In this document: positions 1 through 54,624 of the stretch, one piece after another | Numbering within the stretch: the stretch's first letter is position 1 | How the letters are laid out: every line of letters starts with the position of its first letter | From: a virus | Lineage: Duplodnaviria; Caudoviricetes | Virus record (IMG/VR): IMGVR_UViG_3300020042_003419 | Coordinates: 1-54,624 of that record | DNA length: 54,624 bases | Reading direction: 5' to 3' (one strand) | Program-made: the position numbers and the translations under genes | Notes under the pieces: model-generated | Told to the model about the DNA's origin: nothing | The model's database searches: none | The model's input: the letters and a program-made list of their open reading frames with translations, nothing else

Positions 1-121
1 GAAAAAGAAAAGCTGGAAGAAGAAAAAGCTCGACTAACTACTCTTGCTGCCAAAGGTGGTAAAGAAGGTAGCGCTGCTCAGAAACAATTAGACGCATATA
101 CAGACGTTGAGGCTAGAGAGA
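1..121. repeat. Terminal direct repeat / circular overlap (copy 1)
   Basis: 1-121 equals 54504-54624 except G81 vs A54584; the reading frame runs across the junction. Confidence 0.95.
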
Positions 122-615
122 GTAAACGAAAAAAACCTGATAAACCTGATGAAGAAAAAACACCTTCATTGGGAGCAATTAATTCTTTTGTTAGAGATGC
201 CGGTGCTCGTGCTGTAATTTTTGCTCATGGTCGAGGTAATAACAATATTTCTAAAATGACGCTGCCAGATGGAACTATTTCAGCAGAGTATAACGGTGAT
301 CCGACATCAGAAATTGCTAGGCAAGTTGAAGAAACTCGTCGCACTGCAGCACTAAGAGCGTTGTCTTTCTTCCCTGCCAATGACCGTAACGTTCAAGCTA
401 TTTTAAAATCATATGATCCTGTCACTCCTGCTGCGCCACAACCGCAACCTGTACCAACACCTAAGCCAGCACTTCCAGTAATATCTCCTAAACCTGTTGC
501 TGGTAGCTCTCCAGTTGATCAAGAACGCGCTAAAGCTTTGAGTGCTATTAATGCAGGTGCTGATCAAGCAGCGGTAAAGAAACGGTTTAAAGAAACTACA
601 GGACAGGACTTGTAA
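1..615 (+). CDS. 3' part of an internal virion protein gene that starts at 53754 and wraps the contig ends (~454 aa if joined)
   Basis: Frame 1 is open from base 1 (EKEKLEEEKARL...) and in frame with ATG 53754 through the overlap; Pro-rich linker near the C-terminus; the listed TTG start at 169 is an edge artefact. Confidence 0.8.
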   Translation, partial: EKEKLEEEKARLTTLAAKGGKEGSAAQKQLDAYTDVEARESKRKKPDKPDEEKTPSLGAINSFVRDAGARAVIFAHGRGNNNISKMTLPDGTISAEYNGDPTSEIARQVEETRRTAALRALSFFPANDRNVQAILKSYDPVTPAAPQPQPVPTPKPALPVISPKPVAGSSPVDQERAKALSAINAGADQAAVKKRFKETTGQDL

Positions 616-618
616 AAT

Positions 619-3600
619 ATGGCAGACTATTCCGATCTGATTCCTGCAACATCAGGCTATGATGATTTAATTCCTGCTAAGCCTGTTGCTGCCGCAATGA
701 CCGCAATGCCAGTCAACACACCAACGTCCAGAGCACCCCAAAAACCACCCGCTGCTGCCTCTGCTGAGCGACAGGCTGCTGAAGATGCACAGCCTAAATA
801 TAGCTATGAAGATCTGTACAAGAACGATGACTTGTACAACATCATCAAAGACTATTCTAAGGTGGCAATGAAGAAAGAGCCAGAACCAAACCAATCACGG
901 CAAGAGTTTGTTAATGACTTCATGTCAAAGATGCGCGGCATTGAGTTTAATGCCATCTTAGATACAGTTCCTGAGTTGAATAAGATGCGTAATGCTAAGC
1001 CAGAAGATGCTGTAAAGATGGCACTGGCTCAAAAGGTTTACGAAAGAACAGCACCTGCTTATTCAGCAGAAGGTCAACCCGGCATACGTCCATATTTTGA
1101 TGCCATTAAAGCCATTGCTACAGACCCCTCAAACTACATTGGTTTTGGTCTTGGTGCTGTAGGTAAGAAACTTGTGGTTGGTGCTGCTAAGAAAGAAGCA
1201 TTGGCATTGGCTGCGGGTACTGCTACTGAAACTATAGCAAAATCTAAGCTGGCTCAACTGGCAACTAAAGCTGCGTTACCAACGGCTGGCAAAGGCATTG
1301 CTGCTGGCACCATTGCTGAAAGCAGTGTTGCTGTTGGTCAGAATGTAATGTCTCAAAAGCTTGGACAACAAACAGCACGGGCGCTGGGTGAAGAAGTTCC
1401 TGAACTGGACAACACGCAATTGGCAGTGGCTGCTTTGTTTGGTGCTGTTGGTGGCTTTGCAGAAGCTCGTGCAGTTATGAAAGCTAAGCCGGGTAAGACA
1501 GGTACTGAACAATTACAAGAATTAATTCAAGAAAAAAACATTGTTCCTAAAGATCCTCTTGCTCCAGCAACAAAGGTTGAGCGTACATTGCTTGATCCTG
1601 TCACTGAGAACATGGATACTATTGTTGATGAATTCAATAAAACTCAAGGCCAAAAGATATTGGATGAGATCTCTCCAATCACACCACTAGCAGAGGCAGG
1701 TATTCAACGTGATCTAAGCGCTCGCGCCATTAGGGTTGCAATGCATATCATTGATCAAGACCCTGCTTTCAGATTGAAACCAAATCAGAAAACTAGCTCT
1801 GCCATTAACGAAGTATTTGCAAACTTAGACACTGGTGGAATCAGTGATGCTTTGCTTGAACAAGCCATTCGTAAAGAAGGACTAACACCACAAGAGTTTG
1901 CACAAGCTAACAAGATGACGGTGACACAAGCTGCTCAGGTTATGCAGCAATACTCTGCTGCTTCTCGTTTGTTGGGCAAGCTAACACAGATTGACCCAGA
2001 AGCCAAGAAGCTTGTTGATAGTTTGTTTGCTAAGCCTGATGATATTCCTAATGCAATGGGTTGGGTTGGCAAAGCCATCTCTTCCGTTGAGCGTGAATCT
2101 AAAGCATGGATGGTTAGTGGTGTTGCTACCACTGTTCGTAACGTTATTGGTACCAGCATTGGTCTTACTTACAACTCCGCTGCTTCATTGGTTGAAGGAA
2201 GTTTGTACACAATTGGCAAAACAATAGGTAGCGCTTCTACAGGAATGCGTGTTGAAACGTTCAAGCGAGGCATGGGCGACACCATCAAAGACACATTCAA
2301 TGTGTATGGGTTGCTATACAGGCAAGGATTGGCTGAAGCAGCCACTGACACCATGCTTAAATATAATCCAGCAATTAACAATGCTTTATTTAGCGCAACA
2401 CAAGAAGGTTCCACTAAAGAAATATCTAAAGTTGGACAGTTGTTCAACACATTGAATGTGGTGCAAGACAGCTTCTTCCGTAAAGCAATCTTCACAGCTT
2501 CAGTAGACAAACACATGCGCCGTGCTGGTCTTGATATGTATCAGACCATTGGTGAAGGTAAGGTTATCCCTGCTGATATTTTAAAGAAATCTACTGATGA
2601 AGCACTGAAGGCTACGTTCTCGTATATGCCTAAGCAAACCAGAGAATCTGGCTTTGAAGCTGGTGCAGAAAGCGCAGCTAACTTAATTGTCAAAGGAATG
2701 GAATATCCCGGCCTAAGTTTGGTTGCTCCGTTTGCTCGTTTCATGTCTAATGCCATTGCTTTCCAATACCGCTATAGCGTGTTTGGCGCAACCTCTGGTG
2801 CATCTGACATACTGCAAGGTGGGTTGTTGAAGAGTGCTGGTAAAGAAGGCGGTGACTACCTTGTTCGTCAAGGCACTGAGAACTTGTCTAAAGGTATTGT
2901 TGGCACTGCTGTATTGGCATATGCCTATGACTATCGGCTAAACAATCAAGACAGTGAATGGTTTAACTACAAGCAAGACGATGGCACCACTACCGATCTA
3001 CGTGCATTGTTTCCAGCAGGGCCAGTGTTGGCTGTTGCTGACTTCATGGCTAAGCGTAAACTTGGTTTGGAACCAAAGACTGCTCAACTAACTGAAGCCA
3101 TCATTGGTATGAAGATGCCAGCCGGTACGCAGAACGTGTTGCTTGATCAAGTGTTTGCTGCATTCTCTTCTGAGAAAGATGCTGACAAAATTGATGTGAT
3201 GATTGGTAAAGTTCTTGGTGACTTCACTACTCGTTTTACTCAACCATTTCTTGTTAAGAATGCTTACGACTTCTTAGATCTGTTCCGTGAAGAAGGTAGC
3301 ATTCAGCGTGATCCCAATGTAATTGTTAGTGATGACAAAATCACTGAAGCAGCAATGAACCGTATTCAGAAGCGCATCCCAATTGCTAAAGAAGACTTAC
3401 CCGCATATCAACCATACACCCGCGAAGGCCCTGTATATCAAGAAGGTGAGTTCTTTGCCAATCTTATTGGTGTTAGACAGGTGCCAGAGAAGAGTGTACA
3501 AGAACGTGAGATTGTTCGCTTAGGTATTGAGCCATACAAACTATATGGTGGCGCAACTGGCGACAAAGAATATGACCGTAAGTTTGTTGAACTAGCAAAC

Positions 3601-5835
3601 CCTATGGTTACTAAGTTCATAGATAGGGCTATGGCTAGTGAACGTTATAAAGCATTGTCTCTTCCTGAGCAAAAGATTGCACTGGCTAATACTGTTAAGG
3701 GTGCCACTGAAGTTGCTCGGGCAAATACAGAAGCAGAATTTAGTATTAATGATATTAATAAAATCTATAAGATGAAGTTTGATAAGCTTCCTGCAGATAA
3801 GCGAGGCATTATCAATGATCGTTATGCTAAAGATAACGAAGGAAAATCATTAGAAGAAGCTAAAGACTACAAGGCTGTTTACAAGTATGAAGCAATGCTT
3901 GGTAATCTACAGTTTAACGTTGGTGGTTTTGTTGCTAAAGGATTGACGAAGCTGGCTAAGGGTGTTCCAGACATTGCTAAAACTGCGGCAACTAAAGCAA
4001 CAAAGACATTGGACAATACAGAAATTGATCAGTTAGTAAACAAAGCCATTGACGATGCTATTGGTGCAAAGGCCAGCCCTGTTGTTGATCAAATGGCAAA
4101 GGTGTTGACAAAGAAGCCAGTAATGCCTAAGAAGCCCGTAGAGCCTCCATCACTGGAAGCAGCTACCCCTGTACCAGCACCAGCAACAAAGGCCCCTGAA
4201 GACCCGTTAGAACAGGTTGGTGAGGTATTGACACCGCCACCACCTAAGAAGGATGGGCTTGACGCGCTGTTTTCGTTGTATAACGAACTCTATCCAAGCA
4301 AGCCTGTTACCACAACGGCTCGACCCTTCACTGAAGAAGCCTATACAAAAGGCAAGGCTGACTTGATTGACACCTTTGGTGCTAAAGAAGTTGAGAAAAT
4401 GATCAAGAATGATCCAAAAGATTATGCAAACATGTTGCACATCTATGCTGGTGATACGCTTGGATTGAAGAAGGGTAAGGGATTGCCACCGCTGCCTTAT
4501 GAAGTTGCTGACACTGCCATTGTTAAATACGATGACATGGGCAACCCTATTCCTATTGGACAGATTGAAAAGAAAACGGCAGGTAATGTTGTCCCGGAAC
4601 AAGAAGTGCAATACAGCGGTGAATACTTAACTGGTGATTTTGATAATAAAACTTTGAAGAATAAAGCAACTCGGGAAAGACAAAACATATTATCTGAAAT
4701 TAAAGATGCTCGTAAAAGGTCTTTCAACGATCTTAAAAAGAATAAGATGATGGAGGCTATTGATGGTGATGTTGTTGCTGTGGCTCAAGGAGATTTCAGG
4801 TTTAAACTAAAACGTGAAGCTGACCCAAACAATGATAAAGATGTTGCTGCGTTTGCAGACATAGCTAATTCTTTGCAGAAGAAGTATGACACTCTTAAAG
4901 AGAGGTACAAAGACAAACCACCTATTAAACTTTTCCACGGCAACTATGATGTTGAAGATATTAAAACTACAGGCTTCACCGATCCTCAAAAGTTTTATAC
5001 TACTGGTCATTCAGAGTTGAGAATTGGCGGCCCGTCCTTTACTAAAGACACTGGACTTGGCGTACAAGGTAAACGTTTTGGAGGTGAAAATCCAGAAAAT
5101 TATCTCTACACAGAAATGCCGTATGCTGATTATATGTTTAAACGAATAAACATGCCATTGACTGAATATAACTCGAGAGACATGAACCTTATTGCTAGAA
5201 CAATAACAGGTTCTCTTGACACTGTTCGCCCTTTGTCACTACCTCGTGCTGGTTTCAGTGAAACAGAAGATGTGATTGTTGAAGCAGAAAAGCTTGTAAC
5301 ACAGGGCAAAGGTAAGATGCGTCTTAAACCCGCCACTGAAGAGTTGACTAAACCAATTCGTGAAGGTGGTAAGGGTAGGTTGCAGACAACTCTTGATCGC
5401 AGAGAAAAGTTTACAAATGATAGAGAGTTGTTGCGCGACTACATGACTCTAGTCAATGACGATACATCATCATTAAGAGATCGTAGAAAAACAGCATATC
5501 TAACTTATGATTTAATTAAAACAATATCCAATGATTTGTTAGGTGCTGCTGAATCTGTGTCAGTTGGCAAAGGTCTTGGTCACACGTATCAAACTGATAT
5601 GACTCGTTTCGCTAATCAAATATCATCAACCAATAAAATTGAATCAGTTATCAAAGTTCTTGATGATATGGGTGCTGTTCAAAAGGCGTCAACGTTAAGA
5701 AAAGTCAAGGATGAACTTGTTGGTTTGGCTAACATATCTGATAATAGTCCTGACAAGAATACAATCAAAGCTCTTAATCAAACCAGAGAAGCTGCACGTA
5801 AACTAGCTAAGGGTGGCTTTGTAAGCAGACGATAG
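619..5835 (+). CDS. Large internal virion (ejection) protein, 1738 aa, with C-terminal ADP-ribosyltransferase-like region
   Basis: Last and largest gene of the structural arm; Ala/Gly-rich hydrophobic stretches in the N-terminal part; Pro-rich linker; LFHG...PSFTKD...ETE motifs at aa ~1438-1550. Confidence 0.7.
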   Translation: MADYSDLIPATSGYDDLIPAKPVAAAMTAMPVNTPTSRAPQKPPAAASAERQAAEDAQPKYSYEDLYKNDDLYNIIKDYSKVAMKKEPEPNQSRQEFVNDFMSKMRGIEFNAILDTVPELNKMRNAKPEDAVKMALAQKVYERTAPAYSAEGQPGIRPYFDAIKAIATDPSNYIGFGLGAVGKKLVVGAAKKEALALAAGTATETIAKSKLAQLATKAALPTAGKGIAAGTIAESSVAVGQNVMSQKLGQQTARALGEEVPELDNTQLAVAALFGAVGGFAEARAVMKAKPGKTGTEQLQELIQEKNIVPKDPLAPATKVERTLLDPVTENMDTIVDEFNKTQGQKILDEISPITPLAEAGIQRDLSARAIRVAMHIIDQDPAFRLKPNQKTSSAINEVFANLDTGGISDALLEQAIRKEGLTPQEFAQANKMTVTQAAQVMQQYSAASRLLGKLTQIDPEAKKLVDSLFAKPDDIPNAMGWVGKAISSVERESKAWMVSGVATTVRNVIGTSIGLTYNSAASLVEGSLYTIGKTIGSASTGMRVETFKRGMGDTIKDTFNVYGLLYRQGLAEAATDTMLKYNPAINNALFSATQEGSTKEISKVGQLFNTLNVVQDSFFRKAIFTASVDKHMRRAGLDMYQTIGEGKVIPADILKKSTDEALKATFSYMPKQTRESGFEAGAESAANLIVKGMEYPGLSLVAPFARFMSNAIAFQYRYSVFGATSGASDILQGGLLKSAGKEGGDYLVRQGTENLSKGIVGTAVLAYAYDYRLNNQDSEWFNYKQDDGTTTDLRALFPAGPVLAVADFMAKRKLGLEPKTAQLTEAIIGMKMPAGTQNVLLDQVFAAFSSEKDADKIDVMIGKVLGDFTTRFTQPFLVKNAYDFLDLFREEGSIQRDPNVIVSDDKITEAAMNRIQKRIPIAKEDLPAYQPYTREGPVYQEGEFFANLIGVRQVPEKSVQEREIVRLGIEPYKLYGGATGDKEYDRKFVELANPMVTKFIDRAMASERYKALSLPEQKIALANTVKGATEVARANTEAEFSINDINKIYKMKFDKLPADKRGIINDRYAKDNEGKSLEEAKDYKAVYKYEAMLGNLQFNVGGFVAKGLTKLAKGVPDIAKTAATKATKTLDNTEIDQLVNKAIDDAIGAKASPVVDQMAKVLTKKPVMPKKPVEPPSLEAATPVPAPATKAPEDPLEQVGEVLTPPPPKKDGLDALFSLYNELYPSKPVTTTARPFTEEAYTKGKADLIDTFGAKEVEKMIKNDPKDYANMLHIYAGDTLGLKKGKGLPPLPYEVADTAIVKYDDMGNPIPIGQIEKKTAGNVVPEQEVQYSGEYLTGDFDNKTLKNKATRERQNILSEIKDARKRSFNDLKKNKMMEAIDGDVVAVAQGDFRFKLKREADPNNDKDVAAFADIANSLQKKYDTLKERYKDKPPIKLFHGNYDVEDIKTTGFTDPQKFYTTGHSELRIGGPSFTKDTGLGVQGKRFGGENPENYLYTEMPYADYMFKRINMPLTEYNSRDMNLIARTITGSLDTVRPLSLPRAGFSETEDVIVEAEKLVTQGKGKMRLKPATEELTKPIREGGKGRLQTTLDRREKFTNDRELLRDYMTLVNDDTSSLRDRRKTAYLTYDLIKTISNDLLGAAESVSVGKGLGHTYQTDMTRFANQISSTNKIESVIKVLDDMGAVQKASTLRKVKDELVGLANISDNSPDKNTIKALNQTREAARKLAKGGFVSRR

Positions 5836-5860
5836 AGAAAGCCCCTTGCGGGGCTTCTTT
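5836..5860. terminator. Intrinsic terminator between the converging arms, probably bidirectional
   Basis: AGAAAGCCCC-TTGC-GGGGCTTCTTT hairpin between convergent stop codons. Confidence 0.85.
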
Positions 5861-5862
5861 GT

Positions 5863-6213
5863 TTAATCTTCTAGTTCTTCTAACGCTAGATCTAGGAATA
5901 ATTTCTGTTTCTTTTTAGCAGCAATATTTTCCAGTTCTTGTTTCTTTGATTGTTCAATCCATACATCTTTATTCTTTAATATAAACTGCTCCATTTCAAA
6001 GAGTTCCTTTATTAGCAAATTAAGCTTTGCAAGTTTAATACCTAACTCTTTAGCGGTATGTGCTGTAAAGTCTAGGTTTACTTGACGATTGCAATCACTA
6101 ATCTTCACATTACTATATATTGAATAGTGACCAACATCTACATCACATTCAATAGCAGCGAGTCCTTGTTTCTTATTCAGAAAATTACGGCTGTTATATT
6201 TAACTTCTTTCAT
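5863..6213 (-). CDS. Hypothetical protein
   Basis: 116-aa ORF, GGAGA SD, tightly packed in the operon. Confidence 0.75.
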   Translation of the reverse strand: MKEVKYNSRNFLNKKQGLAAIECDVDVGHYSIYSNVKISDCNRQVNLDFTAHTAKELGIKLAKLNLLIKELFEMEQFILKNKDVWIEQSKKQELENIAAKKKQKLFLDLALEELED

Positions 6214-6215
6214 AA

Positions 6216-6413
6216 TTATCTCCGTTGTTGTAGACGATTAATATTGTCAAAGTAGGCAGCATCAAATCCACGCTGCCATTCTTGTCCTTGAACTGTTTCA
6301 CCATCATATTGATTAGTTAGCCAGCCTTTGCTAAATGCAAAATAACCTTGGTTAAATTGAATCTTCAAAGGCGCACGGCGCTCAATGAGTTTTACATTGG
6401 TATCTAGTCCCAT
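6216..6413 (-). CDS. Rmf/CrpP-like small protein (65 aa)
   Basis: Start at ATG 6413 after AAGGAG; pattern F-x-x-GY-x-A...G...N-x-Y...EW-x-x-GF resembles ribosome modulation factor-like proteins. Confidence 0.55.
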   Translation of the reverse strand: MGLDTNVKLIERRAPLKIQFNQGYFAFSKGWLTNQYDGETVQGQEWQRGFDAAYFDNINRLQQRR

Positions 6414-6414
6414 G

Positions 6415-6699
6415 TCACACTCCTTTACCGAACATTTCTTCACGAAGCAGATAGCCCTCAAGAGGCCATAGCTTTTCAATAGCATCACCATAGCTGTATT
6501 GTTCACCAACAGCTTTGTTGAACATTGATGGGTCAGCACAGGCACTGGTGCCAAGTACAACATAACCATTCTTCATTGTCATGACACAAAGGGTGGTGGT
6601 TGTTTCTGGCAGCACAGCATATGAAACATGTTTAATCTTGTCTTGTATATCTGACAAGGTAACTCTGGTTCGCCGTATTTCTAGGTTTGGATGGTTCAT
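6415..6699 (-). CDS. Phage gp49/gp66 family protein, Acb4-like nucleotide-signal sponge
   Basis: Motifs NGYVVLGTSACADP..FN..VGE and KLWPLEGYLL. Confidence 0.7.
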   Translation of the reverse strand: MNHPNLEIRRTRVTLSDIQDKIKHVSYAVLPETTTTLCVMTMKNGYVVLGTSACADPSMFNKAVGEQYSYGDAIEKLWPLEGYLLREEMFGKGV

Positions 6700-7166
6700 A
6701 ATTTAAGTTGAGAAATTTTTAAGTTGTAACAGTCAGACTTTACCACATAGTTGTTAGCAGGGTCAATAGTTCCTTTCTTCATAAATACAGCATCTTCTAA
6801 ATAAGCCTTCTTATCGTACATGCCCAAGTACCATCCAACTGTAAAGTCATTCTTTACACGAACAAAGCAATAGGCATCACAGGCTTGTTTAGTGTTTAAA
6901 TCGGCAACACTACATTCGTAATATGGCAACGGAACAGCACTGGTTTGCTTTGTCTTCACATCAATTTTAATTCCGTTATCTAAAACAAGATCGTAATCAA
7001 ATGTGTTGATCAGTTCACCACCAATCACTTGTTGTGCGATAGCTTCACCAATGAAACCAGCAATGTTGCCAGCCCCACTGGTGATGCTATTGTACAGCTT
7101 GCCCATTGCTGCCGCTTTGTCTCTGGCTTCAACGAGCATGTCTGCTGTAATCGCTACTTCAATCAT
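6696..7166 (-). CDS. Putative PD-(D/E)xK nuclease-fold protein
   Basis: GE...YDL...IDVKTK motif. Confidence 0.5.
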   Translation of the reverse strand: MIEVAITADMLVEARDKAAAMGKLYNSITSGAGNIAGFIGEAIAQQVIGGELINTFDYDLVLDNGIKIDVKTKQTSAVPLPYYECSVADLNTKQACDAYCFVRVKNDFTVGWYLGMYDKKAYLEDAVFMKKGTIDPANNYVVKSDCYNLKISQLKL

Positions 7167-7299
7167 TATACTTTACCATTTGGCTACATAAAAGCCACGG
7201 GATTATTAGCAGTGTCCACCACCCTCCTAGAAAAGTAATGCTATACACCACCACTACATCCGCTACAGATAAGCTAGGTTCAAGTAAACGTTTAATCAT
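7159..7299 (-). CDS. Small membrane protein (46 aa), absent from the ORF track
   Basis: MIKRLLEPSLSVADVVVVYSITFLGGWWTLLIIPWLLCSQMVKYND fills the gap; its stop overlaps the next gene. Confidence 0.55.
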   Translation of the reverse strand: MIKRLLEPSLSVADVVVVYSITFLGGWWTLLIIPWLLCSQMVKYND

Positions 7300-7319
7300 T
7301 TGTTGTACATTATAAAGGT

Positions 7320-8957
7320 TTAAACACCGCAACTACCACCCTTGCCAGAGATGTCACAAATGTCTAGCTCTTCATAGACAACATCTTTGTGCTTCAGCGC
7401 TTCCTCATACGGCACTGCCGTAAGGGGTTGACCACCACGACTACCGTCAGGATAGCAAGTGAATCCACGCAGTCGAGGCGCATACTTAGCCAATGTATTA
7501 GCAAAGGTTTTTACCTCGTTCTCATTGTTGTGCTTAGTTCCCCACGATGGTAGATTGATAGTTGACGAAATAGACATGTCAACATAGTCTTGAATGTCTG
7601 CTTGAAACTTAATGCGCTGTTCATAGTTTTCACTAAGATCTAGGGCGCTCTCAATAGCATCTGGCTTAACACCATATTGTTGAATGAGCAAGTTGGCTGT
7701 ACCATCTACAACATATTGATACTTCCATTTCGTTCCTTCAGTAAGGAAGCGGCGCTTGTAAGCAACAGCAAACAATGGCTCTATACCAGTAGTAGTACCG
7801 GCTAATATACCAATGCTTCCAGTGGGAGCAATTGCACGATAGGCAACAGGACGACTGATAAAGAAACGATCACAATGCTCATCAGCAGCACGTTTGCTTT
7901 CGTCACGATATACCGACAACCACTTGTGCAACTCTGGAGAAACTTCATACTTATATCCCTTCTTCAGCAACCATTCGTGAATTCCCATTAAACCAAGACC
8001 AAGGCGACGATTCTTCTCACGAACCTTGTACACCTTATCATAAGGCAAGTCAGCCCGTAGCGTACCACACACCAAGAATTTAGAACCAAGCTCCACCACT
8101 TGTTTAAACTCTTCAAGGTTGATGATGCGTCCCATGTTAATGCTACCTAGATTACATACATCACTATCATCTTCTGACGTAACTTCTGTACAAGCATTAC
8201 GCAAGGTTTCATTTTGCTTAGCACCAAAGTTAAAACTGAATCCGGGTTCAGCAGTCTCCATTGCTTGACGAACGTTCTGCAAGAACACAGCATTGTTCTC
8301 AAGACCACCAACCATAGAAGCATCGTCGTAATTGACGCTGATGTTTGTCATGTCCAATGGTGCAGAAGCGTTAAAGTCTTTAATCTTCATAGCTTTAATG
8401 TCTTCATTCCAGTTCTTGATGTACAGAAACTTCTGAATGTCTTCATGTTGCCAATTCAAGCTGGCATAAATAGCAGAGCGGCGACTACCGCCTTGCATTA
8501 CGTTGCGACCAATTTCATTGATGGCAGACATGAGAGGGATAGGCCCTGATGCAGTGCCGCCAGTACGCGACAGAGCCTTGCCAGCGGGGCGTAGACGCGA
8601 GTAGTCAATGCCAATGCCACCACCAGTCATCAAGCATGACATTGCTCGCCATGTGACGTTGCTCCACTCTTCACGGGTGTCTTCTTCAGCACGTAGCAAG
8701 AAACAATTGTTGTAAGCCTTGAAGGGACGACCTGCGTAGTACAGATAGCGACCACCGGGGATAAACTTCATGTCTTTAATCATCTGTGTTAGCTGCTTAC
8801 GATCTTCATTGGACATGAGGATTGGCATCGTTCCATTACGACTGCCGCATACATCTTCTACCAAACGCTCTGACAATTTTGCCCATGTGTCACCGGGGCC
8901 TTGAGCATATTTAAAACGAAACACATTCTCTGCAAAGCTATTACGAAACTCACTCAT
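7320..8957 (-). CDS. nrdJ: Ribonucleotide reductase, probably class II (adenosylcobalamin-dependent)
   Basis: GGR, NNCF, NACTE (catalytic loop), CNLGSIN, APTG, C-terminal Cys pair; no nrdB-like gene seen. Confidence 0.85.
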   Translation of the reverse strand: MSEFRNSFAENVFRFKYAQGPGDTWAKLSERLVEDVCGSRNGTMPILMSNEDRKQLTQMIKDMKFIPGGRYLYYAGRPFKAYNNCFLLRAEEDTREEWSNVTWRAMSCLMTGGGIGIDYSRLRPAGKALSRTGGTASGPIPLMSAINEIGRNVMQGGSRRSAIYASLNWQHEDIQKFLYIKNWNEDIKAMKIKDFNASAPLDMTNISVNYDDASMVGGLENNAVFLQNVRQAMETAEPGFSFNFGAKQNETLRNACTEVTSEDDSDVCNLGSINMGRIINLEEFKQVVELGSKFLVCGTLRADLPYDKVYKVREKNRRLGLGLMGIHEWLLKKGYKYEVSPELHKWLSVYRDESKRAADEHCDRFFISRPVAYRAIAPTGSIGILAGTTTGIEPLFAVAYKRRFLTEGTKWKYQYVVDGTANLLIQQYGVKPDAIESALDLSENYEQRIKFQADIQDYVDMSISSTINLPSWGTKHNNENEVKTFANTLAKYAPRLRGFTCYPDGSRGGQPLTAVPYEEALKHKDVVYEELDICDISGKGGSCGV

Positions 8958-8977
8958 TATATTTTCCTTAGTTGATT

Positions 8978-9002
8978 AAAAAAGGAGCGCAAAGGCTCCT
9001 TC
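8978..9002 (-). terminator. Terminator/attenuator-like hairpin in the nrdJ leader
   Basis: Minus strand AAGGAGC-CTTTGC-GCTCCTT running into a T6 tract. Confidence 0.6.
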
Positions 9003-9027
9003 AGGGAGGGTAGTTATACCTGTGTTT

Positions 9028-9336
9028 CTAACGATTGTCGCCAGAGCCGCCGATAACCTCACGTTCTTTACGACTATGTAGCTTTTCAAGATTGTATGTA
9101 CAGATTTCCGACAAAGTAAGATCAAAGTCAGAAGCTACAGCAGCCACCATCCACATCACATCACCAAGTTCTTTCTTAATATCTTGCTGTAAAACAAAAT
9201 GATTACCACCATCCCTGATGTGCTTAGCCACTTTGCCCAACACCTCACCAGCTTCTGCTGCAAGATTGAGTAGGGCATAAGCTTCATCGGCTGACTCTGT
9301 ACGAAACTCCATTGCTCGTTGTTGATAGTTGTCCAT
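9028..9336 (-). CDS. MazG-like nucleotide pyrophosphohydrolase
   Basis: EAGEV...KKELGDVMW...NLEKL..R...GSGDNR signature. Confidence 0.9.
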   Translation of the reverse strand: MDNYQQRAMEFRTESADEAYALLNLAAEAGEVLGKVAKHIRDGGNHFVLQQDIKKELGDVMWMVAAVASDFDLTLSEICTYNLEKLHSRKEREVIGGSGDNR

Positions 9337-10229
9337 TAGAATAAATCTTTCCGTAGTTCTTTAACTTTTGCTGTTGTATAGTGGCTTAATGTTTTAAAAT
9401 TAATTGTCGGGTTCTTAAAGTCCTTTACCATTGTCCAAGCATCTTCACGAATCAAATCGTAAAACACTGTATTAATAAGTTGAGGAATGTTCTTACTAGA
9501 CCATCCTCCCGTATCATTAATAATCTTTGCAACCACCTTATCAACTAAGGATGATGTAACAAACTTATTAACAATTTTCTCTTCAACGATTTCACAACCG
9601 ATAAGAGGTGCTCCCATTTCTTTATGATGACCATCTTTGAATTCGTTAGTTACTATCTTAGCCCACGTAACTCGACCATACCTGTTTGCGTAGTCATAGT
9701 TCTTGATGACAATTCCTTCACCAACACCCTCGCCATCCTTAATTAAGAACGTGTTCTTTTCAAGGCATTTCGTAAACACATCAATGTCACCATTCTTGAC
9801 GATGGCAATTGGGGCTAGGTAGTTAAGACTATACGCTTTAAGTTTTTCTTCATACCTATCGAAAGGAATGAACCTTTGCGTAATGGTATTGAACACATCA
9901 AACACGTAGAACTTTCGCCAAGCAGTGTCAACATAAGTCTTCAACGTGTGTGGCACAAGCCACTCGCCATACAAAATATGATAGGGATGTTCAAGCAAGT
10001 AAGCACCAACTTGTTTATCTGTCAGCATAGCAGCATAGAAGCCAGCATTATCAGCCTCAAGCGATAGCTCCCTGTTGCGACTACCTGCCTTGATCGAATA
10101 GTCTTCTGCTGCCCATACACTGGCATTGGTGCCGTCAAGCTTAGGGAACACATAAGTAGTTCCAACTTCAATGGATTCCACTTCAGTGTTACCAAACTTC
10201 TCAAGGTGTGGATATTTTAGAAAGCTCAT
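9336..10229 (-). CDS. RNA ligase (Rnl2-like nucleotidyltransferase)
   Basis: KLDGTN (motif I), YGEW, FYVFDV, EGIVIK, WAKIV. Confidence 0.85.
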   Translation of the reverse strand: MSFLKYPHLEKFGNTEVESIEVGTTYVFPKLDGTNASVWAAEDYSIKAGSRNRELSLEADNAGFYAAMLTDKQVGAYLLEHPYHILYGEWLVPHTLKTYVDTAWRKFYVFDVFNTITQRFIPFDRYEEKLKAYSLNYLAPIAIVKNGDIDVFTKCLEKNTFLIKDGEGVGEGIVIKNYDYANRYGRVTWAKIVTNEFKDGHHKEMGAPLIGCEIVEEKIVNKFVTSSLVDKVVAKIINDTGGWSSKNIPQLINTVFYDLIREDAWTMVKDFKNPTINFKTLSHYTTAKVKELRKDLF

Positions 10230-10232
10230 AAG

Positions 10233-10391
10233 TTATTTCTTTCTACCTACAAGGGTGGCTGCAATAAAGAAAGTAAATATAGCAACTGAGGGAATATAGA
10301 TTGGCATCAAAACAAACCACCAACTCCAATCAATAATTAAAGTTAATTTAAGTGCAATAAATAATATTGCAAGCAATCCTAAAAATGTCAT
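10233..10391 (-). CDS. Small membrane protein (52 aa), absent from the ORF track
   Basis: MTFLGLLAILFIALKLTLIIDWSWWFVLMPIYIP...; LKL...IDWSWW..L.P pattern common in phage membrane proteins; ATGA overlap with the HNH gene. Confidence 0.75.
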   Translation of the reverse strand: MTFLGLLAILFIALKLTLIIDWSWWFVLMPIYIPSVAIFTFFIAATLVGRKK

Positions 10392-10762
10392 TTCTTTTTC
10401 TTCATTAATTTTTCTTCTGCCGTCTTTTCTTTATGGCAGGGCTTACACAAAATCTGTAGGTTTTCTAATTCGCAAAAAAGATTGTCTATGTAAACATCCC
10501 AACTTATAAATCCTTTGACGGGATCTACAACAGGGATGATATGATCGACCTGTACATCTGTAGCTACAAAATGTTTGTTACAACCAACACATTTATAATG
10601 CATTGCAAGCTTTCCAGTTTTACTGTTGGCCTTGCGACCAACAAAAGATTCTTTCATTGCTTTAAACTTTACAGGCCATCTACGTGAAGCGGCCCGTAGT
10701 GCTGATGTAACAAAACTTCTGAATCTAGCTTCTGTCCATTCTCCACTATTTCTCATTCTCAA
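10388..10762 (-). CDS. HNH endonuclease
   Basis: CxxC...VDHIIPV...NLQILCKPCH. Confidence 0.85.
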   Translation of the reverse strand: MRMRNSGEWTEARFRSFVTSALRAASRRWPVKFKAMKESFVGRKANSKTGKLAMHYKCVGCNKHFVATDVQVDHIIPVVDPVKGFISWDVYIDNLFCELENLQILCKPCHKEKTAEEKLMKKKK

Positions 10763-10952
10763 GATTGTCAGTTAGATGAGATAAGTTTATTTGGTTCTCA
10801 GCCGTATAGAATAACTCATTTACAATATCCATAGCTTCTTTACGGGTATACGCAATAAGTTCTTCTTCATATTCTTCATCTGAACAAACAATAATATAAC
10901 CATTGCTGGCTTGTCTGATGGTTACTTCAATATCGCTCATTGTTTCCTTCAA
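10746..10952 (-). CDS. Hypothetical acidic protein
   Basis: Packed in the operon; start may be the second Met. Confidence 0.6.
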   Translation of the reverse strand: MKETMSDIEVTIRQASNGYIIVCSDEEYEEELIAYTRKEAMDIVNELFYTAENQINLSHLTDNLENEK

Positions 10953-11112
10953 TGGTTAGATCTTCATATTCAATGTTACGAACATCAAATTCATCAAGAG
11001 CACTGGTAATGTGAGCACAAATAGAATTGAGAAATTCTTCTTTACTTTCGTATTCTCCCTCAACTTCAAGATCGTCAAACTCCGCAGTAAACGCTACTGT
11101 CACTGTAATCAT
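10927..11112 (-). CDS. Hypothetical acidic protein
   Basis: ATGA overlap with the upstream gene. Confidence 0.65.
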   Translation of the reverse strand: MITVTVAFTAEFDDLEVEGEYESKEEFLNSICAHITSALDEFDVRNIEYEDLTIEGNNERY

Positions 11113-11474
11113 TTCGTTCCATCCTTATCAAAAGCAAGTAAAAATAACATGCAACACATGGCGTGTGCGAGGTGGCTCATACCAGTTTCACTATCGTTCT
11201 TTTCACCAGCAGCATAGGCGGTAAAGTGACGAAAACCTGCATCAATATAGCGCTGCCTAGCGTTAGGAACCTTCTTCCAGTTATCAGGAGAATACTTCTT
11301 TGCGCCATATGTAAGCACATCAACAACTTCAGTCAACGCGCCCCACTGCATCAAGCTCCATTGAGGCTTATCGTTGTCATACTTAACTCCAATAGTGTCA
11401 CTATCATCAATAGATTTTACATATTTTTTAAGTTGAGTATCATCCACCCAAAAGTCAGTAAAGTCACTTTTCAC
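11109..11474 (-). CDS. dATP/dGTP diphosphohydrolase domain protein (DUF5664-like)
   Basis: G.KYD..K...GAKKYSPDNW...RH...GE..D.ETG..HLAHA. Confidence 0.8.
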   Translation of the reverse strand: MKSDFTDFWVDDTQLKKYVKSIDDSDTIGVKYDNDKPQWSLMQWGALTEVVDVLTYGAKKYSPDNWKKVPNARQRYIDAGFRHFTAYAAGEKNDSETGMSHLAHAMCCMLFLLAFDKDGTK

Positions 11475-11815
11475 TGCACACCTCCTATTGTTGGTGTATT
11501 TTCATTTAAAAAATACTCTTCATCAAATAAACTTAGCTGAATCGGAGCACTGGAGGTATATTCAATATCACCAAAAGATTCTTTGCAATGGTTATAAGCT
11601 TTTTCTGCAAGATCTTCATCTGTCTCAAGTAGTTTAGCACAAGACGCAGTAAGCATTGCTGATGAAACAAGTGTTCCAATCTCATCTTCAGATAGTGTAA
11701 GAGGGCCAATTCCACTAATGAAAATATTATAATTACCATTCCAATTGTTATCATCAGAAATATTTGGACGAAAAATAATTATTACATCGTTTGGTTTAAA
11801 TTCAAGCTCAGTCAT
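11471..11815 (-). CDS. Hypothetical protein
   Basis: 114-aa ORF overlapping both neighbours. Confidence 0.7.
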   Translation of the reverse strand: MTELEFKPNDVIIIFRPNISDDNNWNGNYNIFISGIGPLTLSEDEIGTLVSSAMLTASCAKLLETDEDLAEKAYNHCKESFGDIEYTSSAPIQLSLFDEEYFLNENTPTIGGVQ

Positions 11816-12527
11816 TTTTATTCCTTAATGTAGGTGGTATCCATAATTCATTATCAAATCTTCTAAGCCAAAGCAGCCTAGCATTTTCAAGTACCCTGTC
11901 AGCATTACCTTCATAAGCATCTAAGCAAACCTGCCACATTTCAATCTCATCATTGTTGGTTTCGCTAAGCATTTTAGCAGCCCTTGCTGGCCCAATGTTC
12001 ATGAGTCCTTTGATGTTATCAGCATCGTCGCCTGAAAGTATTTGCTTATAAAATGATAGCAGTCCTTCTTCTTTAGTAACGTAGTATCCAACGTTCTTAA
12101 CAAAGTTGTAGTGCCATCCGGGTATCTGATCAAAGTCTTTATCAACACTAACCATGATGCAATTGCCTTCACCGAGAGTTGTTGCCTCAGTAGCAATAGC
12201 ATCGTCAGCTTCAATGCCGTCAACATTGATAGCGTTCCATTCCTTCAATAACCATTCACGCATAGCTTGATGATGTTCTGGTTTGGGCGCTGTTCTGTTT
12301 CCTTTGTACGGGGCAGTCACTGCAATTTGTTCACGGAAGTTTCCTTTGCCGGTGATGTAGAGTTTCCAATCATCAACAAAGCATTCTTCATACGTGCGAT
12401 CTACTTTAAGTGCAAGGATGTCAACGATGTAACTACTAAGTCTGAGCCTAGCAATCCTAACGTCTTCATCCTTGCAAGCAAAAGCAATCCTGTAAGCCAG
12501 TATGTCGGCGTCCAGTAAAGCAATCAT
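11808..12527 (-). CDS. 5'-3' exonuclease (T7 gp6-like)
   Basis: LLDAD, NFR...YKGNR, EADD, DKD, GD.ADNIKG motifs. Confidence 0.9.
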   Translation of the reverse strand: MIALLDADILAYRIAFACKDEDVRIARLRLSSYIVDILALKVDRTYEECFVDDWKLYITGKGNFREQIAVTAPYKGNRTAPKPEHHQAMREWLLKEWNAINVDGIEADDAIATEATTLGEGNCIMVSVDKDFDQIPGWHYNFVKNVGYYVTKEEGLLSFYKQILSGDDADNIKGLMNIGPARAAKMLSETNNDEIEMWQVCLDAYEGNADRVLENARLLWLRRFDNELWIPPTLRNKND

Positions 12528-12540
12528 TAGTCAGTGATGC

Positions 12541-12954
12541 TCAAAGAGCTTCATCTTCGTTAATGTTACCACCAGAACCAACGTACTCAATCAAGTCGGT
12601 GATGACTAGCTTAACAAGAGTGGGGCTGATGCCTTTCTTGTTCTTGTAAGTCCAAGGATAGAAGCCAACAATTGCACGAGCCTTACTCTCATTGCCAATC
12701 TCTTCTGTAATTTCATCACCTTCAGTATCAAAAGCCTTGATGGGCTTCTCAGACTTGCAAGTGATGTACATGCCTTTCTCTGGACTCTTATCATTAGACT
12801 GAACGCTAATGCCCATTTCTTCCAAGGCAGCAACAGCACCCTCTGACAAGTTGCACAGATCAACGGTATACTTACCCGCCATCTCATTCAACTTATTGTT
12901 AAAGCACCAATACACGGTAGCCTTAATCTTCACACGCTTTTTATCTTCACTCAT
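12541..12954 (-). CDS. Single-stranded DNA-binding protein (T7 gp2.5-like)
   Basis: Lies between polymerase and exonuclease; KY.VDL..L and IGN.S patterns; acidic C-terminus. Confidence 0.7.
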   Translation of the reverse strand: MSEDKKRVKIKATVYWCFNNKLNEMAGKYTVDLCNLSEGAVAALEEMGISVQSNDKSPEKGMYITCKSEKPIKAFDTEGDEITEEIGNESKARAIVGFYPWTYKNKKGISPTLVKLVITDLIEYVGSGGNINEDEAL

Positions 12955-13029
12955 ATAAACTTCCTTTTGAAAACGGTGGCGCTAACGAGGCCACCTATGC
13001 CGCTCTGTTAAACACACAGAGAATGTACA

Positions 13030-15144
13030 TTATACATAGCCTTCATCAACTTTAGTAACTGGTTCTTCGTATCCAATCAAAAGTTTCTTAGCTGCATCAA
13101 CATAGTAGTTGTAGTCAATGTCGTTGTTGAAGTCGTTGATGTCATTACAAACCTTCATTGCCCAACCGCTTTCAACACTAAGCCTACGATCAGGATCACC
13201 AGTATACACGGGAGGCATAACCTTAATCAGTTGTCCACCATCTTTACAGGCATAGTAACGACAAATGTTTTGTTGCTGTATCTCAGTACCATCATCAAAC
13301 ACTTGTACCAGCTTGCTGCTACGTGGCACCTTAGTGCGTAGCATAAAGTCGTACTTGTCTTCATGGTTGCTAATGAATTCGTACAGGTCAGCATCATACA
13401 GGATAGCCGCTTCCGCAGCCATTGCAATGATGCGGCCCCCTTGGTCTTGATGCCAGCCTAACCCTTCATATTGGTACGCTCCCTTGCGTTTAACCTTGCC
13501 ATCTGTGTACACGGCAATGTAGTTGTTAACGTCACGTATAACCATCTTTGCATACTCAGCAAACTCAAGCTGAAGATTCACCTGCTCTTGCCAATCTTTG
13601 CAGATCTTGTTGTACTGAGGGCGACTACCGCGAGGCAGCAGCACTGTGACACCATCGGTATTAACCTGAACAATCTTCAGTCCTTTGATGGCAAGAAGCT
13701 TATCAGCTAACAAGCACAACAGCAACTGTCCATTGATGGTGATGGTCATCGTGTACTTAGGGTCATAGAAGGGGCTGTACTTGTTATTGCTATCACCATA
13801 GACACCATTCAAGGCCAGCTTCAACATGGCATTCTCTGCCGTGTTCTTTGCATAGCTCTTACGTTGCTCATAAACATCTTTGTAAATGACACAGAATTCC
13901 TGTGACAGATGTTCAGGATAGACGTTGTTGCTAATGGCAATGTTTGGATACATGGAAGCAACGTCAGCATCAACAATGGTGTAGTCAAAGTCTTCTTCAA
14001 CAATTGATGGTGGCACACTGCCATGAATACCTCCAGTGCCAAAGTCAAAACGAAAGCCATCAACAACAACGTTTAAGGTGGTTGCTTCTTTCCAATGACC
14101 CCAATAGCTGTATTGACTTTCGCCTTTCTTCTTAGCCTTCAGTTCTTTTGTCTGAACCCAACCAAGCGGATGTTCAAGATTAAAATCAACAATCTCTTCC
14201 ATCGTTGGCTCTTCTTTAAACTTCTTACGCTTCTCAATTGTCTCAGCGTATGCAGATACAGACCCAAGCAAATGCTCCTCAATGTCTGAAAAAACACCTT
14301 TAGTTTCTGTGATGTTTTGCTGCTTGAACCATTCAACCACAGCTAAGAACTCAGGACGTTTGAAGTCGTAGTAATCAAACAAGCATTCTTCAATAGCAAT
14401 GCTAGGACGCTTTGTTTGGTTGATGCTGCGAGAACCATCCTTATTCTTCTTATAGCAACTTTCAGGCATAGCTTTCTCAAGCTGCATGATGAAATAGTCT
14501 TTACCAATTTTGGTGTCGTTATGGTTGATGAAGCTACGCTTATATTTCTTTGTCAGTTCTTCCCTGAAAGTAATCAAAGGAATAGATAACAAATAGAAAC
14601 GCAAGGTGTTGTCAACATCGTGCATGTTGTATGTGATTAGCACATCCATCTGATCTTCTGTTAGCACTGTTCCGGGCGGGTATGGAAGATCACAGATGTT
14701 GTCAGCCTTCATATTAAACTCAAGCATCTTCAATGATGTGGATCTAGCTACATTATCAAAGTGATAGATTTTAAATAGGTCAACCTGTTCAACCATATCC
14801 TTGCCGTTAGAGCGCCTAAACTCACGCTTCTGATCAGCAAAGATTGCTTGTGCTAGGCGATAGGCTTTGTCAGCAACAGCTTTGCCTGACACTGTGACAG
14901 CCTTAACCCTAACTTCAAGCAAGCCTTTGATAACTTCCCAATCAAAACCAACATTGTTAAAGCCAACTAAGCGATCACCATTGTCATGCAAGCAATCAAG
15001 AAAAGCAAACATTTTGTCTGCTTCATTCTTGCGCGTGGACATTTCAAACACCTGACGTTCACTACCATCAGACTTGATGGCAGCAAAGGTGAAGATGTTT
15101 GGATATGTTTCCAAATCGTAAATGTAGTCGCTCATGTATTTCAA
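13030..15144 (-). CDS. DNA polymerase, family B, with 3'-5' exonuclease
   Basis: ExoI DLETY, ExoII FNNVGFD, ExoIII YNMHDV; Pol motif A DVASMYP, motif B KLALNGVYG, motif C NTDG; KxKG. Confidence 0.9.
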   Translation of the reverse strand: MKYMSDYIYDLETYPNIFTFAAIKSDGSERQVFEMSTRKNEADKMFAFLDCLHDNGDRLVGFNNVGFDWEVIKGLLEVRVKAVTVSGKAVADKAYRLAQAIFADQKREFRRSNGKDMVEQVDLFKIYHFDNVARSTSLKMLEFNMKADNICDLPYPPGTVLTEDQMDVLITYNMHDVDNTLRFYLLSIPLITFREELTKKYKRSFINHNDTKIGKDYFIMQLEKAMPESCYKKNKDGSRSINQTKRPSIAIEECLFDYYDFKRPEFLAVVEWFKQQNITETKGVFSDIEEHLLGSVSAYAETIEKRKKFKEEPTMEEIVDFNLEHPLGWVQTKELKAKKKGESQYSYWGHWKEATTLNVVVDGFRFDFGTGGIHGSVPPSIVEEDFDYTIVDADVASMYPNIAISNNVYPEHLSQEFCVIYKDVYEQRKSYAKNTAENAMLKLALNGVYGDSNNKYSPFYDPKYTMTITINGQLLLCLLADKLLAIKGLKIVQVNTDGVTVLLPRGSRPQYNKICKDWQEQVNLQLEFAEYAKMVIRDVNNYIAVYTDGKVKRKGAYQYEGLGWHQDQGGRIIAMAAEAAILYDADLYEFISNHEDKYDFMLRTKVPRSSKLVQVFDDGTEIQQQNICRYYACKDGGQLIKVMPPVYTGDPDRRLSVESGWAMKVCNDINDFNNDIDYNYYVDAAKKLLIGYEEPVTKVDEGYV

Positions 15145-15497
15145 GCAGCAACTGCAAACACTTCTTGTTGAGCAGCAGGTTGAACAAAATCTGTGCTTGA
15201 TTCGTCAGGTAGTGGCTTGTACAAAGTGTTATAGGTTTCAAAACTTCCATCATCGTTCAGTACAAATACAGCGCTTGTGTTGACAATACCAATAGGAAGA
15301 TTATAGTGATTGAGAGCATACAGCTTTGCCTGTATCCAATTTTCATTTCTAATGATGAAGTCTATATCACCAATAAAAAACACAACAGGTTTTTGTTTAC
15401 CATCATGTTTCTTTTTGCTTTCAAGTAAAAGAGATTTCACTGGTTCTTCGTGAGTCTTCTTTTCAATCTTCTCTTGCCAAAATCTAATATAAGACAT
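15141..15497 (-). CDS. Hypothetical protein
   Basis: AAGGA SD; packed between helicase and polymerase. Confidence 0.7.
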   Translation of the reverse strand: MSYIRFWQEKIEKKTHEEPVKSLLLESKKKHDGKQKPVVFFIGDIDFIIRNENWIQAKLYALNHYNLPIGIVNTSAVFVLNDDGSFETYNTLYKPLPDESSTDFVQPAAQQEVFAVAA

Positions 15498-15509
15498 TTA
15501 AGTTTCCTT

Positions 15510-17126
15510 TCAAAGTGCGTCAGAAATATCATCAGTCGGTGTCATACGACCAGTGATCTTGTTGTAAAGTAAGCAACCGGCAGGGCCAGTGGTGCCACTA
15601 TAGCGGTTCTTTAAAACCCTACACTGAGTAGTGTTTCTCACAATAGGATCGTCATGTTGTCCATTGCGTTCAAGGCCAATCACCATGTCGCTAAGCTGTG
15701 CAATGGATGCACTACCGCGCAACTGTGCAAGGCTGGTGGCAGCACCCTCTTCATGACCCTTGTCACTCGGGCGCTTCAGATGGCTGACGATGATGAGGGC
15801 AATGTTTGTTTCTTGTACAAGCATACGCAGCTTAGTCATAATTTCGTCAATGGCTTTACGCTCGTCACTGTTCTCCTGTGCAGATACAATGATGCTCAAG
15901 TGATCAAGGAAAATGTAATTGCAACCAAGACCTTTAGCCAAGTAGCGTACACGGTTGACAATGTTCTCGACACTTGTGCTTCCAAAGTGATCAAACAAGA
16001 ATACCCGTCCACTACCAAGAGTGGCATCAAAAGCACGGCGGCGTTGTTGATCAGATACAAGCGTCAGAGTAGGTAAATGCAAAGGCATATCTACAGCTAA
16101 GCTCATCAAAGACAAAGCCGTCTTCTTAACACTTTCCTCAAGAAACATTAAGCCAACGTTATCAGAAGTGTTTTGTAGGATGTGCCAAGCAATTTCGCGT
16201 AACACTTGGCTCTTGCCTAATCCGCTACCAGCAGTGACGGTGACAAGCTCACCAAACCTAATACCATAAGTAAGATCGTTCAATGCCTTCCAAGGATATG
16301 TGCAGTCTGCTGGTGCCATCGGCTTAGACACCTCATCCCACAGCGTAGAACCGCTCACAATGCCATCAGGAATGAAACCCTCACTAGCCCACCAACGACT
16401 GACAAACGCTGTTGTTTTGCCATCAGCAAGCCAGTCGCATGCATCTTTGTATTCTGGTAAAGGTTTGAATACTTTGACCTTACTACCAAACAACTCAGCC
16501 ACTTCCTTTGACGCCTTCATCCCCGGCTCATCACCATCAAAGCAGATGATAATGTTTTCAAAGCTATTCAAATATTCGTAGGAGTCTTTGCAATTCTTTA
16601 AAGCAGCAGCAGCACCATTACGAATAGATACAGCAGGATATTTAGAACCAGTAAGTTGATACACAGCCAAGGCATCAAACTCTCCTTCAGTAACAGTGAC
16701 ATACTTACCTCCAGACGGGAATATATTTTGACCAAATAATGTACCGGCAGAAAAGTTTCCAACGGTTGAAAATGTTTTCTCTTTAACGCTTCTAACCTTA
16801 GCACCACAAAGACTGCTATCTTTATCATAGTAAGGAAAGTAGTAGTTGCCATCGTTACGAACAACACCAAACCTTTCCATAGTTTCTTTGGTTAACTTAC
16901 GTTCAGCTACAGATACGCTGATACCTTTATTGTAATTGTCTAAGAAGCTAGACATGTCTTTGACGACAACGGTTTCGGTGGGCATAGATTTATCAGTGTA
17001 GGTTGATTGTTCTGACGGTGTGAATTCTGCACAAGCAAAACAATAGGTTGAATAGTCATCGTTGATGGACAAGCCATCACTGCTTCCACAATCAGGGCAA
17101 GCTTTGTGGATGGATATAAATGTCAT
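15510..17126 (-). CDS. DNA primase-helicase (T7 gp4-like)
   Basis: N-terminal CxxC...CxxC zinc finger; TOPRIM EGEFD and FDGD; Walker A GSGLGKS; FLEE, DHL, LRGS, KNR. Confidence 0.95.
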   Translation of the reverse strand: MTFISIHKACPDCGSSDGLSINDDYSTYCFACAEFTPSEQSTYTDKSMPTETVVVKDMSSFLDNYNKGISVSVAERKLTKETMERFGVVRNDGNYYFPYYDKDSSLCGAKVRSVKEKTFSTVGNFSAGTLFGQNIFPSGGKYVTVTEGEFDALAVYQLTGSKYPAVSIRNGAAAALKNCKDSYEYLNSFENIIICFDGDEPGMKASKEVAELFGSKVKVFKPLPEYKDACDWLADGKTTAFVSRWWASEGFIPDGIVSGSTLWDEVSKPMAPADCTYPWKALNDLTYGIRFGELVTVTAGSGLGKSQVLREIAWHILQNTSDNVGLMFLEESVKKTALSLMSLAVDMPLHLPTLTLVSDQQRRRAFDATLGSGRVFLFDHFGSTSVENIVNRVRYLAKGLGCNYIFLDHLSIIVSAQENSDERKAIDEIMTKLRMLVQETNIALIIVSHLKRPSDKGHEEGAATSLAQLRGSASIAQLSDMVIGLERNGQHDDPIVRNTTQCRVLKNRYSGTTGPAGCLLYNKITGRMTPTDDISDAL

Positions 17127-17265
17127 TGTTGTTGCAATACCTGTAATAACATATTTATACTTTGCATAACAAGTAGTTGTTCGTTAACACCCAATTTTCC
17201 CAAGGCTTTGTTGGTGTAGGCCACTTCTTTCTAATTGCTTCGTAATATTTTTCTACATCACTCAT
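17123..17265 (-). pseudogene. Small gene with an apparent 1-nt frameshift (47 aa if repaired)
   Basis: MSDVEKYYEAIRKKWPTPTKPW; one extra A in the run at 17195-17198 gives EKLGVNEQLLVMQSINMLLQVLQQQ*, ending in an ATGA overlap with the primase start. Confidence 0.45.
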
Positions 17266-17483
17266 TATTTTCTTTCAAATAATTTATTAGCAATGATTCT
17301 TTCTTCACTGCGTATTGATAAACCTCTAATTGTTCCGGGGCTAAGTCCTTTCTTGCGCTTGTCATCATTAGCTTTGATCATAACATTACTCTTTTTATTA
17401 TTAGTAGTGAAGGCGGGATCTGTGGAGAACATGCTAGGTTCTCGTTCTGTGTACCAAAGAAATGCAGACACTACTTTGCTCAT
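17265..17483 (-). CDS. Hypothetical basic protein
   Basis: ATGA overlap with thyX. Confidence 0.65.
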   Translation of the reverse strand: MSKVVSAFLWYTEREPSMFSTDPAFTTNNKKSNVMIKANDDKRKKGLSPGTIRGLSIRSEERIIANKLFERK

Positions 17484-18157
17484 GGAAAGAAAGCTTTCAT
17501 TGTTGTTGGTGCCACATCACGCAATACAGATAACACCTGTGTGGCAAGGAGGCGGTGTTCTTTTTGTGTGCTTGCATGCAATCGCGCCTTCAAATAAAAG
17601 ATCCAACTACGCATGGTGCCACTCATATACAAGCGAGAAGTGGTGAGTCCCTCTGGCAGCACAGCCCTTGCTTGCTCTTTAGCAATGCCATTCTTGATTG
17701 ACCAATTATATGCATAGCTGGCAATGTCTATGACAGTTTGTTGTATCTCTTCCCATTCATAATTTAAAGCAGGGTTGTCGCTGACAACAGAAGCTTGTCG
17801 ATTCTTTGTGTCTTGCAAGCGACATTCACGCAACGGTGCAGCATCAAGCAGATCGGTGGTGGCATAGCGTTGTGAAAACTCTTGGAAGTAGAACGACTTA
17901 TGCCGCAATATTTGACGCCCAATGTCGCGGGTTGTATTAATTTCAAGACAAACATTAGCCATGTCAAATGGACTAACATGTCCTTCTTCCATGCAATAAT
18001 AAAGTAGTCGAGGATTTTCACTGGCCTGATTAGATGGATTACTAACCCGTGCCATAAACATAATTTGTTTATCAATGTCTGGTGTTGCCCATTGTATTTT
18101 TACATTTGTCATCAGTTGATCTTCTTTCATCTTTCGTTTACTATTAAAACCAGTCAC
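17480..18157 (-). CDS. thyX: FAD-dependent thymidylate synthase
   Basis: GHVSPF, RQILRHKSFYFQEFSQRY (RHx8SxR), AKEQARAVLP, TQKEH. Confidence 0.95.
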   Translation of the reverse strand: MTGFNSKRKMKEDQLMTNVKIQWATPDIDKQIMFMARVSNPSNQASENPRLLYYCMEEGHVSPFDMANVCLEINTTRDIGRQILRHKSFYFQEFSQRYATTDLLDAAPLRECRLQDTKNRQASVVSDNPALNYEWEEIQQTVIDIASYAYNWSIKNGIAKEQARAVLPEGLTTSRLYMSGTMRSWIFYLKARLHASTQKEHRLLATQVLSVLRDVAPTTMKAFFP

Positions 18158-19242
18158 ACAATGCCTCGCATAGTTTGAGCAAGGGTGCTGCTAACAAGAG
18201 TTGCTTTCATGTACGGCGTAAGGCTTTGGGGCGTAGCATGACCAGACAGTGCCATGATGTTGGGCAATGGTACACCAGCCTCCACCAGTTCCGTGATGGC
18301 AGTGCGGCGCAAGTCCATTAGCTTCAATTCTTTTGGTAAGTTCGCTTCACGCATAATTGTTTTGCCAACTCTTCCAAGGTTTATTAAAGTGTATGGTAAC
18401 AGACCACCCTTACGATCTTCTTGCGCTGATGGTGCAATGTATCGCTGCCAACCATAGTCTTTGTATTGCTGCCTAAGCATGCTTTGCAAATCCTCGGATG
18501 TTGGCAAAGACACCCTCGCCCTACGCTTGCTTTGCGTCAATGTTAACACACCAGTGTCAAGATTGTACATGTCCCATGTCAATGTTCGCATGTCACCTAA
18601 GCGCTGCCCCCATTCGTGTGCCATGTATACGATGAGGCCAACACTACGTTTATTAAATGTTGCAAACGACACATCCATAAATGCTTTTAAATCGTCTTTG
18701 CTCCACACAACACGGCGAGGTTTGTCTTGCATGCGTAGTATTTTGCCAAAGGGATTGAACGTGATGTAGCCTAGCCTGATTGCAAAGTTAAATACAAGTT
18801 TGTACACAGACACGCAATGGTTTGCTAACGACACACTGCTTGCAGCATACTCGTTGTACAACCGCTGACACATTGGTGCTGTAATGTTGCACAATATTGT
18901 TGACATGATGGGAGTGCTGCCTAGCTTACTGCCGTCCCAGAAGTTTAGATAATAAACATAATCCTTTCTGCTCTTTTCAGACAGCTTAGCATAGGAATCA
19001 GTGGCTAAGTAGGCACGGATTAAATCTGCAACAGTGGCTTTGGTGGTTAAGTTAGCTAAGTATTTTTTGTCACTACGCCAGTCATCATATGCAGCGTTAA
19101 GCTTTGCCGCCTGTGCCACCATATCAGTGTAGTTGTTGCTAAGGTTGTGACGTGTAACGACACCAGCCTCAACTGCTGATGATGGTGGGTTGTAGCGATA
19201 GCCGTTGCCCTTTCGCATAACATAGCGCGGTAGAGTTTTCAT
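18154..19242 (-). CDS. Tyrosine recombinase/integrase
   Basis: GQRLGD (R), SKR (K), MDLRRT, SGH and Tyr near the C-terminus; probable start ATG 19242 (ORF open to 19287). Confidence 0.9.
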   Translation of the reverse strand: MKTLPRYVMRKGNGYRYNPPSSAVEAGVVTRHNLSNNYTDMVAQAAKLNAAYDDWRSDKKYLANLTTKATVADLIRAYLATDSYAKLSEKSRKDYVYYLNFWDGSKLGSTPIMSTILCNITAPMCQRLYNEYAASSVSLANHCVSVYKLVFNFAIRLGYITFNPFGKILRMQDKPRRVVWSKDDLKAFMDVSFATFNKRSVGLIVYMAHEWGQRLGDMRTLTWDMYNLDTGVLTLTQSKRRARVSLPTSEDLQSMLRQQYKDYGWQRYIAPSAQEDRKGGLLPYTLINLGRVGKTIMREANLPKELKLMDLRRTAITELVEAGVPLPNIMALSGHATPQSLTPYMKATLVSSTLAQTMRGIV

Positions 19243-19315
19243 TTTGTAAAAACAATTAGGGTTAAAATGAAGTAGATAATCTCCCAAAGGGAAATTGAAT
19301 CATCATAAATGATAG

Positions 19316-19552
19316 TCATGTGTTCTTACTCCGTAATGCGGCTTCAATCATGGATGCAAATTCCTGTGGCCCCATTCGTTTGTAATACGTGTCGTGTATC
19401 TCTTGCACTTCTTTCTGCGTCAGCCCTACCCACGGGCGTTGATCTGGGCTATTTGCAAGAGATTTAAAAAAATCATTGTCCACCGGACGCTGCTCTGGCT
19501 GTGCTGCGGGTGGGGTGGGGCACATCTGCAATGCTTCGTCTTTAGTCATCAT
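19316..19552 (-). CDS. Hypothetical protein
   Basis: PPAAQP...RPWVGLT...FA..IEAALRSKNT pattern seen in small phage proteins; ATGA overlap. Confidence 0.7.
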   Translation of the reverse strand: MMTKDEALQMCPTPPAAQPEQRPVDNDFFKSLANSPDQRPWVGLTQKEVQEIHDTYYKRMGPQEFASMIEAALRSKNT

Positions 19553-20382
19553 GCACCATTCTTATAAAGATTAACCGTCATATCAACAATATCATTATGC
19601 TTATACAACACATCAAGCCACCGCTTAGGTATGTTGCCATATCCATACAACCTGCCAGCAATCATACCAGCCACTGCACCAACTGTATCGGCATCACCAC
19701 CTTTGTTTACGGCATGCACCACAGCATCTTCAAAGCATGATGTGGCAAGCACAGACTCCCATGCTGATCCATAGCAACCCATGACAGATGTGTCAGGCTT
19801 ACCATGAGCAAGCCTCATAAGCACATCGTCAGGCTTAGCAGTGCCACTGTGCAACTCAAGGGCAAGCTGTGATGTATAACGCACTGTTTGACTTGTGCCA
19901 TGTGTCATCAATGCAATTGCTACGCTCTGCCCAATAGCTTGTGCCATGTTGCCATGATTGGCAATGATGATGGGGGCCAGTCGCATGATGGAGCCATTAC
20001 CGTTTGACATGTATGCAATGGAGCCAGCATAGGGGTGCTTGGCGTCAAACTTAGAACGGCTTAGCGCATCACGGGTGTTGTTGCCAATGTCAAACACATG
20101 GTCACGGGTTCCAAAGTCGCCATAGTTTGCCCAGCTTTGGAAGTTGCGAGCAATGGCAACAGGTGCAAAGTCTCCTCCATATCCTACGTATGCATCGGCA
20201 ATGCACATCATCATGGCTGTGTCATCTGTCCATTCTCCGGGGGATGTGTTATGCACACCACCACCAACCATTTCAGTTAGCTGTTCATTGGCAGCAGACG
20301 GGCCACAGAACTCCAAAGGTGCGCCAAGTGCGTCACCCACAGCACCGCCAATAAACATTCCTAAAGCTTCATCGTATGTCAT
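19549..20382 (-). CDS. ADP-ribosylglycohydrolase (DraG/ARH family)
   Basis: GDALGAP, WTDDT, DIG, GNGSIMRLAP, TH, GGDADTVGAVAG. Confidence 0.95.
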   Translation of the reverse strand: MTYDEALGMFIGGAVGDALGAPLEFCGPSAANEQLTEMVGGGVHNTSPGEWTDDTAMMMCIADAYVGYGGDFAPVAIARNFQSWANYGDFGTRDHVFDIGNNTRDALSRSKFDAKHPYAGSIAYMSNGNGSIMRLAPIIIANHGNMAQAIGQSVAIALMTHGTSQTVRYTSQLALELHSGTAKPDDVLMRLAHGKPDTSVMGCYGSAWESVLATSCFEDAVVHAVNKGGDADTVGAVAGMIAGRLYGYGNIPKRWLDVLYKHNDIVDMTVNLYKNGA

Positions 20383-20399
20383 ATTTTTCCTTTTAAGGT

Positions 20400-20466
20400 G
20401 AGGGTACTCGCTGCACTGGATTGATCTGTGCTAGTAACGGCGCACCCCAGCATCTGCTTTCCCCTC
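20400..20466 (-). ncRNA. Putative structured RNA with loop-E/sarcin-ricin-type internal loop
   Basis: Minus strand: GAGGG/CCCUC stem, GAAA opposite GAGUA, further GC/GC, UGC/GCA and UGG/CCA helices, GUGC/GCAC hairpin. Confidence 0.6.
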
Positions 20467-20473
20467 GTAAACA

Positions 20474-21313
20474 TTACGCTGCAATAGCGTCTGCAATGTC
20501 CCACAGTTCTGCATTGATACGGACGTGTTCCTTGATGGATGACACATTACGTGCCTTCCGCAGATGCCCTTCAGGATGTGACGGGTTCAAGCTCTTAACG
20601 AATGCATTGCCACGGATGACACCTTCCTGAATGCGGTTGAACACAGTGAAGGCATCCATGTAGTTGTCTTGCCACCGTGTAGGTGTCAGCACATTGGTGA
20701 CGGTGTGGTCAGTGGCAAACACACCTTTTGTTTGTCCATCATACATGTCCCAACGTGTTTGCACACTACGGCGAGCAACATCACGGGCATCCTCAACGGT
20801 GAGGGTGATGCCACGCAGTCGTTCCATACGCTCCATCAACGATGGCAATGTGGCAACGGTGGTGTTGAGCATTTCTTCAAAGCCTGACAGCGCTTTGCTG
20901 TGATACACACGGCTTTGGAAGCCTTCGCCAGCAATGATGCCGTTGCTGCAAATGAACCGGAAACAACCAGCGAATAGCTTCACGCTGCCAGTGCCATCAT
21001 GGCTGTTGTACAAGATGATCTCAGGACGGATGCCGGTGCCATCGTCACCGTTCATGGGCTTGGCAAAGGCAACCATGTGGCTTGCATGGTCAGCAGCACC
21101 AGCAATACGGCTACGCTTTTGTGCTGCTTGCACAGGCTCATATCCATAGTCTGCCAACACAGGGATGATGTCGCTAGTATGCAACGACACATACCTATCT
21201 GTCAGGCGGTCTGCCTTGGTTGTGCTGTACACGGCAGGTGCCAATTGCTTGATACGCTCTGCTGTCAGGGCTGTGTTGTTAACATTGCGAGAGAAGATTA
21301 CATGGTTTGCCAT
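20474..21313 (-). CDS. DUF932-family protein
   Basis: AP.V......RY...T, PEIILYNSHDG.GS..L.AG.FR.ICSNG, FNRIQE, N.ELW; start 21313 after AAGGA. Confidence 0.85.
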   Translation of the reverse strand: MANHVIFSRNVNNTALTAERIKQLAPAVYSTTKADRLTDRYVSLHTSDIIPVLADYGYEPVQAAQKRSRIAGAADHASHMVAFAKPMNGDDGTGIRPEIILYNSHDGTGSVKLFAGCFRFICSNGIIAGEGFQSRVYHSKALSGFEEMLNTTVATLPSLMERMERLRGITLTVEDARDVARRSVQTRWDMYDGQTKGVFATDHTVTNVLTPTRWQDNYMDAFTVFNRIQEGVIRGNAFVKSLNPSHPEGHLRKARNVSSIKEHVRINAELWDIADAIAA

Positions 21314-21351
21314 GATGTGTTTCCTTAGTGGAAGTTGTTGAGGAGGGCCAG

Positions 21352-21380
21352 ATTGTGCCAACTTTAAAAGTGTTTGTCAA
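21352..21380 (-). promoter_or_regulatory. sigma70-type promoter
   Basis: TTGACA-N17-CACAAT upstream of the DUF932 gene. Confidence 0.7.
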
Positions 21381-21413
21381 ACGATGGCAATAATTCTTGA
21401 CTAGTTTGCGGGG

Positions 21414-21638
21414 TTATTGCGGTGCTTTGAGAGGCACTACGGGGGTTGCTGCGCTGAAGTGGATGATGCCCTCAAAGCCAGCGGCCTTGCCTATGGTGAT
21501 ACACAGGCTGTACATGCCATCAACGTGATCAAAGTAGTAAGGCACGTTATCAAATTCAAAATAGCTTTCGCGGGGCAGGTTGTACAGCTTCTGTACTGGC
21601 AAGCGTTCAAAGTCTGCAAGATCGTGTTCATTTAGCAT
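21414..21638 (-). CDS. Hypothetical early protein
   Basis: Start MLNEHD after AAGG; FDHVDGMYSLC motif. Confidence 0.65.
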   Translation of the reverse strand: MLNEHDLADFERLPVQKLYNLPRESYFEFDNVPYYFDHVDGMYSLCITIGKAAGFEGIIHFSAATPVVPLKAPQ

Positions 21639-21810
21639 AGTTTGCGTACCTTTCATTGTGTTGTTGCTTCTGCAACCATGCCTCAAACTCGCCAGCATGC
21701 TTGCCTATCTTGTATTGTTGTGCATCTTCTGCGTTGTCCCACCATTGCGACTTATCGCAAGGCAGGTCTGCATACCCATCGGCAAAGCCTTGTTGGTACG
21801 GGGTTGTCAT
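21628..21810 (-). CDS. Hypothetical early protein (weakly Rmf-like YxxG pattern)
   Basis: YQQGFADG...YKIG; TGATG overlap with the upstream gene. Confidence 0.6.
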   Translation of the reverse strand: MTTPYQQGFADGYADLPCDKSQWWDNAEDAQQYKIGKHAGEFEAWLQKQQHNERYANYAK

Positions 21811-22076
21811 CAGTACATCACAGCACGTTGACCTTCAACGGCAATAGACACGATGGTGTCACGGTTGACGTTACGATATGCCTTCTTCTGCATATCATAC
21901 ACAGTGATGTATTGTTGTGCGTTGTTGGTGCTATCACCACTCTTCAGTGCCTTGGTAACACCTAAGCGGCAGTTCATAGCACGGGCAGTGCCAGCCTTGG
22001 TGATGAAGGTGACGGTGACGAACTTGCCAGCACTGGTGGCGAGCAAGTTAGCAAAGGCGTTTGAAATGGTTTTCAT
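21810..22076 (-). CDS. Small beta-barrel (SH3-like) phage protein
   Basis: F.TVTF.TK.G..R.MN.RLGV...VYD..K..YR.VN pattern; AAGGA SD. Confidence 0.65.
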   Translation of the reverse strand: MKTISNAFANLLATSAGKFVTVTFITKAGTARAMNCRLGVTKALKSGDSTNNAQQYITVYDMQKKAYRNVNRDTIVSIAVEGQRAVMY

Positions 22077-22143
22077 GTGTGTCCTTGAAAGCTTGGGAAT
22101 ATTCCCTCAATGCAACCACGTTGGTAGCTGCATTGGGTGACGA

Positions 22144-22356
22144 TTACCGTAGGCTGTGCAAACGATCTAGCATGGCATCACGCTCACACCACAGCTTGAC
22201 TGCGTAGGGCGTCATCGGCACCATCGTAGTGCTGTCGGCCTGTAGCGGTAGTGTGGCGTCAATGTCGGCAATGGCTGCTTTGCATTGTGCTTTGTCGTAC
22301 TGCTTTGCCTTGGTGGCATACAGCTTAGACATGTCGGTGTAGGAGAGGGGTGGCAT
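22144..22356 (-). CDS. Hypothetical early protein
   Basis: AAGGA SD directly downstream of a promoter cassette. Confidence 0.65.
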   Translation of the reverse strand: MPPLSYTDMSKLYATKAKQYDKAQCKAAIADIDATLPLQADSTTMVPMTPYAVKLWCERDAMLDRLHSLR

Positions 22357-22399
22357 GTGTGTCCTTCAGAACGGTGCAGCGAAATTGCTGCTGGGTTGC

Positions 22400-22429
22400 A
22401 TTGTAAGAGCAATTGAATGCCCTTGTCAA
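22400..22429 (-). promoter_or_regulatory. sigma70-type early promoter (repeated cassette)
   Basis: TTGACA-N18-TACAAT, near-identical to 25849-25878. Confidence 0.8.
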
Positions 22430-22440
22430 CTGTGGGGTTA

Positions 22441-22749
22441 TTAAAGCAGTTCGACTGGTACATCTACTTCGTCGCCTAGCTTGCTTGCAACGTAGCAGCG
22501 CATGGCTGCAATCAGGGGTGTGATGCCTGTTGCACCAAATGCAATGTCAGCGGATAGATCATAAGAAGCAAACCATATTCCCTGATCGTCGCACTCAATG
22601 CCAATCTTCTCACGCTCAATAATCGGCCCACCTAAGAGCCAGTCCGTCGAGTAGGGCAGACCCATACCTCCAACTTTGAGGGGTTCGTCACCCTCACAGA
22701 ACGCCACCGCCGAATCAAGGTCATTTTCTGTCAGTTCACATGGATTCAT
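22441..22749 (-). CDS. DUF2591/NinX-like protein
   Basis: YSTDW..GGPIIERE.I...G.TPLIAAMRCYVASKLG. Confidence 0.8.
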   Translation of the reverse strand: MNPCELTENDLDSAVAFCEGDEPLKVGGMGLPYSTDWLLGGPIIEREKIGIECDDQGIWFASYDLSADIAFGATGITPLIAAMRCYVASKLGDEVDVPVELL

Positions 22750-22943
22750 TTCAATTCTCCAATCATGTAAGCGGTTTGGTTTGCAATGTCAGGTGTGATG
22801 ATGAATGGCACATCAAAGTCGGTCATGTTCTCCATGAACTCCCGCGCTTTGACCCTCGATGTGAATGACGCAACGTATCGCCCTGCATAATAAACCTTGT
22901 ATGTCCAGCGTTTCTTTTTCATAACATTTTCCTTATTTAACAA
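22746..22943 (-). CDS. Hypothetical early protein
   Basis: Packed ORF; start more likely 22922 after AAGGA. Confidence 0.6.
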   Translation of the reverse strand: MLNKENVMKKKRWTYKVYYAGRYVASFTSRVKAREFMENMTDFDVPFIITPDIANQTAYMIGELK

Positions 22944-23205
22944 TGGATTGAAACCTGTCGTAGCCCCTGATTTTGCTGTCGTTGTTGCTCACCTTCTCCC
23001 TGAACACAACGCTGTACTCTGCCTCACGCAGTGCCTCGACCACTAGCATCAGGTCACAGTCTTCCTCTAGGTATACGTTGTCACGTAGCTGGTAGCTGTA
23101 GCTGCTAATCAGGTGCTCAACGCTTAGTTCAAGCAACACCTCCCGTTTAACCTTGCCCCATGCATGTCCTGAGTCGCTGTATACAGTGATGGTAAATTTC
23201 TTCAT
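22933..23205 (-). CDS. Hypothetical phage protein
   Basis: SD.GH.W..V...IS.YSY.....VYLEEDCD pattern. Confidence 0.7.
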   Translation of the reverse strand: MKKFTITVYSDSGHAWGKVKREVLLELSVEHLISSYSYQLRDNVYLEEDCDLMLVVEALREAEYSVVFREKVSNNDSKIRGYDRFQSIVK

Positions 23206-23570
23206 GATAATGCGCCTTTAATGTCCGATAGTTGTGATGCCAGTGAATATGCTTCAGTGTATGCCATGTCGCTGTTTGTGTTAAATCGTCCTTGCTCGAT
23301 GTAGTTTCCTGCCAACCCGTTTAATGTTGACACAATCAAGTCGGTGCCATGTTCGTTTTTCACTGTAGTGATGCGAACATTAGTGCCAAAGTATATGTGC
23401 CGTTGCTTGCTTATATGTGTCATGCTGTATTTACTTGCTCGCTTGTTTGCATCTGCCTCATCATCATAAACTGCCATGTTTCGCCAATCATCAAAGTCTA
23501 CCCTGTAGCGTTGCAACATGTAGCAACCATCGAGGGGGATGACACGGACAATGGTTTCATCATCATACAT
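23202..23570 (-). CDS. Hypothetical early protein
   Basis: Start MYDDE after AAGGA; ATGA overlap with the next gene. Confidence 0.65.
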   Translation of the reverse strand: MYDDETIVRVIPLDGCYMLQRYRVDFDDWRNMAVYDDEADANKRASKYSMTHISKQRHIYFGTNVRITTVKNEHGTDLIVSTLNGLAGNYIEQGRFNTNSDMAYTEAYSLASQLSDIKGALS

Positions 23571-23913
23571 AAATGTATCCTTTTTTATCGGTAACAATCA
23601 ACACGGCTGACGTTGATGCCAGTATGGGGTCACCAGTGCCACATAGAACAAAATTGCTGCCCTTGTAGGGGTTGTAGATGACACGGTGGGTGCCTTCAAT
23701 GTAGTTGTCCACAAGGGTGCCAACGACACCAGCATGCACATTCTTGCGTTGTTCCTTCAACACACGTTGACGCCCTGCCTCAGACACCTTGAACGTCACC
23801 TTCTCCAATGCCACATAATGAGCATGCTTGATGACACGGCCTTTGCACTCGCCTTCAAGGGCTTTGACGCTGAAACACTTGCGGTGCAGGTTGAAATAGA
23901 CGAATACTTTCAT
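23563..23913 (-). CDS. Hypothetical phage protein
   Basis: VYFNLH...FSV...F.VSEAGRQRVL.E.RKNVHA pattern. Confidence 0.75.
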   Translation of the reverse strand: MKVFVYFNLHRKCFSVKALEGECKGRVIKHAHYVALEKVTFKVSEAGRQRVLKEQRKNVHAGVVGTLVDNYIEGTHRVIYNPYKGSNFVLCGTGDPILASTSAVLIVTDKKGYIYV

Positions 23914-23925
23914 AATTGTTTTCTT

Positions 23926-24300
23926 TCAGGAATGGTTAAAAACTTTACGTGAAACGATACCATTAGCGACAGGTCTTGGTGTTTCGTATCGCAGGGCATC
24001 ACTCAGATGATACATATATTTTGCATCTTTAATGTAGAAAATACTGTGCTTCGCAACAAGATGTTTTTCATACAGATCATCAAACACCATGTGGTCAGTG
24101 ACCAATGAGCATCCGACAATTTTAACTTGACCAATTGCAAAGGCTTTGCCTTTTCCTGTTCGCACAATTGCAACAGTTTTTTCAATGTAAGGGTGCAAGC
24201 TTTTACTTCCCCTTGTTTCGATGGTTTTGATACCGTCAACAATGAGGTCTGCAAACGGTATGTCAGTGTTTCGCACATTGATTCCGATCATGGCATTCAT
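23926..24300 (-). CDS. ASCH domain protein
   Basis: PFADLIVDGIKTIETR (GxKxxExR). Confidence 0.75.
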   Translation of the reverse strand: MNAMIGINVRNTDIPFADLIVDGIKTIETRGSKSLHPYIEKTVAIVRTGKGKAFAIGQVKIVGCSLVTDHMVFDDLYEKHLVAKHSIFYIKDAKYMYHLSDALRYETPRPVANGIVSRKVFNHS

Positions 24301-24301
24301 G

Positions 24302-24487
24302 TTATGCCCCTAGCTTGTTGCGCTGTGCCACAGCATAGCCACTAGCATACACAGTGGCACCATCGTCATAGCATGCGGCCCATTGGAGCGCTTCCTTGAA
24401 CGTGATGGCATAGTGACGCTTGGTATAGCCCCTGCCGATGACGGTGTAGCCTATGCGGCTTGCAATGTAGTTTGTGATGGTTTGCAT
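24302..24487 (-). CDS. Hypothetical early protein
   Basis: AAGGAAACAC leader shared with neighbouring early genes. Confidence 0.65.
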   Translation of the reverse strand: MQTITNYIASRIGYTVIGRGYTKRHYAITFKEALQWAACYDDGATVYASGYAVAQRNKLGA

Positions 24488-24500
24488 AACGTGTTTCCTT

Positions 24501-24758
24501 TCAGGAATGATTGAGGGGTGTCAGCAACAGTGATGCATCAACAGTGACAGCATCATTGCTGTACATCAACTGTGCCATGATACGACTACCATCGTGGCTG
24601 TTTCGCAATTCAGTGACAGTGTAGACCTGTGCATCGTTGCTGTCGTTCATCACCACTTTGTCACCAACGCTGACAAGCTTAGGTTTACGATTCTGTAGCT
24701 GAGCATAATGCAAACGGGCATCGTCACGGTCAAAGCCGTTTCGTCGTGTTGTATACAT
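24501..24758 (-). CDS. Hypothetical early protein
   Basis: Start MYTTRR after AAGGAAACAC. Confidence 0.65.
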   Translation of the reverse strand: MYTTRRNGFDRDDARLHYAQLQNRKPKLVSVGDKVVMNDSNDAQVYTVTELRNSHDGSRIMAQLMYSNDAVTVDASLLLTPLNHS

Positions 24759-24771
24759 GGTGTGTTTCCTT

Positions 24772-24948
24772 TCAGGAAAGTTGATCTTGGATGATGTATG
24801 TCGATGCAGCCAGTGCATCTTTGATGGAATCTACGGCCCATCCGGTATACGACTGCCCTTCGTTATCAAAGAACAATTCATACACTTGTGCAGAATCATC
24901 AAATTGTGCCCATATTTCTATGCCTGATTTTTTCGCTATCAAACGCAT
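24772..24948 (-). CDS. Hypothetical early protein
   Basis: Start MRLIAK after AAGGAAAC. Confidence 0.65.
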   Translation of the reverse strand: MRLIAKKSGIEIWAQFDDSAQVYELFFDNEGQSYTGWAVDSIKDALAASTYIIQDQLS

Positions 24949-25023
24949 TATCGTTTCCTTTAGGAAATAGTGCAACAGTACACTGCAAAGGGCCTTAGCC
25001 CTTTACGCTACACTGTAAGCTGA

Positions 25024-25797
25024 TCAACCAACGTAAGCCGCCTTCGCTGTGCCGTGGGCCACAATGGCAATTGACTTTGCCTTCACTGTAGTGCCGCCAC
25101 ACAATTTGCAAGCTTCACAAGTGGTCTTTGCACCTGCTTCAATTGATGCGGGGCACAGTGCCTCATTCTTGTCCAAAGCAAGCTTACCCTCAGCGGCCCA
25201 TTGTTGCACTGGAATGACACGGAATGTACGCTGTCCCATGTTCCATGCTTGCTTTGCAACGCTTAGGTTGTCGGCTGACACCATGTACAGCGCAGCGTTA
25301 AACGATGCCTTTGGCAAAGCGCTTTGGTGGCTGTATCCGGTGTGTCCTTCAGCTTCGCTGATCAACTCATTCCAAACGCTTTGCCGTACGGCAGCCCCGT
25401 CACCATAGGTGCCGATTCTCACCATACGGCCACGGCCCAATGATGCCAATTGGCTTTGTGTCGCAACGGGATACTTACCGGCCTTGAAACCATTGTAAAC
25501 AATCAACACGCCTTGTCCCATGTTGACATAGCATGTACGGCCCTTGGCAAGCTTCGTATCAGGATTGTTGGTAGCAGTGCCACGATGGATACAATTGCCA
25601 CAAATGGAATAGTCTTCGCCGCTCTTATTTGCATCACGGGGATCTATGTCACTACGCAGTATGTAGGTTTGCACCATACCGCCGGTTTTTTTGTTGAGGC
25701 TTTTGCCGGTCAGTGCCACAACGACAATGGGTTTGCCATCAAGCTCGCTTGGGCCTTGATATATGATGTAGCCGGTAGGTGCTTTGATACGTGTCAT
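25024..25797 (-). CDS. Cys-rich putative Fe-S / radical-SAM-like early protein
   Basis: N.KTG, CGNC-x19-CY, RIGTYGD, HTGYSHQ, CPA...CEACKLC; start 25797 after AAGG. Confidence 0.55.
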   Translation of the reverse strand: MTRIKAPTGYIIYQGPSELDGKPIVVVALTGKSLNKKTGGMVQTYILRSDIDPRDANKSGEDYSICGNCIHRGTATNNPDTKLAKGRTCYVNMGQGVLIVYNGFKAGKYPVATQSQLASLGRGRMVRIGTYGDGAAVRQSVWNELISEAEGHTGYSHQSALPKASFNAALYMVSADNLSVAKQAWNMGQRTFRVIPVQQWAAEGKLALDKNEALCPASIEAGAKTTCEACKLCGGTTVKAKSIAIVAHGTAKAAYVG

Positions 25798-25848
25798 GTT
25801 ATGTTTACCTTTGGTAATGACGGCAGCAAAATCGCTGCGTTGGGTTGC

Positions 25849-25878
25849 ATTGTAAGGGCAATTGAATGCCCTTGTCAA
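25849..25878 (-). promoter_or_regulatory. sigma70-type early promoter (repeated cassette)
   Basis: TTGACA-N18-TACAAT; spacer forms the inverted repeat AAGGGCA-N6-TGCCCTT. Confidence 0.8.
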
Positions 25879-25904
25879 ATGTAGGGTTATTTAAAAGCTT
25901 TGCT

Positions 25905-26096
25905 TCAATATGTGAAGCCTACATATACAGGCTTGTCTGCCTTGATGTATATGACACGGTTGATGTCATCGGTATCGGTCAACTCAAACGACTTTGTCGT
26001 TCTGTCGTATGCACCCTTGATGTATACAGCTTTGCTGTCAGCTTTGCGTTTGACGAAATCACCTGATTTTACGTTTTTGATGATGATGCTTTGCAT
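25905..26096 (-). CDS. Hypothetical early protein
   Basis: AAGG SD, 63 aa. Confidence 0.7.
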   Translation of the reverse strand: MQSIIIKNVKSGDFVKRKADSKAVYIKGAYDRTTKSFELTDTDDINRVIYIKADKPVYVGFTY

Positions 26097-26135
26097 GATG
26101 TGTTTACCTTTGGTAAGAGTGAATGATTTTCGTTT

Positions 26136-26312
26136 TTAAGCCAGCAACGCATTGTACAATTCATACAATTCATTGTATGTAGCAACCTTCCCTGTTGCTA
26201 CAGCAACAAGCATAGACATGTTATCTACGTTACATATGCTACATGATTGAAGCTTCGCCGCATCGTAAAGCTTTGCTTTTTGTAGGGCGCTGATGATGTA
26301 CTTTGTTTGCAT
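26136..26312 (-). CDS. First gene of the early arm, hypothetical 58 aa (absent from the ORF track)
   Basis: MQTKYIISALQKAKLYDAAKLQ...LYNALLA*; AGGA SD; follows the promoter at 26359-26388. Confidence 0.6.
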   Translation of the reverse strand: MQTKYIISALQKAKLYDAAKLQSCSICNVDNMSMLVAVATGKVATYNELYELYNALLA

Positions 26313-26358
26313 GATGGTGTGTCCTATAGAACCTCAGCAAAATCGCTGATTGGCCTCA

Positions 26359-26388
26359 ACTGTAACGACTTTCCAATACCCCTGTCAA
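26359..26388 (-). promoter_or_regulatory. sigma70-type early promoter (repeated cassette)
   Basis: TTGACA-N18-TACAGT with the same upstream AACCCCACAG as the 22400 copy. Confidence 0.75.
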
Positions 26389-26401
26389 CTGTGGGGTTTT
26401 T

Positions 26402-26537
26402 ATGGCAGCAAAGCTGCGGCGCATGAGGCGATCATGATGCATGCGCGTATGACGTGAGGCATTTTCAGCATCAAAATCGACCCGTTATCGGTATTTTTGG
26501 CCCTTGCTTGGCAACAATGGCAGCAAAGCTGCGGCGC
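26402..26537. repeat. 21-bp direct repeat ATGGCAGCAAAGCTGCGGCGC (26402-26422, 26517-26537)
   Basis: Exact copies, each containing the GCAGC-AAA-GCTGC inverted repeat. Confidence 0.9.
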
Positions 26538-27166
26538 GTAGGCGTAGGAAGCTTAGCGAGCGCGAGGCAACGATGGAAGATTTTGAAGGCTTAAAAGCTT
26601 TGCTTCATCGCGCGAGGCAATGATGGTGTTTTTGTAGTAATTTTCGTGGTTGATTTTGTATACCGCCTCATTGTCCTTCAAAGGGTGTCAAAAAACCGAC
26701 AGTCTGCTATCATTTTTATAGCAGTAACACTGTTTTTGAATCAGTATTCCTCACGCATGTAAGTCTTTGAATTCATTAGGGATTCTTTTGATCAGGTGAA
26801 ACACATACGCATATGCATTGTCACCTGCGCCATGATGTGCATGATGTATGTGATGCGCGGCTGCGGCTAGGCGTGACGGGGGTGGACGTGGGCCACTGGG
26901 GGTGGGGGCGTAGATTGTGTACAGCCTCGTACAAAAATCAGGAAAATAGGTTTTGTTAACCAGACCATTCCCGACACAGCTTAATCTACAGCATGACGCA
27001 CACACAGCACCGTTTGAAACGCACTAGGAAGGGCTATAGCAGCTTGAAACAACACGATCAATACAAACATAGCAGCATAGCCGTCAAAGCCCTCTATCGC
27101 CCGTTAAAGCCTTTGTGTCATAGAAACGACAACACCACCTCAATTGCGACAATGTGCTAATAAAGA

Positions 27167-27195
27167 TTGACAAAAGCTTTAAACATGTGTAACAC
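27167..27195 (+). promoter_or_regulatory. Possible promoter for the structural arm
   Basis: TTGACA-N17-TAACAC, weak -10. Confidence 0.4.
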
Positions 27196-27551
27196 TATAG
27201 GTATGCAGTCGGGAATGAGAACACCGTGGGCTGCTAAGTGGCATATGCTGCTTCCGCTACCAACACGGGGTTGACATCAAAGGTAGCAGCGTGGGACATA
27301 ATTCTAGTGCGCGATGTAGCAGAGGCTTATTCTCTGTAAAGACTGGATGAAATGAAGTGCTATAAGCAGCATGGATTCTAAAGTTTTTGCTTTAGTAATT
27401 GTCAAACCTTCTTCTTTAAGCGGGTTAAGATAGACTTTAACTAAAGTTTTTAGAAATATATATTTAATACCTCAATACAACTTGATTCAATCTATATAGT
27501 CTATATAGACGCATTGTCATAAAGATTAATATATGTTACAATGCAAACACT

Positions 27552-27800
27552 ATGTACTACAGCAGACAACAACTAACAGACAATGGACAAATAGATGCTA
27601 AACCTTATAGCATCATTGCTGATGCTTACAAAAGCTTACACAACGATTTATTGGATAGTGTTCATATTCCTCATAGTGATGTTTATTATGTTAGAGCAGC
27701 ATTGGAAAAACATAGCAACATAGTCTTCCCATTAAATGAAGTTGAGAACGCAATGAAGGCTGAAGGTTGGAGAGATAGAAAAGTGTTCGTAAAGTATTAG
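27552..27800 (+). CDS. Hypothetical protein, first gene of the structural arm
   Basis: 82 aa, HIPHSDVYYVRAALE. Confidence 0.7.
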   Translation: MYYSRQQLTDNGQIDAKPYSIIADAYKSLHNDLLDSVHIPHSDVYYVRAALEKHSNIVFPLNEVENAMKAEGWRDRKVFVKY

Positions 27801-27869
27801 TTTGTTGTATAACTAATACATTGTTTGTTTGAAGAATTAAGTTCTTCTATTTGTTTAATGAAAGAAAAT

Positions 27870-28427
27870 ATGGCTACATCTGATATTGCTACTAAAGCTG
27901 CTAAGTTCCGTGAAATGGCAAAGGACAAAGCATTGCCACAAGACGTTCGTAACGCCTATCTTGACAAAGCTAACAAGCTTGAAGAGAAGACAATGAAGCC
28001 TACAATGGCTATGGGTGGTATGGTTAAGATGGCTGTGGGTGGTATGGTTAAGCCTTTGAATCCTTTGCAAGCAAAGAGACAAGAACAAAAGGCAATGATG
28101 ATTAAAGACCGTTTAGCCACTAAAGCAGCCAATCAAGCCGCTAAAGCACCTTTTCCTAATAACATGGGCGGCATGGGCGGTATGGGCGGTAGTGGTGGTA
28201 AGGGTGGTGGCATGGCTACTGGTGGCATGGTTGGTGGTAGTGCTAATGGCAGTGATAACCGTTTCGCTATGGGTGGCACGGTTGGCGGCAGTGCTAATGG
28301 CAGCGACAATAACTTTGCCAAAGGTGGCATGGCTAAGAAGCCAGCAATGATGAACTATGGCGGCATGGCAATGAAAAAGCCAATGATGGCTAAGGGCGGT
28401 GCTGTTAAAAAAGCTAAGTCTAAATAA
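27870..28427 (+). CDS. Basic Met/Gly-rich protein with seven xxxGG tag repeats
   Basis: Probable start MATSD; MAMGGMV, MAVGGMV, MATGGMV, FAMGGTV, FAKGGM, MNYGGM, MAKGGAV. Confidence 0.75.
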   Translation: MATSDIATKAAKFREMAKDKALPQDVRNAYLDKANKLEEKTMKPTMAMGGMVKMAVGGMVKPLNPLQAKRQEQKAMMIKDRLATKAANQAAKAPFPNNMGGMGGMGGSGGKGGGMATGGMVGGSANGSDNRFAMGGTVGGSANGSDNNFAKGGMAKKPAMMNYGGMAMKKPMMAKGGAVKKAKSK

Positions 28428-28828
28428 TGTCTAAACCTATGAAGGGGCTTATGGCCCCTAGCATAGACATTGTTCTATGCCCTTCTATTGTCACTGCTGA
28501 AGAGAACAAAGTCAACACTGACCTAGCCATCAAAGACTGGCGACTAGGGCCATTGAAGGCTTCTGACGAGCCTGATGCTAATAAGCCTTATTGGCAAGAC
28601 ATGGCTAAGGTTTGGAAGATCACTGAAGTTGAAGCACGGCGTCAACGCTGTTCCAACTGTGAATATTTTGAAAACACTCCAGAGATGATTATGATGATGG
28701 AAGAAATTCCACGCACATCTTTTGATACTGATGGTGGTGGTCGAGGTTATTGCCACAAGCTTAAACTCATTTGCCACAACTTACGAGCTTGCCAAGCATG
28801 GGAATACAAAGAGTATGAAGCAGATTAA
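28427..28828 (+). CDS. Cys-containing (HiPIP-like pattern) hypothetical protein
   Basis: CSNCEYF...GYC...C....ACQAW. Confidence 0.7.
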   Translation: MSKPMKGLMAPSIDIVLCPSIVTAEENKVNTDLAIKDWRLGPLKASDEPDANKPYWQDMAKVWKITEVEARRQRCSNCEYFENTPEMIMMMEEIPRTSFDTDGGGRGYCHKLKLICHNLRACQAWEYKEYEAD

Positions 28829-29072
28829 ACGAGGCTCTGAAGAGTTCTCTGGCTACAACAAACCCAAAGCAACTCCATCACATCCCACTAAGAGCCATGT
28901 TGTGTTGGCTAAAGAAGGTGATGTGGTGAAGCTTATTAGGTTTGGACAGCAGGGTGCTAAAGGTAGTGCTGACGGCAGTAAACGCAATGAAGCGTTTAAG
29001 GCTAGGCATGCTGCCAACATTGATAAGGGCAAGATGAGTGCTGCCTATTGGGCTAATAAAGTTAAGTGGTAA
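28815..29072 (+). CDS. Small basic protein
   Basis: Start MKQIK; KLIRFGQQG...FKARH...SAAYWA..VKW. Confidence 0.75.
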   Translation: MKQIKRGSEEFSGYNKPKATPSHPTKSHVVLAKEGDVVKLIRFGQQGAKGSADGSKRNEAFKARHAANIDKGKMSAAYWANKVKW

Positions 29073-29077
29073 TTGCT

Positions 29078-29254
29078 ATGGCTAAATCTAAAGTTAATGA
29101 ATCAAACAACTATACCAAGCCGACAATGCGTAAAGCTTTGTTTGAAAAGATTAAAGCTGGTAGTAGTGGTGGTAATGCTGGTGAATGGTCGGCTAGGAAG
29201 GCTCAGCTATTAGCAAAGCAATATAAAGAAAAAGGTGGAGGATATAAATCATGA
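29078..29254 (+). CDS. Small basic protein (DUF5872-like N-terminal half)
   Basis: YTKP..R...IKAG..GG..G.WSARKAQ.LA..YK..GGGY. Confidence 0.7.
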   Translation: MAKSKVNESNNYTKPTMRKALFEKIKAGSSGGNAGEWSARKAQLLAKQYKEKGGGYKS

Positions 29255-29397
29255 GTAAGAATCAAACCCATTATTTACCATCTGGTAAAGTTTATGTTGG
29301 TGAAACACACAAGTCTGGTAATGTGCTGATGACGGGTGCTAAGCATACAGCCACCAGCAAAGTGCTTACGCACACACCGCCTAAGAAGAAGAAATGA
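29251..29397 (+). CDS. Small basic His-containing protein (48 aa), absent from the ORF track
   Basis: MSKNQTHYLPSGKVYVGETHKSGNVLMTGAKHT...; ATGA overlaps at both ends. Confidence 0.7.
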   Translation: MSKNQTHYLPSGKVYVGETHKSGNVLMTGAKHTATSKVLTHTPPKKKK

Positions 29398-29627
29398 AAG
29401 CTCCTCAGAAGTCTTTGAAAGATTGGGGCGATCAGAAATGGAAAACAAAGTCTGGTAAGCCTTCGTCTGAAACAGGAGAGCGCTATCTACCTGAGAAGGC
29501 CATCAAGTCTTTAACATCTGCTGAGTATGCTGCTACCACCAAAGCAAAGCGTAAAGGCACAGCACAGGGTAAACAATTTGTAGCACAGCCTAAGAGTGTA
29601 GCTAATAAGACAGCTAAGTTTAGATGA
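29394..29627 (+). CDS. Small basic protein (DUF5872-like C-terminal half)
   Basis: QKSLKDW..QKW.TK...ERYLPEKA..SL...E..AT...KR.G...GKQFV. Confidence 0.7.
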   Translation: MKAPQKSLKDWGDQKWKTKSGKPSSETGERYLPEKAIKSLTSAEYAATTKAKRKGTAQGKQFVAQPKSVANKTAKFR

Positions 29628-29638
29628 GGAAATAAGTA

Positions 29639-30883
29639 ATGAGCATAACAAGTTATCCTTCATTAGTTAGGCTTGCCGGTAATGGGGGTAATGCTGTTTC
29701 CTTTGACGGAACTGCCGTTGATGCTTTTGGTAGGCTTCGTGTAAGTCAACCATACACACTCTTTGATAGTCAAAATAGATATGCTATTGACGGTCAGTTT
29801 AGCACATCAACTTCTGGTTCTGGAGCAGCAACTCATTTATCTAATGAGTCTTCAGTGAGTATGGATGTATCAACAACTTCAGGTGATGAAGTGGTTAGAC
29901 AGACCTTCCGAGTATTTCCATATCAACCGGGCAAGAGTTTGTTGTTGTTGGCTACATTTAAGATGAATCAAGCTAAGACAAATCTTCGTCAACGAGTTGG
30001 TTATTTCAATACAGCTAATGGTGTGTTTTTAGAACAAGGTGCCAATGGTATTACATTTGTTTTAAGAACATCTACGAGCGGTAGTGCTAGTGATGCTAGG
30101 TATGTAGACAAGGCTAGTTGGAATGGTGACAAACTAGACGGTACTGGCGCTAGTGGTATTACACTTGATCTTACTAAAACACAAATATTGTTTCTAGATT
30201 TTGAATGGCTTGGTGTTGGTAGCGTTAGGTGTGGTTTTGTCATCAATGGTAGATTCATTGTTGCTCATACCTTTCATAATGCCAATGAACAAACCGCTGT
30301 ATATATGACTACAGCAATTCTTCCTGTTCGTTATGAAATTACTAATACAGGAACTGCAGCTTCATCTTCAACACTAAAACAGATTTGTTCTTCTATTATG
30401 TCTGAGGGTGGTTATGAAGCAGTATCACAAGAACACTCAGCTAGGATGGTGTCTGCTACATCTGGAACATACATAACAACAACGTTTAAACCATTGGTGT
30501 CTATTAGGTTGGCTTCAACAGCATTAGGTGCTGTAGTGCTTCCATATAATTTAAACTTTCTACCAACCACCTCAGACAATTATGAGTTGGCTTTATTTAA
30601 AAATACTACACTGACAACACCAACATACACAGCAGTTGATTCAGACGCTAATGTAGAACAAGACTTAGCCTCCTCATCTATGTCTGGTGGAACAATTGTA
30701 TACAGTGAGTTTACTACAGGAAAATCAGGAAGAGTACCATTGGCTACAGGATCTGGTTACAATTGGGATTTACAGATTGGTGTTTCTTTAACTAGCGTTA
30801 GTGATATTTATACATTAGCTGCTAGAACAGTATCAGGGACTGGTGGTGGTATTGGTTCTTTTTCTTTCTACGACTTAACATGA
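29639..30883 (+). CDS. Putative virion structural protein (beta-rich, lectin-like)
   Basis: DAFGRLRVS.P.TLFDS, YQPGKS, EWLGVG; Ser/Thr-rich. Confidence 0.6.
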   Translation: MSITSYPSLVRLAGNGGNAVSFDGTAVDAFGRLRVSQPYTLFDSQNRYAIDGQFSTSTSGSGAATHLSNESSVSMDVSTTSGDEVVRQTFRVFPYQPGKSLLLLATFKMNQAKTNLRQRVGYFNTANGVFLEQGANGITFVLRTSTSGSASDARYVDKASWNGDKLDGTGASGITLDLTKTQILFLDFEWLGVGSVRCGFVINGRFIVAHTFHNANEQTAVYMTTAILPVRYEITNTGTAASSSTLKQICSSIMSEGGYEAVSQEHSARMVSATSGTYITTTFKPLVSIRLASTALGAVVLPYNLNFLPTTSDNYELALFKNTTLTTPTYTAVDSDANVEQDLASSSMSGGTIVYSEFTTGKSGRVPLATGSGYNWDLQIGVSLTSVSDIYTLAARTVSGTGGGIGSFSFYDLT

Positions 30884-31212
30884 TAACTAAAAATAGAACG
30901 CTAGGTAAAGAACTAACGACAAGTAATCTTGTCATCTATACCACACCTATCAGATATAGCTCAGAAGTTGTCAGCATTGTTGTATCTAATAGTTTAAGTA
31001 GCACTGTCACTTTCTCGTTAGATTGGTATGACTCTGTTAGCTCTACCTATTACACTATAGCTGAACAAGTTCCAATGTACGGACAAAGTATTATTCAATT
31101 AACTGAAGCTTTCACTTTACAACAAAATGATATAATTAGAGGGCTTGCTAGTAGCAACTCTGCCATCACAGTATCAATTAGAGTTCAAGAGCTTTACTCA
31201 GTAGTAACATAA
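30880..31212 (+). CDS. Hypothetical, probably structural beta protein
   Basis: 110 aa, ATGA overlap. Confidence 0.6.
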   Translation: MITKNRTLGKELTTSNLVIYTTPIRYSSEVVSIVVSNSLSSTVTFSLDWYDSVSSTYYTIAEQVPMYGQSIIQLTEAFTLQQNDIIRGLASSNSAITVSIRVQELYSVVT

Positions 31213-31220
31213 GGAAAAAT

Positions 31221-31589
31221 ATGGCAAAAGAATTATCAGAACAACACAAGAAGTTTTTGGAAGTCTTGTTTGATGAGGCAGGTGGTAACATTAATGCAGC
31301 TAAAGAAATTGCTGGTTTCTCTCGTGGCTATAGCACTCGTCAACTAACCAACTATCTCAAAGAAGAAATTGTTGATGCTACCCAACTCTACATTGCAATG
31401 AATGCTCCAAAGGCTGCGTATGCTGTGGTTGGTGCTATTGACGATCCTACACAACTTGGTATTAAAGAAAAGATCAGTGCTGCTAAAGACTTTCTTGATC
31501 GTGCTGGATTTGTTAAGACAGAGAAGGTTCAGGTTGAAGCAACCAATGGTGTAATGATATTGCCAGCGAAAGACCACGAGGAAGATTAA
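31221..31589 (+). CDS. Putative terminase small subunit
   Basis: L.E...KFL..L...G....A..AG HTH-like N-terminus, AAKDFLDRAG, upstream of TerL. Confidence 0.6.
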   Translation: MAKELSEQHKKFLEVLFDEAGGNINAAKEIAGFSRGYSTRQLTNYLKEEIVDATQLYIAMNAPKAAYAVVGAIDDPTQLGIKEKISAAKDFLDRAGFVKTEKVQVEATNGVMILPAKDHEED

Positions 31590-32056
31590 TGACGTTAGGT
31601 GCTTGGGTGCTTCCGCAACCAGAAGATACAACTACCTATGTAAGCATACCCAAGATAGGTAGGACAGTTCCGTTTGGGTATAAAGAAGGTGTTGAAGAAG
31701 GATGGCTTGATCCAATACCAATTGAACTTGAAGCATTAGAAAAAGCTAAGAAGCATTTAAAGCAGTATTCATCAAGAGATGTTTCTGCATGGTTGAGTAA
31801 ATTAACTGGTAGAACAATTTCTCACGTAGGTTTGTTAAAACGAATAAAAGATGAACAGTCCCGCAAAAGAAAATCTTCAACTTATCGCAAGCTTGCCAAG
31901 CGATACGAAGAAGCGCTCAGGAAGGCCGAAGAATACGAGAAGCGCATCGGTGTCAAAGAAGACGACCCCTACCTCAGTAGTGCCAAGTATCAAGCCCTCA
32001 GAGCCGGTTTTACCGACAACGCCAGTAGAAACACAGAACATAGTATTCAAGCCTAA
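31589..32056 (+). CDS. Putative DNA-binding protein (recombinase-associated-like PFGY + HTH)
   Basis: RTVPFGY, S.R.V..WL...TGR.ISH.GL. Confidence 0.55.
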   Translation: MTLGAWVLPQPEDTTTYVSIPKIGRTVPFGYKEGVEEGWLDPIPIELEALEKAKKHLKQYSSRDVSAWLSKLTGRTISHVGLLKRIKDEQSRKRKSSTYRKLAKRYEEALRKAEEYEKRIGVKEDDPYLSSAKYQALRAGFTDNASRNTEHSIQA

Positions 32057-33428
32057 TAATGGCCCTCAATCGCACTTCTTAGCTGCTGGTCAACGTGAGG
32101 TTTTGTATGGTGGTGCTGCTGGTGGTGGTAAAAGTTATGCAATGTTAGCAGATCCATTGAGATACATGGGTCATCCACAGTTTTCTGGATTGCTTTTGCG
32201 ACATACAACTGAGGAGTTACGTGAACTTATATGGAAGTCTCAGGAGATTTATCCTAAGATTTATCAGGGCATTAAGTGGAGTGAAAGAAAAATGCAGTGG
32301 CAAGCGCCATCGGGTGCTAGATTGTGGATGTCATACCTAGATAGGGATGAAGACGTACTGCGTTATCAAGGGTTGGCGTTCAGTTGGATTGGTTTTGATG
32401 AGCTTACGCAGTGGAGTACACCATTTGCGTGGAATTATATGCGCTCTCGACTACGTACACCTGCTGCAGACCTACCAATTTTCATGCGAGCAACGACAAA
32501 TCCGGGTGGGCCGGGTCATTCTTGGGTGAAGAAGATGTTTATTGACCCCGCCCCGGCTGGAAAGTCTTTCGATGCCACCGATATTGAGACAGGGCAAACA
32601 ATGTTGTACCCAAAAGGTCACAGCAAAGAGGGTCAACCGTTATTTAAACGTAAGTTTATACCAGCAATGCTGACAGATAATCCATATTTGTCTGAATCTG
32701 GTGATTATGAAACCATGTTGCTAAGCTTACCGGAGCATCAACGTAAACAATTGTTAGAAGGAAATTGGGATGTTGCAGAAGGAGCCGCTTTTCCAGAGTT
32801 TAATAGAGCGATACACGTTATTGAGCCATTTGACATTCCTCAAAACTGGACAAGATTTAGATCGGGTGATTATGGGTACGGAAGTTATAGTGCAATCGTG
32901 TGGTTTGCTGTATCTCCTAGCGATCAACTAATCATCTATAGAGAATTGTACGTATCTAAGGTACTTGCTGTTGATTTGGCTAAAATGATTAATCAAATTG
33001 AAGCAAATGATGGAACAATGAGATACGGTGTGCTAGATAGTAGTTGTTGGGCCAAGCGTGGTGATAATGGCCCTTCAATTGCTGAACAAATGATATTAGA
33101 AGGATGCCGTTGGCGTCCTGCTGACCGTAGTGCTGGTAGTCGTGTCGCAGGAAAACAGCAACTTCATAGGCGATTACAGGTTGATCCATTTACAGACATG
33201 CCTAAAATGGTTATAACAAGTAATTGTGTTAATATAATAGCTCAGCTTCCTATCATTCCACTGGATAAAAAAAATCCAGAAGATATTGATACTAAGTCTG
33301 AAGATCATTTATATGATGCTATCAGATATGGAATTATGAGTAGACCACGTAGTAGCATTTGGGACTATAACCCTGCTACATCAAAGGCTGCTGGCATGCC
33401 AATGGCTGATAAACTTTTTGGGTATTAA
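31851..33428 (+). CDS. terL: Terminase large subunit
   Basis: Walker A GGAAGGGKS, Walker B IGFDE, ATTNPGG, nuclease DYG and DH.YDA.RY; start uncertain. Confidence 0.95.
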   Translation: MNSPAKENLQLIASLPSDTKKRSGRPKNTRSASVSKKTTPTSVVPSIKPSEPVLPTTPVETQNIVFKPNNGPQSHFLAAGQREVLYGGAAGGGKSYAMLADPLRYMGHPQFSGLLLRHTTEELRELIWKSQEIYPKIYQGIKWSERKMQWQAPSGARLWMSYLDRDEDVLRYQGLAFSWIGFDELTQWSTPFAWNYMRSRLRTPAADLPIFMRATTNPGGPGHSWVKKMFIDPAPAGKSFDATDIETGQTMLYPKGHSKEGQPLFKRKFIPAMLTDNPYLSESGDYETMLLSLPEHQRKQLLEGNWDVAEGAAFPEFNRAIHVIEPFDIPQNWTRFRSGDYGYGSYSAIVWFAVSPSDQLIIYRELYVSKVLAVDLAKMINQIEANDGTMRYGVLDSSCWAKRGDNGPSIAEQMILEGCRWRPADRSAGSRVAGKQQLHRRLQVDPFTDMPKMVITSNCVNIIAQLPIIPLDKKNPEDIDTKSEDHLYDAIRYGIMSRPRSSIWDYNPATSKAAGMPMADKLFGY

Positions 33429-33435
33429 GGAAAAC

Positions 33436-35550
33436 ATGGCAACTAAACAAACACAATATACACCAGACACAACTTTGTCTTTGGGAGATGATAAGAATTC
33501 TGGTAATATAGGATTCACTGGCGGGTCACTACTTTCTTTTATTCAAGAACGATTTACTCGTTCCGAATCAAGTCGTCGCGCTGATGAAACACGTTGGCTA
33601 CGAGCATATAGAAATTATCGTGGTTTGTATGGGCCTGATGTTCAATTTACTGATACTGAAAAATCTCGTGTGTTTATTAAAGTTACAAAGACAAAGACAC
33701 TTGCCGCATATGGGCAAATTGTTGATGTGTTGCTTGCTAATAATAAATTTCCTATCAGCATTGACCCGTCTGTATTGCCAGATGGTATTGTTGAAAGTGT
33801 TCATTTTGATCCTAACAACCCTTCTACAACTGAAAAACAAAAGATAGACATTCCGTTTGGTAAAGACGGTAGTGCTGGAATTACTGCTGGATTTAACCTA
33901 GATACTTTGGAAGAAATGCTAGGTTCGATGAAGGAAGAGTTGAAAGATATTCCCGGTCTAAAAAAGGGTCTTGGTGTAACGCCAACATCTGTTACGTTTA
34001 GTCCTGCTTTAGTAGCTGCTAAGAAGATGGAAAAGAAAATTCATGATCAACTAGACGAAAGCAGCGCCTCTAAACATTTACGCTCTGTAGCTTTTGAAAT
34101 GTCTTTGTTTGGTACAGGGGTAATGAAAGGCCCGTTTGGTACTAACAAAGAATATCCACATTGGGGTGAAGATGGTAAATATAATCCATTAATTAAAACT
34201 GTTCCAGAACTTTCGAGTGTTTCTATTTGGAATTTTTATTGGGATTCTGATGCTAATAATACTGAAGATTGTCAGTATGTTTTTGAACGTCACAAGCTTA
34301 ATCGCTCACAAGTTAGAGCGTTGAAGCGCCGCCCATTCTTTAGGGCAAATGTAATTGATCAAGTTATTGCGGAAGGTGAAAGCTATCAAAAGAAATATTG
34401 GGAAGATGACTTAAAAGACTTTGCACCTAATTTTGGTATTGATCGTTTTGAGGTATTAGAATATTGGGGTTCTGTTGATATTGACTTGCTGATTGAAAAT
34501 GATATTAACATTCCACGAGAACTTGAAGGTGAAGGTGAACTACAGGCAAACATTTGGTATTGCAATGGAAAGATATTGCGGCTTGTATTGAATCCGTTTA
34601 AGCCATCAAAGATTCCTTACTATGCTGTGCCGTATGAGTTGAATCCATATTCGTTGGCTGGTGTTGGTATTGGTGAAAACATGGACGACACCCAAACGCT
34701 AATGAATGGTTTCATGCGTATGGCAGTTGACAATGCTGTTTTGTCTGGTAACTTGGTCTTTGAGATTGATGAAACTAATTTAGTTCCCGGCCAAGACTTT
34801 TCTGTTCATCCGGGCAAAGTGTTTAGAAGGCAAGGTGGCGCTCCCGGACAAAGCTTGTTTGGTACAAAATTCCCTAACGTAGCACAGGAAAACTTGCAAC
34901 TGTTTGACAAGGCTCGTCAACTATCCGATGAGTCTACTGGTCTTCCATCATTTGCTCATGGACAAACAGGCGTGTCTGGTGTTGGTCGCACAGCCTCTGG
35001 TATTTCCATGTTGATGAATGCTGCTTCTGGTGGTATTAAAACTGTTATTAAAAACATTGATGATTATTTGCTTGGCCCAATTGGTAAAGCATATTTCAAC
35101 TTTAATATGCAGTTTGATTATGACCCAGAAATCAAAGGTGATCTGGAAGTTAACGCTCGTGGCACAGAAAGCTTAATGGCTAATGAAGTTCGTAGTCAGC
35201 GATTGATGCAGTTTTTACAGATTGCTAGTCAGCCTTCTCTTGCTCCTTTTGCCAAGTTTCCATACATCATTCGTGAAATTGCAAGGAGCATGGATTTAGA
35301 TCCTGAGAAAGTTACAAACAATATGGATGAAGCAATGAAGCAAGCTGCTCTGCTCCAAAAACAACAAACTCCTCCTGCTCCTGAAGGTGGCGGCACACCT
35401 GCTCCGGGACAACCCCCACAAGGCGTTGCAGGGCCTCCGGGTGTTGCCGATCAAACAGGTGGTGGTGGTGGCAACATTGGTGTTGGCGCTCCTCCTGAGC
35501 CGGGAATGCAAGGCTTTTCAGCGGCTCCCCCTGCTGCTCCAATGGCATGA
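33436..35550 (+). CDS. Portal protein
   Basis: Follows TerL; ~700 aa; FGTGVMK, YELNPY..G.G, PGK.F, RTASGISML; Pro/Gly tail. Confidence 0.9.
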   Translation: MATKQTQYTPDTTLSLGDDKNSGNIGFTGGSLLSFIQERFTRSESSRRADETRWLRAYRNYRGLYGPDVQFTDTEKSRVFIKVTKTKTLAAYGQIVDVLLANNKFPISIDPSVLPDGIVESVHFDPNNPSTTEKQKIDIPFGKDGSAGITAGFNLDTLEEMLGSMKEELKDIPGLKKGLGVTPTSVTFSPALVAAKKMEKKIHDQLDESSASKHLRSVAFEMSLFGTGVMKGPFGTNKEYPHWGEDGKYNPLIKTVPELSSVSIWNFYWDSDANNTEDCQYVFERHKLNRSQVRALKRRPFFRANVIDQVIAEGESYQKKYWEDDLKDFAPNFGIDRFEVLEYWGSVDIDLLIENDINIPRELEGEGELQANIWYCNGKILRLVLNPFKPSKIPYYAVPYELNPYSLAGVGIGENMDDTQTLMNGFMRMAVDNAVLSGNLVFEIDETNLVPGQDFSVHPGKVFRRQGGAPGQSLFGTKFPNVAQENLQLFDKARQLSDESTGLPSFAHGQTGVSGVGRTASGISMLMNAASGGIKTVIKNIDDYLLGPIGKAYFNFNMQFDYDPEIKGDLEVNARGTESLMANEVRSQRLMQFLQIASQPSLAPFAKFPYIIREIARSMDLDPEKVTNNMDEAMKQAALLQKQQTPPAPEGGGTPAPGQPPQGVAGPPGVADQTGGGGGNIGVGAPPEPGMQGFSAAPPAAPMA

Positions 35551-35768
35551 GCAAAGAATATCTAAACAGGCTTAAACCGCTTGTCAACGCTCCTTTGCAG
35601 TGGCAAGCTTTTGAAGAGATGCTTGAGCATTACATTATTCAACATCAACGCAAGTTAGAACAATCTTCTGAACCCATTGATATGTACAAAGCACAAGGTG
35701 CTATTTCTGCTCTACGGCAACTTAAATATTTAAAGGATGAAATCAATGTTTATAACAAAGCGAAATAA
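35547..35768 (+). CDS. Small helical protein following the portal
   Basis: YKAQGAI..LR.L..LKDE pattern. Confidence 0.7.
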   Translation: MSKEYLNRLKPLVNAPLQWQAFEEMLEHYIIQHQRKLEQSSEPIDMYKAQGAISALRQLKYLKDEINVYNKAK

Positions 35769-37560
35769 ACTTCTTGCTGATGGAGGCATGTTGCAAGAGG
35801 GTGGAACTGTCGATGAAATTAGTGGAAATGACGTTCCAATTGGTTCCACAAAAGAAGAAGTTAGGGACGATATTGATACCAAACTTAGTGTTGGTGAATA
35901 TGTATTTCCTGCCGATGTTACTCGCTATTACGGAATTGCAAAGCTTGAAGAGATGCGTAAAAAAGCTCAAGACAGTTTGAAACAAATGGAAAGCGGTGGA
36001 CGGATGGGCAACGCTGAAGAAGTGTCTGAGGAAGCAATTGCTGCTTATGACGAGGGTGAGTTTGCTAATGAAATTGATGATTCTATTGCAGAGTATGATA
36101 AAGAGCAAGAATATAATACAGGTGGTGTTGTAACATACGATCCTGCTGCTAGTGAAGAAAAGTATAAACGCGCTCCGCTTAAAGGTTTTGAAATGATTCC
36201 TATGTCAGATGACAAAGGTAATGTTATATATATACCTTTCGTTAACGGAAAACCTCAATTGGCTGTTCCGTTTGGTTATTCAATTAAAGCCGCAACTACA
36301 ACCCCTCCCGTTAATACTCCTGATGGCACAACTCCTACATCACCCGCTGTTCCTCAAGGCCCGACTGGTGGCGCTGGCGGCGCTCCAAGTAAAGGTGGTT
36401 ATACTCCAACATCTTCGTTAAGTTCTTCGGCTCCTATATCAGTTACAGGAAATATTCAAGCCTCACTTGAAGGATATTCTACTGCTTTATTTGGATTGCT
36501 CCCCTTTGCTATTCCAGCAAAAGTTATAGCAAATATGATGGTTGATAAGGCCGCTGTTGCTGAAGCTCAAGCAACCACAGATGCTATTGCTGCTGCCGTT
36601 GCTTCTGGAGTATCTCTTGGTGGTGGCTATGGAACACCTGTTTCTCAAGGTGGATATGGTGTTACCTCTCCGACAGGTGCAAGTATTGCAGCAAACCCAA
36701 TGGGGGTTGATCCAGCTACAGCACAGGGTCAGCAAGCTAATCTATCGTCTATTCTTTCACAAAGCATTGCAGATTCAATTGCTAATAACACCGATCCTAA
36801 CACTTCTCTTATTTCTGTGATGGCTCAACAAGGATTATCTTCAAGCGTTGGAGATACATCTGCCGCAGCTATGGGACTTAGCAGTAATGTAGGCGTTGCA
36901 GCGCCATCTTCAGGCGTATCAACTGCCGCCGTTGGAAATACCTCTCCCGCAGCTATGGGGCTTTCTAGTATGGGCGTTGCTGCTCCTAGTTCGGGTGGTG
37001 GTGACGGTGGTGGTGACGGTGGTGGTGTTGGTGGTGGTGACGGTGGTGGTGTTGGTGGTAGCGGTGTCGGTGCCGCTGGCGCTCCCGGTGGCGGCGGTGG
37101 TGCCTCTGGAGGCCCCGGCGGTGCTGGTGGTAGCGGTGTTGGCACTGCTTGCGTAGATCCAAAAACACTGGTACTTCTGGCTAACGGTTCTGAAATTTCT
37201 GCAGGGTTGTTAAAAATCGGGGATGTTGTCCACACACTCCATGAAGGCACTTTTGAATACGGTGACTTTGAAATTACCCGTGCAAAAATAGTACAGCAAC
37301 CAAAGAGAGTTATTAAATTTACAGACGCAAGTGAAATTACTACATCTGATTCTCACAAGTTCTTGCTTACTAACCGTGAGTGGAAAACTGTAGAAGACTT
37401 AAAACAAGGTGATGCTATTGAAACTGCACCAAACATAAATGCTGATGGATTTAAAGTTGTTTCCTCTATGGAACAAATAGGTAACGGCGATGTAGTCATA
37501 CTAACTATTGATCAGGCTCATACCTATATTTCAGAGGGACTTGTTTCCCATAACAAGTAA
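35737..37560 (+). CDS. Head-module protein with GG tags, Gly-rich linker and C-terminal Hint (BIL-like) domain
   Basis: N-terminal GG.V...DDI...LS.GEYV.PADV.R..G domain; Hint from Cys472 (CVDPKTLV...L.IGD.V...TSDSHKF...W..V..L..GD...HTYI..G.VSHNK*). Confidence 0.85.
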   Translation: MKSMFITKRNKLLADGGMLQEGGTVDEISGNDVPIGSTKEEVRDDIDTKLSVGEYVFPADVTRYYGIAKLEEMRKKAQDSLKQMESGGRMGNAEEVSEEAIAAYDEGEFANEIDDSIAEYDKEQEYNTGGVVTYDPAASEEKYKRAPLKGFEMIPMSDDKGNVIYIPFVNGKPQLAVPFGYSIKAATTTPPVNTPDGTTPTSPAVPQGPTGGAGGAPSKGGYTPTSSLSSSAPISVTGNIQASLEGYSTALFGLLPFAIPAKVIANMMVDKAAVAEAQATTDAIAAAVASGVSLGGGYGTPVSQGGYGVTSPTGASIAANPMGVDPATAQGQQANLSSILSQSIADSIANNTDPNTSLISVMAQQGLSSSVGDTSAAAMGLSSNVGVAAPSSGVSTAAVGNTSPAAMGLSSMGVAAPSSGGGDGGGDGGGVGGGDGGGVGGSGVGAAGAPGGGGGASGGPGGAGGSGVGTACVDPKTLVLLANGSEISAGLLKIGDVVHTLHEGTFEYGDFEITRAKIVQQPKRVIKFTDASEITTSDSHKFLLTNREWKTVEDLKQGDAIETAPNINADGFKVVSSMEQIGNGDVVILTIDQAHTYISEGLVSHNK

Positions 37561-37585
37561 TACTGTATAATATCAATATCTAAAC

Positions 37586-37671
37586 CAGTGATGGGCTGGA
37601 AGATACTTTATAACAACCCATCATTAATGGCTACCTATCTCCCCAGTTTTACTGGCTACAGTTAGCCCCAA
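37586..37671 (+). promoter_or_regulatory. Structured 5' leader of the scaffold gene
   Basis: TGATGGG/CCCATCA, CCAGT/ACTGG and GGCTA/TAGCC pairings just upstream of the SD. Confidence 0.45.
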
Positions 37672-37685
37672 CTTAAAAGGTAAAT

Positions 37686-38552
37686 ATGACAGAAGCAGTT
37701 ATTGAGCAAGCAAAAGTTATGTCTTTATATGGAAAACGTAATGCTAACACCGAACGAATTGAAAAAGAAGAAGCTGAACTAAAAACATTAATTGAAGGAG
37801 CCATCGGTGGGCGACAACAAAAAGCTGAAGAACCTAAAGCAGAAATTCAACCAGAATCTGCTGAAGAGAAAAGCTTTAAGAAACGTTATGGAGATTTGCG
37901 CCGTCACTCACAAGAACAACAACTGACTTTTCAAAAGCAGATTGATGAACTTAAAAGTCAGCTTCAGCTAAGCACTGAGCAGCAAATCAAAATGCCAAAG
38001 AGTGAGGCAGAGCTTGCCGCATGGGTACAGGCATACCCTGATGTTGCCAAGATTGTTGAAACCATTGCGTTGAAAAAAGCTAAGGAACAATCATCTTATT
38101 TGGAAGAGCGCTTTAAAGCCTTAGATGAACAAGAGAAACTAACGGCTCGTGAAAAAGCTGAAGCAGCATTGATAAAGGCTCATCCTGACTTTGAACAAAT
38201 TAGAGAAACTGATGAGTTTCACGAATGGGTTGATGATCAGCCTAAATATATTCAAGACGCTTTATATACTAACGATACAGACTACAAAGCTGCTTCTCGT
38301 GCCATTGATCTTTACAAGGCTGATAAGGGAATTACTAGAGCACCATATCGTGATACTAGCAAAGATGCTGCTGCAAGCGTTGGCATCCGTAAAAGTAAAG
38401 CCGCCCCTGATTCTGACAATGTTGAAGGCTCATTTAAAGAGAGTGAAGTTAATCGTATGAGCATTCAGCAGTATGAGGATAATCAGGAAGCAATTACCAA
38501 GGCTATTCGTAGTGGTAAATTTATTTACGATATTAGCGGGGCAAGCCGATAA
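37686..38552 (+). CDS. Capsid scaffolding protein
   Basis: Acidic coiled coil, FKKRYGDLRRH, HPDF..I...F..W; precedes the capsid gene. Confidence 0.8.
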   Translation: MTEAVIEQAKVMSLYGKRNANTERIEKEEAELKTLIEGAIGGRQQKAEEPKAEIQPESAEEKSFKKRYGDLRRHSQEQQLTFQKQIDELKSQLQLSTEQQIKMPKSEAELAAWVQAYPDVAKIVETIALKKAKEQSSYLEERFKALDEQEKLTAREKAEAALIKAHPDFEQIRETDEFHEWVDDQPKYIQDALYTNDTDYKAASRAIDLYKADKGITRAPYRDTSKDAAASVGIRKSKAAPDSDNVEGSFKESEVNRMSIQQYEDNQEAITKAIRSGKFIYDISGASR

Positions 38553-38555
38553 AAC

Positions 38556-38585
38556 TTGACAAAGTTAAAAAAGTAGTGTTATAAC
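38556..38585 (+). promoter_or_regulatory. Promoter for the major capsid gene
   Basis: TTGACA-N18-TATAAC with extended -10 TG. Confidence 0.7.
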
Positions 38586-38901
38586 TATCTTACAGAGCGA
38601 ACAGATGCTACTTTCTTGGCTTATCTAATAAGTCTAGTTCTGTAAAGAGTGACAAGTTGCCGTAGCAATACCAACCATCTTGTAAGAAACTCTTATGTAA
38701 ACATTGATTGAAATGGTTGAAGATCAATTTTTCTTTCTTTGTTATAACGAATAACAACGAGTTATCAGAATTACCTGTAACTTAATTGCCCGTGTATGTA
38801 TCTGAGGCATCAGAATAATACTCGCACCAATATAAGCCAGCCTCTGTAGACGTGTTTATCGTATTTGATTATATGCCAAACTATCTATAGGAGATTTAAT
38901 A

Positions 38902-39972
38902 ATGGCTTTTCCTTCCGCAACCGGTTACGGGCAACTAAGCAATGGTAACTTTTCGCCCGTCATTTATTCTAAACAAGTCCAAGTGGCTTTCCGCAAGTCG
39001 TCTACTGTTGAGGCTATCACCAACAATGACTACTTTGGTGAGATTGCTAACATGGGCGACTCAGTTAAAATCATCAAAGAGCCTGAAGTGTCGGTTCAGA
39101 ACTATGCTCGTGGTACTCAAATCACTGCACAAGAACTGGACGATCAAGACTTCACGTTAGTTGTTGACCAAGCTAACTACTTTGCATTCAAAATTGACGA
39201 CATTGAAGCCGCTCACTCTCATGTAAATTTCATGCAAATGGCTTCTGACCGCGCTGCTTATCGCTTGCGTGATCAGTTTGACCAAGACGTATTGGGTTAC
39301 TTGACAGGCTTCCAGCAAGCAGCTAAGCATGCCAATGCCAGCGTTGCTCGTAGTACCGCTCCCGGCACCAAGTCTGTTTCTACGGCTGATTCTGACGAAC
39401 TGTTGGCAACAATGAAGCTGAAAAAAAGCAGCTTCGGTAACATCACTACGGCCTCTGCTGGTGATCATTCGATTCCCTTGGCTGCTCGTCTGCCCGGCGC
39501 TACTGCTCTGCCTACCTCTACGGCTTCACCTTTGATGGTGCTGGCACGTATGTCTCGTCTGTTGGATCAACAACTTGTTGACACCACTGGTCGTTGGGTT
39601 GTTGTTGACCCCGTGTTTGTTGAGTTGCTGAAAGATGAAGACAGCCGTCTTTTGAATAGTGACTTCGGTGGTGTTGGTCTGCAAAACGGATTGATCTTGA
39701 ACAACTTGCACGGCTTCAAAGTGTATGTGTCGAGCAACTTGCCTTCTGTTGGTACTGGCCCCGGTACTACTGGCACTGCCAACCAAAATAGCAACTATGG
39801 TGTTATTGTTGCTGGTAACGATCAGGCCGTTGCTTCTGCTCAGCAAATTACCAAAACCGAAACCTATCGTGACCCTGACAGCTTTGCTGACATCGTTCGT
39901 GGTATGCACCTGTATGGTCGTAAGATTTTGCGTCCTGAAGCTCTGGTAACTGCAAAGTACAACGCCGCCTAA
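38902..39972 (+). CDS. Major capsid protein (HMO-2011-type/N4-gp56-like)
   Basis: NFSPVIYSK, ITN.DY.GEI...GD.VKI, FKIDDIE, F.DIVRG.H.YG.K..RPE; strong AGGAG SD and biased codons. Confidence 0.92.
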   Translation: MAFPSATGYGQLSNGNFSPVIYSKQVQVAFRKSSTVEAITNNDYFGEIANMGDSVKIIKEPEVSVQNYARGTQITAQELDDQDFTLVVDQANYFAFKIDDIEAAHSHVNFMQMASDRAAYRLRDQFDQDVLGYLTGFQQAAKHANASVARSTAPGTKSVSTADSDELLATMKLKKSSFGNITTASAGDHSIPLAARLPGATALPTSTASPLMVLARMSRLLDQQLVDTTGRWVVVDPVFVELLKDEDSRLLNSDFGGVGLQNGLILNNLHGFKVYVSSNLPSVGTGPGTTGTANQNSNYGVIVAGNDQAVASAQQITKTETYRDPDSFADIVRGMHLYGRKILRPEALVTAKYNAA

Positions 39973-39981
39973 ATGTGAAAC

Positions 39982-40012
39982 GAACGGGGTTGGCTTGCCT
40001 TCCCTGTTCTTC
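39982..40012 (+). terminator. Hairpin after the capsid gene
   Basis: GAACGGGG...CCCTGTTC imperfect stem, weak U tract. Confidence 0.4.
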
Positions 40013-40037
40013 ATAATCCTTAAAGAAAGAAACTTTT

Positions 40038-40445
40038 ATGTCTATCGTTCAATCTATCCGTCCTCAACCTGTATTACTTGAGAAAGATGTGTCGCTTGCT
40101 GCTACTTCTGGCACTACTGTTGGCATTTCTGTACCTGCCGGTGTCACCGTGCTTGCTGCTGGTTTTCAAAACTATGTCGTAGTTGCTGATGTGACTACGT
40201 ATACTTTGGATGTTACTGATGGCACCACCGTGTTTGCCAATGACCTTAACTTTGACAACACTGCTGCTAACAGCAACAAAGGCGGCGTCACTCCCGGCTT
40301 TATCGCTGCTGCCGACACCATTGATGTTGTAACCACCATCTCTGGCTCGCCCGGTATTATCACTGGTCGTGTGTGGGCTTTGGTTGCCGATTGCAGTGCT
40401 GGCACTCGTACTGCTGCCACTGTTGATCGTGATCAACTGGCTTAA
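40038..40445 (+). CDS. Capsid decoration / minor capsid protein
   Basis: Follows the capsid gene, beta-rich, similar codon bias. Confidence 0.65.
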   Translation: MSIVQSIRPQPVLLEKDVSLAATSGTTVGISVPAGVTVLAAGFQNYVVVADVTTYTLDVTDGTTVFANDLNFDNTAANSNKGGVTPGFIAAADTIDVVTTISGSPGIITGRVWALVADCSAGTRTAATVDRDQLA

Positions 40446-40459
40446 TACGTAAGTCTAAC

Positions 40460-40500
40460 AAGGGGGTACTGAGGATTCTCGGTGCTCCCTTTATTTGTTT
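40460..40500 (+). terminator. Intrinsic terminator
   Basis: AAGGGGGTACTGAG-GATT-CTCGGTGCTCCCTT followed by a T-rich tract. Confidence 0.8.
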
Positions 40501-40521
40501 GCGTGTTAAGGAATAACAAAA

Positions 40522-41238
40522 ATGGCATATGATTATATTGGTCTAACTAATGAAGTTAACCGCCGACTCAACGAGGTTGAACTAACCTCTTCAAACTTTG
40601 CTTCCGCTAATGGTTTTTATGCCACGGTCAAAGATGCTGTTAATGCGTCAATTCGTGATATTAATCACACACACTATGAGTGGCCTTTCAATCACGTTCT
40701 TGCTCAAGAAACACTGACGGCAGGAACTACTCGTTATGCTTTTCCCGCTAATGCCAACACACTAGACTTTGATACCTTTCGCATCAAGGCCAACAGCACT
40801 TTTGGAAACAGTACAGTTAAATTAGAAATTGTTGCTTATGAAGACTATCTTGAAAGCAATGTAGATCAGGAATATAGAACAGATAAAAGAGAAGTTCCTA
40901 AGTTTGTATTTCATTCTCCAAGTCTCCAATATGGTGTTACTCCAGCACCTGATCAAAACTATGAAATCTTATACGAATATTACAGTATTCCAACCGATTT
41001 AGCTAATGCTACAGATGTACCCACTATTCCAGAGCGCTTTCGTCATGTCATTGTTGATGGTGCAATGTTTCATGCGTATATGTTTCGCAGCAATGAGCAA
41101 GCAGCTAATATTTCTAAAAGCAAAATGGAAGAAGGAATTAAGCACATGCGAACAATGTTAGTTAATAGATATTCTTATATGCGTTCTACTGTAATTGTTG
41201 GTCGTTCTACATCCTCTTTTGGAAGCAGGGTAGCATAA
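40522..41238 (+). CDS. Tail tubular protein A / head-tail adaptor
   Basis: L.NEV.RRLNE, WPF, P.PD..Y...YEY, IPERF.HVIVDGA; position. Confidence 0.75.
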   Translation: MAYDYIGLTNEVNRRLNEVELTSSNFASANGFYATVKDAVNASIRDINHTHYEWPFNHVLAQETLTAGTTRYAFPANANTLDFDTFRIKANSTFGNSTVKLEIVAYEDYLESNVDQEYRTDKREVPKFVFHSPSLQYGVTPAPDQNYEILYEYYSIPTDLANATDVPTIPERFRHVIVDGAMFHAYMFRSNEQAANISKSKMEEGIKHMRTMLVNRYSYMRSTVIVGRSTSSFGSRVA

Positions 41239-41239
41239 T

Positions 41240-43216
41240 ATGGCAGACGCATGGCAAACATACGCCTTTGAATTCAGAGGCGGTCTTGTTTCTAATTTAT
41301 CCCCATTGCAACATGGTTCGCAATTGCCGGGTAGTGCGCGTGTATTAAAGAATTTTGAACCATCTGTTGAAGGTGGATATCGCCGTATTGAAGGCTTTGA
41401 TAAATATGATAGTAATTTAGTTCCAGCCTATGGTGAACCAAAAGTGCAAGGTGGTAGTCAAACTGGCACGGTTCTATTAATTGCTAATATTAATGTAACT
41501 CCTGTTGCTGGAAACACTTTTACAATTGCTGGTGTTACTGGTACATATACTATTGCTGGTGGTGGTGTTAGTCATGATGCTACTAATAAAACAGCAACGC
41601 TAACTCTTACAACGTCCTTAGCTAGTAGCCCTGCTGATAAAGCTGTTATTACTTTTGCTACAATTTCTGGTCTTGTAAAAGGTGTTGCTGCTTGGAATAA
41701 TTCCGTACTTGCCTTACGTAATAATGATATTTATACATCTGTTGGTACAGGCTGGACAAAAATTAATAAACCAAGCTACGGTACGGTATTGGTTAATGGC
41801 GGCAGTCAAACAGGAAGCAGTTTAATTATTGATGGTTTAACAGGTGTTCCTAAAGCTGGAGACACCTTCAGCATTGCTGGTGTACAGAAGGTCTATACGG
41901 TGCTTGCAGACGCCTCTGTAACCACTGGAGCTACCACCCTATCAATTAGCCCTGCGCTCGCTTCTAGCCCTGCTGATAATGCTGCTATTACATGGTTATC
42001 TGCAGCATACACATCAGGATCAAAACTACGTACTAATAAGTATCGTATTAGTCTTACTGAAAAGATTATTGGTGTTGATGGTGTTAATTATCCATTTGTT
42101 TGGGATGGCACTACCTTTAGTTTTATTAATGGTTCTATAGATATTCTTGCTACACAATTTGTTGTGTTTCATAAGAATCAAATGTTCTTTGCTAAAGGTG
42201 ATAAGTTAATATTTACAGCGCCGTATAGTGATAATGATTTTAGTACAGCAAACGGCAGTGGTGTTATTTCTGTTGGAGCCGCTATTACTGGTATAATTGT
42301 GTTTAGAGAAACATTAATTATTTTTACTGAAAGAACAATTAGTCAACTTAGTGGCAATACCATTTCAGATTTTAATCTGCAAACAATTACACGAAACGTT
42401 GGTTGTGTAGCCAGCGATACCATTCAAGAAATTGGTGGAGATGTAATGTTTCTTGGCCCCGATGGTCTTAGACTGTTGGGAGGAACAGATAAGTTTGGTG
42501 ACTTTAGTTTGGGTGTTGTTTCAAAACCAATTCAATCTGAGACAACTGGTTTGATTTCAAGCAGTACAAGTTTTGCAAGTATAATTATTAAAAATAAATC
42601 TCAATATCGTTTATTTGGATATAGTGATTCAGTTACATCATCTTCATCAAAAGGAATACTTGGAACACAGATGGTTGGTGATAATACAAGCAACATTGCT
42701 TGGGCAGAAACACTTGGGATAAAAGCTTATGTTGCAGATTCAGAGTATAGAAGTCAAGTGGAAACAATTATTTTTTCAAATACTGATGGGTATGTTTATG
42801 AGATGGAAAAAGGAAATAGCTTTGACGGATTAAATATTGTTGCTTCTTTTTCAACACCATATGTGCATATGAATGATCCTTTCATTCGTAAAACTATTTA
42901 TAAAATGCAGTTGTATATTAACGCCAAAGGAAGTGTTACTACATCTGTAAATTTGAAACTTGATTTTGATGATTTTGGAAGCATACAACCTCAAACAATA
43001 TTGTTAAGTAATGTAACTGGAAGTGTTGGTTTTTATGGAGACAGTCTTTCTAAATACGGAACAACTATTTATGGAGCTAAACTTCAAAAACAATTTAAAA
43101 CACAAATGATTGGTTCAGGGTTTACTGTGTCATTACAATTTATTTCAGACAGCCAAGATCCTCCTTCTTCTTTTGACGCAGTGACCATTGAGTATGCATC
43201 TCATGATAGACGATAG
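41240..43216 (+). CDS. Tail tubular protein B / nozzle
   Basis: GGL...NFEP...GGYRRI.G; GC....IQE.G.D..FL..DG.R; two inserted ~75-aa repeats. Confidence 0.75.
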   Translation: MADAWQTYAFEFRGGLVSNLSPLQHGSQLPGSARVLKNFEPSVEGGYRRIEGFDKYDSNLVPAYGEPKVQGGSQTGTVLLIANINVTPVAGNTFTIAGVTGTYTIAGGGVSHDATNKTATLTLTTSLASSPADKAVITFATISGLVKGVAAWNNSVLALRNNDIYTSVGTGWTKINKPSYGTVLVNGGSQTGSSLIIDGLTGVPKAGDTFSIAGVQKVYTVLADASVTTGATTLSISPALASSPADNAAITWLSAAYTSGSKLRTNKYRISLTEKIIGVDGVNYPFVWDGTTFSFINGSIDILATQFVVFHKNQMFFAKGDKLIFTAPYSDNDFSTANGSGVISVGAAITGIIVFRETLIIFTERTISQLSGNTISDFNLQTITRNVGCVASDTIQEIGGDVMFLGPDGLRLLGGTDKFGDFSLGVVSKPIQSETTGLISSSTSFASIIIKNKSQYRLFGYSDSVTSSSSKGILGTQMVGDNTSNIAWAETLGIKAYVADSEYRSQVETIIFSNTDGYVYEMEKGNSFDGLNIVASFSTPYVHMNDPFIRKTIYKMQLYINAKGSVTTSVNLKLDFDDFGSIQPQTILLSNVTGSVGFYGDSLSKYGTTIYGAKLQKQFKTQMIGSGFTVSLQFISDSQDPPSSFDAVTIEYASHDRR

Positions 43217-43244
43217 TTACAACTAATTTAATTGAAAGAAAAAT

Positions 43245-46200
43245 ATGACAGGATATACTCGTAAAGACACTACCAATAATATTGCTGACGGAAACGTTAT
43301 CAATGCTGCTGACTTGGATAATGAATTTGATGGTGTTCAAGCAGCTTTTGTTGCTGCTACTGGTCATACTCATGACGGCACTGCTTCTGAAGGAGCGCCT
43401 ATCACCAAGATTGGGCCAGTACAAGATGTTGTTGTATCTATATCATCAATGTCTCCAAAGACTACAAATACCATTGATCTTGGTACATCTTCTTTGAAAT
43501 ATAAAGATGCCTACCTTGCTGGTAATGCAAGTGTTGGCGGTACGTTAGCGGTAACAGGTGTGGCTACATTAACAGCACAGCCTGTCCTTAGTTCTTTGAC
43601 AGCCTCCAGTGCTGTTGCCACTAACGCCAGCAAAGGCTTGGTATCTGTTACTAACACTGGTTCTGGTGATAATGTATTAGCCACTTCACCTACGCTGGTC
43701 ACACCAGCATTGGGTACTCCTAGTGCTTTGGTTGGTACAAACATCACTGGCACTGCTTCTGGACTTACCGCAGGTAATGTAACTACTAATGCCAATCTTA
43801 CTGGAGATGTAACTTCTGTAGGCAATGCAACCACCCTCACTAATGCACCAGTTATTGCTAAAGTGCTTACTGGATACGTATCTGGTGCAGGAACTGTAGC
43901 TGCTACAGATTCAATTTTACAAGCCATTCAAAAACTCAATGGCAATGATGCTACTAATGCTAATCTGACGGGAGCGGTTACATCAGTAGGTAACGCCACA
44001 TCACTTGGTTCGTTCACATCGTTGCAACTTAACACAGCCTTGACAGACGAAACTGGTTCAGGTGCTGCAGTGTTTGCTACCAGTCCTACATTGGTCACAC
44101 CAGATTTAGGCACACCTAGCGCATTAGTTGGTACAAACATCACCGGCACTGCTACCAACTTCACTGCAAGCAATGTCACTACCAATGCTAACTTGACCGG
44201 AGCAGTTACATCAGTTGGCAATGCTTCCTCGCTTGGTTCATTCACATCATTACAACTTGCAACGGCACTAACTGACGAAACTGGTTCTGGTGCTGCGGTG
44301 TTTGCTACATCACCCACCCTAGTCACTCCTGCACTAGGCGCAGCAACCGCTACTAGCCTTGTTTCATCTGGCACAGCGGCGAGCAGTTTCAGTGTTACCA
44401 GCGGGTCAGCCGTACCGTTGACGATTACTAATGCGGGCACCGGGAATTCTTTTGTAGTTGAAGATGAAAACTCTGATGCTTCCCCTTTTGTAATCGCTAA
44501 TAACGGTACGGTAATTACTGGGTACACTTCGCGGGTTACAGCAGTTAATATTGTTGAAGCGCATAGCGCCTCCGGTGTTAACAGTTCACCTGCTATAGGT
44601 GTTTACAGTTGGGGAACATCTGCCACGGGCGGCGGTCTAAATCTGTATAAATCTCGTTCAGGTACTGTGGGAACGTACTCGCTTGTAGCAACTGGAACTC
44701 AATCCAGCGTTCGTTTCCAATTTGATGACGGCGCAACTTTTCAGCAAGCCGCTTCTATTATTGGCTCGGTAGAAGGTACACCGGCGCTTAACAGTATGCC
44801 CGGACGCCTAACCTTCTCTACTACGCCGGACGGGTCTGCCACACCGACTGAGCGCGTTCGTATTGACAGCGCGGGAAATATAGGCGTTAGCGAGGCTGCT
44901 ACTGCTGGCACTACACTTTCTATTCCCAAAGCGCAAACAGGCGCTACATCTGCAACCACTGTTTCTGTTCGGATGAACCCTTTGGTTGACGTAACAACCA
45001 ATTCGACTGGTTATACAACCTTTGCACTAAATGGCGTTGGCACCAGCACAACAAACTTTTTTCATTACACTGCTAATCAAGGCACTTTTTCTGGAACAGC
45101 GCCAACAAACCAATATGGTTTTAATGCTTCTAACGCATTAACCGGAGCCACCAACAATTACGGCTTCTACAGCAACATAGCCTCAGGCACTAACCGCTTT
45201 AACTTCTACGCTGCTGGTACTGCTGCTAATCTGTTTGCTGGCGTTTCTCAGTTTGCCGCTGGCACAGCAGCACTGCCCGGCATCACGCAGATCAGTGACT
45301 TAAACACGGGCATCTACTTCCCCACCGCTGATACTCTTGGGTTTACTACGGGTGGTACTGAGCGCGTTCGTATTGACAGCGCGGGGGCTGTGGGCATTGG
45401 TACATCTGCGGTAGCCGCTGACACTTTACGAGTTGGCAAAACCATAACAGGTGCGGGTACTTCGCAAGCAGTTTATGCGGTAGGAGCAATCCAGTCCGAT
45501 GTGACTGGTGCAGCTATCTATTTCCGCACATTTGCAAATACTGCGGCGGCGGCGTTTACTCTGAGTGAAATGAGTCACTTTAGGGCAGAACAAGGAACTA
45601 TCGGCGCAAGCTCTACCGTAACAAACCAGATCGGCTATCACGTAAATTCAACGCTTACCGGAGCCACAAGCAACTACGGCTTTTACAGCAACATAGCCTC
45701 AGGCACTAACCGCTTCAACTTCTACGCAAACGGGACTGCTGATAACTACTTTGCTGGTAGCGTGGGGATTGGTACAGCTCCTACGGCAGGATTAAAAGTT
45801 TCAATTGCCGGAACCGCGTCTGGTGCTACATCAACATTTGGACTATTTAACGCCCAAACTGTTGACCCCGCAGTAAGTTCCGTACTTCATATAAGTTTTG
45901 GTGCAGCAACTACCGTATCAGCAGGAACACTGCCTGACCTTCGCGCCTACAACGTAAGCCAAGGAACATTTACTGGAACAGTCACAAGTCAATATGCTTT
46001 TTTTGTTCAAGGCACATTTGTTGGAGCCACCAACAATTACGGCTTCTACAGCAATATAGCCGCAGCCAGCAATAGGTGGAATTTCTACGCTGCTGGTACT
46101 GCTAGAAATTACATGGCGGCTGATTTGACCGTCAATGGTGCTACAGCTATTCCTGCTGGCGGTACAGCAGGTGCGGGTCTGATGGTATCAACCACAGCCA

Positions 46201-46352
46201 ACTTTGGAGTCTTCTTTGGCTCCGGTGCGCCAACTCTTTCAGCCGCCAAAGGCTCCCTCTATTTGCGTTCAGACGGTACAACAGTCAATGACCGGATGTA
46301 CGTAAATACCAACGGTAGTACCACTTGGACTAACGTAGTCACATCAGCTTAA
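43245..46352 (+). CDS. Tail fibre / receptor-binding protein
   Basis: N-terminal GYTR...I.DG..I.A..L..EF...GH.HDG anchor; Thr/Ala/Gly-rich repeats; TERVRIDSAG repeats. Confidence 0.85.
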   Translation: MTGYTRKDTTNNIADGNVINAADLDNEFDGVQAAFVAATGHTHDGTASEGAPITKIGPVQDVVVSISSMSPKTTNTIDLGTSSLKYKDAYLAGNASVGGTLAVTGVATLTAQPVLSSLTASSAVATNASKGLVSVTNTGSGDNVLATSPTLVTPALGTPSALVGTNITGTASGLTAGNVTTNANLTGDVTSVGNATTLTNAPVIAKVLTGYVSGAGTVAATDSILQAIQKLNGNDATNANLTGAVTSVGNATSLGSFTSLQLNTALTDETGSGAAVFATSPTLVTPDLGTPSALVGTNITGTATNFTASNVTTNANLTGAVTSVGNASSLGSFTSLQLATALTDETGSGAAVFATSPTLVTPALGAATATSLVSSGTAASSFSVTSGSAVPLTITNAGTGNSFVVEDENSDASPFVIANNGTVITGYTSRVTAVNIVEAHSASGVNSSPAIGVYSWGTSATGGGLNLYKSRSGTVGTYSLVATGTQSSVRFQFDDGATFQQAASIIGSVEGTPALNSMPGRLTFSTTPDGSATPTERVRIDSAGNIGVSEAATAGTTLSIPKAQTGATSATTVSVRMNPLVDVTTNSTGYTTFALNGVGTSTTNFFHYTANQGTFSGTAPTNQYGFNASNALTGATNNYGFYSNIASGTNRFNFYAAGTAANLFAGVSQFAAGTAALPGITQISDLNTGIYFPTADTLGFTTGGTERVRIDSAGAVGIGTSAVAADTLRVGKTITGAGTSQAVYAVGAIQSDVTGAAIYFRTFANTAAAAFTLSEMSHFRAEQGTIGASSTVTNQIGYHVNSTLTGATSNYGFYSNIASGTNRFNFYANGTADNYFAGSVGIGTAPTAGLKVSIAGTASGATSTFGLFNAQTVDPAVSSVLHISFGAATTVSAGTLPDLRAYNVSQGTFTGTVTSQYAFFVQGTFVGATNNYGFYSNIAAASNRWNFYAAGTARNYMAADLTVNGATAIPAGGTAGAGLMVSTTANFGVFFGSGAPTLSAAKGSLYLRSDGTTVNDRMYVNTNGSTTWTNVVTSA

Positions 46353-46355
46353 ATT

Positions 46356-46499
46356 ATGGAACAAATCACTTTTACCCTCACCCTCCAAGAAGCACAAGCA
46401 ATTCTGCAAGTGCTTGGCGAAATGCCGACTAAATCAGGCGCTTTCCCCCTGCTGCAAAAGCTGGCAGAGCAAGTGCAAACCCAAACCAAAAAGGAATAA
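46356..46499 (+). CDS. Small tail-fibre-associated protein (47 aa), absent from the ORF track
   Basis: MEQITFTLTLQEAQAILQVLGEMPTKSGAFPLLQKLAEQVQTQTKKE*. Confidence 0.65.
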   Translation: MEQITFTLTLQEAQAILQVLGEMPTKSGAFPLLQKLAEQVQTQTKKE

Positions 46500-46502
46500 A
46501 CC

Positions 46503-46811
46503 ATGTCCAACACCTACATCTACAAAGTCACCAACCTGATCCGCGATCCAGACGGCATCGTCGTCACCGCGCAGTTCCAAATCACCGCCTCGGACGGCGT
46601 TGACAGCTTCACGCACAACTACAACTTTGGTTTTGCCAACAAGCCCGTTACACCGACTGCTTTTGCAGACCTCACCGAGGCCAAAGTAATTGAGTGGATC
46701 AAGCGTGACGCTGGCGCTGAGAATCAATTTGAGGCCAGTGCAGACGCTGAACTTGCAGCCTATAAACTCCGCAAAGCAGCGCCTACGATCACGGCTGGGG
46801 TGCCTTGGTAA
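46503..46811 (+). CDS. Putative tail fibre assembly protein
   Basis: AAGGA SD; FADLTEAKVIEW...GVPW pattern typical of genes following fibres. Confidence 0.65.
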   Translation: MSNTYIYKVTNLIRDPDGIVVTAQFQITASDGVDSFTHNYNFGFANKPVTPTAFADLTEAKVIEWIKRDAGAENQFEASADAELAAYKLRKAAPTITAGVPW

Positions 46812-46908
46812 CAAGACATTCCGTCTTCAACAAACATAAACTCAGGAAACAACACTGAGTGAAATTTTGTTGGCGCTGGTCTTCTTTTAGCTTTTTAGAA
46901 AGACAAAC

Positions 46909-47142
46909 ATGGAATATCAACAACTTTTAAATATTGTTCTTGCAACTGCTATGACTGTAACAGGATGGTTTGCTCGTGAACTCTGGACTGCTGTAAAAGA
47001 TCTTAAAGCTGATTTGTCTAAGCTAAGAGAAGACTTGCCTAAAACATACGTTGGTCGTGATGACTATCGTGAAGATATGCGTGATATTAAAGATATGCTT
47101 AATAAAATCTTTGACAAGCTAGAAGCAAAGCAAGATAAATGA
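46909..47142 (+). CDS. Small membrane-anchored coiled-coil protein (lysis module)
   Basis: N-terminal TM, LPK.YV.R.DY..D..DI. Confidence 0.65.
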   Translation: MEYQQLLNIVLATAMTVTGWFARELWTAVKDLKADLSKLREDLPKTYVGRDDYREDMRDIKDMLNKIFDKLEAKQDK

Positions 47143-47609
47143 TTGATCCTATAACAGCCTTTGCTGCCGCCCAAGCTGCTGTGAAGGGTGTACAAGCTGC
47201 CATTAAACTCGGCAAAGATATTGGTGCAATCAGTGGCGACTTAATGAAGTTTTTTGATGCTAAAGATGTAGTGGCTAAAGCTGCCACTGCACCAAAGAAA
47301 GGCTTTGGTCAAAGCGATACTGCCGCAGCATTTAATACAGTGATGCATTTGAAGCAGTTACAAGACGCTGAGAATCAATTGAAAGATATGTTGATATGGA
47401 GTGGCAATGCTCCTCTATGGCATTCATTAATTCAAGAGCGTAATAGTATTGTTTCTAAACGTAAATCTGAAGAAGTAGTTGCACAGAAAGCTAAAGATAA
47501 ACGTAAGAAAGAAATTGATAGTGCAATAATGTTTGTTCTGTCCATTGTGCTTGCTATATCTATAATGTGCTTTGTTGCTTGGGGAACTATAGAAATTACA
47601 GGAGTTTAA
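47139..47609 (+). CDS. Membrane protein with C-terminal TM (lysis module)
   Basis: MIDPITAFA...; hydrophobic C-terminus. Confidence 0.65.
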   Translation: MIDPITAFAAAQAAVKGVQAAIKLGKDIGAISGDLMKFFDAKDVVAKAATAPKKGFGQSDTAAAFNTVMHLKQLQDAENQLKDMLIWSGNAPLWHSLIQERNSIVSKRKSEEVVAQKAKDKRKKEIDSAIMFVLSIVLAISIMCFVAWGTIEITGV

Positions 47610-47613
47610 TTAT

Positions 47614-48030
47614 ATGTTACTTGAATCTTTATTAGGTCTTGGAGGCAAGCTAATTGATAAGCTCATACCAGACCCTACTGCTAAAGCACAAGCACAATTA
47701 GAACTTGCCAAGATGGCACAGGATGGTGAGCTTGCTCGCATGGCTAACGAGACAGACATTTATAAAACAGAACAGAACAATGTAACAGAGCGTTGGAAAG
47801 CCGATGCTGCTACCGATAGCTGGCTTGCTATTAATATCAGACCACTATCATTAGTAGCAATATTTGTTGGCTATTTCTTATTTGCTTTAATGAGTGCTTT
47901 TGGTTATAATGCTAATGAAGGATATGTTAACTTACTTGGACAATGGGGCATGCTAATAATGAGCGCTTATTTTGGTGGAAAAACGCTAGAAAATATTATT
48001 CAAATGAAGACTAAAAATGAATCTAAGTAA
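47614..48030 (+). CDS. Holin (3TM GTA-holin-like)
   Basis: LIDKLIPDP, ERWKAD..DSWL..NIRP, two TMs, AYFGGK. Confidence 0.75.
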   Translation: MLLESLLGLGGKLIDKLIPDPTAKAQAQLELAKMAQDGELARMANETDIYKTEQNNVTERWKADAATDSWLAINIRPLSLVAIFVGYFLFALMSAFGYNANEGYVNLLGQWGMLIMSAYFGGKTLENIIQMKTKNESK

Positions 48031-48481
48031 AAACTTCACAGTCACTGAACTAACAAAGAGCGCTGATGCTCTTCGTAAAGGCTTGGACAATTCACCAGAT
48101 CAAGCTATTGTTGATAATTTAAAGTTGCTCGCAGAGAACATACTACAGCCTATTCGTGACCACTTCAACAAAGCAGTGACAATCAATAGTGGCTATCGTA
48201 GCCCTGCTGTTAATGCTAGTGTTGGTGGCTCAGCTACTAGCGATCATTGCAAAGGCATGGCTGCTGATATTGAAATTGTTGGTGTTGATAATAAAGTTCT
48301 TGCTCAGCACATTGTAGATACTTATAAGTTTACACAAGTAATACTTGAGTTTTATACAAAGGGAATTCCTGATAGCGGTTGGGTTCATGTGTCTTATAAT
48401 AAAGACTCTTTAAAGAATCAGGCATTGACAGCAACTAAGAAAGATAATAAAACTGTATATGTTTCAGGATTAATAGCATGA
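48017..48481 (+). CDS. Endolysin, peptidase M15A family
   Basis: LS.NF...E, INSGYRS...N..VGG...S.H..G.AAD, WVHVS. Confidence 0.9.
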   Translation: MNLSKNFTVTELTKSADALRKGLDNSPDQAIVDNLKLLAENILQPIRDHFNKAVTINSGYRSPAVNASVGGSATSDHCKGMAADIEIVGVDNKVLAQHIVDTYKFTQVILEFYTKGIPDSGWVHVSYNKDSLKNQALTATKKDNKTVYVSGLIA

Positions 48482-48783
48482 GTGTTATACCGTCCTCTGT
48501 TGATGTTATTGGAAGAAAATATACAATAGAGTATGATGACTCTTTGAAAGGTTTTCTTGGATCATGCGATTCAAACACTTTAAAGATTTTAGTATTTCCG
48601 GGACAAGTTAAGTCAATGGAACTTGATACTGTGTTACATGAAGTGGTTCATGCTATTGAACTTGCAATGCAATTAAACATGTCTGAACGGCAAGTCTATT
48701 GCACCACTGTTGGTTTGTTATCGGTGCTTAAAGGTAACCCACAATTTTTAGAATATTTGAATAAGGCAATTAATAATGAGTGA
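48478..48783 (+). CDS. Small HExxH metallopeptidase-like protein
   Basis: DTVLHEVVHAI...E. Confidence 0.7.
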   Translation: MSVIPSSVDVIGRKYTIEYDDSLKGFLGSCDSNTLKILVFPGQVKSMELDTVLHEVVHAIELAMQLNMSERQVYCTTVGLLSVLKGNPQFLEYLNKAINNE

Positions 48784-48964
48784 AAATTTTACAGCCAAAC
48801 AACGAGAAGTAATAGCTCGTAAAATAGGATACGATGGCCCTATGCAAATGTTTGATAAATATCTAGCATCATCTCCTTCTGACGCTGCTCGTTTTGCTGG
48901 TATTACTACTAAGCAAATGGCTAAGGGTGGTGTTGTTAAGAAATTTGTTGGGAGAAATGTATGA
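48776..48964 (+). CDS. Small protein ending near a MAKGGVV tag
   Basis: 62 aa; overlaps both neighbours. Confidence 0.65.
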   Translation: MSENFTAKQREVIARKIGYDGPMQMFDKYLASSPSDAARFAGITTKQMAKGGVVKKFVGRNV

Positions 48965-51900
48965 GTGTAAGAGTGCGTGATAAAAGCAACATGTTTAAGT
49001 ATTATACTTTTGATACTTTAGAACAACTTACTGCTGCGGGTTATACAACGGCAGATATTACAAGTGGATCTTTTGTTACTACTGGTGGCACTACAGGTGG
49101 CACTACTGGTGGCACTACAGGTGGCACTACTGGTGGCACTACAGGTGGCACTACTGGTGGCACTACTGGTGGCACTACTGGTGGCACTACAGGTGGCACT
49201 ACAGGTGGCACTACAGGTGGCACTACAGGTGGCACTACAGGTGGCACTACAGGTGGCACTACTGGTGGCACTACAGGTGGCACTACTGGTGGCACTACTG
49301 GTGGCACTACGGTGGCACTACTGGCGGCACTACTGGTGGCGGTAGCACTGCAGACACTACAGTTGGCGCACCAAACGTTCCAACAGCATCTTCATTTACA
49401 GCAGCACAAACTGGCACTACAGGTCTTGGTGCATCTAAAACCACTGCTGCTGCTTCAACAGAAGACGCCGCCGCCACTACACCTACTGCATCTACTGCTG
49501 TTACTCAACCTACTAAAGTTGACTCAGCAGACATTACAGCAGAAGCAGGTGAAACAAAAGTTACAACAGCATTAGGAACAAGAACGGCTGAAACAGGTAC
49601 TGTTGGTACCAAATCTGAAGTAACTGGTCAGAGAGGTAGTCTATCCACTGGCGCTGTTGCAGGAGATACAAAGGCAGCAACCGCTGCTACAGTTGCTGAT
49701 GTTCCAGACTTGGCTCTTACAGGCGCTCAAAAAGCTGGAGCAGCAACGCTTGCTGATGTTGGTGGAGTTGCAGAAGCTAAAGCTGCTTTAACCGATAAAG
49801 CCTTTATTGCAGAAGCAGCAAGTCTTGGTACAACACCACAGGCTCTTGCTGCACAGCGATACAGTCTAACTCCAGCACAATCTGCTGAAGTTGAAAAGAC
49901 AACAGTTGAAGAAGCTGCTAAAGCTGACACCGCAGTATCGGCTATTGCAGCAAAAGGCGCTGCTGCCAAAGGCGTTGAGGGGGCAACACTTGAGGGCCAA
50001 ACCCCTGAAGCAATTGCTGCTGCCAAATATGATTTAGGTAATGCTAGTGCTGCTGAAATTGAAAAGACAACGGTTGAAGAAGCTGCTAATGCTGGCCCTG
50101 CTGAGCAAGCAAAAGCCGCAAATGCTGCTGCTGCCAGCGCGGTTAAAGCTGCCACGCTTGCTGGTCAAACGCCAGAGGCTGTTGCTGCTTCTCAATACAC
50201 CCTAGACGCTACAAGGGCTGCCACTGCCACTGCCACTGCTGTACAACAAGCAGCTACTGCTGGTGTAATTCCTCAAGCCATTGTTGCCGATACTGCTGCT
50301 AAGTCTACAGCCATTGAGGCAACCCGCACTGTAACACAACAAGAATTGCTTGATGTGTCTAAACAGAATTTGGAGCTTAATGAGCCTGTGCAAGCTGTGG
50401 CTGCAACAATGGCTGCGTTGGATAAAGATGCTGTTGCCAAAGCACAGCAAGGAAGCTTTAGTCAATCTTTGGCAACAGCACAAACAGGATCGGTAGAAGC
50501 AGCATCCACTGTTGCTGGTCAAATGTCTAGTCTAATGGCTAAATTTAATAATGGCACTCCAGCTTGGGCTGCTGGTGCTATACGTAGTGCCAATGCTGCT
50601 ATGGCTGCTCGTGGTCTTGGTGCAAGCTCTATGGCTGGTGCTGCCATTGTTCAGGCCGCTATGGAAAGCGCAATGCCTATTGCTGTTGCTGATGCTCAGA
50701 CGTTCTCTCAAATGGCAATGACCAACTTGAGTAACAGGCAACAGGTGTCATTGGTTAACGCTGCTGCTCTGCAGAACATGGACTTGGCTAACTTGAACAA
50801 CCTTCAACAAGTAGCTTTGCAAAATAGCACTAACGCTTTTGCTTTGCAGGGACAGAATTTAAGTAATCAACAAGCTGTTGTTCTTGCTAATGCTCAGCTT
50901 AAAGCTGCTACCGCTGAAAAGAATCTTGATGTTAAGACACAAGTTGCTCTTACTAATGCTGCTCGTTATGCTGAAGTTAATAATATTAACTTAAACAACA
51001 CACAGCAAGCTTCATTGCAACGTTCTGCTGAAAACATTCAAATTGATTTAACAAAACTAAGTACAACGCAACAAACTGCATTGTCTAACTTACAAGTTAG
51101 GGCTGCTCTTGTTGGTCAAGAGCTTACTAATGAACAGCAGACAGCAATGCTTACTAGCACTCAATCGTTTGAAGCAATGAGGCTTACGACAACCAGTAAG
51201 CAGCAAGCGTTCATGCAAGATGCTCAAGCCAACGCTGCCCTCAAAGGACAAGTGTTGTCTAATCAACAGCAAACGCAGTTGTTTAATGTTTCGGCAATAT
51301 TAGAAGAGCGTAAGATTAATCTTTCTAACGAACAGCAAGCAATGCTGACAAACAGCGCCAATAAGATGCAAGTTGATATGGCTAACTTGTCTAACGCTCA
51401 ACAAACAGCATTGGCTAATTTGCAAGTTAGAGCAGCGTTGCAAGGACAAGAACTTAGCAATGAACAGCAATCTGCAATGTTGCAAAGCACACAGAACTTT
51501 GAAGCAGCCAACTTTAATGCTACAAGTAAACAGGCATCGTTCATTTCAACGTTTAACGCCAACGCTGCCCTCAAAGGACAGGTGTTGTCTAATCAACAAC
51601 AAACATCATTATTTAATGTGTCGGCAGTATTGGAAGAGCGTAAGCTTGAATTGAATAATGATCAACAAGCAATCTTGACTAACAGCGCTAATAAGATGCA
51701 AGTTGATATGGCGAATCTGTCCAACGGTCAACAAACTGCTTTGGCTAATTTGCAAGTGGCAGCAACATTGCAAGGACAAGAACTTACCAACAAGCAACAA
51801 ATGGCTGTGTTACAAAGTACACAGAATTTTGAAGCATCTGGTATTAATGCTTCAGCTAAACAACAATCTTTCATTGCCTCTTACAACGCTGATGCTGCCC

Positions 51901-53006
51901 TTAAAGGACAAGTGTTGTCTAATCAACAACAGACAGCATTGTTTAATGTGTCTTCTCAGTTGCAAGAACGTGGCATTGTATTTACTGCTGAGCAGCAGAC
52001 AAACCTGTACAACACTACCAACGCAATGCAGCTTGAAACAACCAATCTGTCTAACAAGCAGCAGGTTATTTTAGCCAATGCTCAAATTGATGCGACACTG
52101 ACTGGTCAAGAACTAAGTAATAAACAACAAGTTAATGTTGTTAATGCTGCTCGTGTGTCTGAGATTGCCAATGTAAACTTTACAGCAGCGCAACAGAAAG
52201 CTTTGTCTAATGCGTCATTCATTCAGCAGATTAACTTGGCTGATATGAATAATGAGCAAGCTACTACATTGGCTAATGCTGCAACGTATGCGTCAATGGA
52301 TATGGCAAATCTTAATAACCTTCAACAAGCTGCTGTATTAAATGCAAAAGCTTTCCTTGAAATGGATATGAAGAATTTAGATAATAAACAACAAATGGCT
52401 GTGCTAAAAACACAAACCATTTCACAAACCATTCTTAGTGATACGGCTGCAGCGAATGCTGCTAAGGCAACCAATGCTGCTAATCAGTTGGAGGCTGATA
52501 AGATTACTGAAACATTAATATTGACAGCTAAACAGTTTAATGCTTCTGAAACTAATAAAATTAATTTAGCTACTGCTAACTCAGCAAATGAAATAGCTAA
52601 GTTTAATTCTGCACAACAAAATGCTCGTGATGAATTTAACTCAACATTAAGTTCTCAAATTGATGTAGCTAATGCTAAAATACTGGCAGATGTTTCCGTT
52701 GCTAATACTGCTGCTACTAACTCAGCTAACGCTGTAAGTGCAAAGAATGCTACAGACTTGTCTGCTGCTGTTTACGCACAACAGTCTACGACATATAGAG
52801 ATTTACTTGAGATGTCGTATAAGACTGGTGAGAATGTTCAGGACAGGCTTACACAGATTGCTGTGCAAAGTATATCGTCTAACGCTACAATAACATCTGC
52901 TGGTAAATCTGCTGACTCTGCTAGTTCTTCTGCGCTCGGTTCGCTTCTAGGTAAAATTGTAACAAGTGAGGCTGCTTTAGATTGGATTGGTGGTCTTTTT
53001 GACTAA
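48961..53006 (+). CDS. Large repetitive internal virion protein (~1348 aa), interrupted by a 1-nt deletion at ~49310
   Basis: GGGAGA SD and ATG 48961; from 49311 a stop-free frame joins ORF 49710-53006; TPAWAAGA motif, Ala/Gln/Asn 11-residue repeats. Confidence 0.8.
49078..49340 (+). repeat. 12-bp VNTR ACTAC(T/A)GG(T/C)GGC x22 encoding TTGG
   Basis: 19 full units, one 11-bp unit (49306-49316), then 2 more units. Confidence 0.95.
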
Positions 53007-53018
53007 AGATAAAAACAT

Positions 53019-53234
53019 ATGCAACATATTAAAAGTTATTTTAACAAAATTGAAAACATTTTGTCTACTCGTAAATCTTCTTCGTCTAAGAAGACTAAAC
53101 CAACTAAAGGTTTTGTTTCACCAGAGAAGAAGAAAGAACAATCTATTAGCACTAAAGATCCAGTAGAACTAATTGCCGACTATATTGAAGGCATTAGAGA
53201 ATCTCGTGATGAACTAATGAAAGCAAAGAAATAA
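53019..53234 (+). CDS. Small basic protein
   Basis: 71 aa; KGFVSP motif. Confidence 0.65.
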   Translation: MQHIKSYFNKIENILSTRKSSSSKKTKPTKGFVSPEKKKEQSISTKDPVELIADYIEGIRESRDELMKAKK

Positions 53235-53238
53235 TATT

Positions 53239-53751
53239 ATGGCAACAAAGCAACTACCCGTTAGTCAAGCATTAATGTCAGTACCTGCTGGCATTTCGTG
53301 GACAGCCCCTGATAAAAGTAGGAATTGGCAAAAACCTCCTAAGCTAGTAAAAGTAAACGATGTTGTTAAATATTATATGGCAGCAATTTCTTCTGAAGAA
53401 ATGGCTAGTGATGTGCTGGATGTATTAGAAACAAACATACCTTTATCAGTTATTGCTGAGAGCATGATGCTTTCCAATGTTAGTGAAGGTCTTCATACTA
53501 TTGATACTGGTATTTTAGTAATGCCTGTAATGATGGAGATGTTAAAGGCTATTGCAATGCTTAATGACATTGATACAAAAGACTATGCATCGGATTATGA
53601 TAAAGACGAAAAAGTATCTAATCGAGTAATCAAACAAGCTATCGCACAAGTGTTCAAAACAATTGAAACTTCATCTGAAGAAACATCCCCCACTAAAGAA
53701 GCTGAACCAGTTGGTGGGTTAATGTCACGTAAGACTAAAGGAACTATTTAA
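53239..53751 (+). CDS. Conserved virion-associated protein
   Basis: P.G.S.T......WQ.PP, EGLHTID; ends GGLMSRK. Confidence 0.7.
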   Translation: MATKQLPVSQALMSVPAGISWTAPDKSRNWQKPPKLVKVNDVVKYYMAAISSEEMASDVLDVLETNIPLSVIAESMMLSNVSEGLHTIDTGILVMPVMMEMLKAIAMLNDIDTKDYASDYDKDEKVSNRVIKQAIAQVFKTIETSSEETSPTKEAEPVGGLMSRKTKGTI

Positions 53752-53753
53752 TT

Positions 53754-54624
53754 ATGGGATTTGATCTATTGGCATTTGCTGGCGGCGCTGCCACCGCTAT
53801 TGAAGAAAAAATAGATGCTTCTGAAAAAGAAGCTAAGACGTTTGCTATGGCTTCTACAAAAAACATGTACGAAAAGTATTTGAAAAAAGTTGAAGAAGAT
53901 AAGAAGCTTAGCAGTGAAGCAGCTAATGATATGGAATTAATTAAATCTAATTATTCTATTATGTCTGATGGTAAAACATTTACACCAGAACAGCTTGAAC
54001 AAATTACTCGTAGTCCTGCCAATCGTAAGTTTCTTGTAGACGCGATTGCTGGTGGTAAAATTAATTTTAATAATCTTGATCCTGAACAAATGGTTAAGAT
54101 TGTTACTAATAATAGCTCACCAGATGTTGCTCGTAACAGACTTGATCAAGCTTTAAAACTTGATACTACTTTGAAAACTAAGCTTGCAGAAATTTCCACC
54201 AACAAGCAGATGGGTTTCTTTGATAGTATTGGAAACAAAGCTGGTAAGTCTGCAGCACAAAAAACAGCGTTGGCTCTTGGTGTTACTGTTGAAGAGATGC
54301 AAGCAAAACTTGCAGAGACTCGCCCAGAGGCTACGGCTAAGTTTGATTTTAGTGGAATGAAAGCTCGTGAAAATTCTAAAGACTTAATGGATGATGCAAG
54401 AGTTAGAGCCTTTAAAGCTTATAAAGCTGGTGATGTACAAGGTGAAAAAGATGCTCTCATAGACTTTGCAGTATTCCAAGCATACGAAGATAAGCCCAAA
54501 ACAGAAAAAGAAAAGCTGGAAGAAGAAAAAGCTCGACTAACTACTCTTGCTGCCAAAGGTGGTAAAGAAGGTAGCGCTGCTCAAAAACAATTAGACGCAT
54601 ATACAGACGTTGAGGCTAGAGAGA
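53754..54624 (+). CDS. 5' part of the internal virion protein continuing at the contig start
   Basis: AAGGA SD, ATG 53754 (MGFDLLAFAGGAA...), no stop before the end. Confidence 0.85.
   Translation, partial: MGFDLLAFAGGAATAIEEKIDASEKEAKTFAMASTKNMYEKYLKKVEEDKKLSSEAANDMELIKSNYSIMSDGKTFTPEQLEQITRSPANRKFLVDAIAGGKINFNNLDPEQMVKIVTNNSSPDVARNRLDQALKLDTTLKTKLAEISTNKQMGFFDSIGNKAGKSAAQKTALALGVTVEEMQAKLAETRPEATAKFDFSGMKARENSKDLMDDARVRAFKAYKAGDVQGEKDALIDFAVFQAYEDKPKTEKEKLEEEKARLTTLAAKGGKEGSAAQKQLDAYTDVEARE
54504..54624. repeat. Terminal direct repeat / circular overlap (copy 2)
   Basis: See 1-121. Confidence 0.95.

Follow-up and report, generated by a model that had tools for sequence, protein, structure and literature searches.

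The window (the whole stretch of DNA that was analysed, 54,624 nucleotides) is a metagenomic virus record for which no end repeats are reported. The locus considered here comprises the following features:

11109 to 11474, minus strand: protein with PF18909 (dATP/dGTP diphosphohydrolase N-terminal domain; E 5.6e-33)
11808 to 12527, minus strand: FEN-type 5'-3' exonuclease (Exo), analogue of T7 gp6 (PF02739, E 2.5e-9; phrog_107, E 1.5e-62)
12541 to 12954, minus strand: gp2.5-like single-stranded DNA-binding protein (SSB; phrog_112, E 5.9e-8)
13030 to 15144, minus strand: family B DNA polymerase (PolB) with 3'-5' exonuclease, of phrog_1252 type (E 1.4e-183)
15141 to 15497, minus strand: small open reading frame (ORF) of 118 amino acids, recognised as an ORF only, in the slot between primase-helicase and polymerase
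15510 to 17126, minus strand: fused primase-helicase of the T7 gp4 type with zinc ribbon, TOPRIM and DnaB-like ATPase (Toprim_2, E 7e-11; DnaB_C, E 2.2e-23; phrog_239, E 3.9e-178)

The polymerase frame is open over 704 amino acids from a TTG at 15144. Its true start is probably the ATG at 15135, 5 nt past the stop codon of ORF 15141-15497, because the closest relatives align from residue 4 and their own ORFs have 701 amino acids, the length that this start would give. The phrog_1252 family is known from phages only. No match to the protein was found in Pfam at E ≤ 0.01, and the NCBIfam Pol II profile reaches 19.3 bits against a cut-off of 570. The motifs DVASMYP, KLALNGVYG and NTDG, which a preliminary description had read as those of a family B enzyme, are indeed present as motif A (D394-P400), motif B (K442-G450) and motif C (N495-G498), and an alignment of 99 family sequences is invariant or nearly so at these columns. 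The first two correspond to the patterns DxxSLYPS and KxxxNSxYG, and in a HMMER alignment they pair with those motifs in archaeal PolB. Motif C reads N495-T496-D497 instead of the canonical DTD with two aspartates; the asparagine is invariant in 99 of 99 aligned members and is therefore a family trait rather than a lesion, and the second aspartate, which we take to be a metal ligand, is retained. The exonuclease motifs of family B are defined as ExoI (DxE), ExoII (NxxxFD) and ExoIII (YxxxD). In the window polymerase these correspond to D10 and E12, N64 to D68, and Y172 to D176, each invariant among the 99 sequences or conserved in 90% or more of them, with D10, E12, D68, Y172 and D176 themselves in invariant or near-invariant columns.

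Weak sequence matches to archaeal PolB and to E. coli Pol II span motifs A to C, and the structural comparisons agree. An AF2 model (pLDDT 95.1, pTM 0.91) retrieves family B polymerases in all 48 Foldseek matches listed (best E 2.1e-13, probability 1.00), and VIA-align superposes it on KOD polymerase with Z 16.0 and an rmsd of 6.4 over 493 aligned residues. Residues 1-696 of the model correspond to residues 132-754 of the KOD chain, hence the archaeal N-terminal domain is absent from this protein, while the predicted overall fold is that of family B, with exonuclease, palm, fingers and thumb. That ORF 13030-15144 encodes a complete, proofreading DNA polymerase of family B is thus confirmed. 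A predicted complex of PolB with the SSB scored 0.02 against a mark of 0.32, which speaks neither for nor against binding.

The genes on both sides were described earlier as gp4-like, gp2.5-like and gp6-like, and the Pfam and PHROG matches bear this out. The primase-helicase (538 amino acids, with Toprim_2 and DnaB_C in one protein) aligns with T7 gp4 from end to end at 38% identity, falls inside the T7-type group at 100/100, and shares 52% identity with its counterpart in HTVC115P and 38-48% with those of T7-like phages, in all of which PolA adjoins it. The SSB has a full-length homologue in the annotated SSB of HTVC115P (E 7e-7), and bears no similarity to the gene 3' of PolB in P26059A or DC31. 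Both proteins have an acidic C-terminal tail ending in leucine. The exonuclease scores 37.5 bits for PF02739 (cut-off 34.3) and is 29-36% identical to those of PolA-bearing podophages, against 26% for DC31. The reported lack of PolA, clamp and clamp loader also held: PolA (PF00476) was sought in all six frames across the entire 54,624-base record, with the control positive in 10 of 14 genomes, and did not turn up, and none of the 72 ORFs scanned in the window has a Pfam match to PolA, clamp or clamp loader. The Pfam scans of the window showed no T7-type RNA polymerase.

Judged from its sequence, the window is a complete podophage genome of the HMO-2011 type with a replication cassette of the T7 kind. 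Its capsid protein shares 70.7% identity with the HMO-2011 protein and 74.4% with the CRP-1 protein, and its TerL 74.2% and 71.0%, respectively, so that both proteins place it in the HMO-2011-type group as delimited on structural genes (Qin et al., 2022, PMC9038755). The replication genes depart from this group, as HMO-2011 and CRP-1 have a PolA with a DnaJ zinc-finger insert and separate primase and helicase genes, whereas in the window the polymerase is PolB and primase and helicase are fused. PolA is found in T7, P12053L (Zobellviridae), HMO-2011 and CRP-1, in keeping with the preliminary description of PolA as the usual polymerase of T7-like, Zobellviridae and HMO-2011-type phages, and it adjoins the primase-helicase in nine of nine phages examined outside the lineage whose primase-helicase is at least 38% identical to that of the window (HTVC115P, HTVC104P, Ralstonia WF2, CRP-171, MQM1, CHOED, Syn5, P12053L and T7).

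Within the lineage, both polymerase families occupy one slot. The nearest primase-helicases found lie on 79 viral contigs. At this position 41 of these have PolA and 27 have PolB, and the remaining 11 break off within 679 nt of the helicase gene; the PolA assignment was confirmed with Pfam in all four PolA-bearing contigs checked. The order ARH, DUF932, Int, primase-helicase, PolA or PolB, SSB, Exo, homologue of window ORF 11471-11815, HNH is shared, i.e. polymerases of different families lie at the same position between unchanged neighbours, which is how an in situ swap is recognised in the text of Yutin et al. (2024, PMC11348598). The earlier suggestion of a swap in this lineage was to be abandoned if the whole clade defined by capsid and TerL carried PolB. 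It does not, since PolA is present in HMO-2011, CRP-1 and HTVC115P, as well as in six records, five with a completeness of 98% or more and one of 90%, whose capsids are 83-85% identical to that of the window, while the capsids of PolB-bearing relatives are 75-88% identical to it. In the closest PolA/PolB pairs the primase-helicases are only 78% identical and the SSBs up to 83%, and no near-identical genome pair, of the kind reported for other clades in the text of PMC11348598, was found in the lineage.

When polymerase family is mapped on primase-helicase trees, the labels are intermixed with PolA basal. A careful tree of 27 rows, drawn from 47 and leaving out CRP-9, L018, L021, L052 and near-duplicates, splits eight rows of the DC31 type from the other 19 (10 of the lineage and 9 PolA-linked) at 100/100. 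L018, L021 and L052, PolB-bearing contigs of 78-94 kb, have primase-helicases that group provisionally with the T7 type, at the end of a very long branch. A careful tree of 31 rows, rooted on HTVC103P-type phages, has PolA in its basal branches, with the outgroup and five basal lineage members all PolA, and a crown of 15 PolB and 9 PolA rows; it needs a minimum of four changes of polymerase family, two of them forced by well-supported branches, and a single change suffices in none of 200 bootstrap trees. In a quick tree of 75 rows, with 36 PolB and 27 PolA rows in the crown, only one change is forced by well-supported branches, and quick trees of SSB and Exo interleave the labels so that five and three changes are needed, respectively. 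In quick trees of the polymerases themselves, the PolAs of the lineage group in a single clade that shows this basal grade again (SH-aLRT 93), and the lineage PolBs form one clade (98) inside a 37-row clade (98) that contains DC31 and P26059A. An AU test did not reject a single clade of all nine PolA-linked primase-helicases (p 0.297), a test that preceded the finding of PolA-bearing lineage members and was overtaken by them. Taken over the helicase tree, polymerase family appears to have changed at least twice, most likely three to four times, with a polarity that depends on the outgroup rooting and on the quick trees for PolA, PolB, SSB and Exo.

A search for the nearest PolBs outside the lineage, as had been proposed, led to unrelated larger phages. 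The phrog_1252 polymerases of DC31 (55% identical), P26059A (51%) and Barba19A (47%), the last from the Barba phages of Rheinheimera, match that of the window over nearly the full length, and the Sashavirus enzyme aligns in two pieces covering 86% of the length at about 51% identity. The window PolB and the phrog_1252 polymerases have their motifs in common, NTD in motif C among them. Phages carrying the nearest of these polymerases, such as Limnohabitans phage DC31 and Curvibacter phage P26059A, where the gene is annotated 'DNA polymerase B', have genomes of 76-94 kb, compared with 54.6 kb for the window, and none of five records of such donor-type phages (three of them at least 91% complete) has an HMO-2011-type capsid. 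The primase-helicases beside these polymerases are only 25-28% identical to that of the window.

Two elements had been proposed as providing processivity or helicase coupling, and neither was supported as a feature of this lineage. The charged, beta-rich insert at about residues 300-355 of the window PolB is found in the DC31/P26059A/Barba subgroup as well and in many related contigs, is absent from Sashavirus-type members, and is about 30 residues shorter in the window lineage than in DC31, P26059A and Barba19A. It was thus already in the donor subfamily and is older than the transfer, so that its reading as an adaptation to a new replisome was rejected. ORF 15141-15497 has no match in Pfam, PHROG or NCBIfam, and an Atlas search gave leads that were all below threshold. 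Among 17 loci of the lineage examined, 7 contain a homologue: L006-L009, L042 and MW202701, where it precedes PolB, and L137, where the match is partial. The others have different small ORFs or none at that slot, e.g. a 97-nt gap in L022; a conserved accessory factor was rejected on these counts.

The favoured explanation, to which a probability of roughly 80% is given as a whole, is an in situ replacement of PolA by PolB in this lineage. An ancestral PolA directly downstream of the primase-helicase would have been replaced in place by a PolB from unrelated 76-94 kb phages of the DC31/P26059A kind, which would have entered the lineage once. Afterwards close relatives would have switched between PolA and PolB at the slot no fewer than two times, most likely three to four, probably by recombination via the conserved flanking genes. 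As the sole polymerase in the genome, PolB is taken to be the replicase, which may extend the primers of the gp4-type primase behind the gp4-type helicase and do so with no clamp.

The opposite polarity, in which PolB was ancestral in the crown group and PolA was regained several times from related phages, is unlikely. PolB rows outnumber PolA rows in the crown of both the 31-row and the 75-row tree, parsimony is blind to gain versus loss, and well-supported branches force only one or two changes; yet the outgroup and the five basal lineage members are uniformly PolA, the PolA tree repeats the basal grade and crown, as vertical descent predicts, and the PolBs of the lineage branch as a clade from within those of unrelated large phages. 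That the primase-helicase and PolB arrived as a pair, like the module exchanges in phages with HMO-2011-type structural genes, would fit the fused primase-helicase found just upstream of PolB in donor-type phages too. This is very improbable given that the window primase-helicase is closer to that of HTVC115P than to those beside the nearest PolBs (52% versus 25-28%), from which the 27-row tree splits it at 100/100, that the kin of SSB and Exo likewise reside in PolA-bearing phages, and that the same type of primase-helicase accompanies PolA in 41 contigs.

It is also improbable, though slightly less so, that PolB serves as an accessory or repair polymerase in a phage whose genome is copied by a host polymerase. 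Such a role would suit the NTD in motif C throughout the family and the fact that no clamp or other processivity factor was recognised with Pfam in the window. PolB nevertheless sits in the replicase slot of a complete cassette, where it alternates with a replicative-type PolA; the genome has no other polymerase, the residues for catalysis and proofreading are invariant, and many isolated phages among the matches listed have the phrog_1252 member as their one annotated polymerase. The least credible alternative is an assembly chimera of two phages, for which only the metagenomic origin of the record and its lack of reported end repeats speak: the same junctions recur in 19 of 79 contigs retrieved with PolB and in 27 of 79 retrieved with the primase-helicase (three shared with the PolB-retrieved set), and a circular genome from GenBank and two records that have direct terminal repeats show the same arrangement, so that no assembly artefact is at work.

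Beyond the replacement itself, a wider proposal can be put forward tentatively. At one locus, a recombining population of related phages might hold PolA and PolB as interchangeable alleles, maintained by host defences that target polymerases; a single set of gp4-type helicase and gp2.5-type SSB, with Leu-ended acidic tails, might drive either family, and the downstream nucleotide-hydrolase gene (PF18909 with PolB, DUF6378 with PolA) might be matched to the polymerase. The PF18909 gene is present in 23 of 25 PolB-bearing and in none of 19 PolA-bearing lineage loci spanning the interval. This pattern is indistinguishable from shared ancestry, there being one well-supported and three total independent contrasts, which puts significance out of reach. 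The tails end in leucine in 10 of 10 helicases and 18 of 18 SSBs of the lineage, and in phenylalanine in 8 of 9 helicases and 6 of 6 SSBs of PolA-linked phages; an adaptation of the leucine to PolB was rejected, as PolA-bearing close relatives are also Leu-ended (one helicase is Ile-ended).

In situ swapping of DNA polymerases was documented earlier in Crassvirales, as the preliminary description had noted, and then in four further clades of Caudoviricetes, according to the text of Yutin et al. (2024, PMC11348598). The window lineage is a new instance of this phenomenon, in a group that has been surveyed by selection for PolA; it adds one more clade to the five known, and here the donor group can be identified. 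As in the clades described there, PolA and PolB alternate at one position with the order of neighbours kept, and the polymerase tree appears to conflict with the backbone tree. Even the PolB family is shared, since Barbavirus and Sashavirus (clades 2 and 3 of that text) are among the matches of the window PolB; HMO-2011, Pelagibacter and Puniceispirillum are not mentioned in its main text. The nearest PolA/PolB pairs are more distant in the window lineage, at about 78% flanking-protein identity compared with 93-99% ANI in that text, and the primase-helicase is kept, whereas it was exchanged along with the polymerase in the Acinetobacter pair reported there. The PolB_SITDG group (PMC7544198), a distinct group from cyanobacteria and algae, was considered for the window polymerase and rejected.

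Morphogenesis modules of the HMO-2011 type have been found joined to differing replication modules (Zhai et al., 2021, PMC8528129; Qin et al., 2022, PMC9038755). The window shares its structural backbone with these phages, its primase-helicase is sister to that of their HTVC103P-type members, and the exchange of replication regions is the same general phenomenon, but as the text of these two studies presents it whole polymerase-helicase modules were exchanged, and in the window lineage the polymerase alone. By the same text, the former study retained only genomes with PF00476 (318 of 1,242) and the latter used the DnaJ-containing PolA as bait; members with the present PolB, which has no Pfam match, are therefore not retrievable in that way. 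Among marine phages the HMO-2011 type is considered one of the most abundant groups, its polymerase being in use as a marker gene, and with surveys filtered on PolA blind to PolB members, the diversity and range of the group may be underestimated.

Compared with the T7 replisome, the window has a polymerase of family B in place of gp5, no PF00476 in the record, tails that end in leucine instead of phenylalanine, and structural genes of the HMO-2011 type. It resembles T7 in the fused primase-helicase, 38% identical to gp4, in the gp2.5-like SSB and FEN-type exonuclease, in the order helicase, polymerase, exonuclease, and in the acidic C-terminal tails of helicase and SSB. The lineage thus offers a natural experiment in which homologous primase-helicases, SSBs and exonucleases (about 55-83% identical) are paired with either family A or family B, matched parts that make the coupling of a polymerase to a T7-type helicase directly testable.

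The family B DNA polymerase (PolB) of this HMO-2011-type podophage is confirmed to lie in a replisome slot usually occupied by a family A polymerase (PolA), and Pfam and PHROGs searches identified the flanking genes named in the preliminary description:

15510-17126, minus strand: fused primase-helicase, upstream of PolB (538 aa; Toprim_2 and DnaB_C; phrog_239, 3.9e-178)
13030-15144, minus strand: PolB ORF (704 open codons from a TTG)
12541-12954, minus strand: gp2.5-like single-stranded DNA-binding protein (SSB), downstream of PolB (137 aa; phrog_112, 5.9e-8)
downstream of PolB: 5'-3' exonuclease (239 aa; PF02739 over the cut-off; phrog_107, 1.5e-62)

The reported lack of PolA, clamp and clamp loader likewise held, as a six-frame search of the record (completeness rating 97%) returned no PolA, and a Pfam scan of 72 ORFs gave no match to a clamp or clamp loader. 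The same arm encodes an integrase, ThyX, an HNH endonuclease, an RNA-ligase-family protein, MazG and a ribonucleotide reductase (Pfam). Because ORF 53754-54623 seems, from comparison with the GenBank metagenomic genome MW202701, to run on into ORF 1-615, the window appears to be an entire genome in circularly permuted form. The ribonucleotide reductase (7320-8957, minus strand, 545 aa) has counterparts of 94-96% identity in the nearest contigs (L007, L008, L009, L024 and L042; L-numbers denote loci or contigs retrieved with the window's PolB or primase-helicase), shares only 21-25% identity with the reductases of MW202701, HMO-2011 and CRP-1, and on these comparisons seems to be a second gene of the arm that was replaced within the group. 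Upstream of the integrase, an ADP-ribosylglycohydrolase (PF03747, 1.6e-51) and a DUF932 protein (19549-21361, minus strand) are kept at the same place in PolA- and PolB-bearing relatives alike, and a putative role against ADP-ribosylating defences is conceivable. In the structural region, a 607-aa protein (35737-37560, plus strand) weakly matches the splicing domain of inteins, at 24.1 bits (E = 3.4e-5), short of the cut-off of 35.8.

The PolB start is most likely the ATG at 15135, 5 nt beyond the point where ORF 15141-15497, on its upstream side, terminates, since alignments with the closest relatives begin at residue 4 of the 704-codon ORF and the relatives' ORFs are 701 aa long. All three motifs read from the sequence were recovered (motif A, D394-P400; motif B, K442-G450; NTDG, N495-G498). 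When the protein is aligned with representatives of 98 clusters, either complete conservation or conservation of at least 90% is seen for the proofreading residues D10, E12, D68, Y172 and D176 and for the polymerase residues D394, Y399, K442, G450, N495, D497 and K552. Motif C has Asn where the canonical DTD has its first Asp, and because this Asn is conserved across the same alignment, it is a trait of the whole family and not a lesion. The protein has no Pfam match at E<=0.01, its best NCBIfam match (Pol II) scores only 19 bits, and phmmer against PDB sequences gave an archaeal PolB (E = 0.0017) spanning motifs A-C, while PHROGs places it in phrog_1252, 'DNA polymerase' (1.4e-183). An AlphaFold2 model built from the alignment (mean pLDDT 95.1, pTM 0.91) retrieved family B polymerases in all 48 of the Foldseek matches listed (best E = 2.1e-13). 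Model residues 1-696 correspond to residues 132-754 of the KOD polymerase chain (VIA-align, Z 16.0, 493 residues aligned), so that the modelled protein begins at the exonuclease domain and has no counterpart of the archaeal N-terminal domain. The family is a large one, with 4,820 representatives of clusters matching at E<=0.001 and relatives in 954 phage records, including Sashavirus, Rheinheimera Barba phages, Curvibacter P26059A and Limnohabitans DC31.

The kin of the polymerase and the kin of its neighbours are different phages. The nearest PolBs are those of DC31 (55% identity), P26059A (51%) and Barba19A (47%), which likewise have a fused primase-helicase upstream of PolB, though one that shares no more than 25-28% identity with that of the window. 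Outside the lineage (the window and close relatives sharing its primase-helicase cassette, with PolA or PolB at the slot), the most similar primase-helicases are those of HTVC115P (52%), HTVC104P (50%), Ralstonia vRsoP-WF2 (48%), CRP-171 (47%), MQM1 and CHOED (45% each), Syn5 and P12053L (44% each) and T7 (38%), and all nine phages carry PolA just downstream. The SSB is homologous to that of HTVC115P (E = 7e-7) and has no similarity to the gene after PolB in P26059A or DC31; for the exonuclease, identity is 29-36% with its counterparts in PolA-bearing podophages and 26% with the DC31 enzyme. In a careful primase-helicase tree of 27 rows selected from a 47-row set, eight DC31-type rows were split with 100/100 support from the other 19 (10 from the lineage and nine PolA-linked), and the lineage was joined with HTVC103P-type phages at 91/90; a single clade of all nine PolA-linked rows was not rejected by the AU test on this set (p = 0.297). 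In three PolB-bearing contigs of 78-94 kb (L018, L021, L052) the primase-helicase lies ~4.5 kb upstream of PolB and, in the 47-row quick tree, falls among the T7-type proteins with a very long branch (2.55), which could reflect either a further case in which this PolB and a T7-type helicase are paired or an artefact of the long branch. In Aeromonas phage MQM1 (L085; capsid 39% identical to the window's), PolA (9762-12932) is annotated as three joined pieces with two putative introns, one of which holds an HNH ORF.

By capsid and TerL, respectively, the window is related to MW202701 (87.9% and 72.7% identity), Roseobacter phage CRP-1 (74.4% and 71.0%) and Puniceispirillum phage HMO-2011 (70.7% and 74.2%). 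MW202701 shares the window's own arrangement, PolB included, whereas HMO-2011 and CRP-1 encode primase and helicase separately and have a PolA into which a DnaJ zinc finger is inserted, and HTVC115P has a fused primase-helicase followed by PolA. An IMG/VR scan with PolB retrieved 79 loci, none with PolA, and 19 had the window's cassette (PolB 64-92% identical; primase-helicase, where complete, 63-93%). With the primase-helicase as query, 79 further loci were obtained at 57-93% identity, three of them on contigs already in the PolB set: 41 carry PolA (upheld by Pfam in four of four loci checked), 27 carry PolB and the remaining 11 break off no more than 679 nt past the helicase gene. Both kinds of locus have one gene order, namely ADP-ribosylglycohydrolase, DUF932, integrase, primase-helicase, PolA or PolB, SSB, exonuclease, a homologue of ORF 11471-11815 and HNH, and the proteins flanking the slot are 50-78% identical to those of the window.

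The alternative to a swap, that PolB is ancestral to the whole clade defined by capsid and TerL, was weighed against the capsids of these relatives. Six PolA-bearing records (behind L118, L128, L130, L131, L142 and L145; completeness at least 98% for five of them and 90% for the sixth) have capsids 83-85% identical to the window's, and PolB is therefore not clade-wide. For PolB-bearing relatives the values are 88% in MW202701 and 81, 79 and 78% in the records behind L069, L102 and L148; in the record behind L154 the gene is split across the record ends (75% and 82%). Direct terminal repeats are present in the records behind L148 and L154. The window's capsid type was found in none of five records of donor-type phages (unrelated 76-94 kb phages of the DC31 and P26059A kind with the same PolB family), three of these being at least 91% complete.

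The trees bear on polarity and number of events. In a careful 31-row primase-helicase tree rooted on HTVC103P-type phages, PolA is what the rows at the base carry (L169 by itself, and L168, L170, L172 and L176 as a clade), and the crown mixes 15 PolB and nine PolA rows. At least four label changes are needed, two of them forced by well-supported branches, and none of 200 bootstraps needs just one (5-95% range, 3-4). Quick trees gave three changes for the primase-helicase (75 rows, one forced by well-supported branches) and interleaved labels for SSB (five changes) and exonuclease (three), with well-supported branches forcing one. The lineage PolAs form one clade (SH-aLRT 93; 21 rows, quick tree) with the same basal grade, as expected if descent was vertical. 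The lineage PolBs also form one clade (support 98; 73-row quick tree, rows shorter than 600 aa and duplicates left out), sister to two contigs with a DC31-type primase-helicase (L033, L040), and both are nested in a 37-row clade (98) holding DC31 and P26059A. The PolA-to-PolB swap is thus supported by the mixed occupancy of a slot in constant gene order and by the basal position of PolA. The simplest reading is that PolA was ancestral at the slot, that PolB would have been gained once from a DC31/P26059A-like phage, and that the two polymerases may since have been traded among related phages, presumably by recombination via the conserved flanks.

The charged insert (approximately residues 300-355 of PolB), modelled confidently by AlphaFold2 as a small beta-rich unit, had been proposed to provide processivity or helicase coupling; it is missing from Sashavirus-type PolBs but present, in a form ~30 residues longer, in DC31, P26059A, Barba19A and numerous related contigs, and by this distribution came along with the polymerase and is no response to new partners. 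Nor is a replisome role of the small gene 15141-15497, which has no match in Pfam, PHROGs or NCBIfam, supported as a feature of the lineage, as among the 17 lineage loci examined its homologues upstream of PolB are confined to L006-L009, L042 and MW202701, with a partial match in L137, and elsewhere its place is filled by other small ORFs or empty (L022). Seven lineage loci without this ORF (L011, L012, L013, L015, L020, L060, L069) have a 55-68 aa ORF directly upstream of PolB, with a conserved, Gly/Lys/Arg-rich N-terminal half, embedded in a 104-aa ORF in L020. The PolB stop and the ribosome-binding site of SSB are 75 nt apart, and the interval contains a GC-rich short inverted repeat with a T run after it (12971-12995, minus strand), which resembles a terminator or attenuator.

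The acidic C-terminal tails of SSB and primase-helicase end in Leu throughout the lineage, compared with Phe in T7-like (PolA-linked) and HTVC103P-type phages. Adaptation to PolB was rejected as the cause, because PolA-bearing close relatives are also Leu-ended (one helicase ends in Ile) and the trait is therefore older than PolB; in the lineage, one tail pair serves both polymerase families. Downstream of the polymerase, at a distance of three genes, a gene with PF18909 (dATP/dGTP diphosphohydrolase N-terminal domain; 11109-11474, minus strand) occurs in 23 of 25 lineage loci with PolB and in 0 of 19 with PolA, the independent contrasts being too few to exclude shared ancestry. In the two PolA-bearing loci examined its place is taken by a DUF6378-like ORF of 87-89 aa (L112, 11933-12196; L126, 11200-11469), and the intervening SSB and exonuclease genes do not track the polymerase in quick trees.

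No report of PolB in the HMO-2011-type group was found in the literature searched, although the papers' supplements, which lay outside the search, may bear on this. The parts consulted of one study of this group describe the exchange of whole replication modules on an HMO-2011-type structural backbone, with only genomes having PF00476 retained (318 of 1,242; PMC8528129). In-situ polymerase swapping is described, in the portion consulted, for Crassvirales and four other Caudoviricetes clades, two of which include Barbavirus and Sashavirus, and the main text of that study does not mention HMO-2011, Pelagibacter or Puniceispirillum (PMC11348598). Barbavirus and Sashavirus carry the same PolB family as the window. 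The window adds a further case of a known type of event, with a well-defined donor group. The lineage also offers a useful matched set of PolA and PolB relatives, its closest pairs (primase-helicase 78%, SSB up to 83% identity) being far more distant than the pairs of 93-99% ANI described in the consulted portion of PMC11348598.

Follow-up and report, generated by a model that had tools for sequence, protein, structure and literature searches.

The window analysed here is the whole 54,624-nucleotide stretch of a genome of the Caudoviricetes (IMG/VR virus record IMGVR_UViG_3300020042_003419, positions 1 to 54,624). Its head module contains, between the portal gene and a gene in the scaffold position, an open reading frame for a 607-aa protein that consists, in this order, of a conserved N-terminal module, a variable middle part rich in Ala, Ser and Gly, a Gly linker, a Hint domain, one Lys and the stop (Table 1). 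The location given for this gene in the preliminary description, between portal and scaffold, holds on the portal side, where Pfam and PHROG assignments agree, whereas the downstream 288-aa protein can be taken as the scaffold solely from the position of its gene.

Table 1. Features of the head-module locus, with positions in the window
Feature	Positions	Strand	Basis and details
Portal protein	33418..35550	+	PF23899, 82.1 bits; phrog_332, phrog_1216
Whole gene, 607 aa	35737..37560	+	ORF and translation
Conserved N-terminal module, aa 1-190	35737..36306	+	Homologue alignment, invariant columns G22...G180
Gly-rich linker, aa 420-471, 52 aa	36994..37149	+	Translation, GGGDGGGDGGGVGGGD...GGSGVGTA
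Mini-Hint domain, Cys472-Asn606, 135 aa, type A BIL-like	37150..37554	+	Profile searches, AlphaFold2, Foldseek
Cys472, Hint residue 1, predicted thioester nucleophile	37150..37152	+	Codon tgc
Block B equivalent S-D-S-H, residues 537-540 (Ser537, His540)	37345..37356	+	Translation, alignment
His605-Asn606 (block G, cat aac, 37549-37554) and Lys607 (aag)	37549..37557	+	Translation
Stop TAA (37558-37560) and 125-nt intergenic spacer	37558..37685	+	Sequence
288-aa protein in scaffold position	37686..38552	+	phrog_13678, without assigned function
Major capsid protein	38902..39972	+	PF25209; phrog_267

The N-terminal module, with the motif GGTVD..SGNDVP......VRDD....LS.GE[FY]V.PADV, defines a family of proteins whose genes lie, in HMO-2011-type phages, between portal and scaffold-like genes; the synteny is the same in L001, L002 and L093, and a search with the N-terminal 200 aa as the query retrieved 2116 homologues with E<=1e-3. 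Neither Pfam nor PHROGs contains a family that matches the N-part of the 607-aa protein, and no PHROGs family was returned for the full-length protein, its Hint or its first 200 residues. Weak matches to the core motif of the N-module were detected downstream of the Hint in six other Hint-bearing proteins. The position of the gene, together with this weak motif sharing with tape-measure-type modules, suggests that the N-part is probably a virion-internal protein of an HMO-2011-type podophage.

A non-splicing Hint at the C-terminus of this head-module protein had been proposed from the translation, with an HMM search for Hint families as the obvious check, and its presence is now confirmed, beyond chance similarity, by the agreement of profile scores, a structural model and fold comparison. 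The C-terminal 136-aa piece matches Pfam Intein_splicing (PF14890) with an E-value of 2.5e-7, at a score of 31.0 bits that lies below the gathering score of 35.8; TIGR01443 (intein_Cterm) just passes its cut-off (16.2 vs 15.6), and TIGR01445 fails to reach it (19.8 vs 24.5). The AlphaFold2 model of the Hint, built from a 36-sequence alignment, is all-beta, with a pLDDT of 97.0 and a pTM of 0.88. Foldseek finds 66 matches in the PDB at E<=1e-3; inteins, BILs and Hedgehog domains account for all the leading ones (TM 0.74-0.85), headed by the Ssp DnaB mini-intein (E 5e-10, TM 0.84-0.85). When the profile of the Hint family was compared with the PDB, the gp41-1 intein came out as the best match (E 2.7e-9), followed by the Clostridium thermocellum BIL 2lwy (1.1e-5) and by 6y75 (1.2e-5).

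The residues named in the preliminary description are also found where it placed them. Cys472 is preceded by Ala471 at position -1; block B has Ser in place of the usual Thr, and the Ser and His of this block (S66 and H69 in Hint numbering), like Cys472, are invariant in the 36-sequence alignment; block F, which reads ...DQAHTY, contains its His; and the terminal His-Asn is followed by Lys607, the sole residue beyond the Hint, and the stop. Where 8w20, a relative with a solved structure, has its block F Asp, the query has Ile, which would count against the type A BIL reading given below insofar as this Asp has a role. As claimed, there is no endonuclease, the 135-aa domain being free of any insert, and no C-extein nucleophile, the +1 position that would hold Cys, Ser or Thr being occupied by Lys607. 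The linker before the GTA-Cys junction is likewise present, albeit Gly-rich rather than poly-Gly and a few residues shorter than the 55 or so originally estimated. The reported change in base composition at the junction is real but trivial: GC content drops from 0.70 in the linker to 0.38 in the Hint (N-part, 0.44; whole window, 0.43), because of the GGN codons for Gly in the linker, and the shift was accordingly rejected as a mark of foreign origin.

Given the repetitive Gly codons, the joint could be an artefact, either a mis-join within the repeat or the remains of a canonical intein from which an assembly or frameshift error has removed the C-extein. In the sequencing run that covers the window best, the Logan contigs pass over the repeat at 36994-37089, and one of them ends at 37139 and the next begins at 37170, leaving the joint at 37140-37169 unbridged; furthermore, a 439-aa database protein (P0003) with an identical N-part diverges within the repeated region. 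However, the second of these independent contigs spans 37170-37900 and agrees with the window, at 0 differences, on the Hint, its HNK end, the TAA stop and the gene that comes next, and a like architecture is encoded in P0276, P0140 and L093. Downstream of the Hint, all three forward frames are free of any remnant of a KFAKGGLV tail or other C-flank, and no nucleophile has been "lost" from the query because Lys at +1 is the norm in the family described below. An artefact thus appears extremely unlikely, and the contig break is no evidence against the linker-Hint join.

To our knowledge, almost every phage Hint described so far is a canonical intein of a replication or packaging enzyme. The Hint of the 607-aa protein belongs to what is apparently a large, undescribed clade of small, mainly viral Hints, free of endonucleases and of the splicing nucleophile and inserted in linkers of virion proteins. 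At 50% identity, 651 representatives were collected at E<=1e-3 and 269 at E<=1e-10, and 132 of the 208 pattern matches obtained by scanning viral contigs with the family alignment were confirmed. Three pattern matches, none of them a relative, were found when 185,579 prokaryote genomes were scanned with one narrow family pattern, which is no more than a faint indication that cellular genomes lack the clade. PT-HINT (PF07591), which we take to be equivalent to the type A BILs, was recognised at E<=1e-3 on 39 of 88 relatives of the Hint and reached its gathering score of 27.7 bits on 14 of these 88. No such family is described in the literature on BIL and Hint domains in phage virion proteins that was covered, most subscription journals being outside that coverage. 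A fold search against BFVD mostly retrieved phage terminases and polymerases with canonical inteins, along with automatically named 'Hint domain' proteins.

Conservation was assessed in 146 complete Hint copies from 137 of the best 150 listed proteins. Cys1 is present in all 146 copies and the terminal HN in 144; Lys occupies the +1 position in 95 and either +1 or +2 in 136, compared with just 5 copies that have Cys, Ser or Thr at +1. Because this Lys is found whatever the other flank, it seems to travel with the Hint module. The consensus of the clade reads C[VP]DP.T.I ... G[LI].SHN, with K following. Insertion sites are Gly- or Pro-rich linkers of phage virion proteins, among them internal or ejection-module proteins, proteins resembling tail fibres and giant Pro-rich proteins, and the Hint relatives adjoin a virion structural protein (phrog_3287), a DNA ejection protein (phrog_4287) and internal virion proteins (phrog_342, phrog_511). 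In 99 of the 146 copies, the stretch after the Hint exceeds 30 residues; near-terminal Hints, with 9-15 residues after HN, occur in complete ORFs of L020, L028, L031 and the L071 group, and up to four copies form tandem arrays within a single ORF.

Among homologues of the host protein, the Hint is rare: any Hint was detected in one of the best 120 (of 2116) and in 2 of the 66 complete homologues from viral contigs, so that it is not needed for the core function of the protein. The C-termini of the best 120 comprise 65 basic tails, 26 low-complexity ends, 12 CFI-box-like ends and 17 others. The closest relatives of the N-part (75-81% identical) lack a Hint of the query type. Copies of the Hint with 75-77% identity are found in proteins whose N-module is only 40% identical or absent altogether; judged from these sequences, the trees of the Hint and of the host protein disagree. 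Sporadic and degenerate occurrence among homologues, which the preliminary description had held would speak against the proposed device, is largely what we find, in that the distribution is sporadic, but the copies are not degenerate. Moreover, the proposed survey of homologue C-termini revealed that, rare as it is, a terminal or near-terminal Hint recurs at the same site in L093, P0012, P0276 and P0140. In P0276 and P0140, the same N-module is followed by the Hint and then by a basic tail, and P0012 and L093, the latter ending with HN, KD and the stop, carry a different Hint lineage. By this comparison, one family of host proteins carries Hints of at least two unrelated lineages at a single C-terminal position. 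A scan of viral contigs for close relatives of the whole protein yielded four pattern matches, none of which was confirmed.

A further C-terminal domain, in L139, has a Cys after a Gly linker and an ISNDHPV motif and lacks the terminal HN. It was not counted as a third Hint lineage, both the family HMM (E 1.9e-4) and Pfam Vint (E 0.033) giving weak matches; a phmmer search of the PDB with this domain returned nothing relevant, and the single-sequence AlphaFold2 model has a pLDDT of 40.9.

Such a distribution could be that of a passenger, either an intein-like hitch-hiker spread by recombination or the recent leftover of a tail-deleted Hint-plus-tail cassette. It would have no role in this phage and may or may not cleave, and the protein would function in the manner of its Hint-less relatives. 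Besides the rarity of the Hint, the decoupling of its phylogeny from that of the host protein and the long C-terminal flanks of most copies in the clade, this possibility is compatible with the tails of the nearest Hint copies (P0276, P0125, P0272-P0275), in which the Hint is followed by KFA[KR]GG..., a sequence that is missing in the query. On the other hand, the catalytic residues are all intact and the Hint is highly similar to copies in unrelated hosts; a purely selfish element that resides in non-essential linkers and has no homing endonuclease would be unprotected from deletion; at least two unrelated lineages are present at one site; and the tandem arrays point to use as processing sites. 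We therefore consider a passenger unlikely, although it is the alternative to be taken most seriously. In the preferred reading, set out below, the Hint reached the gene through recombination between phage virion genes rather than by vertical descent, and the query copy has lost the basic KFAKGGLVSK... tail that its nearest relatives retain after the Hint.

Comparison with the known Hint systems suggests that the last 136 residues are probably a mini-Hint of the type A BIL kind, with all predicted catalytic residues intact. According to published accounts, type A BILs have a C-terminal His-Asn without a +1 nucleophile, yield predominantly cleavage and reside in variable host proteins (PMC4031507, PMC7765530). 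The query ends its Hint in the same way, shares the N-terminal Cys and the block B His and lacks an endonuclease, and its setting, with variable C-termini and Gly- or Pro-rich flanks, is in line with the hypervariable regions of non-conserved proteins in which these BILs are found; 2lwy superimposes on the model with a TM of 0.80. The phage family differs from type A BILs and PT-HINT domains in that it comes from viral contigs rather than bacterial secreted or toxin proteins, has Lys right after HN, and has Ser for Thr in block B; the query additionally ends at this Lys, and the Pfam scan of the query gave no PT-HINT match at E<=1. Assignment to type B BILs is ruled out by the retained block G His605-Asn606 and by the lack of a match to Hint_2 (PF13403) in that scan.

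Canonical class 1 mini-inteins (Ssp DnaB, Npu DnaB, gp41-1) have the same fold (TM 0.78-0.85) and the same Cys1, block F His and terminal HN. Unlike these inteins, which occupy conserved sites of essential enzymes, the query Hint follows a low-complexity Gly linker at a variable C-terminus; the non-conserved site, the missing +1 Cys, Ser or Thr and the missing C-extein rule out a canonical intein, and splicing is impossible in the query because there is no C-extein. The Hedgehog Hog domain, with TM values of 0.81-0.83 (1at0 and 6tyy), resembles the query in its C-terminal Hint and, by prediction for the query, in the N-part as the functional product and in cleavage through a Cys thioester, but it has a sterol-recognition region after the Hint, where the query has only Lys607, whereas the query retains the terminal His-Asn. 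A Hog domain is excluded by the absence of that region and of a PF01079 match at E<=1 in the Pfam scan of the query, and a lipid nucleophile is unsupported.

Hint chemistry, the classic self-processing mechanism of inteins, Hedgehog proteins and BILs, has become a major tool of protein engineering. With the residues for thioester formation and Asn cyclisation intact and the Hint at the extreme C-terminus, self-cleavage between Ala471 and Cys472 is a reasonable expectation, and the Hint most likely would cleave itself off via a Cys472 thioester. The folded domain would promote an N-to-S acyl shift at the Ala471-Cys472 peptide bond, and the thioester would be resolved by water or, after cyclisation of Asn606, by the amine of Lys607. 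The predicted products are a mature protein of 471 aa (or 472 aa) and a free 15-kDa Hint. The exposed Gly-rich C-terminus would resemble that of close Hint-less homologues, which end alike, with ...GGTGSGVGGD or ...GTGSGI.

The preliminary description went further, envisaging that the N-part might be joined to a lipid, cell-wall amine or protein; nothing computed supports such a transfer. One form of ligation is nevertheless kept as a minority hypothesis because of the family-wide Lys after HN and the precedent of Tetrahymena BIL2, from the BUBL polyubiquitin-like locus: the Cys472 thioester could be captured by the Lys after HN, or by a Lys supplied by some other protein of the virion or the host, yielding a peptide or isopeptide link. 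In BIL2, a Lys amine resolves the thioester, forming a Lys-epsilon isopeptide without ATP, as reported in PMC8616854, and BIL2 (6y75/6tmm) is among the top structural matches of the query (TM 0.83). Aminolysis of the thioester has also been proposed for splicing by type A BILs (PMC4031507), and the N-flank of the query Hint is flexible and Gly-rich; the same source, however, describes mainly cleavage products, capture by Lys607 would add one residue only, and neither a protein nor a motif that could act as acceptor was found. Although tandem arrangement within polyproteins is possible both at the BUBL locus and in the phage family, BIL2 is flanked by ubiquitin-like domains in a ciliate, whereas Pfam finds no ubiquitin-like or other domain in the N-part of this phage protein, which speaks against a BUBL-type BIL and against ligation as well. 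For the query, then, a ligation device is very unlikely. Almost as doubtful is the broader proposition that the viral clade with Lys after HN constitutes a distinct protein-ligating class, in which a conserved or partner Lys would attack the Cys1 thioester, internal virion proteins would be amide- or isopeptide-spliced or tethered in the capsid without enzymes or ATP, and terminal copies would act as self-removing C-terminal activation caps.

Self-cleavage remains the preferred reading, and the hundreds of representatives at 50% identity in virion-protein linkers, with repeated recruitment to the C-terminus of one protein family, bear on phage biology in either case. If active, these Hints would provide protease-independent maturation or tethering of virion proteins and could serve as a source of compact self-cleaving or ligating tags; if they are inactive passengers, they would exemplify Hint modules that spread via linker recombination without homing endonucleases. 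As to the "GG tags" that the preliminary description linked to the Hint, these probably are the C-terminal tails of AKGG[FL]V plus basic residues that several virion proteins have in common, and not tags of the ubiquitin-like kind.

The C-terminal part of the window protein (607 residues) is a Hint domain. Translation of the ORF gives exactly the layout read earlier from the sequence: a Gly-rich linker of 52 residues (aa 420-471), the junction GTA/CVDPKT..., the S-D-S-H block, ...DQAHTYISEGLVSHN, a single Lys and a TAA stop. The 136-residue Hint piece matches Pfam Intein_splicing with an E value of 2.5e-7 (31.0 bits, under the gathering score of 35.8), exceeds the TIGR01443 cut-off (16.2 against 15.6) and is similar in sequence to solved Hint proteins (8w20, E 2e-5). 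The AlphaFold2 model, built from a 36-sequence alignment in which Ser66, His69, His124 and Asn135 (counted from Cys1) are invariant, is all-beta (pLDDT 97.0, pTM 0.88); Foldseek matches it to the Ssp DnaB mini-intein (TM 0.84-0.85), Tetrahymena BIL2 (0.83), Hedgehog Hint (0.81-0.83) and the C. thermocellum bacterial intein-like (BIL) domain (0.80). As the preliminary description had it, there is no endonuclease, the domain being too short to fit one. The jump in base composition at the junction is also present (GC is 0.70 in the linker; the Hint has 0.38, the N-part 0.44 and the genome 0.43) but is uninformative on origin, because the linker uses GGN codons.

Searched with the Hint alone, a set of 1.84 billion representatives yielded 651 proteins at E<=1e-3, of which 269 reached <=1e-10 and 20 reached <=1e-30. 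Among 146 complete copies delimited in 137 of the best 150 of these proteins, Cys is present at position 1 in all, His-Asn at the end in 144, and Cys, Ser or Thr at +1 in five. Lys occupies +1 in 95 copies and either +1 or +2 in 136, and is kept regardless of the flank, be this rich in Gly or Pro, a KxAKGGLV motif or a tail only a few residues long; the -1 residue is Gly in 60 copies, Ser in 28, Thr in 18 and Ala in 11. The members of this clade are not canonical inteins, and the window Hint, with its fold and catalytic set intact, has no residue able to support canonical splicing, in line with the missing C-extein nucleophile reported previously. By Pfam, the clade falls between PT-HINT and Intein_splicing: among 88 scanned relatives, PT-HINT is matched by 39 at E<=1e-3 and by 14 at the gathering score, and the Pfam scan gives no PT-HINT match for the window Hint. 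Scans of Pfam, NCBIfam and PHROG contain no model dedicated to the clade. A 'C-type BIL' is known from predatory bacteria. The clade fits the description of type A BIL domains in the accessible text of the relevant papers, that is, terminal His-Asn, no +1 nucleophile and variable, non-conserved hosts, with cleavage dominant and an aminolytic splicing route proposed (PMC4031507, PMC7765530). The accessible parts of the literature on BIL and Hint domains in phage contexts, including intein and BIL reviews, hold no description of this clade; within the same limits, the phiCbK paper describes a canonical terminase intein, and the polyvalent-protein paper covers metallopeptidase autoprocessing, 'intein' being absent and the sole 'hint' an ordinary word. 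The window Hint is a viral, Lys-flanked, type A BIL-like module, terminal on a probable internal virion protein.

Taken together, our analysis suggests that the window Hint probably removes itself from the protein that precedes it. An N-to-S acyl shift would occur at Ala471-Cys472, and the N-part would be released by hydrolysis or, once Asn606 had cyclised, through the Lys607 amine, as in the route of type A BIL domains. A cut at this bond would produce a C-terminus much like those of close relatives lacking the Hint, which end in ...GGTGSGVGGD or ...GTGSGI. The conserved flanking Lys of the clade and the Lys-isopeptide chemistry published for Tetrahymena BIL2 (PMC8616854) would also suit the ligation device initially proposed, which we regard as improbable. 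The initial interpretation is thus supported in part, in the intact terminal Hint without a splicing nucleophile.

The window, 54,624 bases long, is an entire virus record and is estimated to be 97% complete. The N-terminal ~95 residues of the window protein are 55% identical to the same-position protein of Puniceispirillum phage HMO-2011 and also match proteins of Roseobacter CRP phages, which makes the window phage an HMO-2011-type podophage. At the loci of the closest 'CVDP' copies, the ORF with the Hint adjoins phrog_3287 (virion structural protein), phrog_4287 (DNA ejection protein) and the internal virion proteins phrog_342 and phrog_511.

Coordinates of the features discussed, in window positions
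Feature	Position	Remarks
Protein with short C-terminal motif	619-5835 (+)	ends ...LAKGGFVSRR
Protein with short C-terminal motif	27825-28427 (+)	ends ...MMAKGGAVKKAKSK
Small terminase-like gene and large terminase	31851-33428	head module
Portal	33418-35550	PF23899 and phrog_332
Portal C-terminus	35300-35550	Gly/Pro/Ala-rich tail ...GGGGGNIGVGAPPEPGMQGFSAAPPAAPMA; GC 0.55-0.58
73-aa ORF		between portal and Hint-bearing gene
Hint-bearing gene	35737-37560	607 aa; head module
Conserved N-terminal motif	35737-36000	in the window protein
Linker-Hint joint	37140-37169	
Stretch covered by freshwater run	37157-37386	8 differences
Spacer	37627-37703	directly 5' of scaffold-position gene
288-aa protein		scaffold position, after Hint-bearing gene; phrog_13678
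Major capsid protein	38902-39972	head module
Protein with short C-terminal motif	53239-53751 (+)	ends ...VGGLMSRKTKGTI

The portal tail is a second low-complexity, high-GC patch of the head module. In the spacer, summed contig depth rises far above the surroundings in several unrelated runs, with small indels and substitutions and with upstream flanks that vary among runs; its appearance is that of a regulatory or RBS element conserved among related phages, or of a recombination boundary that they share.

An assembly artefact is very improbable. The second assembly has the Hint, HNK, stop and next gene unchanged, and a freshwater run, from another study, covers 37157-37386 with 8 differences; the contigs of both leave the linker-Hint joint unbridged.

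At least 2,116 proteins form the family delimited by the N-terminal 200 residues of the window protein. The C-termini of 120 listed homologues comprise an AKGG[FL]V motif plus basic tail (65), Gly/Ser/Ala/Asp-rich low complexity (26), a CFI-box-like domain (12; NF041770 confirmed for P0001, at 52.1 bits) and others (17). A single one, P0012, carries a Hint, of a lineage different from that of the window (...GVGPT/CFVKG...LVHN/KGGDSSGG). Among 80 IMG/VR loci with this N-module, 66 have complete ORFs, two of which match the Hint HMM: L093, a 55-kb contig with synteny as in the window, has a P0012-type Hint ending MLVHN/KD, and L139 has a C-terminal domain with a Cys start after a Gly linker. The latter lacks the terminal HN, further checks gave no confirmation, and it was not accepted as a Hint. 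P0276 and P0140, from Hint-first searches, combine a window-type N-module, a clade Hint (75% and 46% identical to that of the window, respectively) and the family's basic tail. The Hint is rare in the family (about 1-3% of those sampled), which counts against the preliminary interpretation; nevertheless, the same C-terminal linker has gained a Hint at least twice, from unrelated Hint lineages.

In P0276 the N-module is 40% identical to the query; P0272 and P0274 have a Hint 77% identical to that of the query and no homologous N-module; and P0004, P0008 and P0012, with N-modules 75-81% identical, have no Hint of the query's clade. The module has thus passed from one phage to another among their virion genes; recombination in repetitive linker DNA is the simplest route. 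In its nearest relatives, K-F-A-[KR]-G-G... comes directly after the Hint and opens either the basic tail or a tape-measure-type module; in the window, nothing of a tail is left downstream of the Hint Lys and stop. The sporadic occurrence and horizontal acquisition of the module would also suit a passenger, a reading that we consider rather unlikely.

One degenerate peptide pattern gave 132 confirmed copies in IMG/VR. In the best 80, examined at the locus level, the length of the host ORFs varies between a few hundred and ~2,900 residues, and the linkers on either side of the Hint are rich in Gly or Pro. Two to four tandem copies occur in single ORFs (L046, L059, L064 and the L071 group); tandem ORFs with Pro-rich linkers between copies are seen at L071, L073, L075, L076, L078 and L081 (ORF ~3331-6846) and at L046, L059, L060 and L064. 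In the L071 group, one copy has SRT in place of the terminal SHN, and the HMM alignment of another shows no N-terminal Cys; therefore, some tandem copies may be degenerate. Other Hint-bearing relatives contain Peptidase_S74 tail-fibre chaperone, fn3, subtilase or tape-measure-type modules. One narrow pattern, whose result is only a hint, found no relative in prokaryotes (one genome per species for 185,579 species).

P0278 (676 aa, precomputed match to the subtilase family PF00082) has a clade Hint near its C-terminus, followed by a Cys-rich tail of 19 residues. In many relatives (P0127, P0123, P0272-P0277) the Hint precedes a motif, GPG.G.SD.IPA..(L/A).GE[FY]V.PA, that matches tape-measure PHROGs and is similar to the motif conserved at the N-terminus of the window protein; an N-module HMM matches it weakly in six other Hint-bearing proteins.

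The short C-terminal motif shared by three more window proteins is the tail of most homologues of the Hint protein and is absent from the Hint-bearing protein itself; in relatives, the Hint stands directly before an AKGG-type tail. The motif may be a virion-incorporation or docking tag. In the homologues L001 3828-6812 (MW202701.1), P0031, P0038, P0041, P0083 and others, a CFI-box-CTERM-like domain replaces the Hint after a poly-Gly linker and, like it, starts with Cys (...GGGAG/CFLTTA...). The HMO-2011 homologue phage1322_49 (L002 5010-7298, 762 aa) has a different Cys-containing C-terminal domain (...RVICTELYKQGKLSRDLY...) with no family match. The N-module homologues P0112 and P0116 have a precomputed match to PF18760, which we take to be the ADP-ribosyltransferase of polyvalent proteins; if so, this suggests that the family can carry effector-like cargo.
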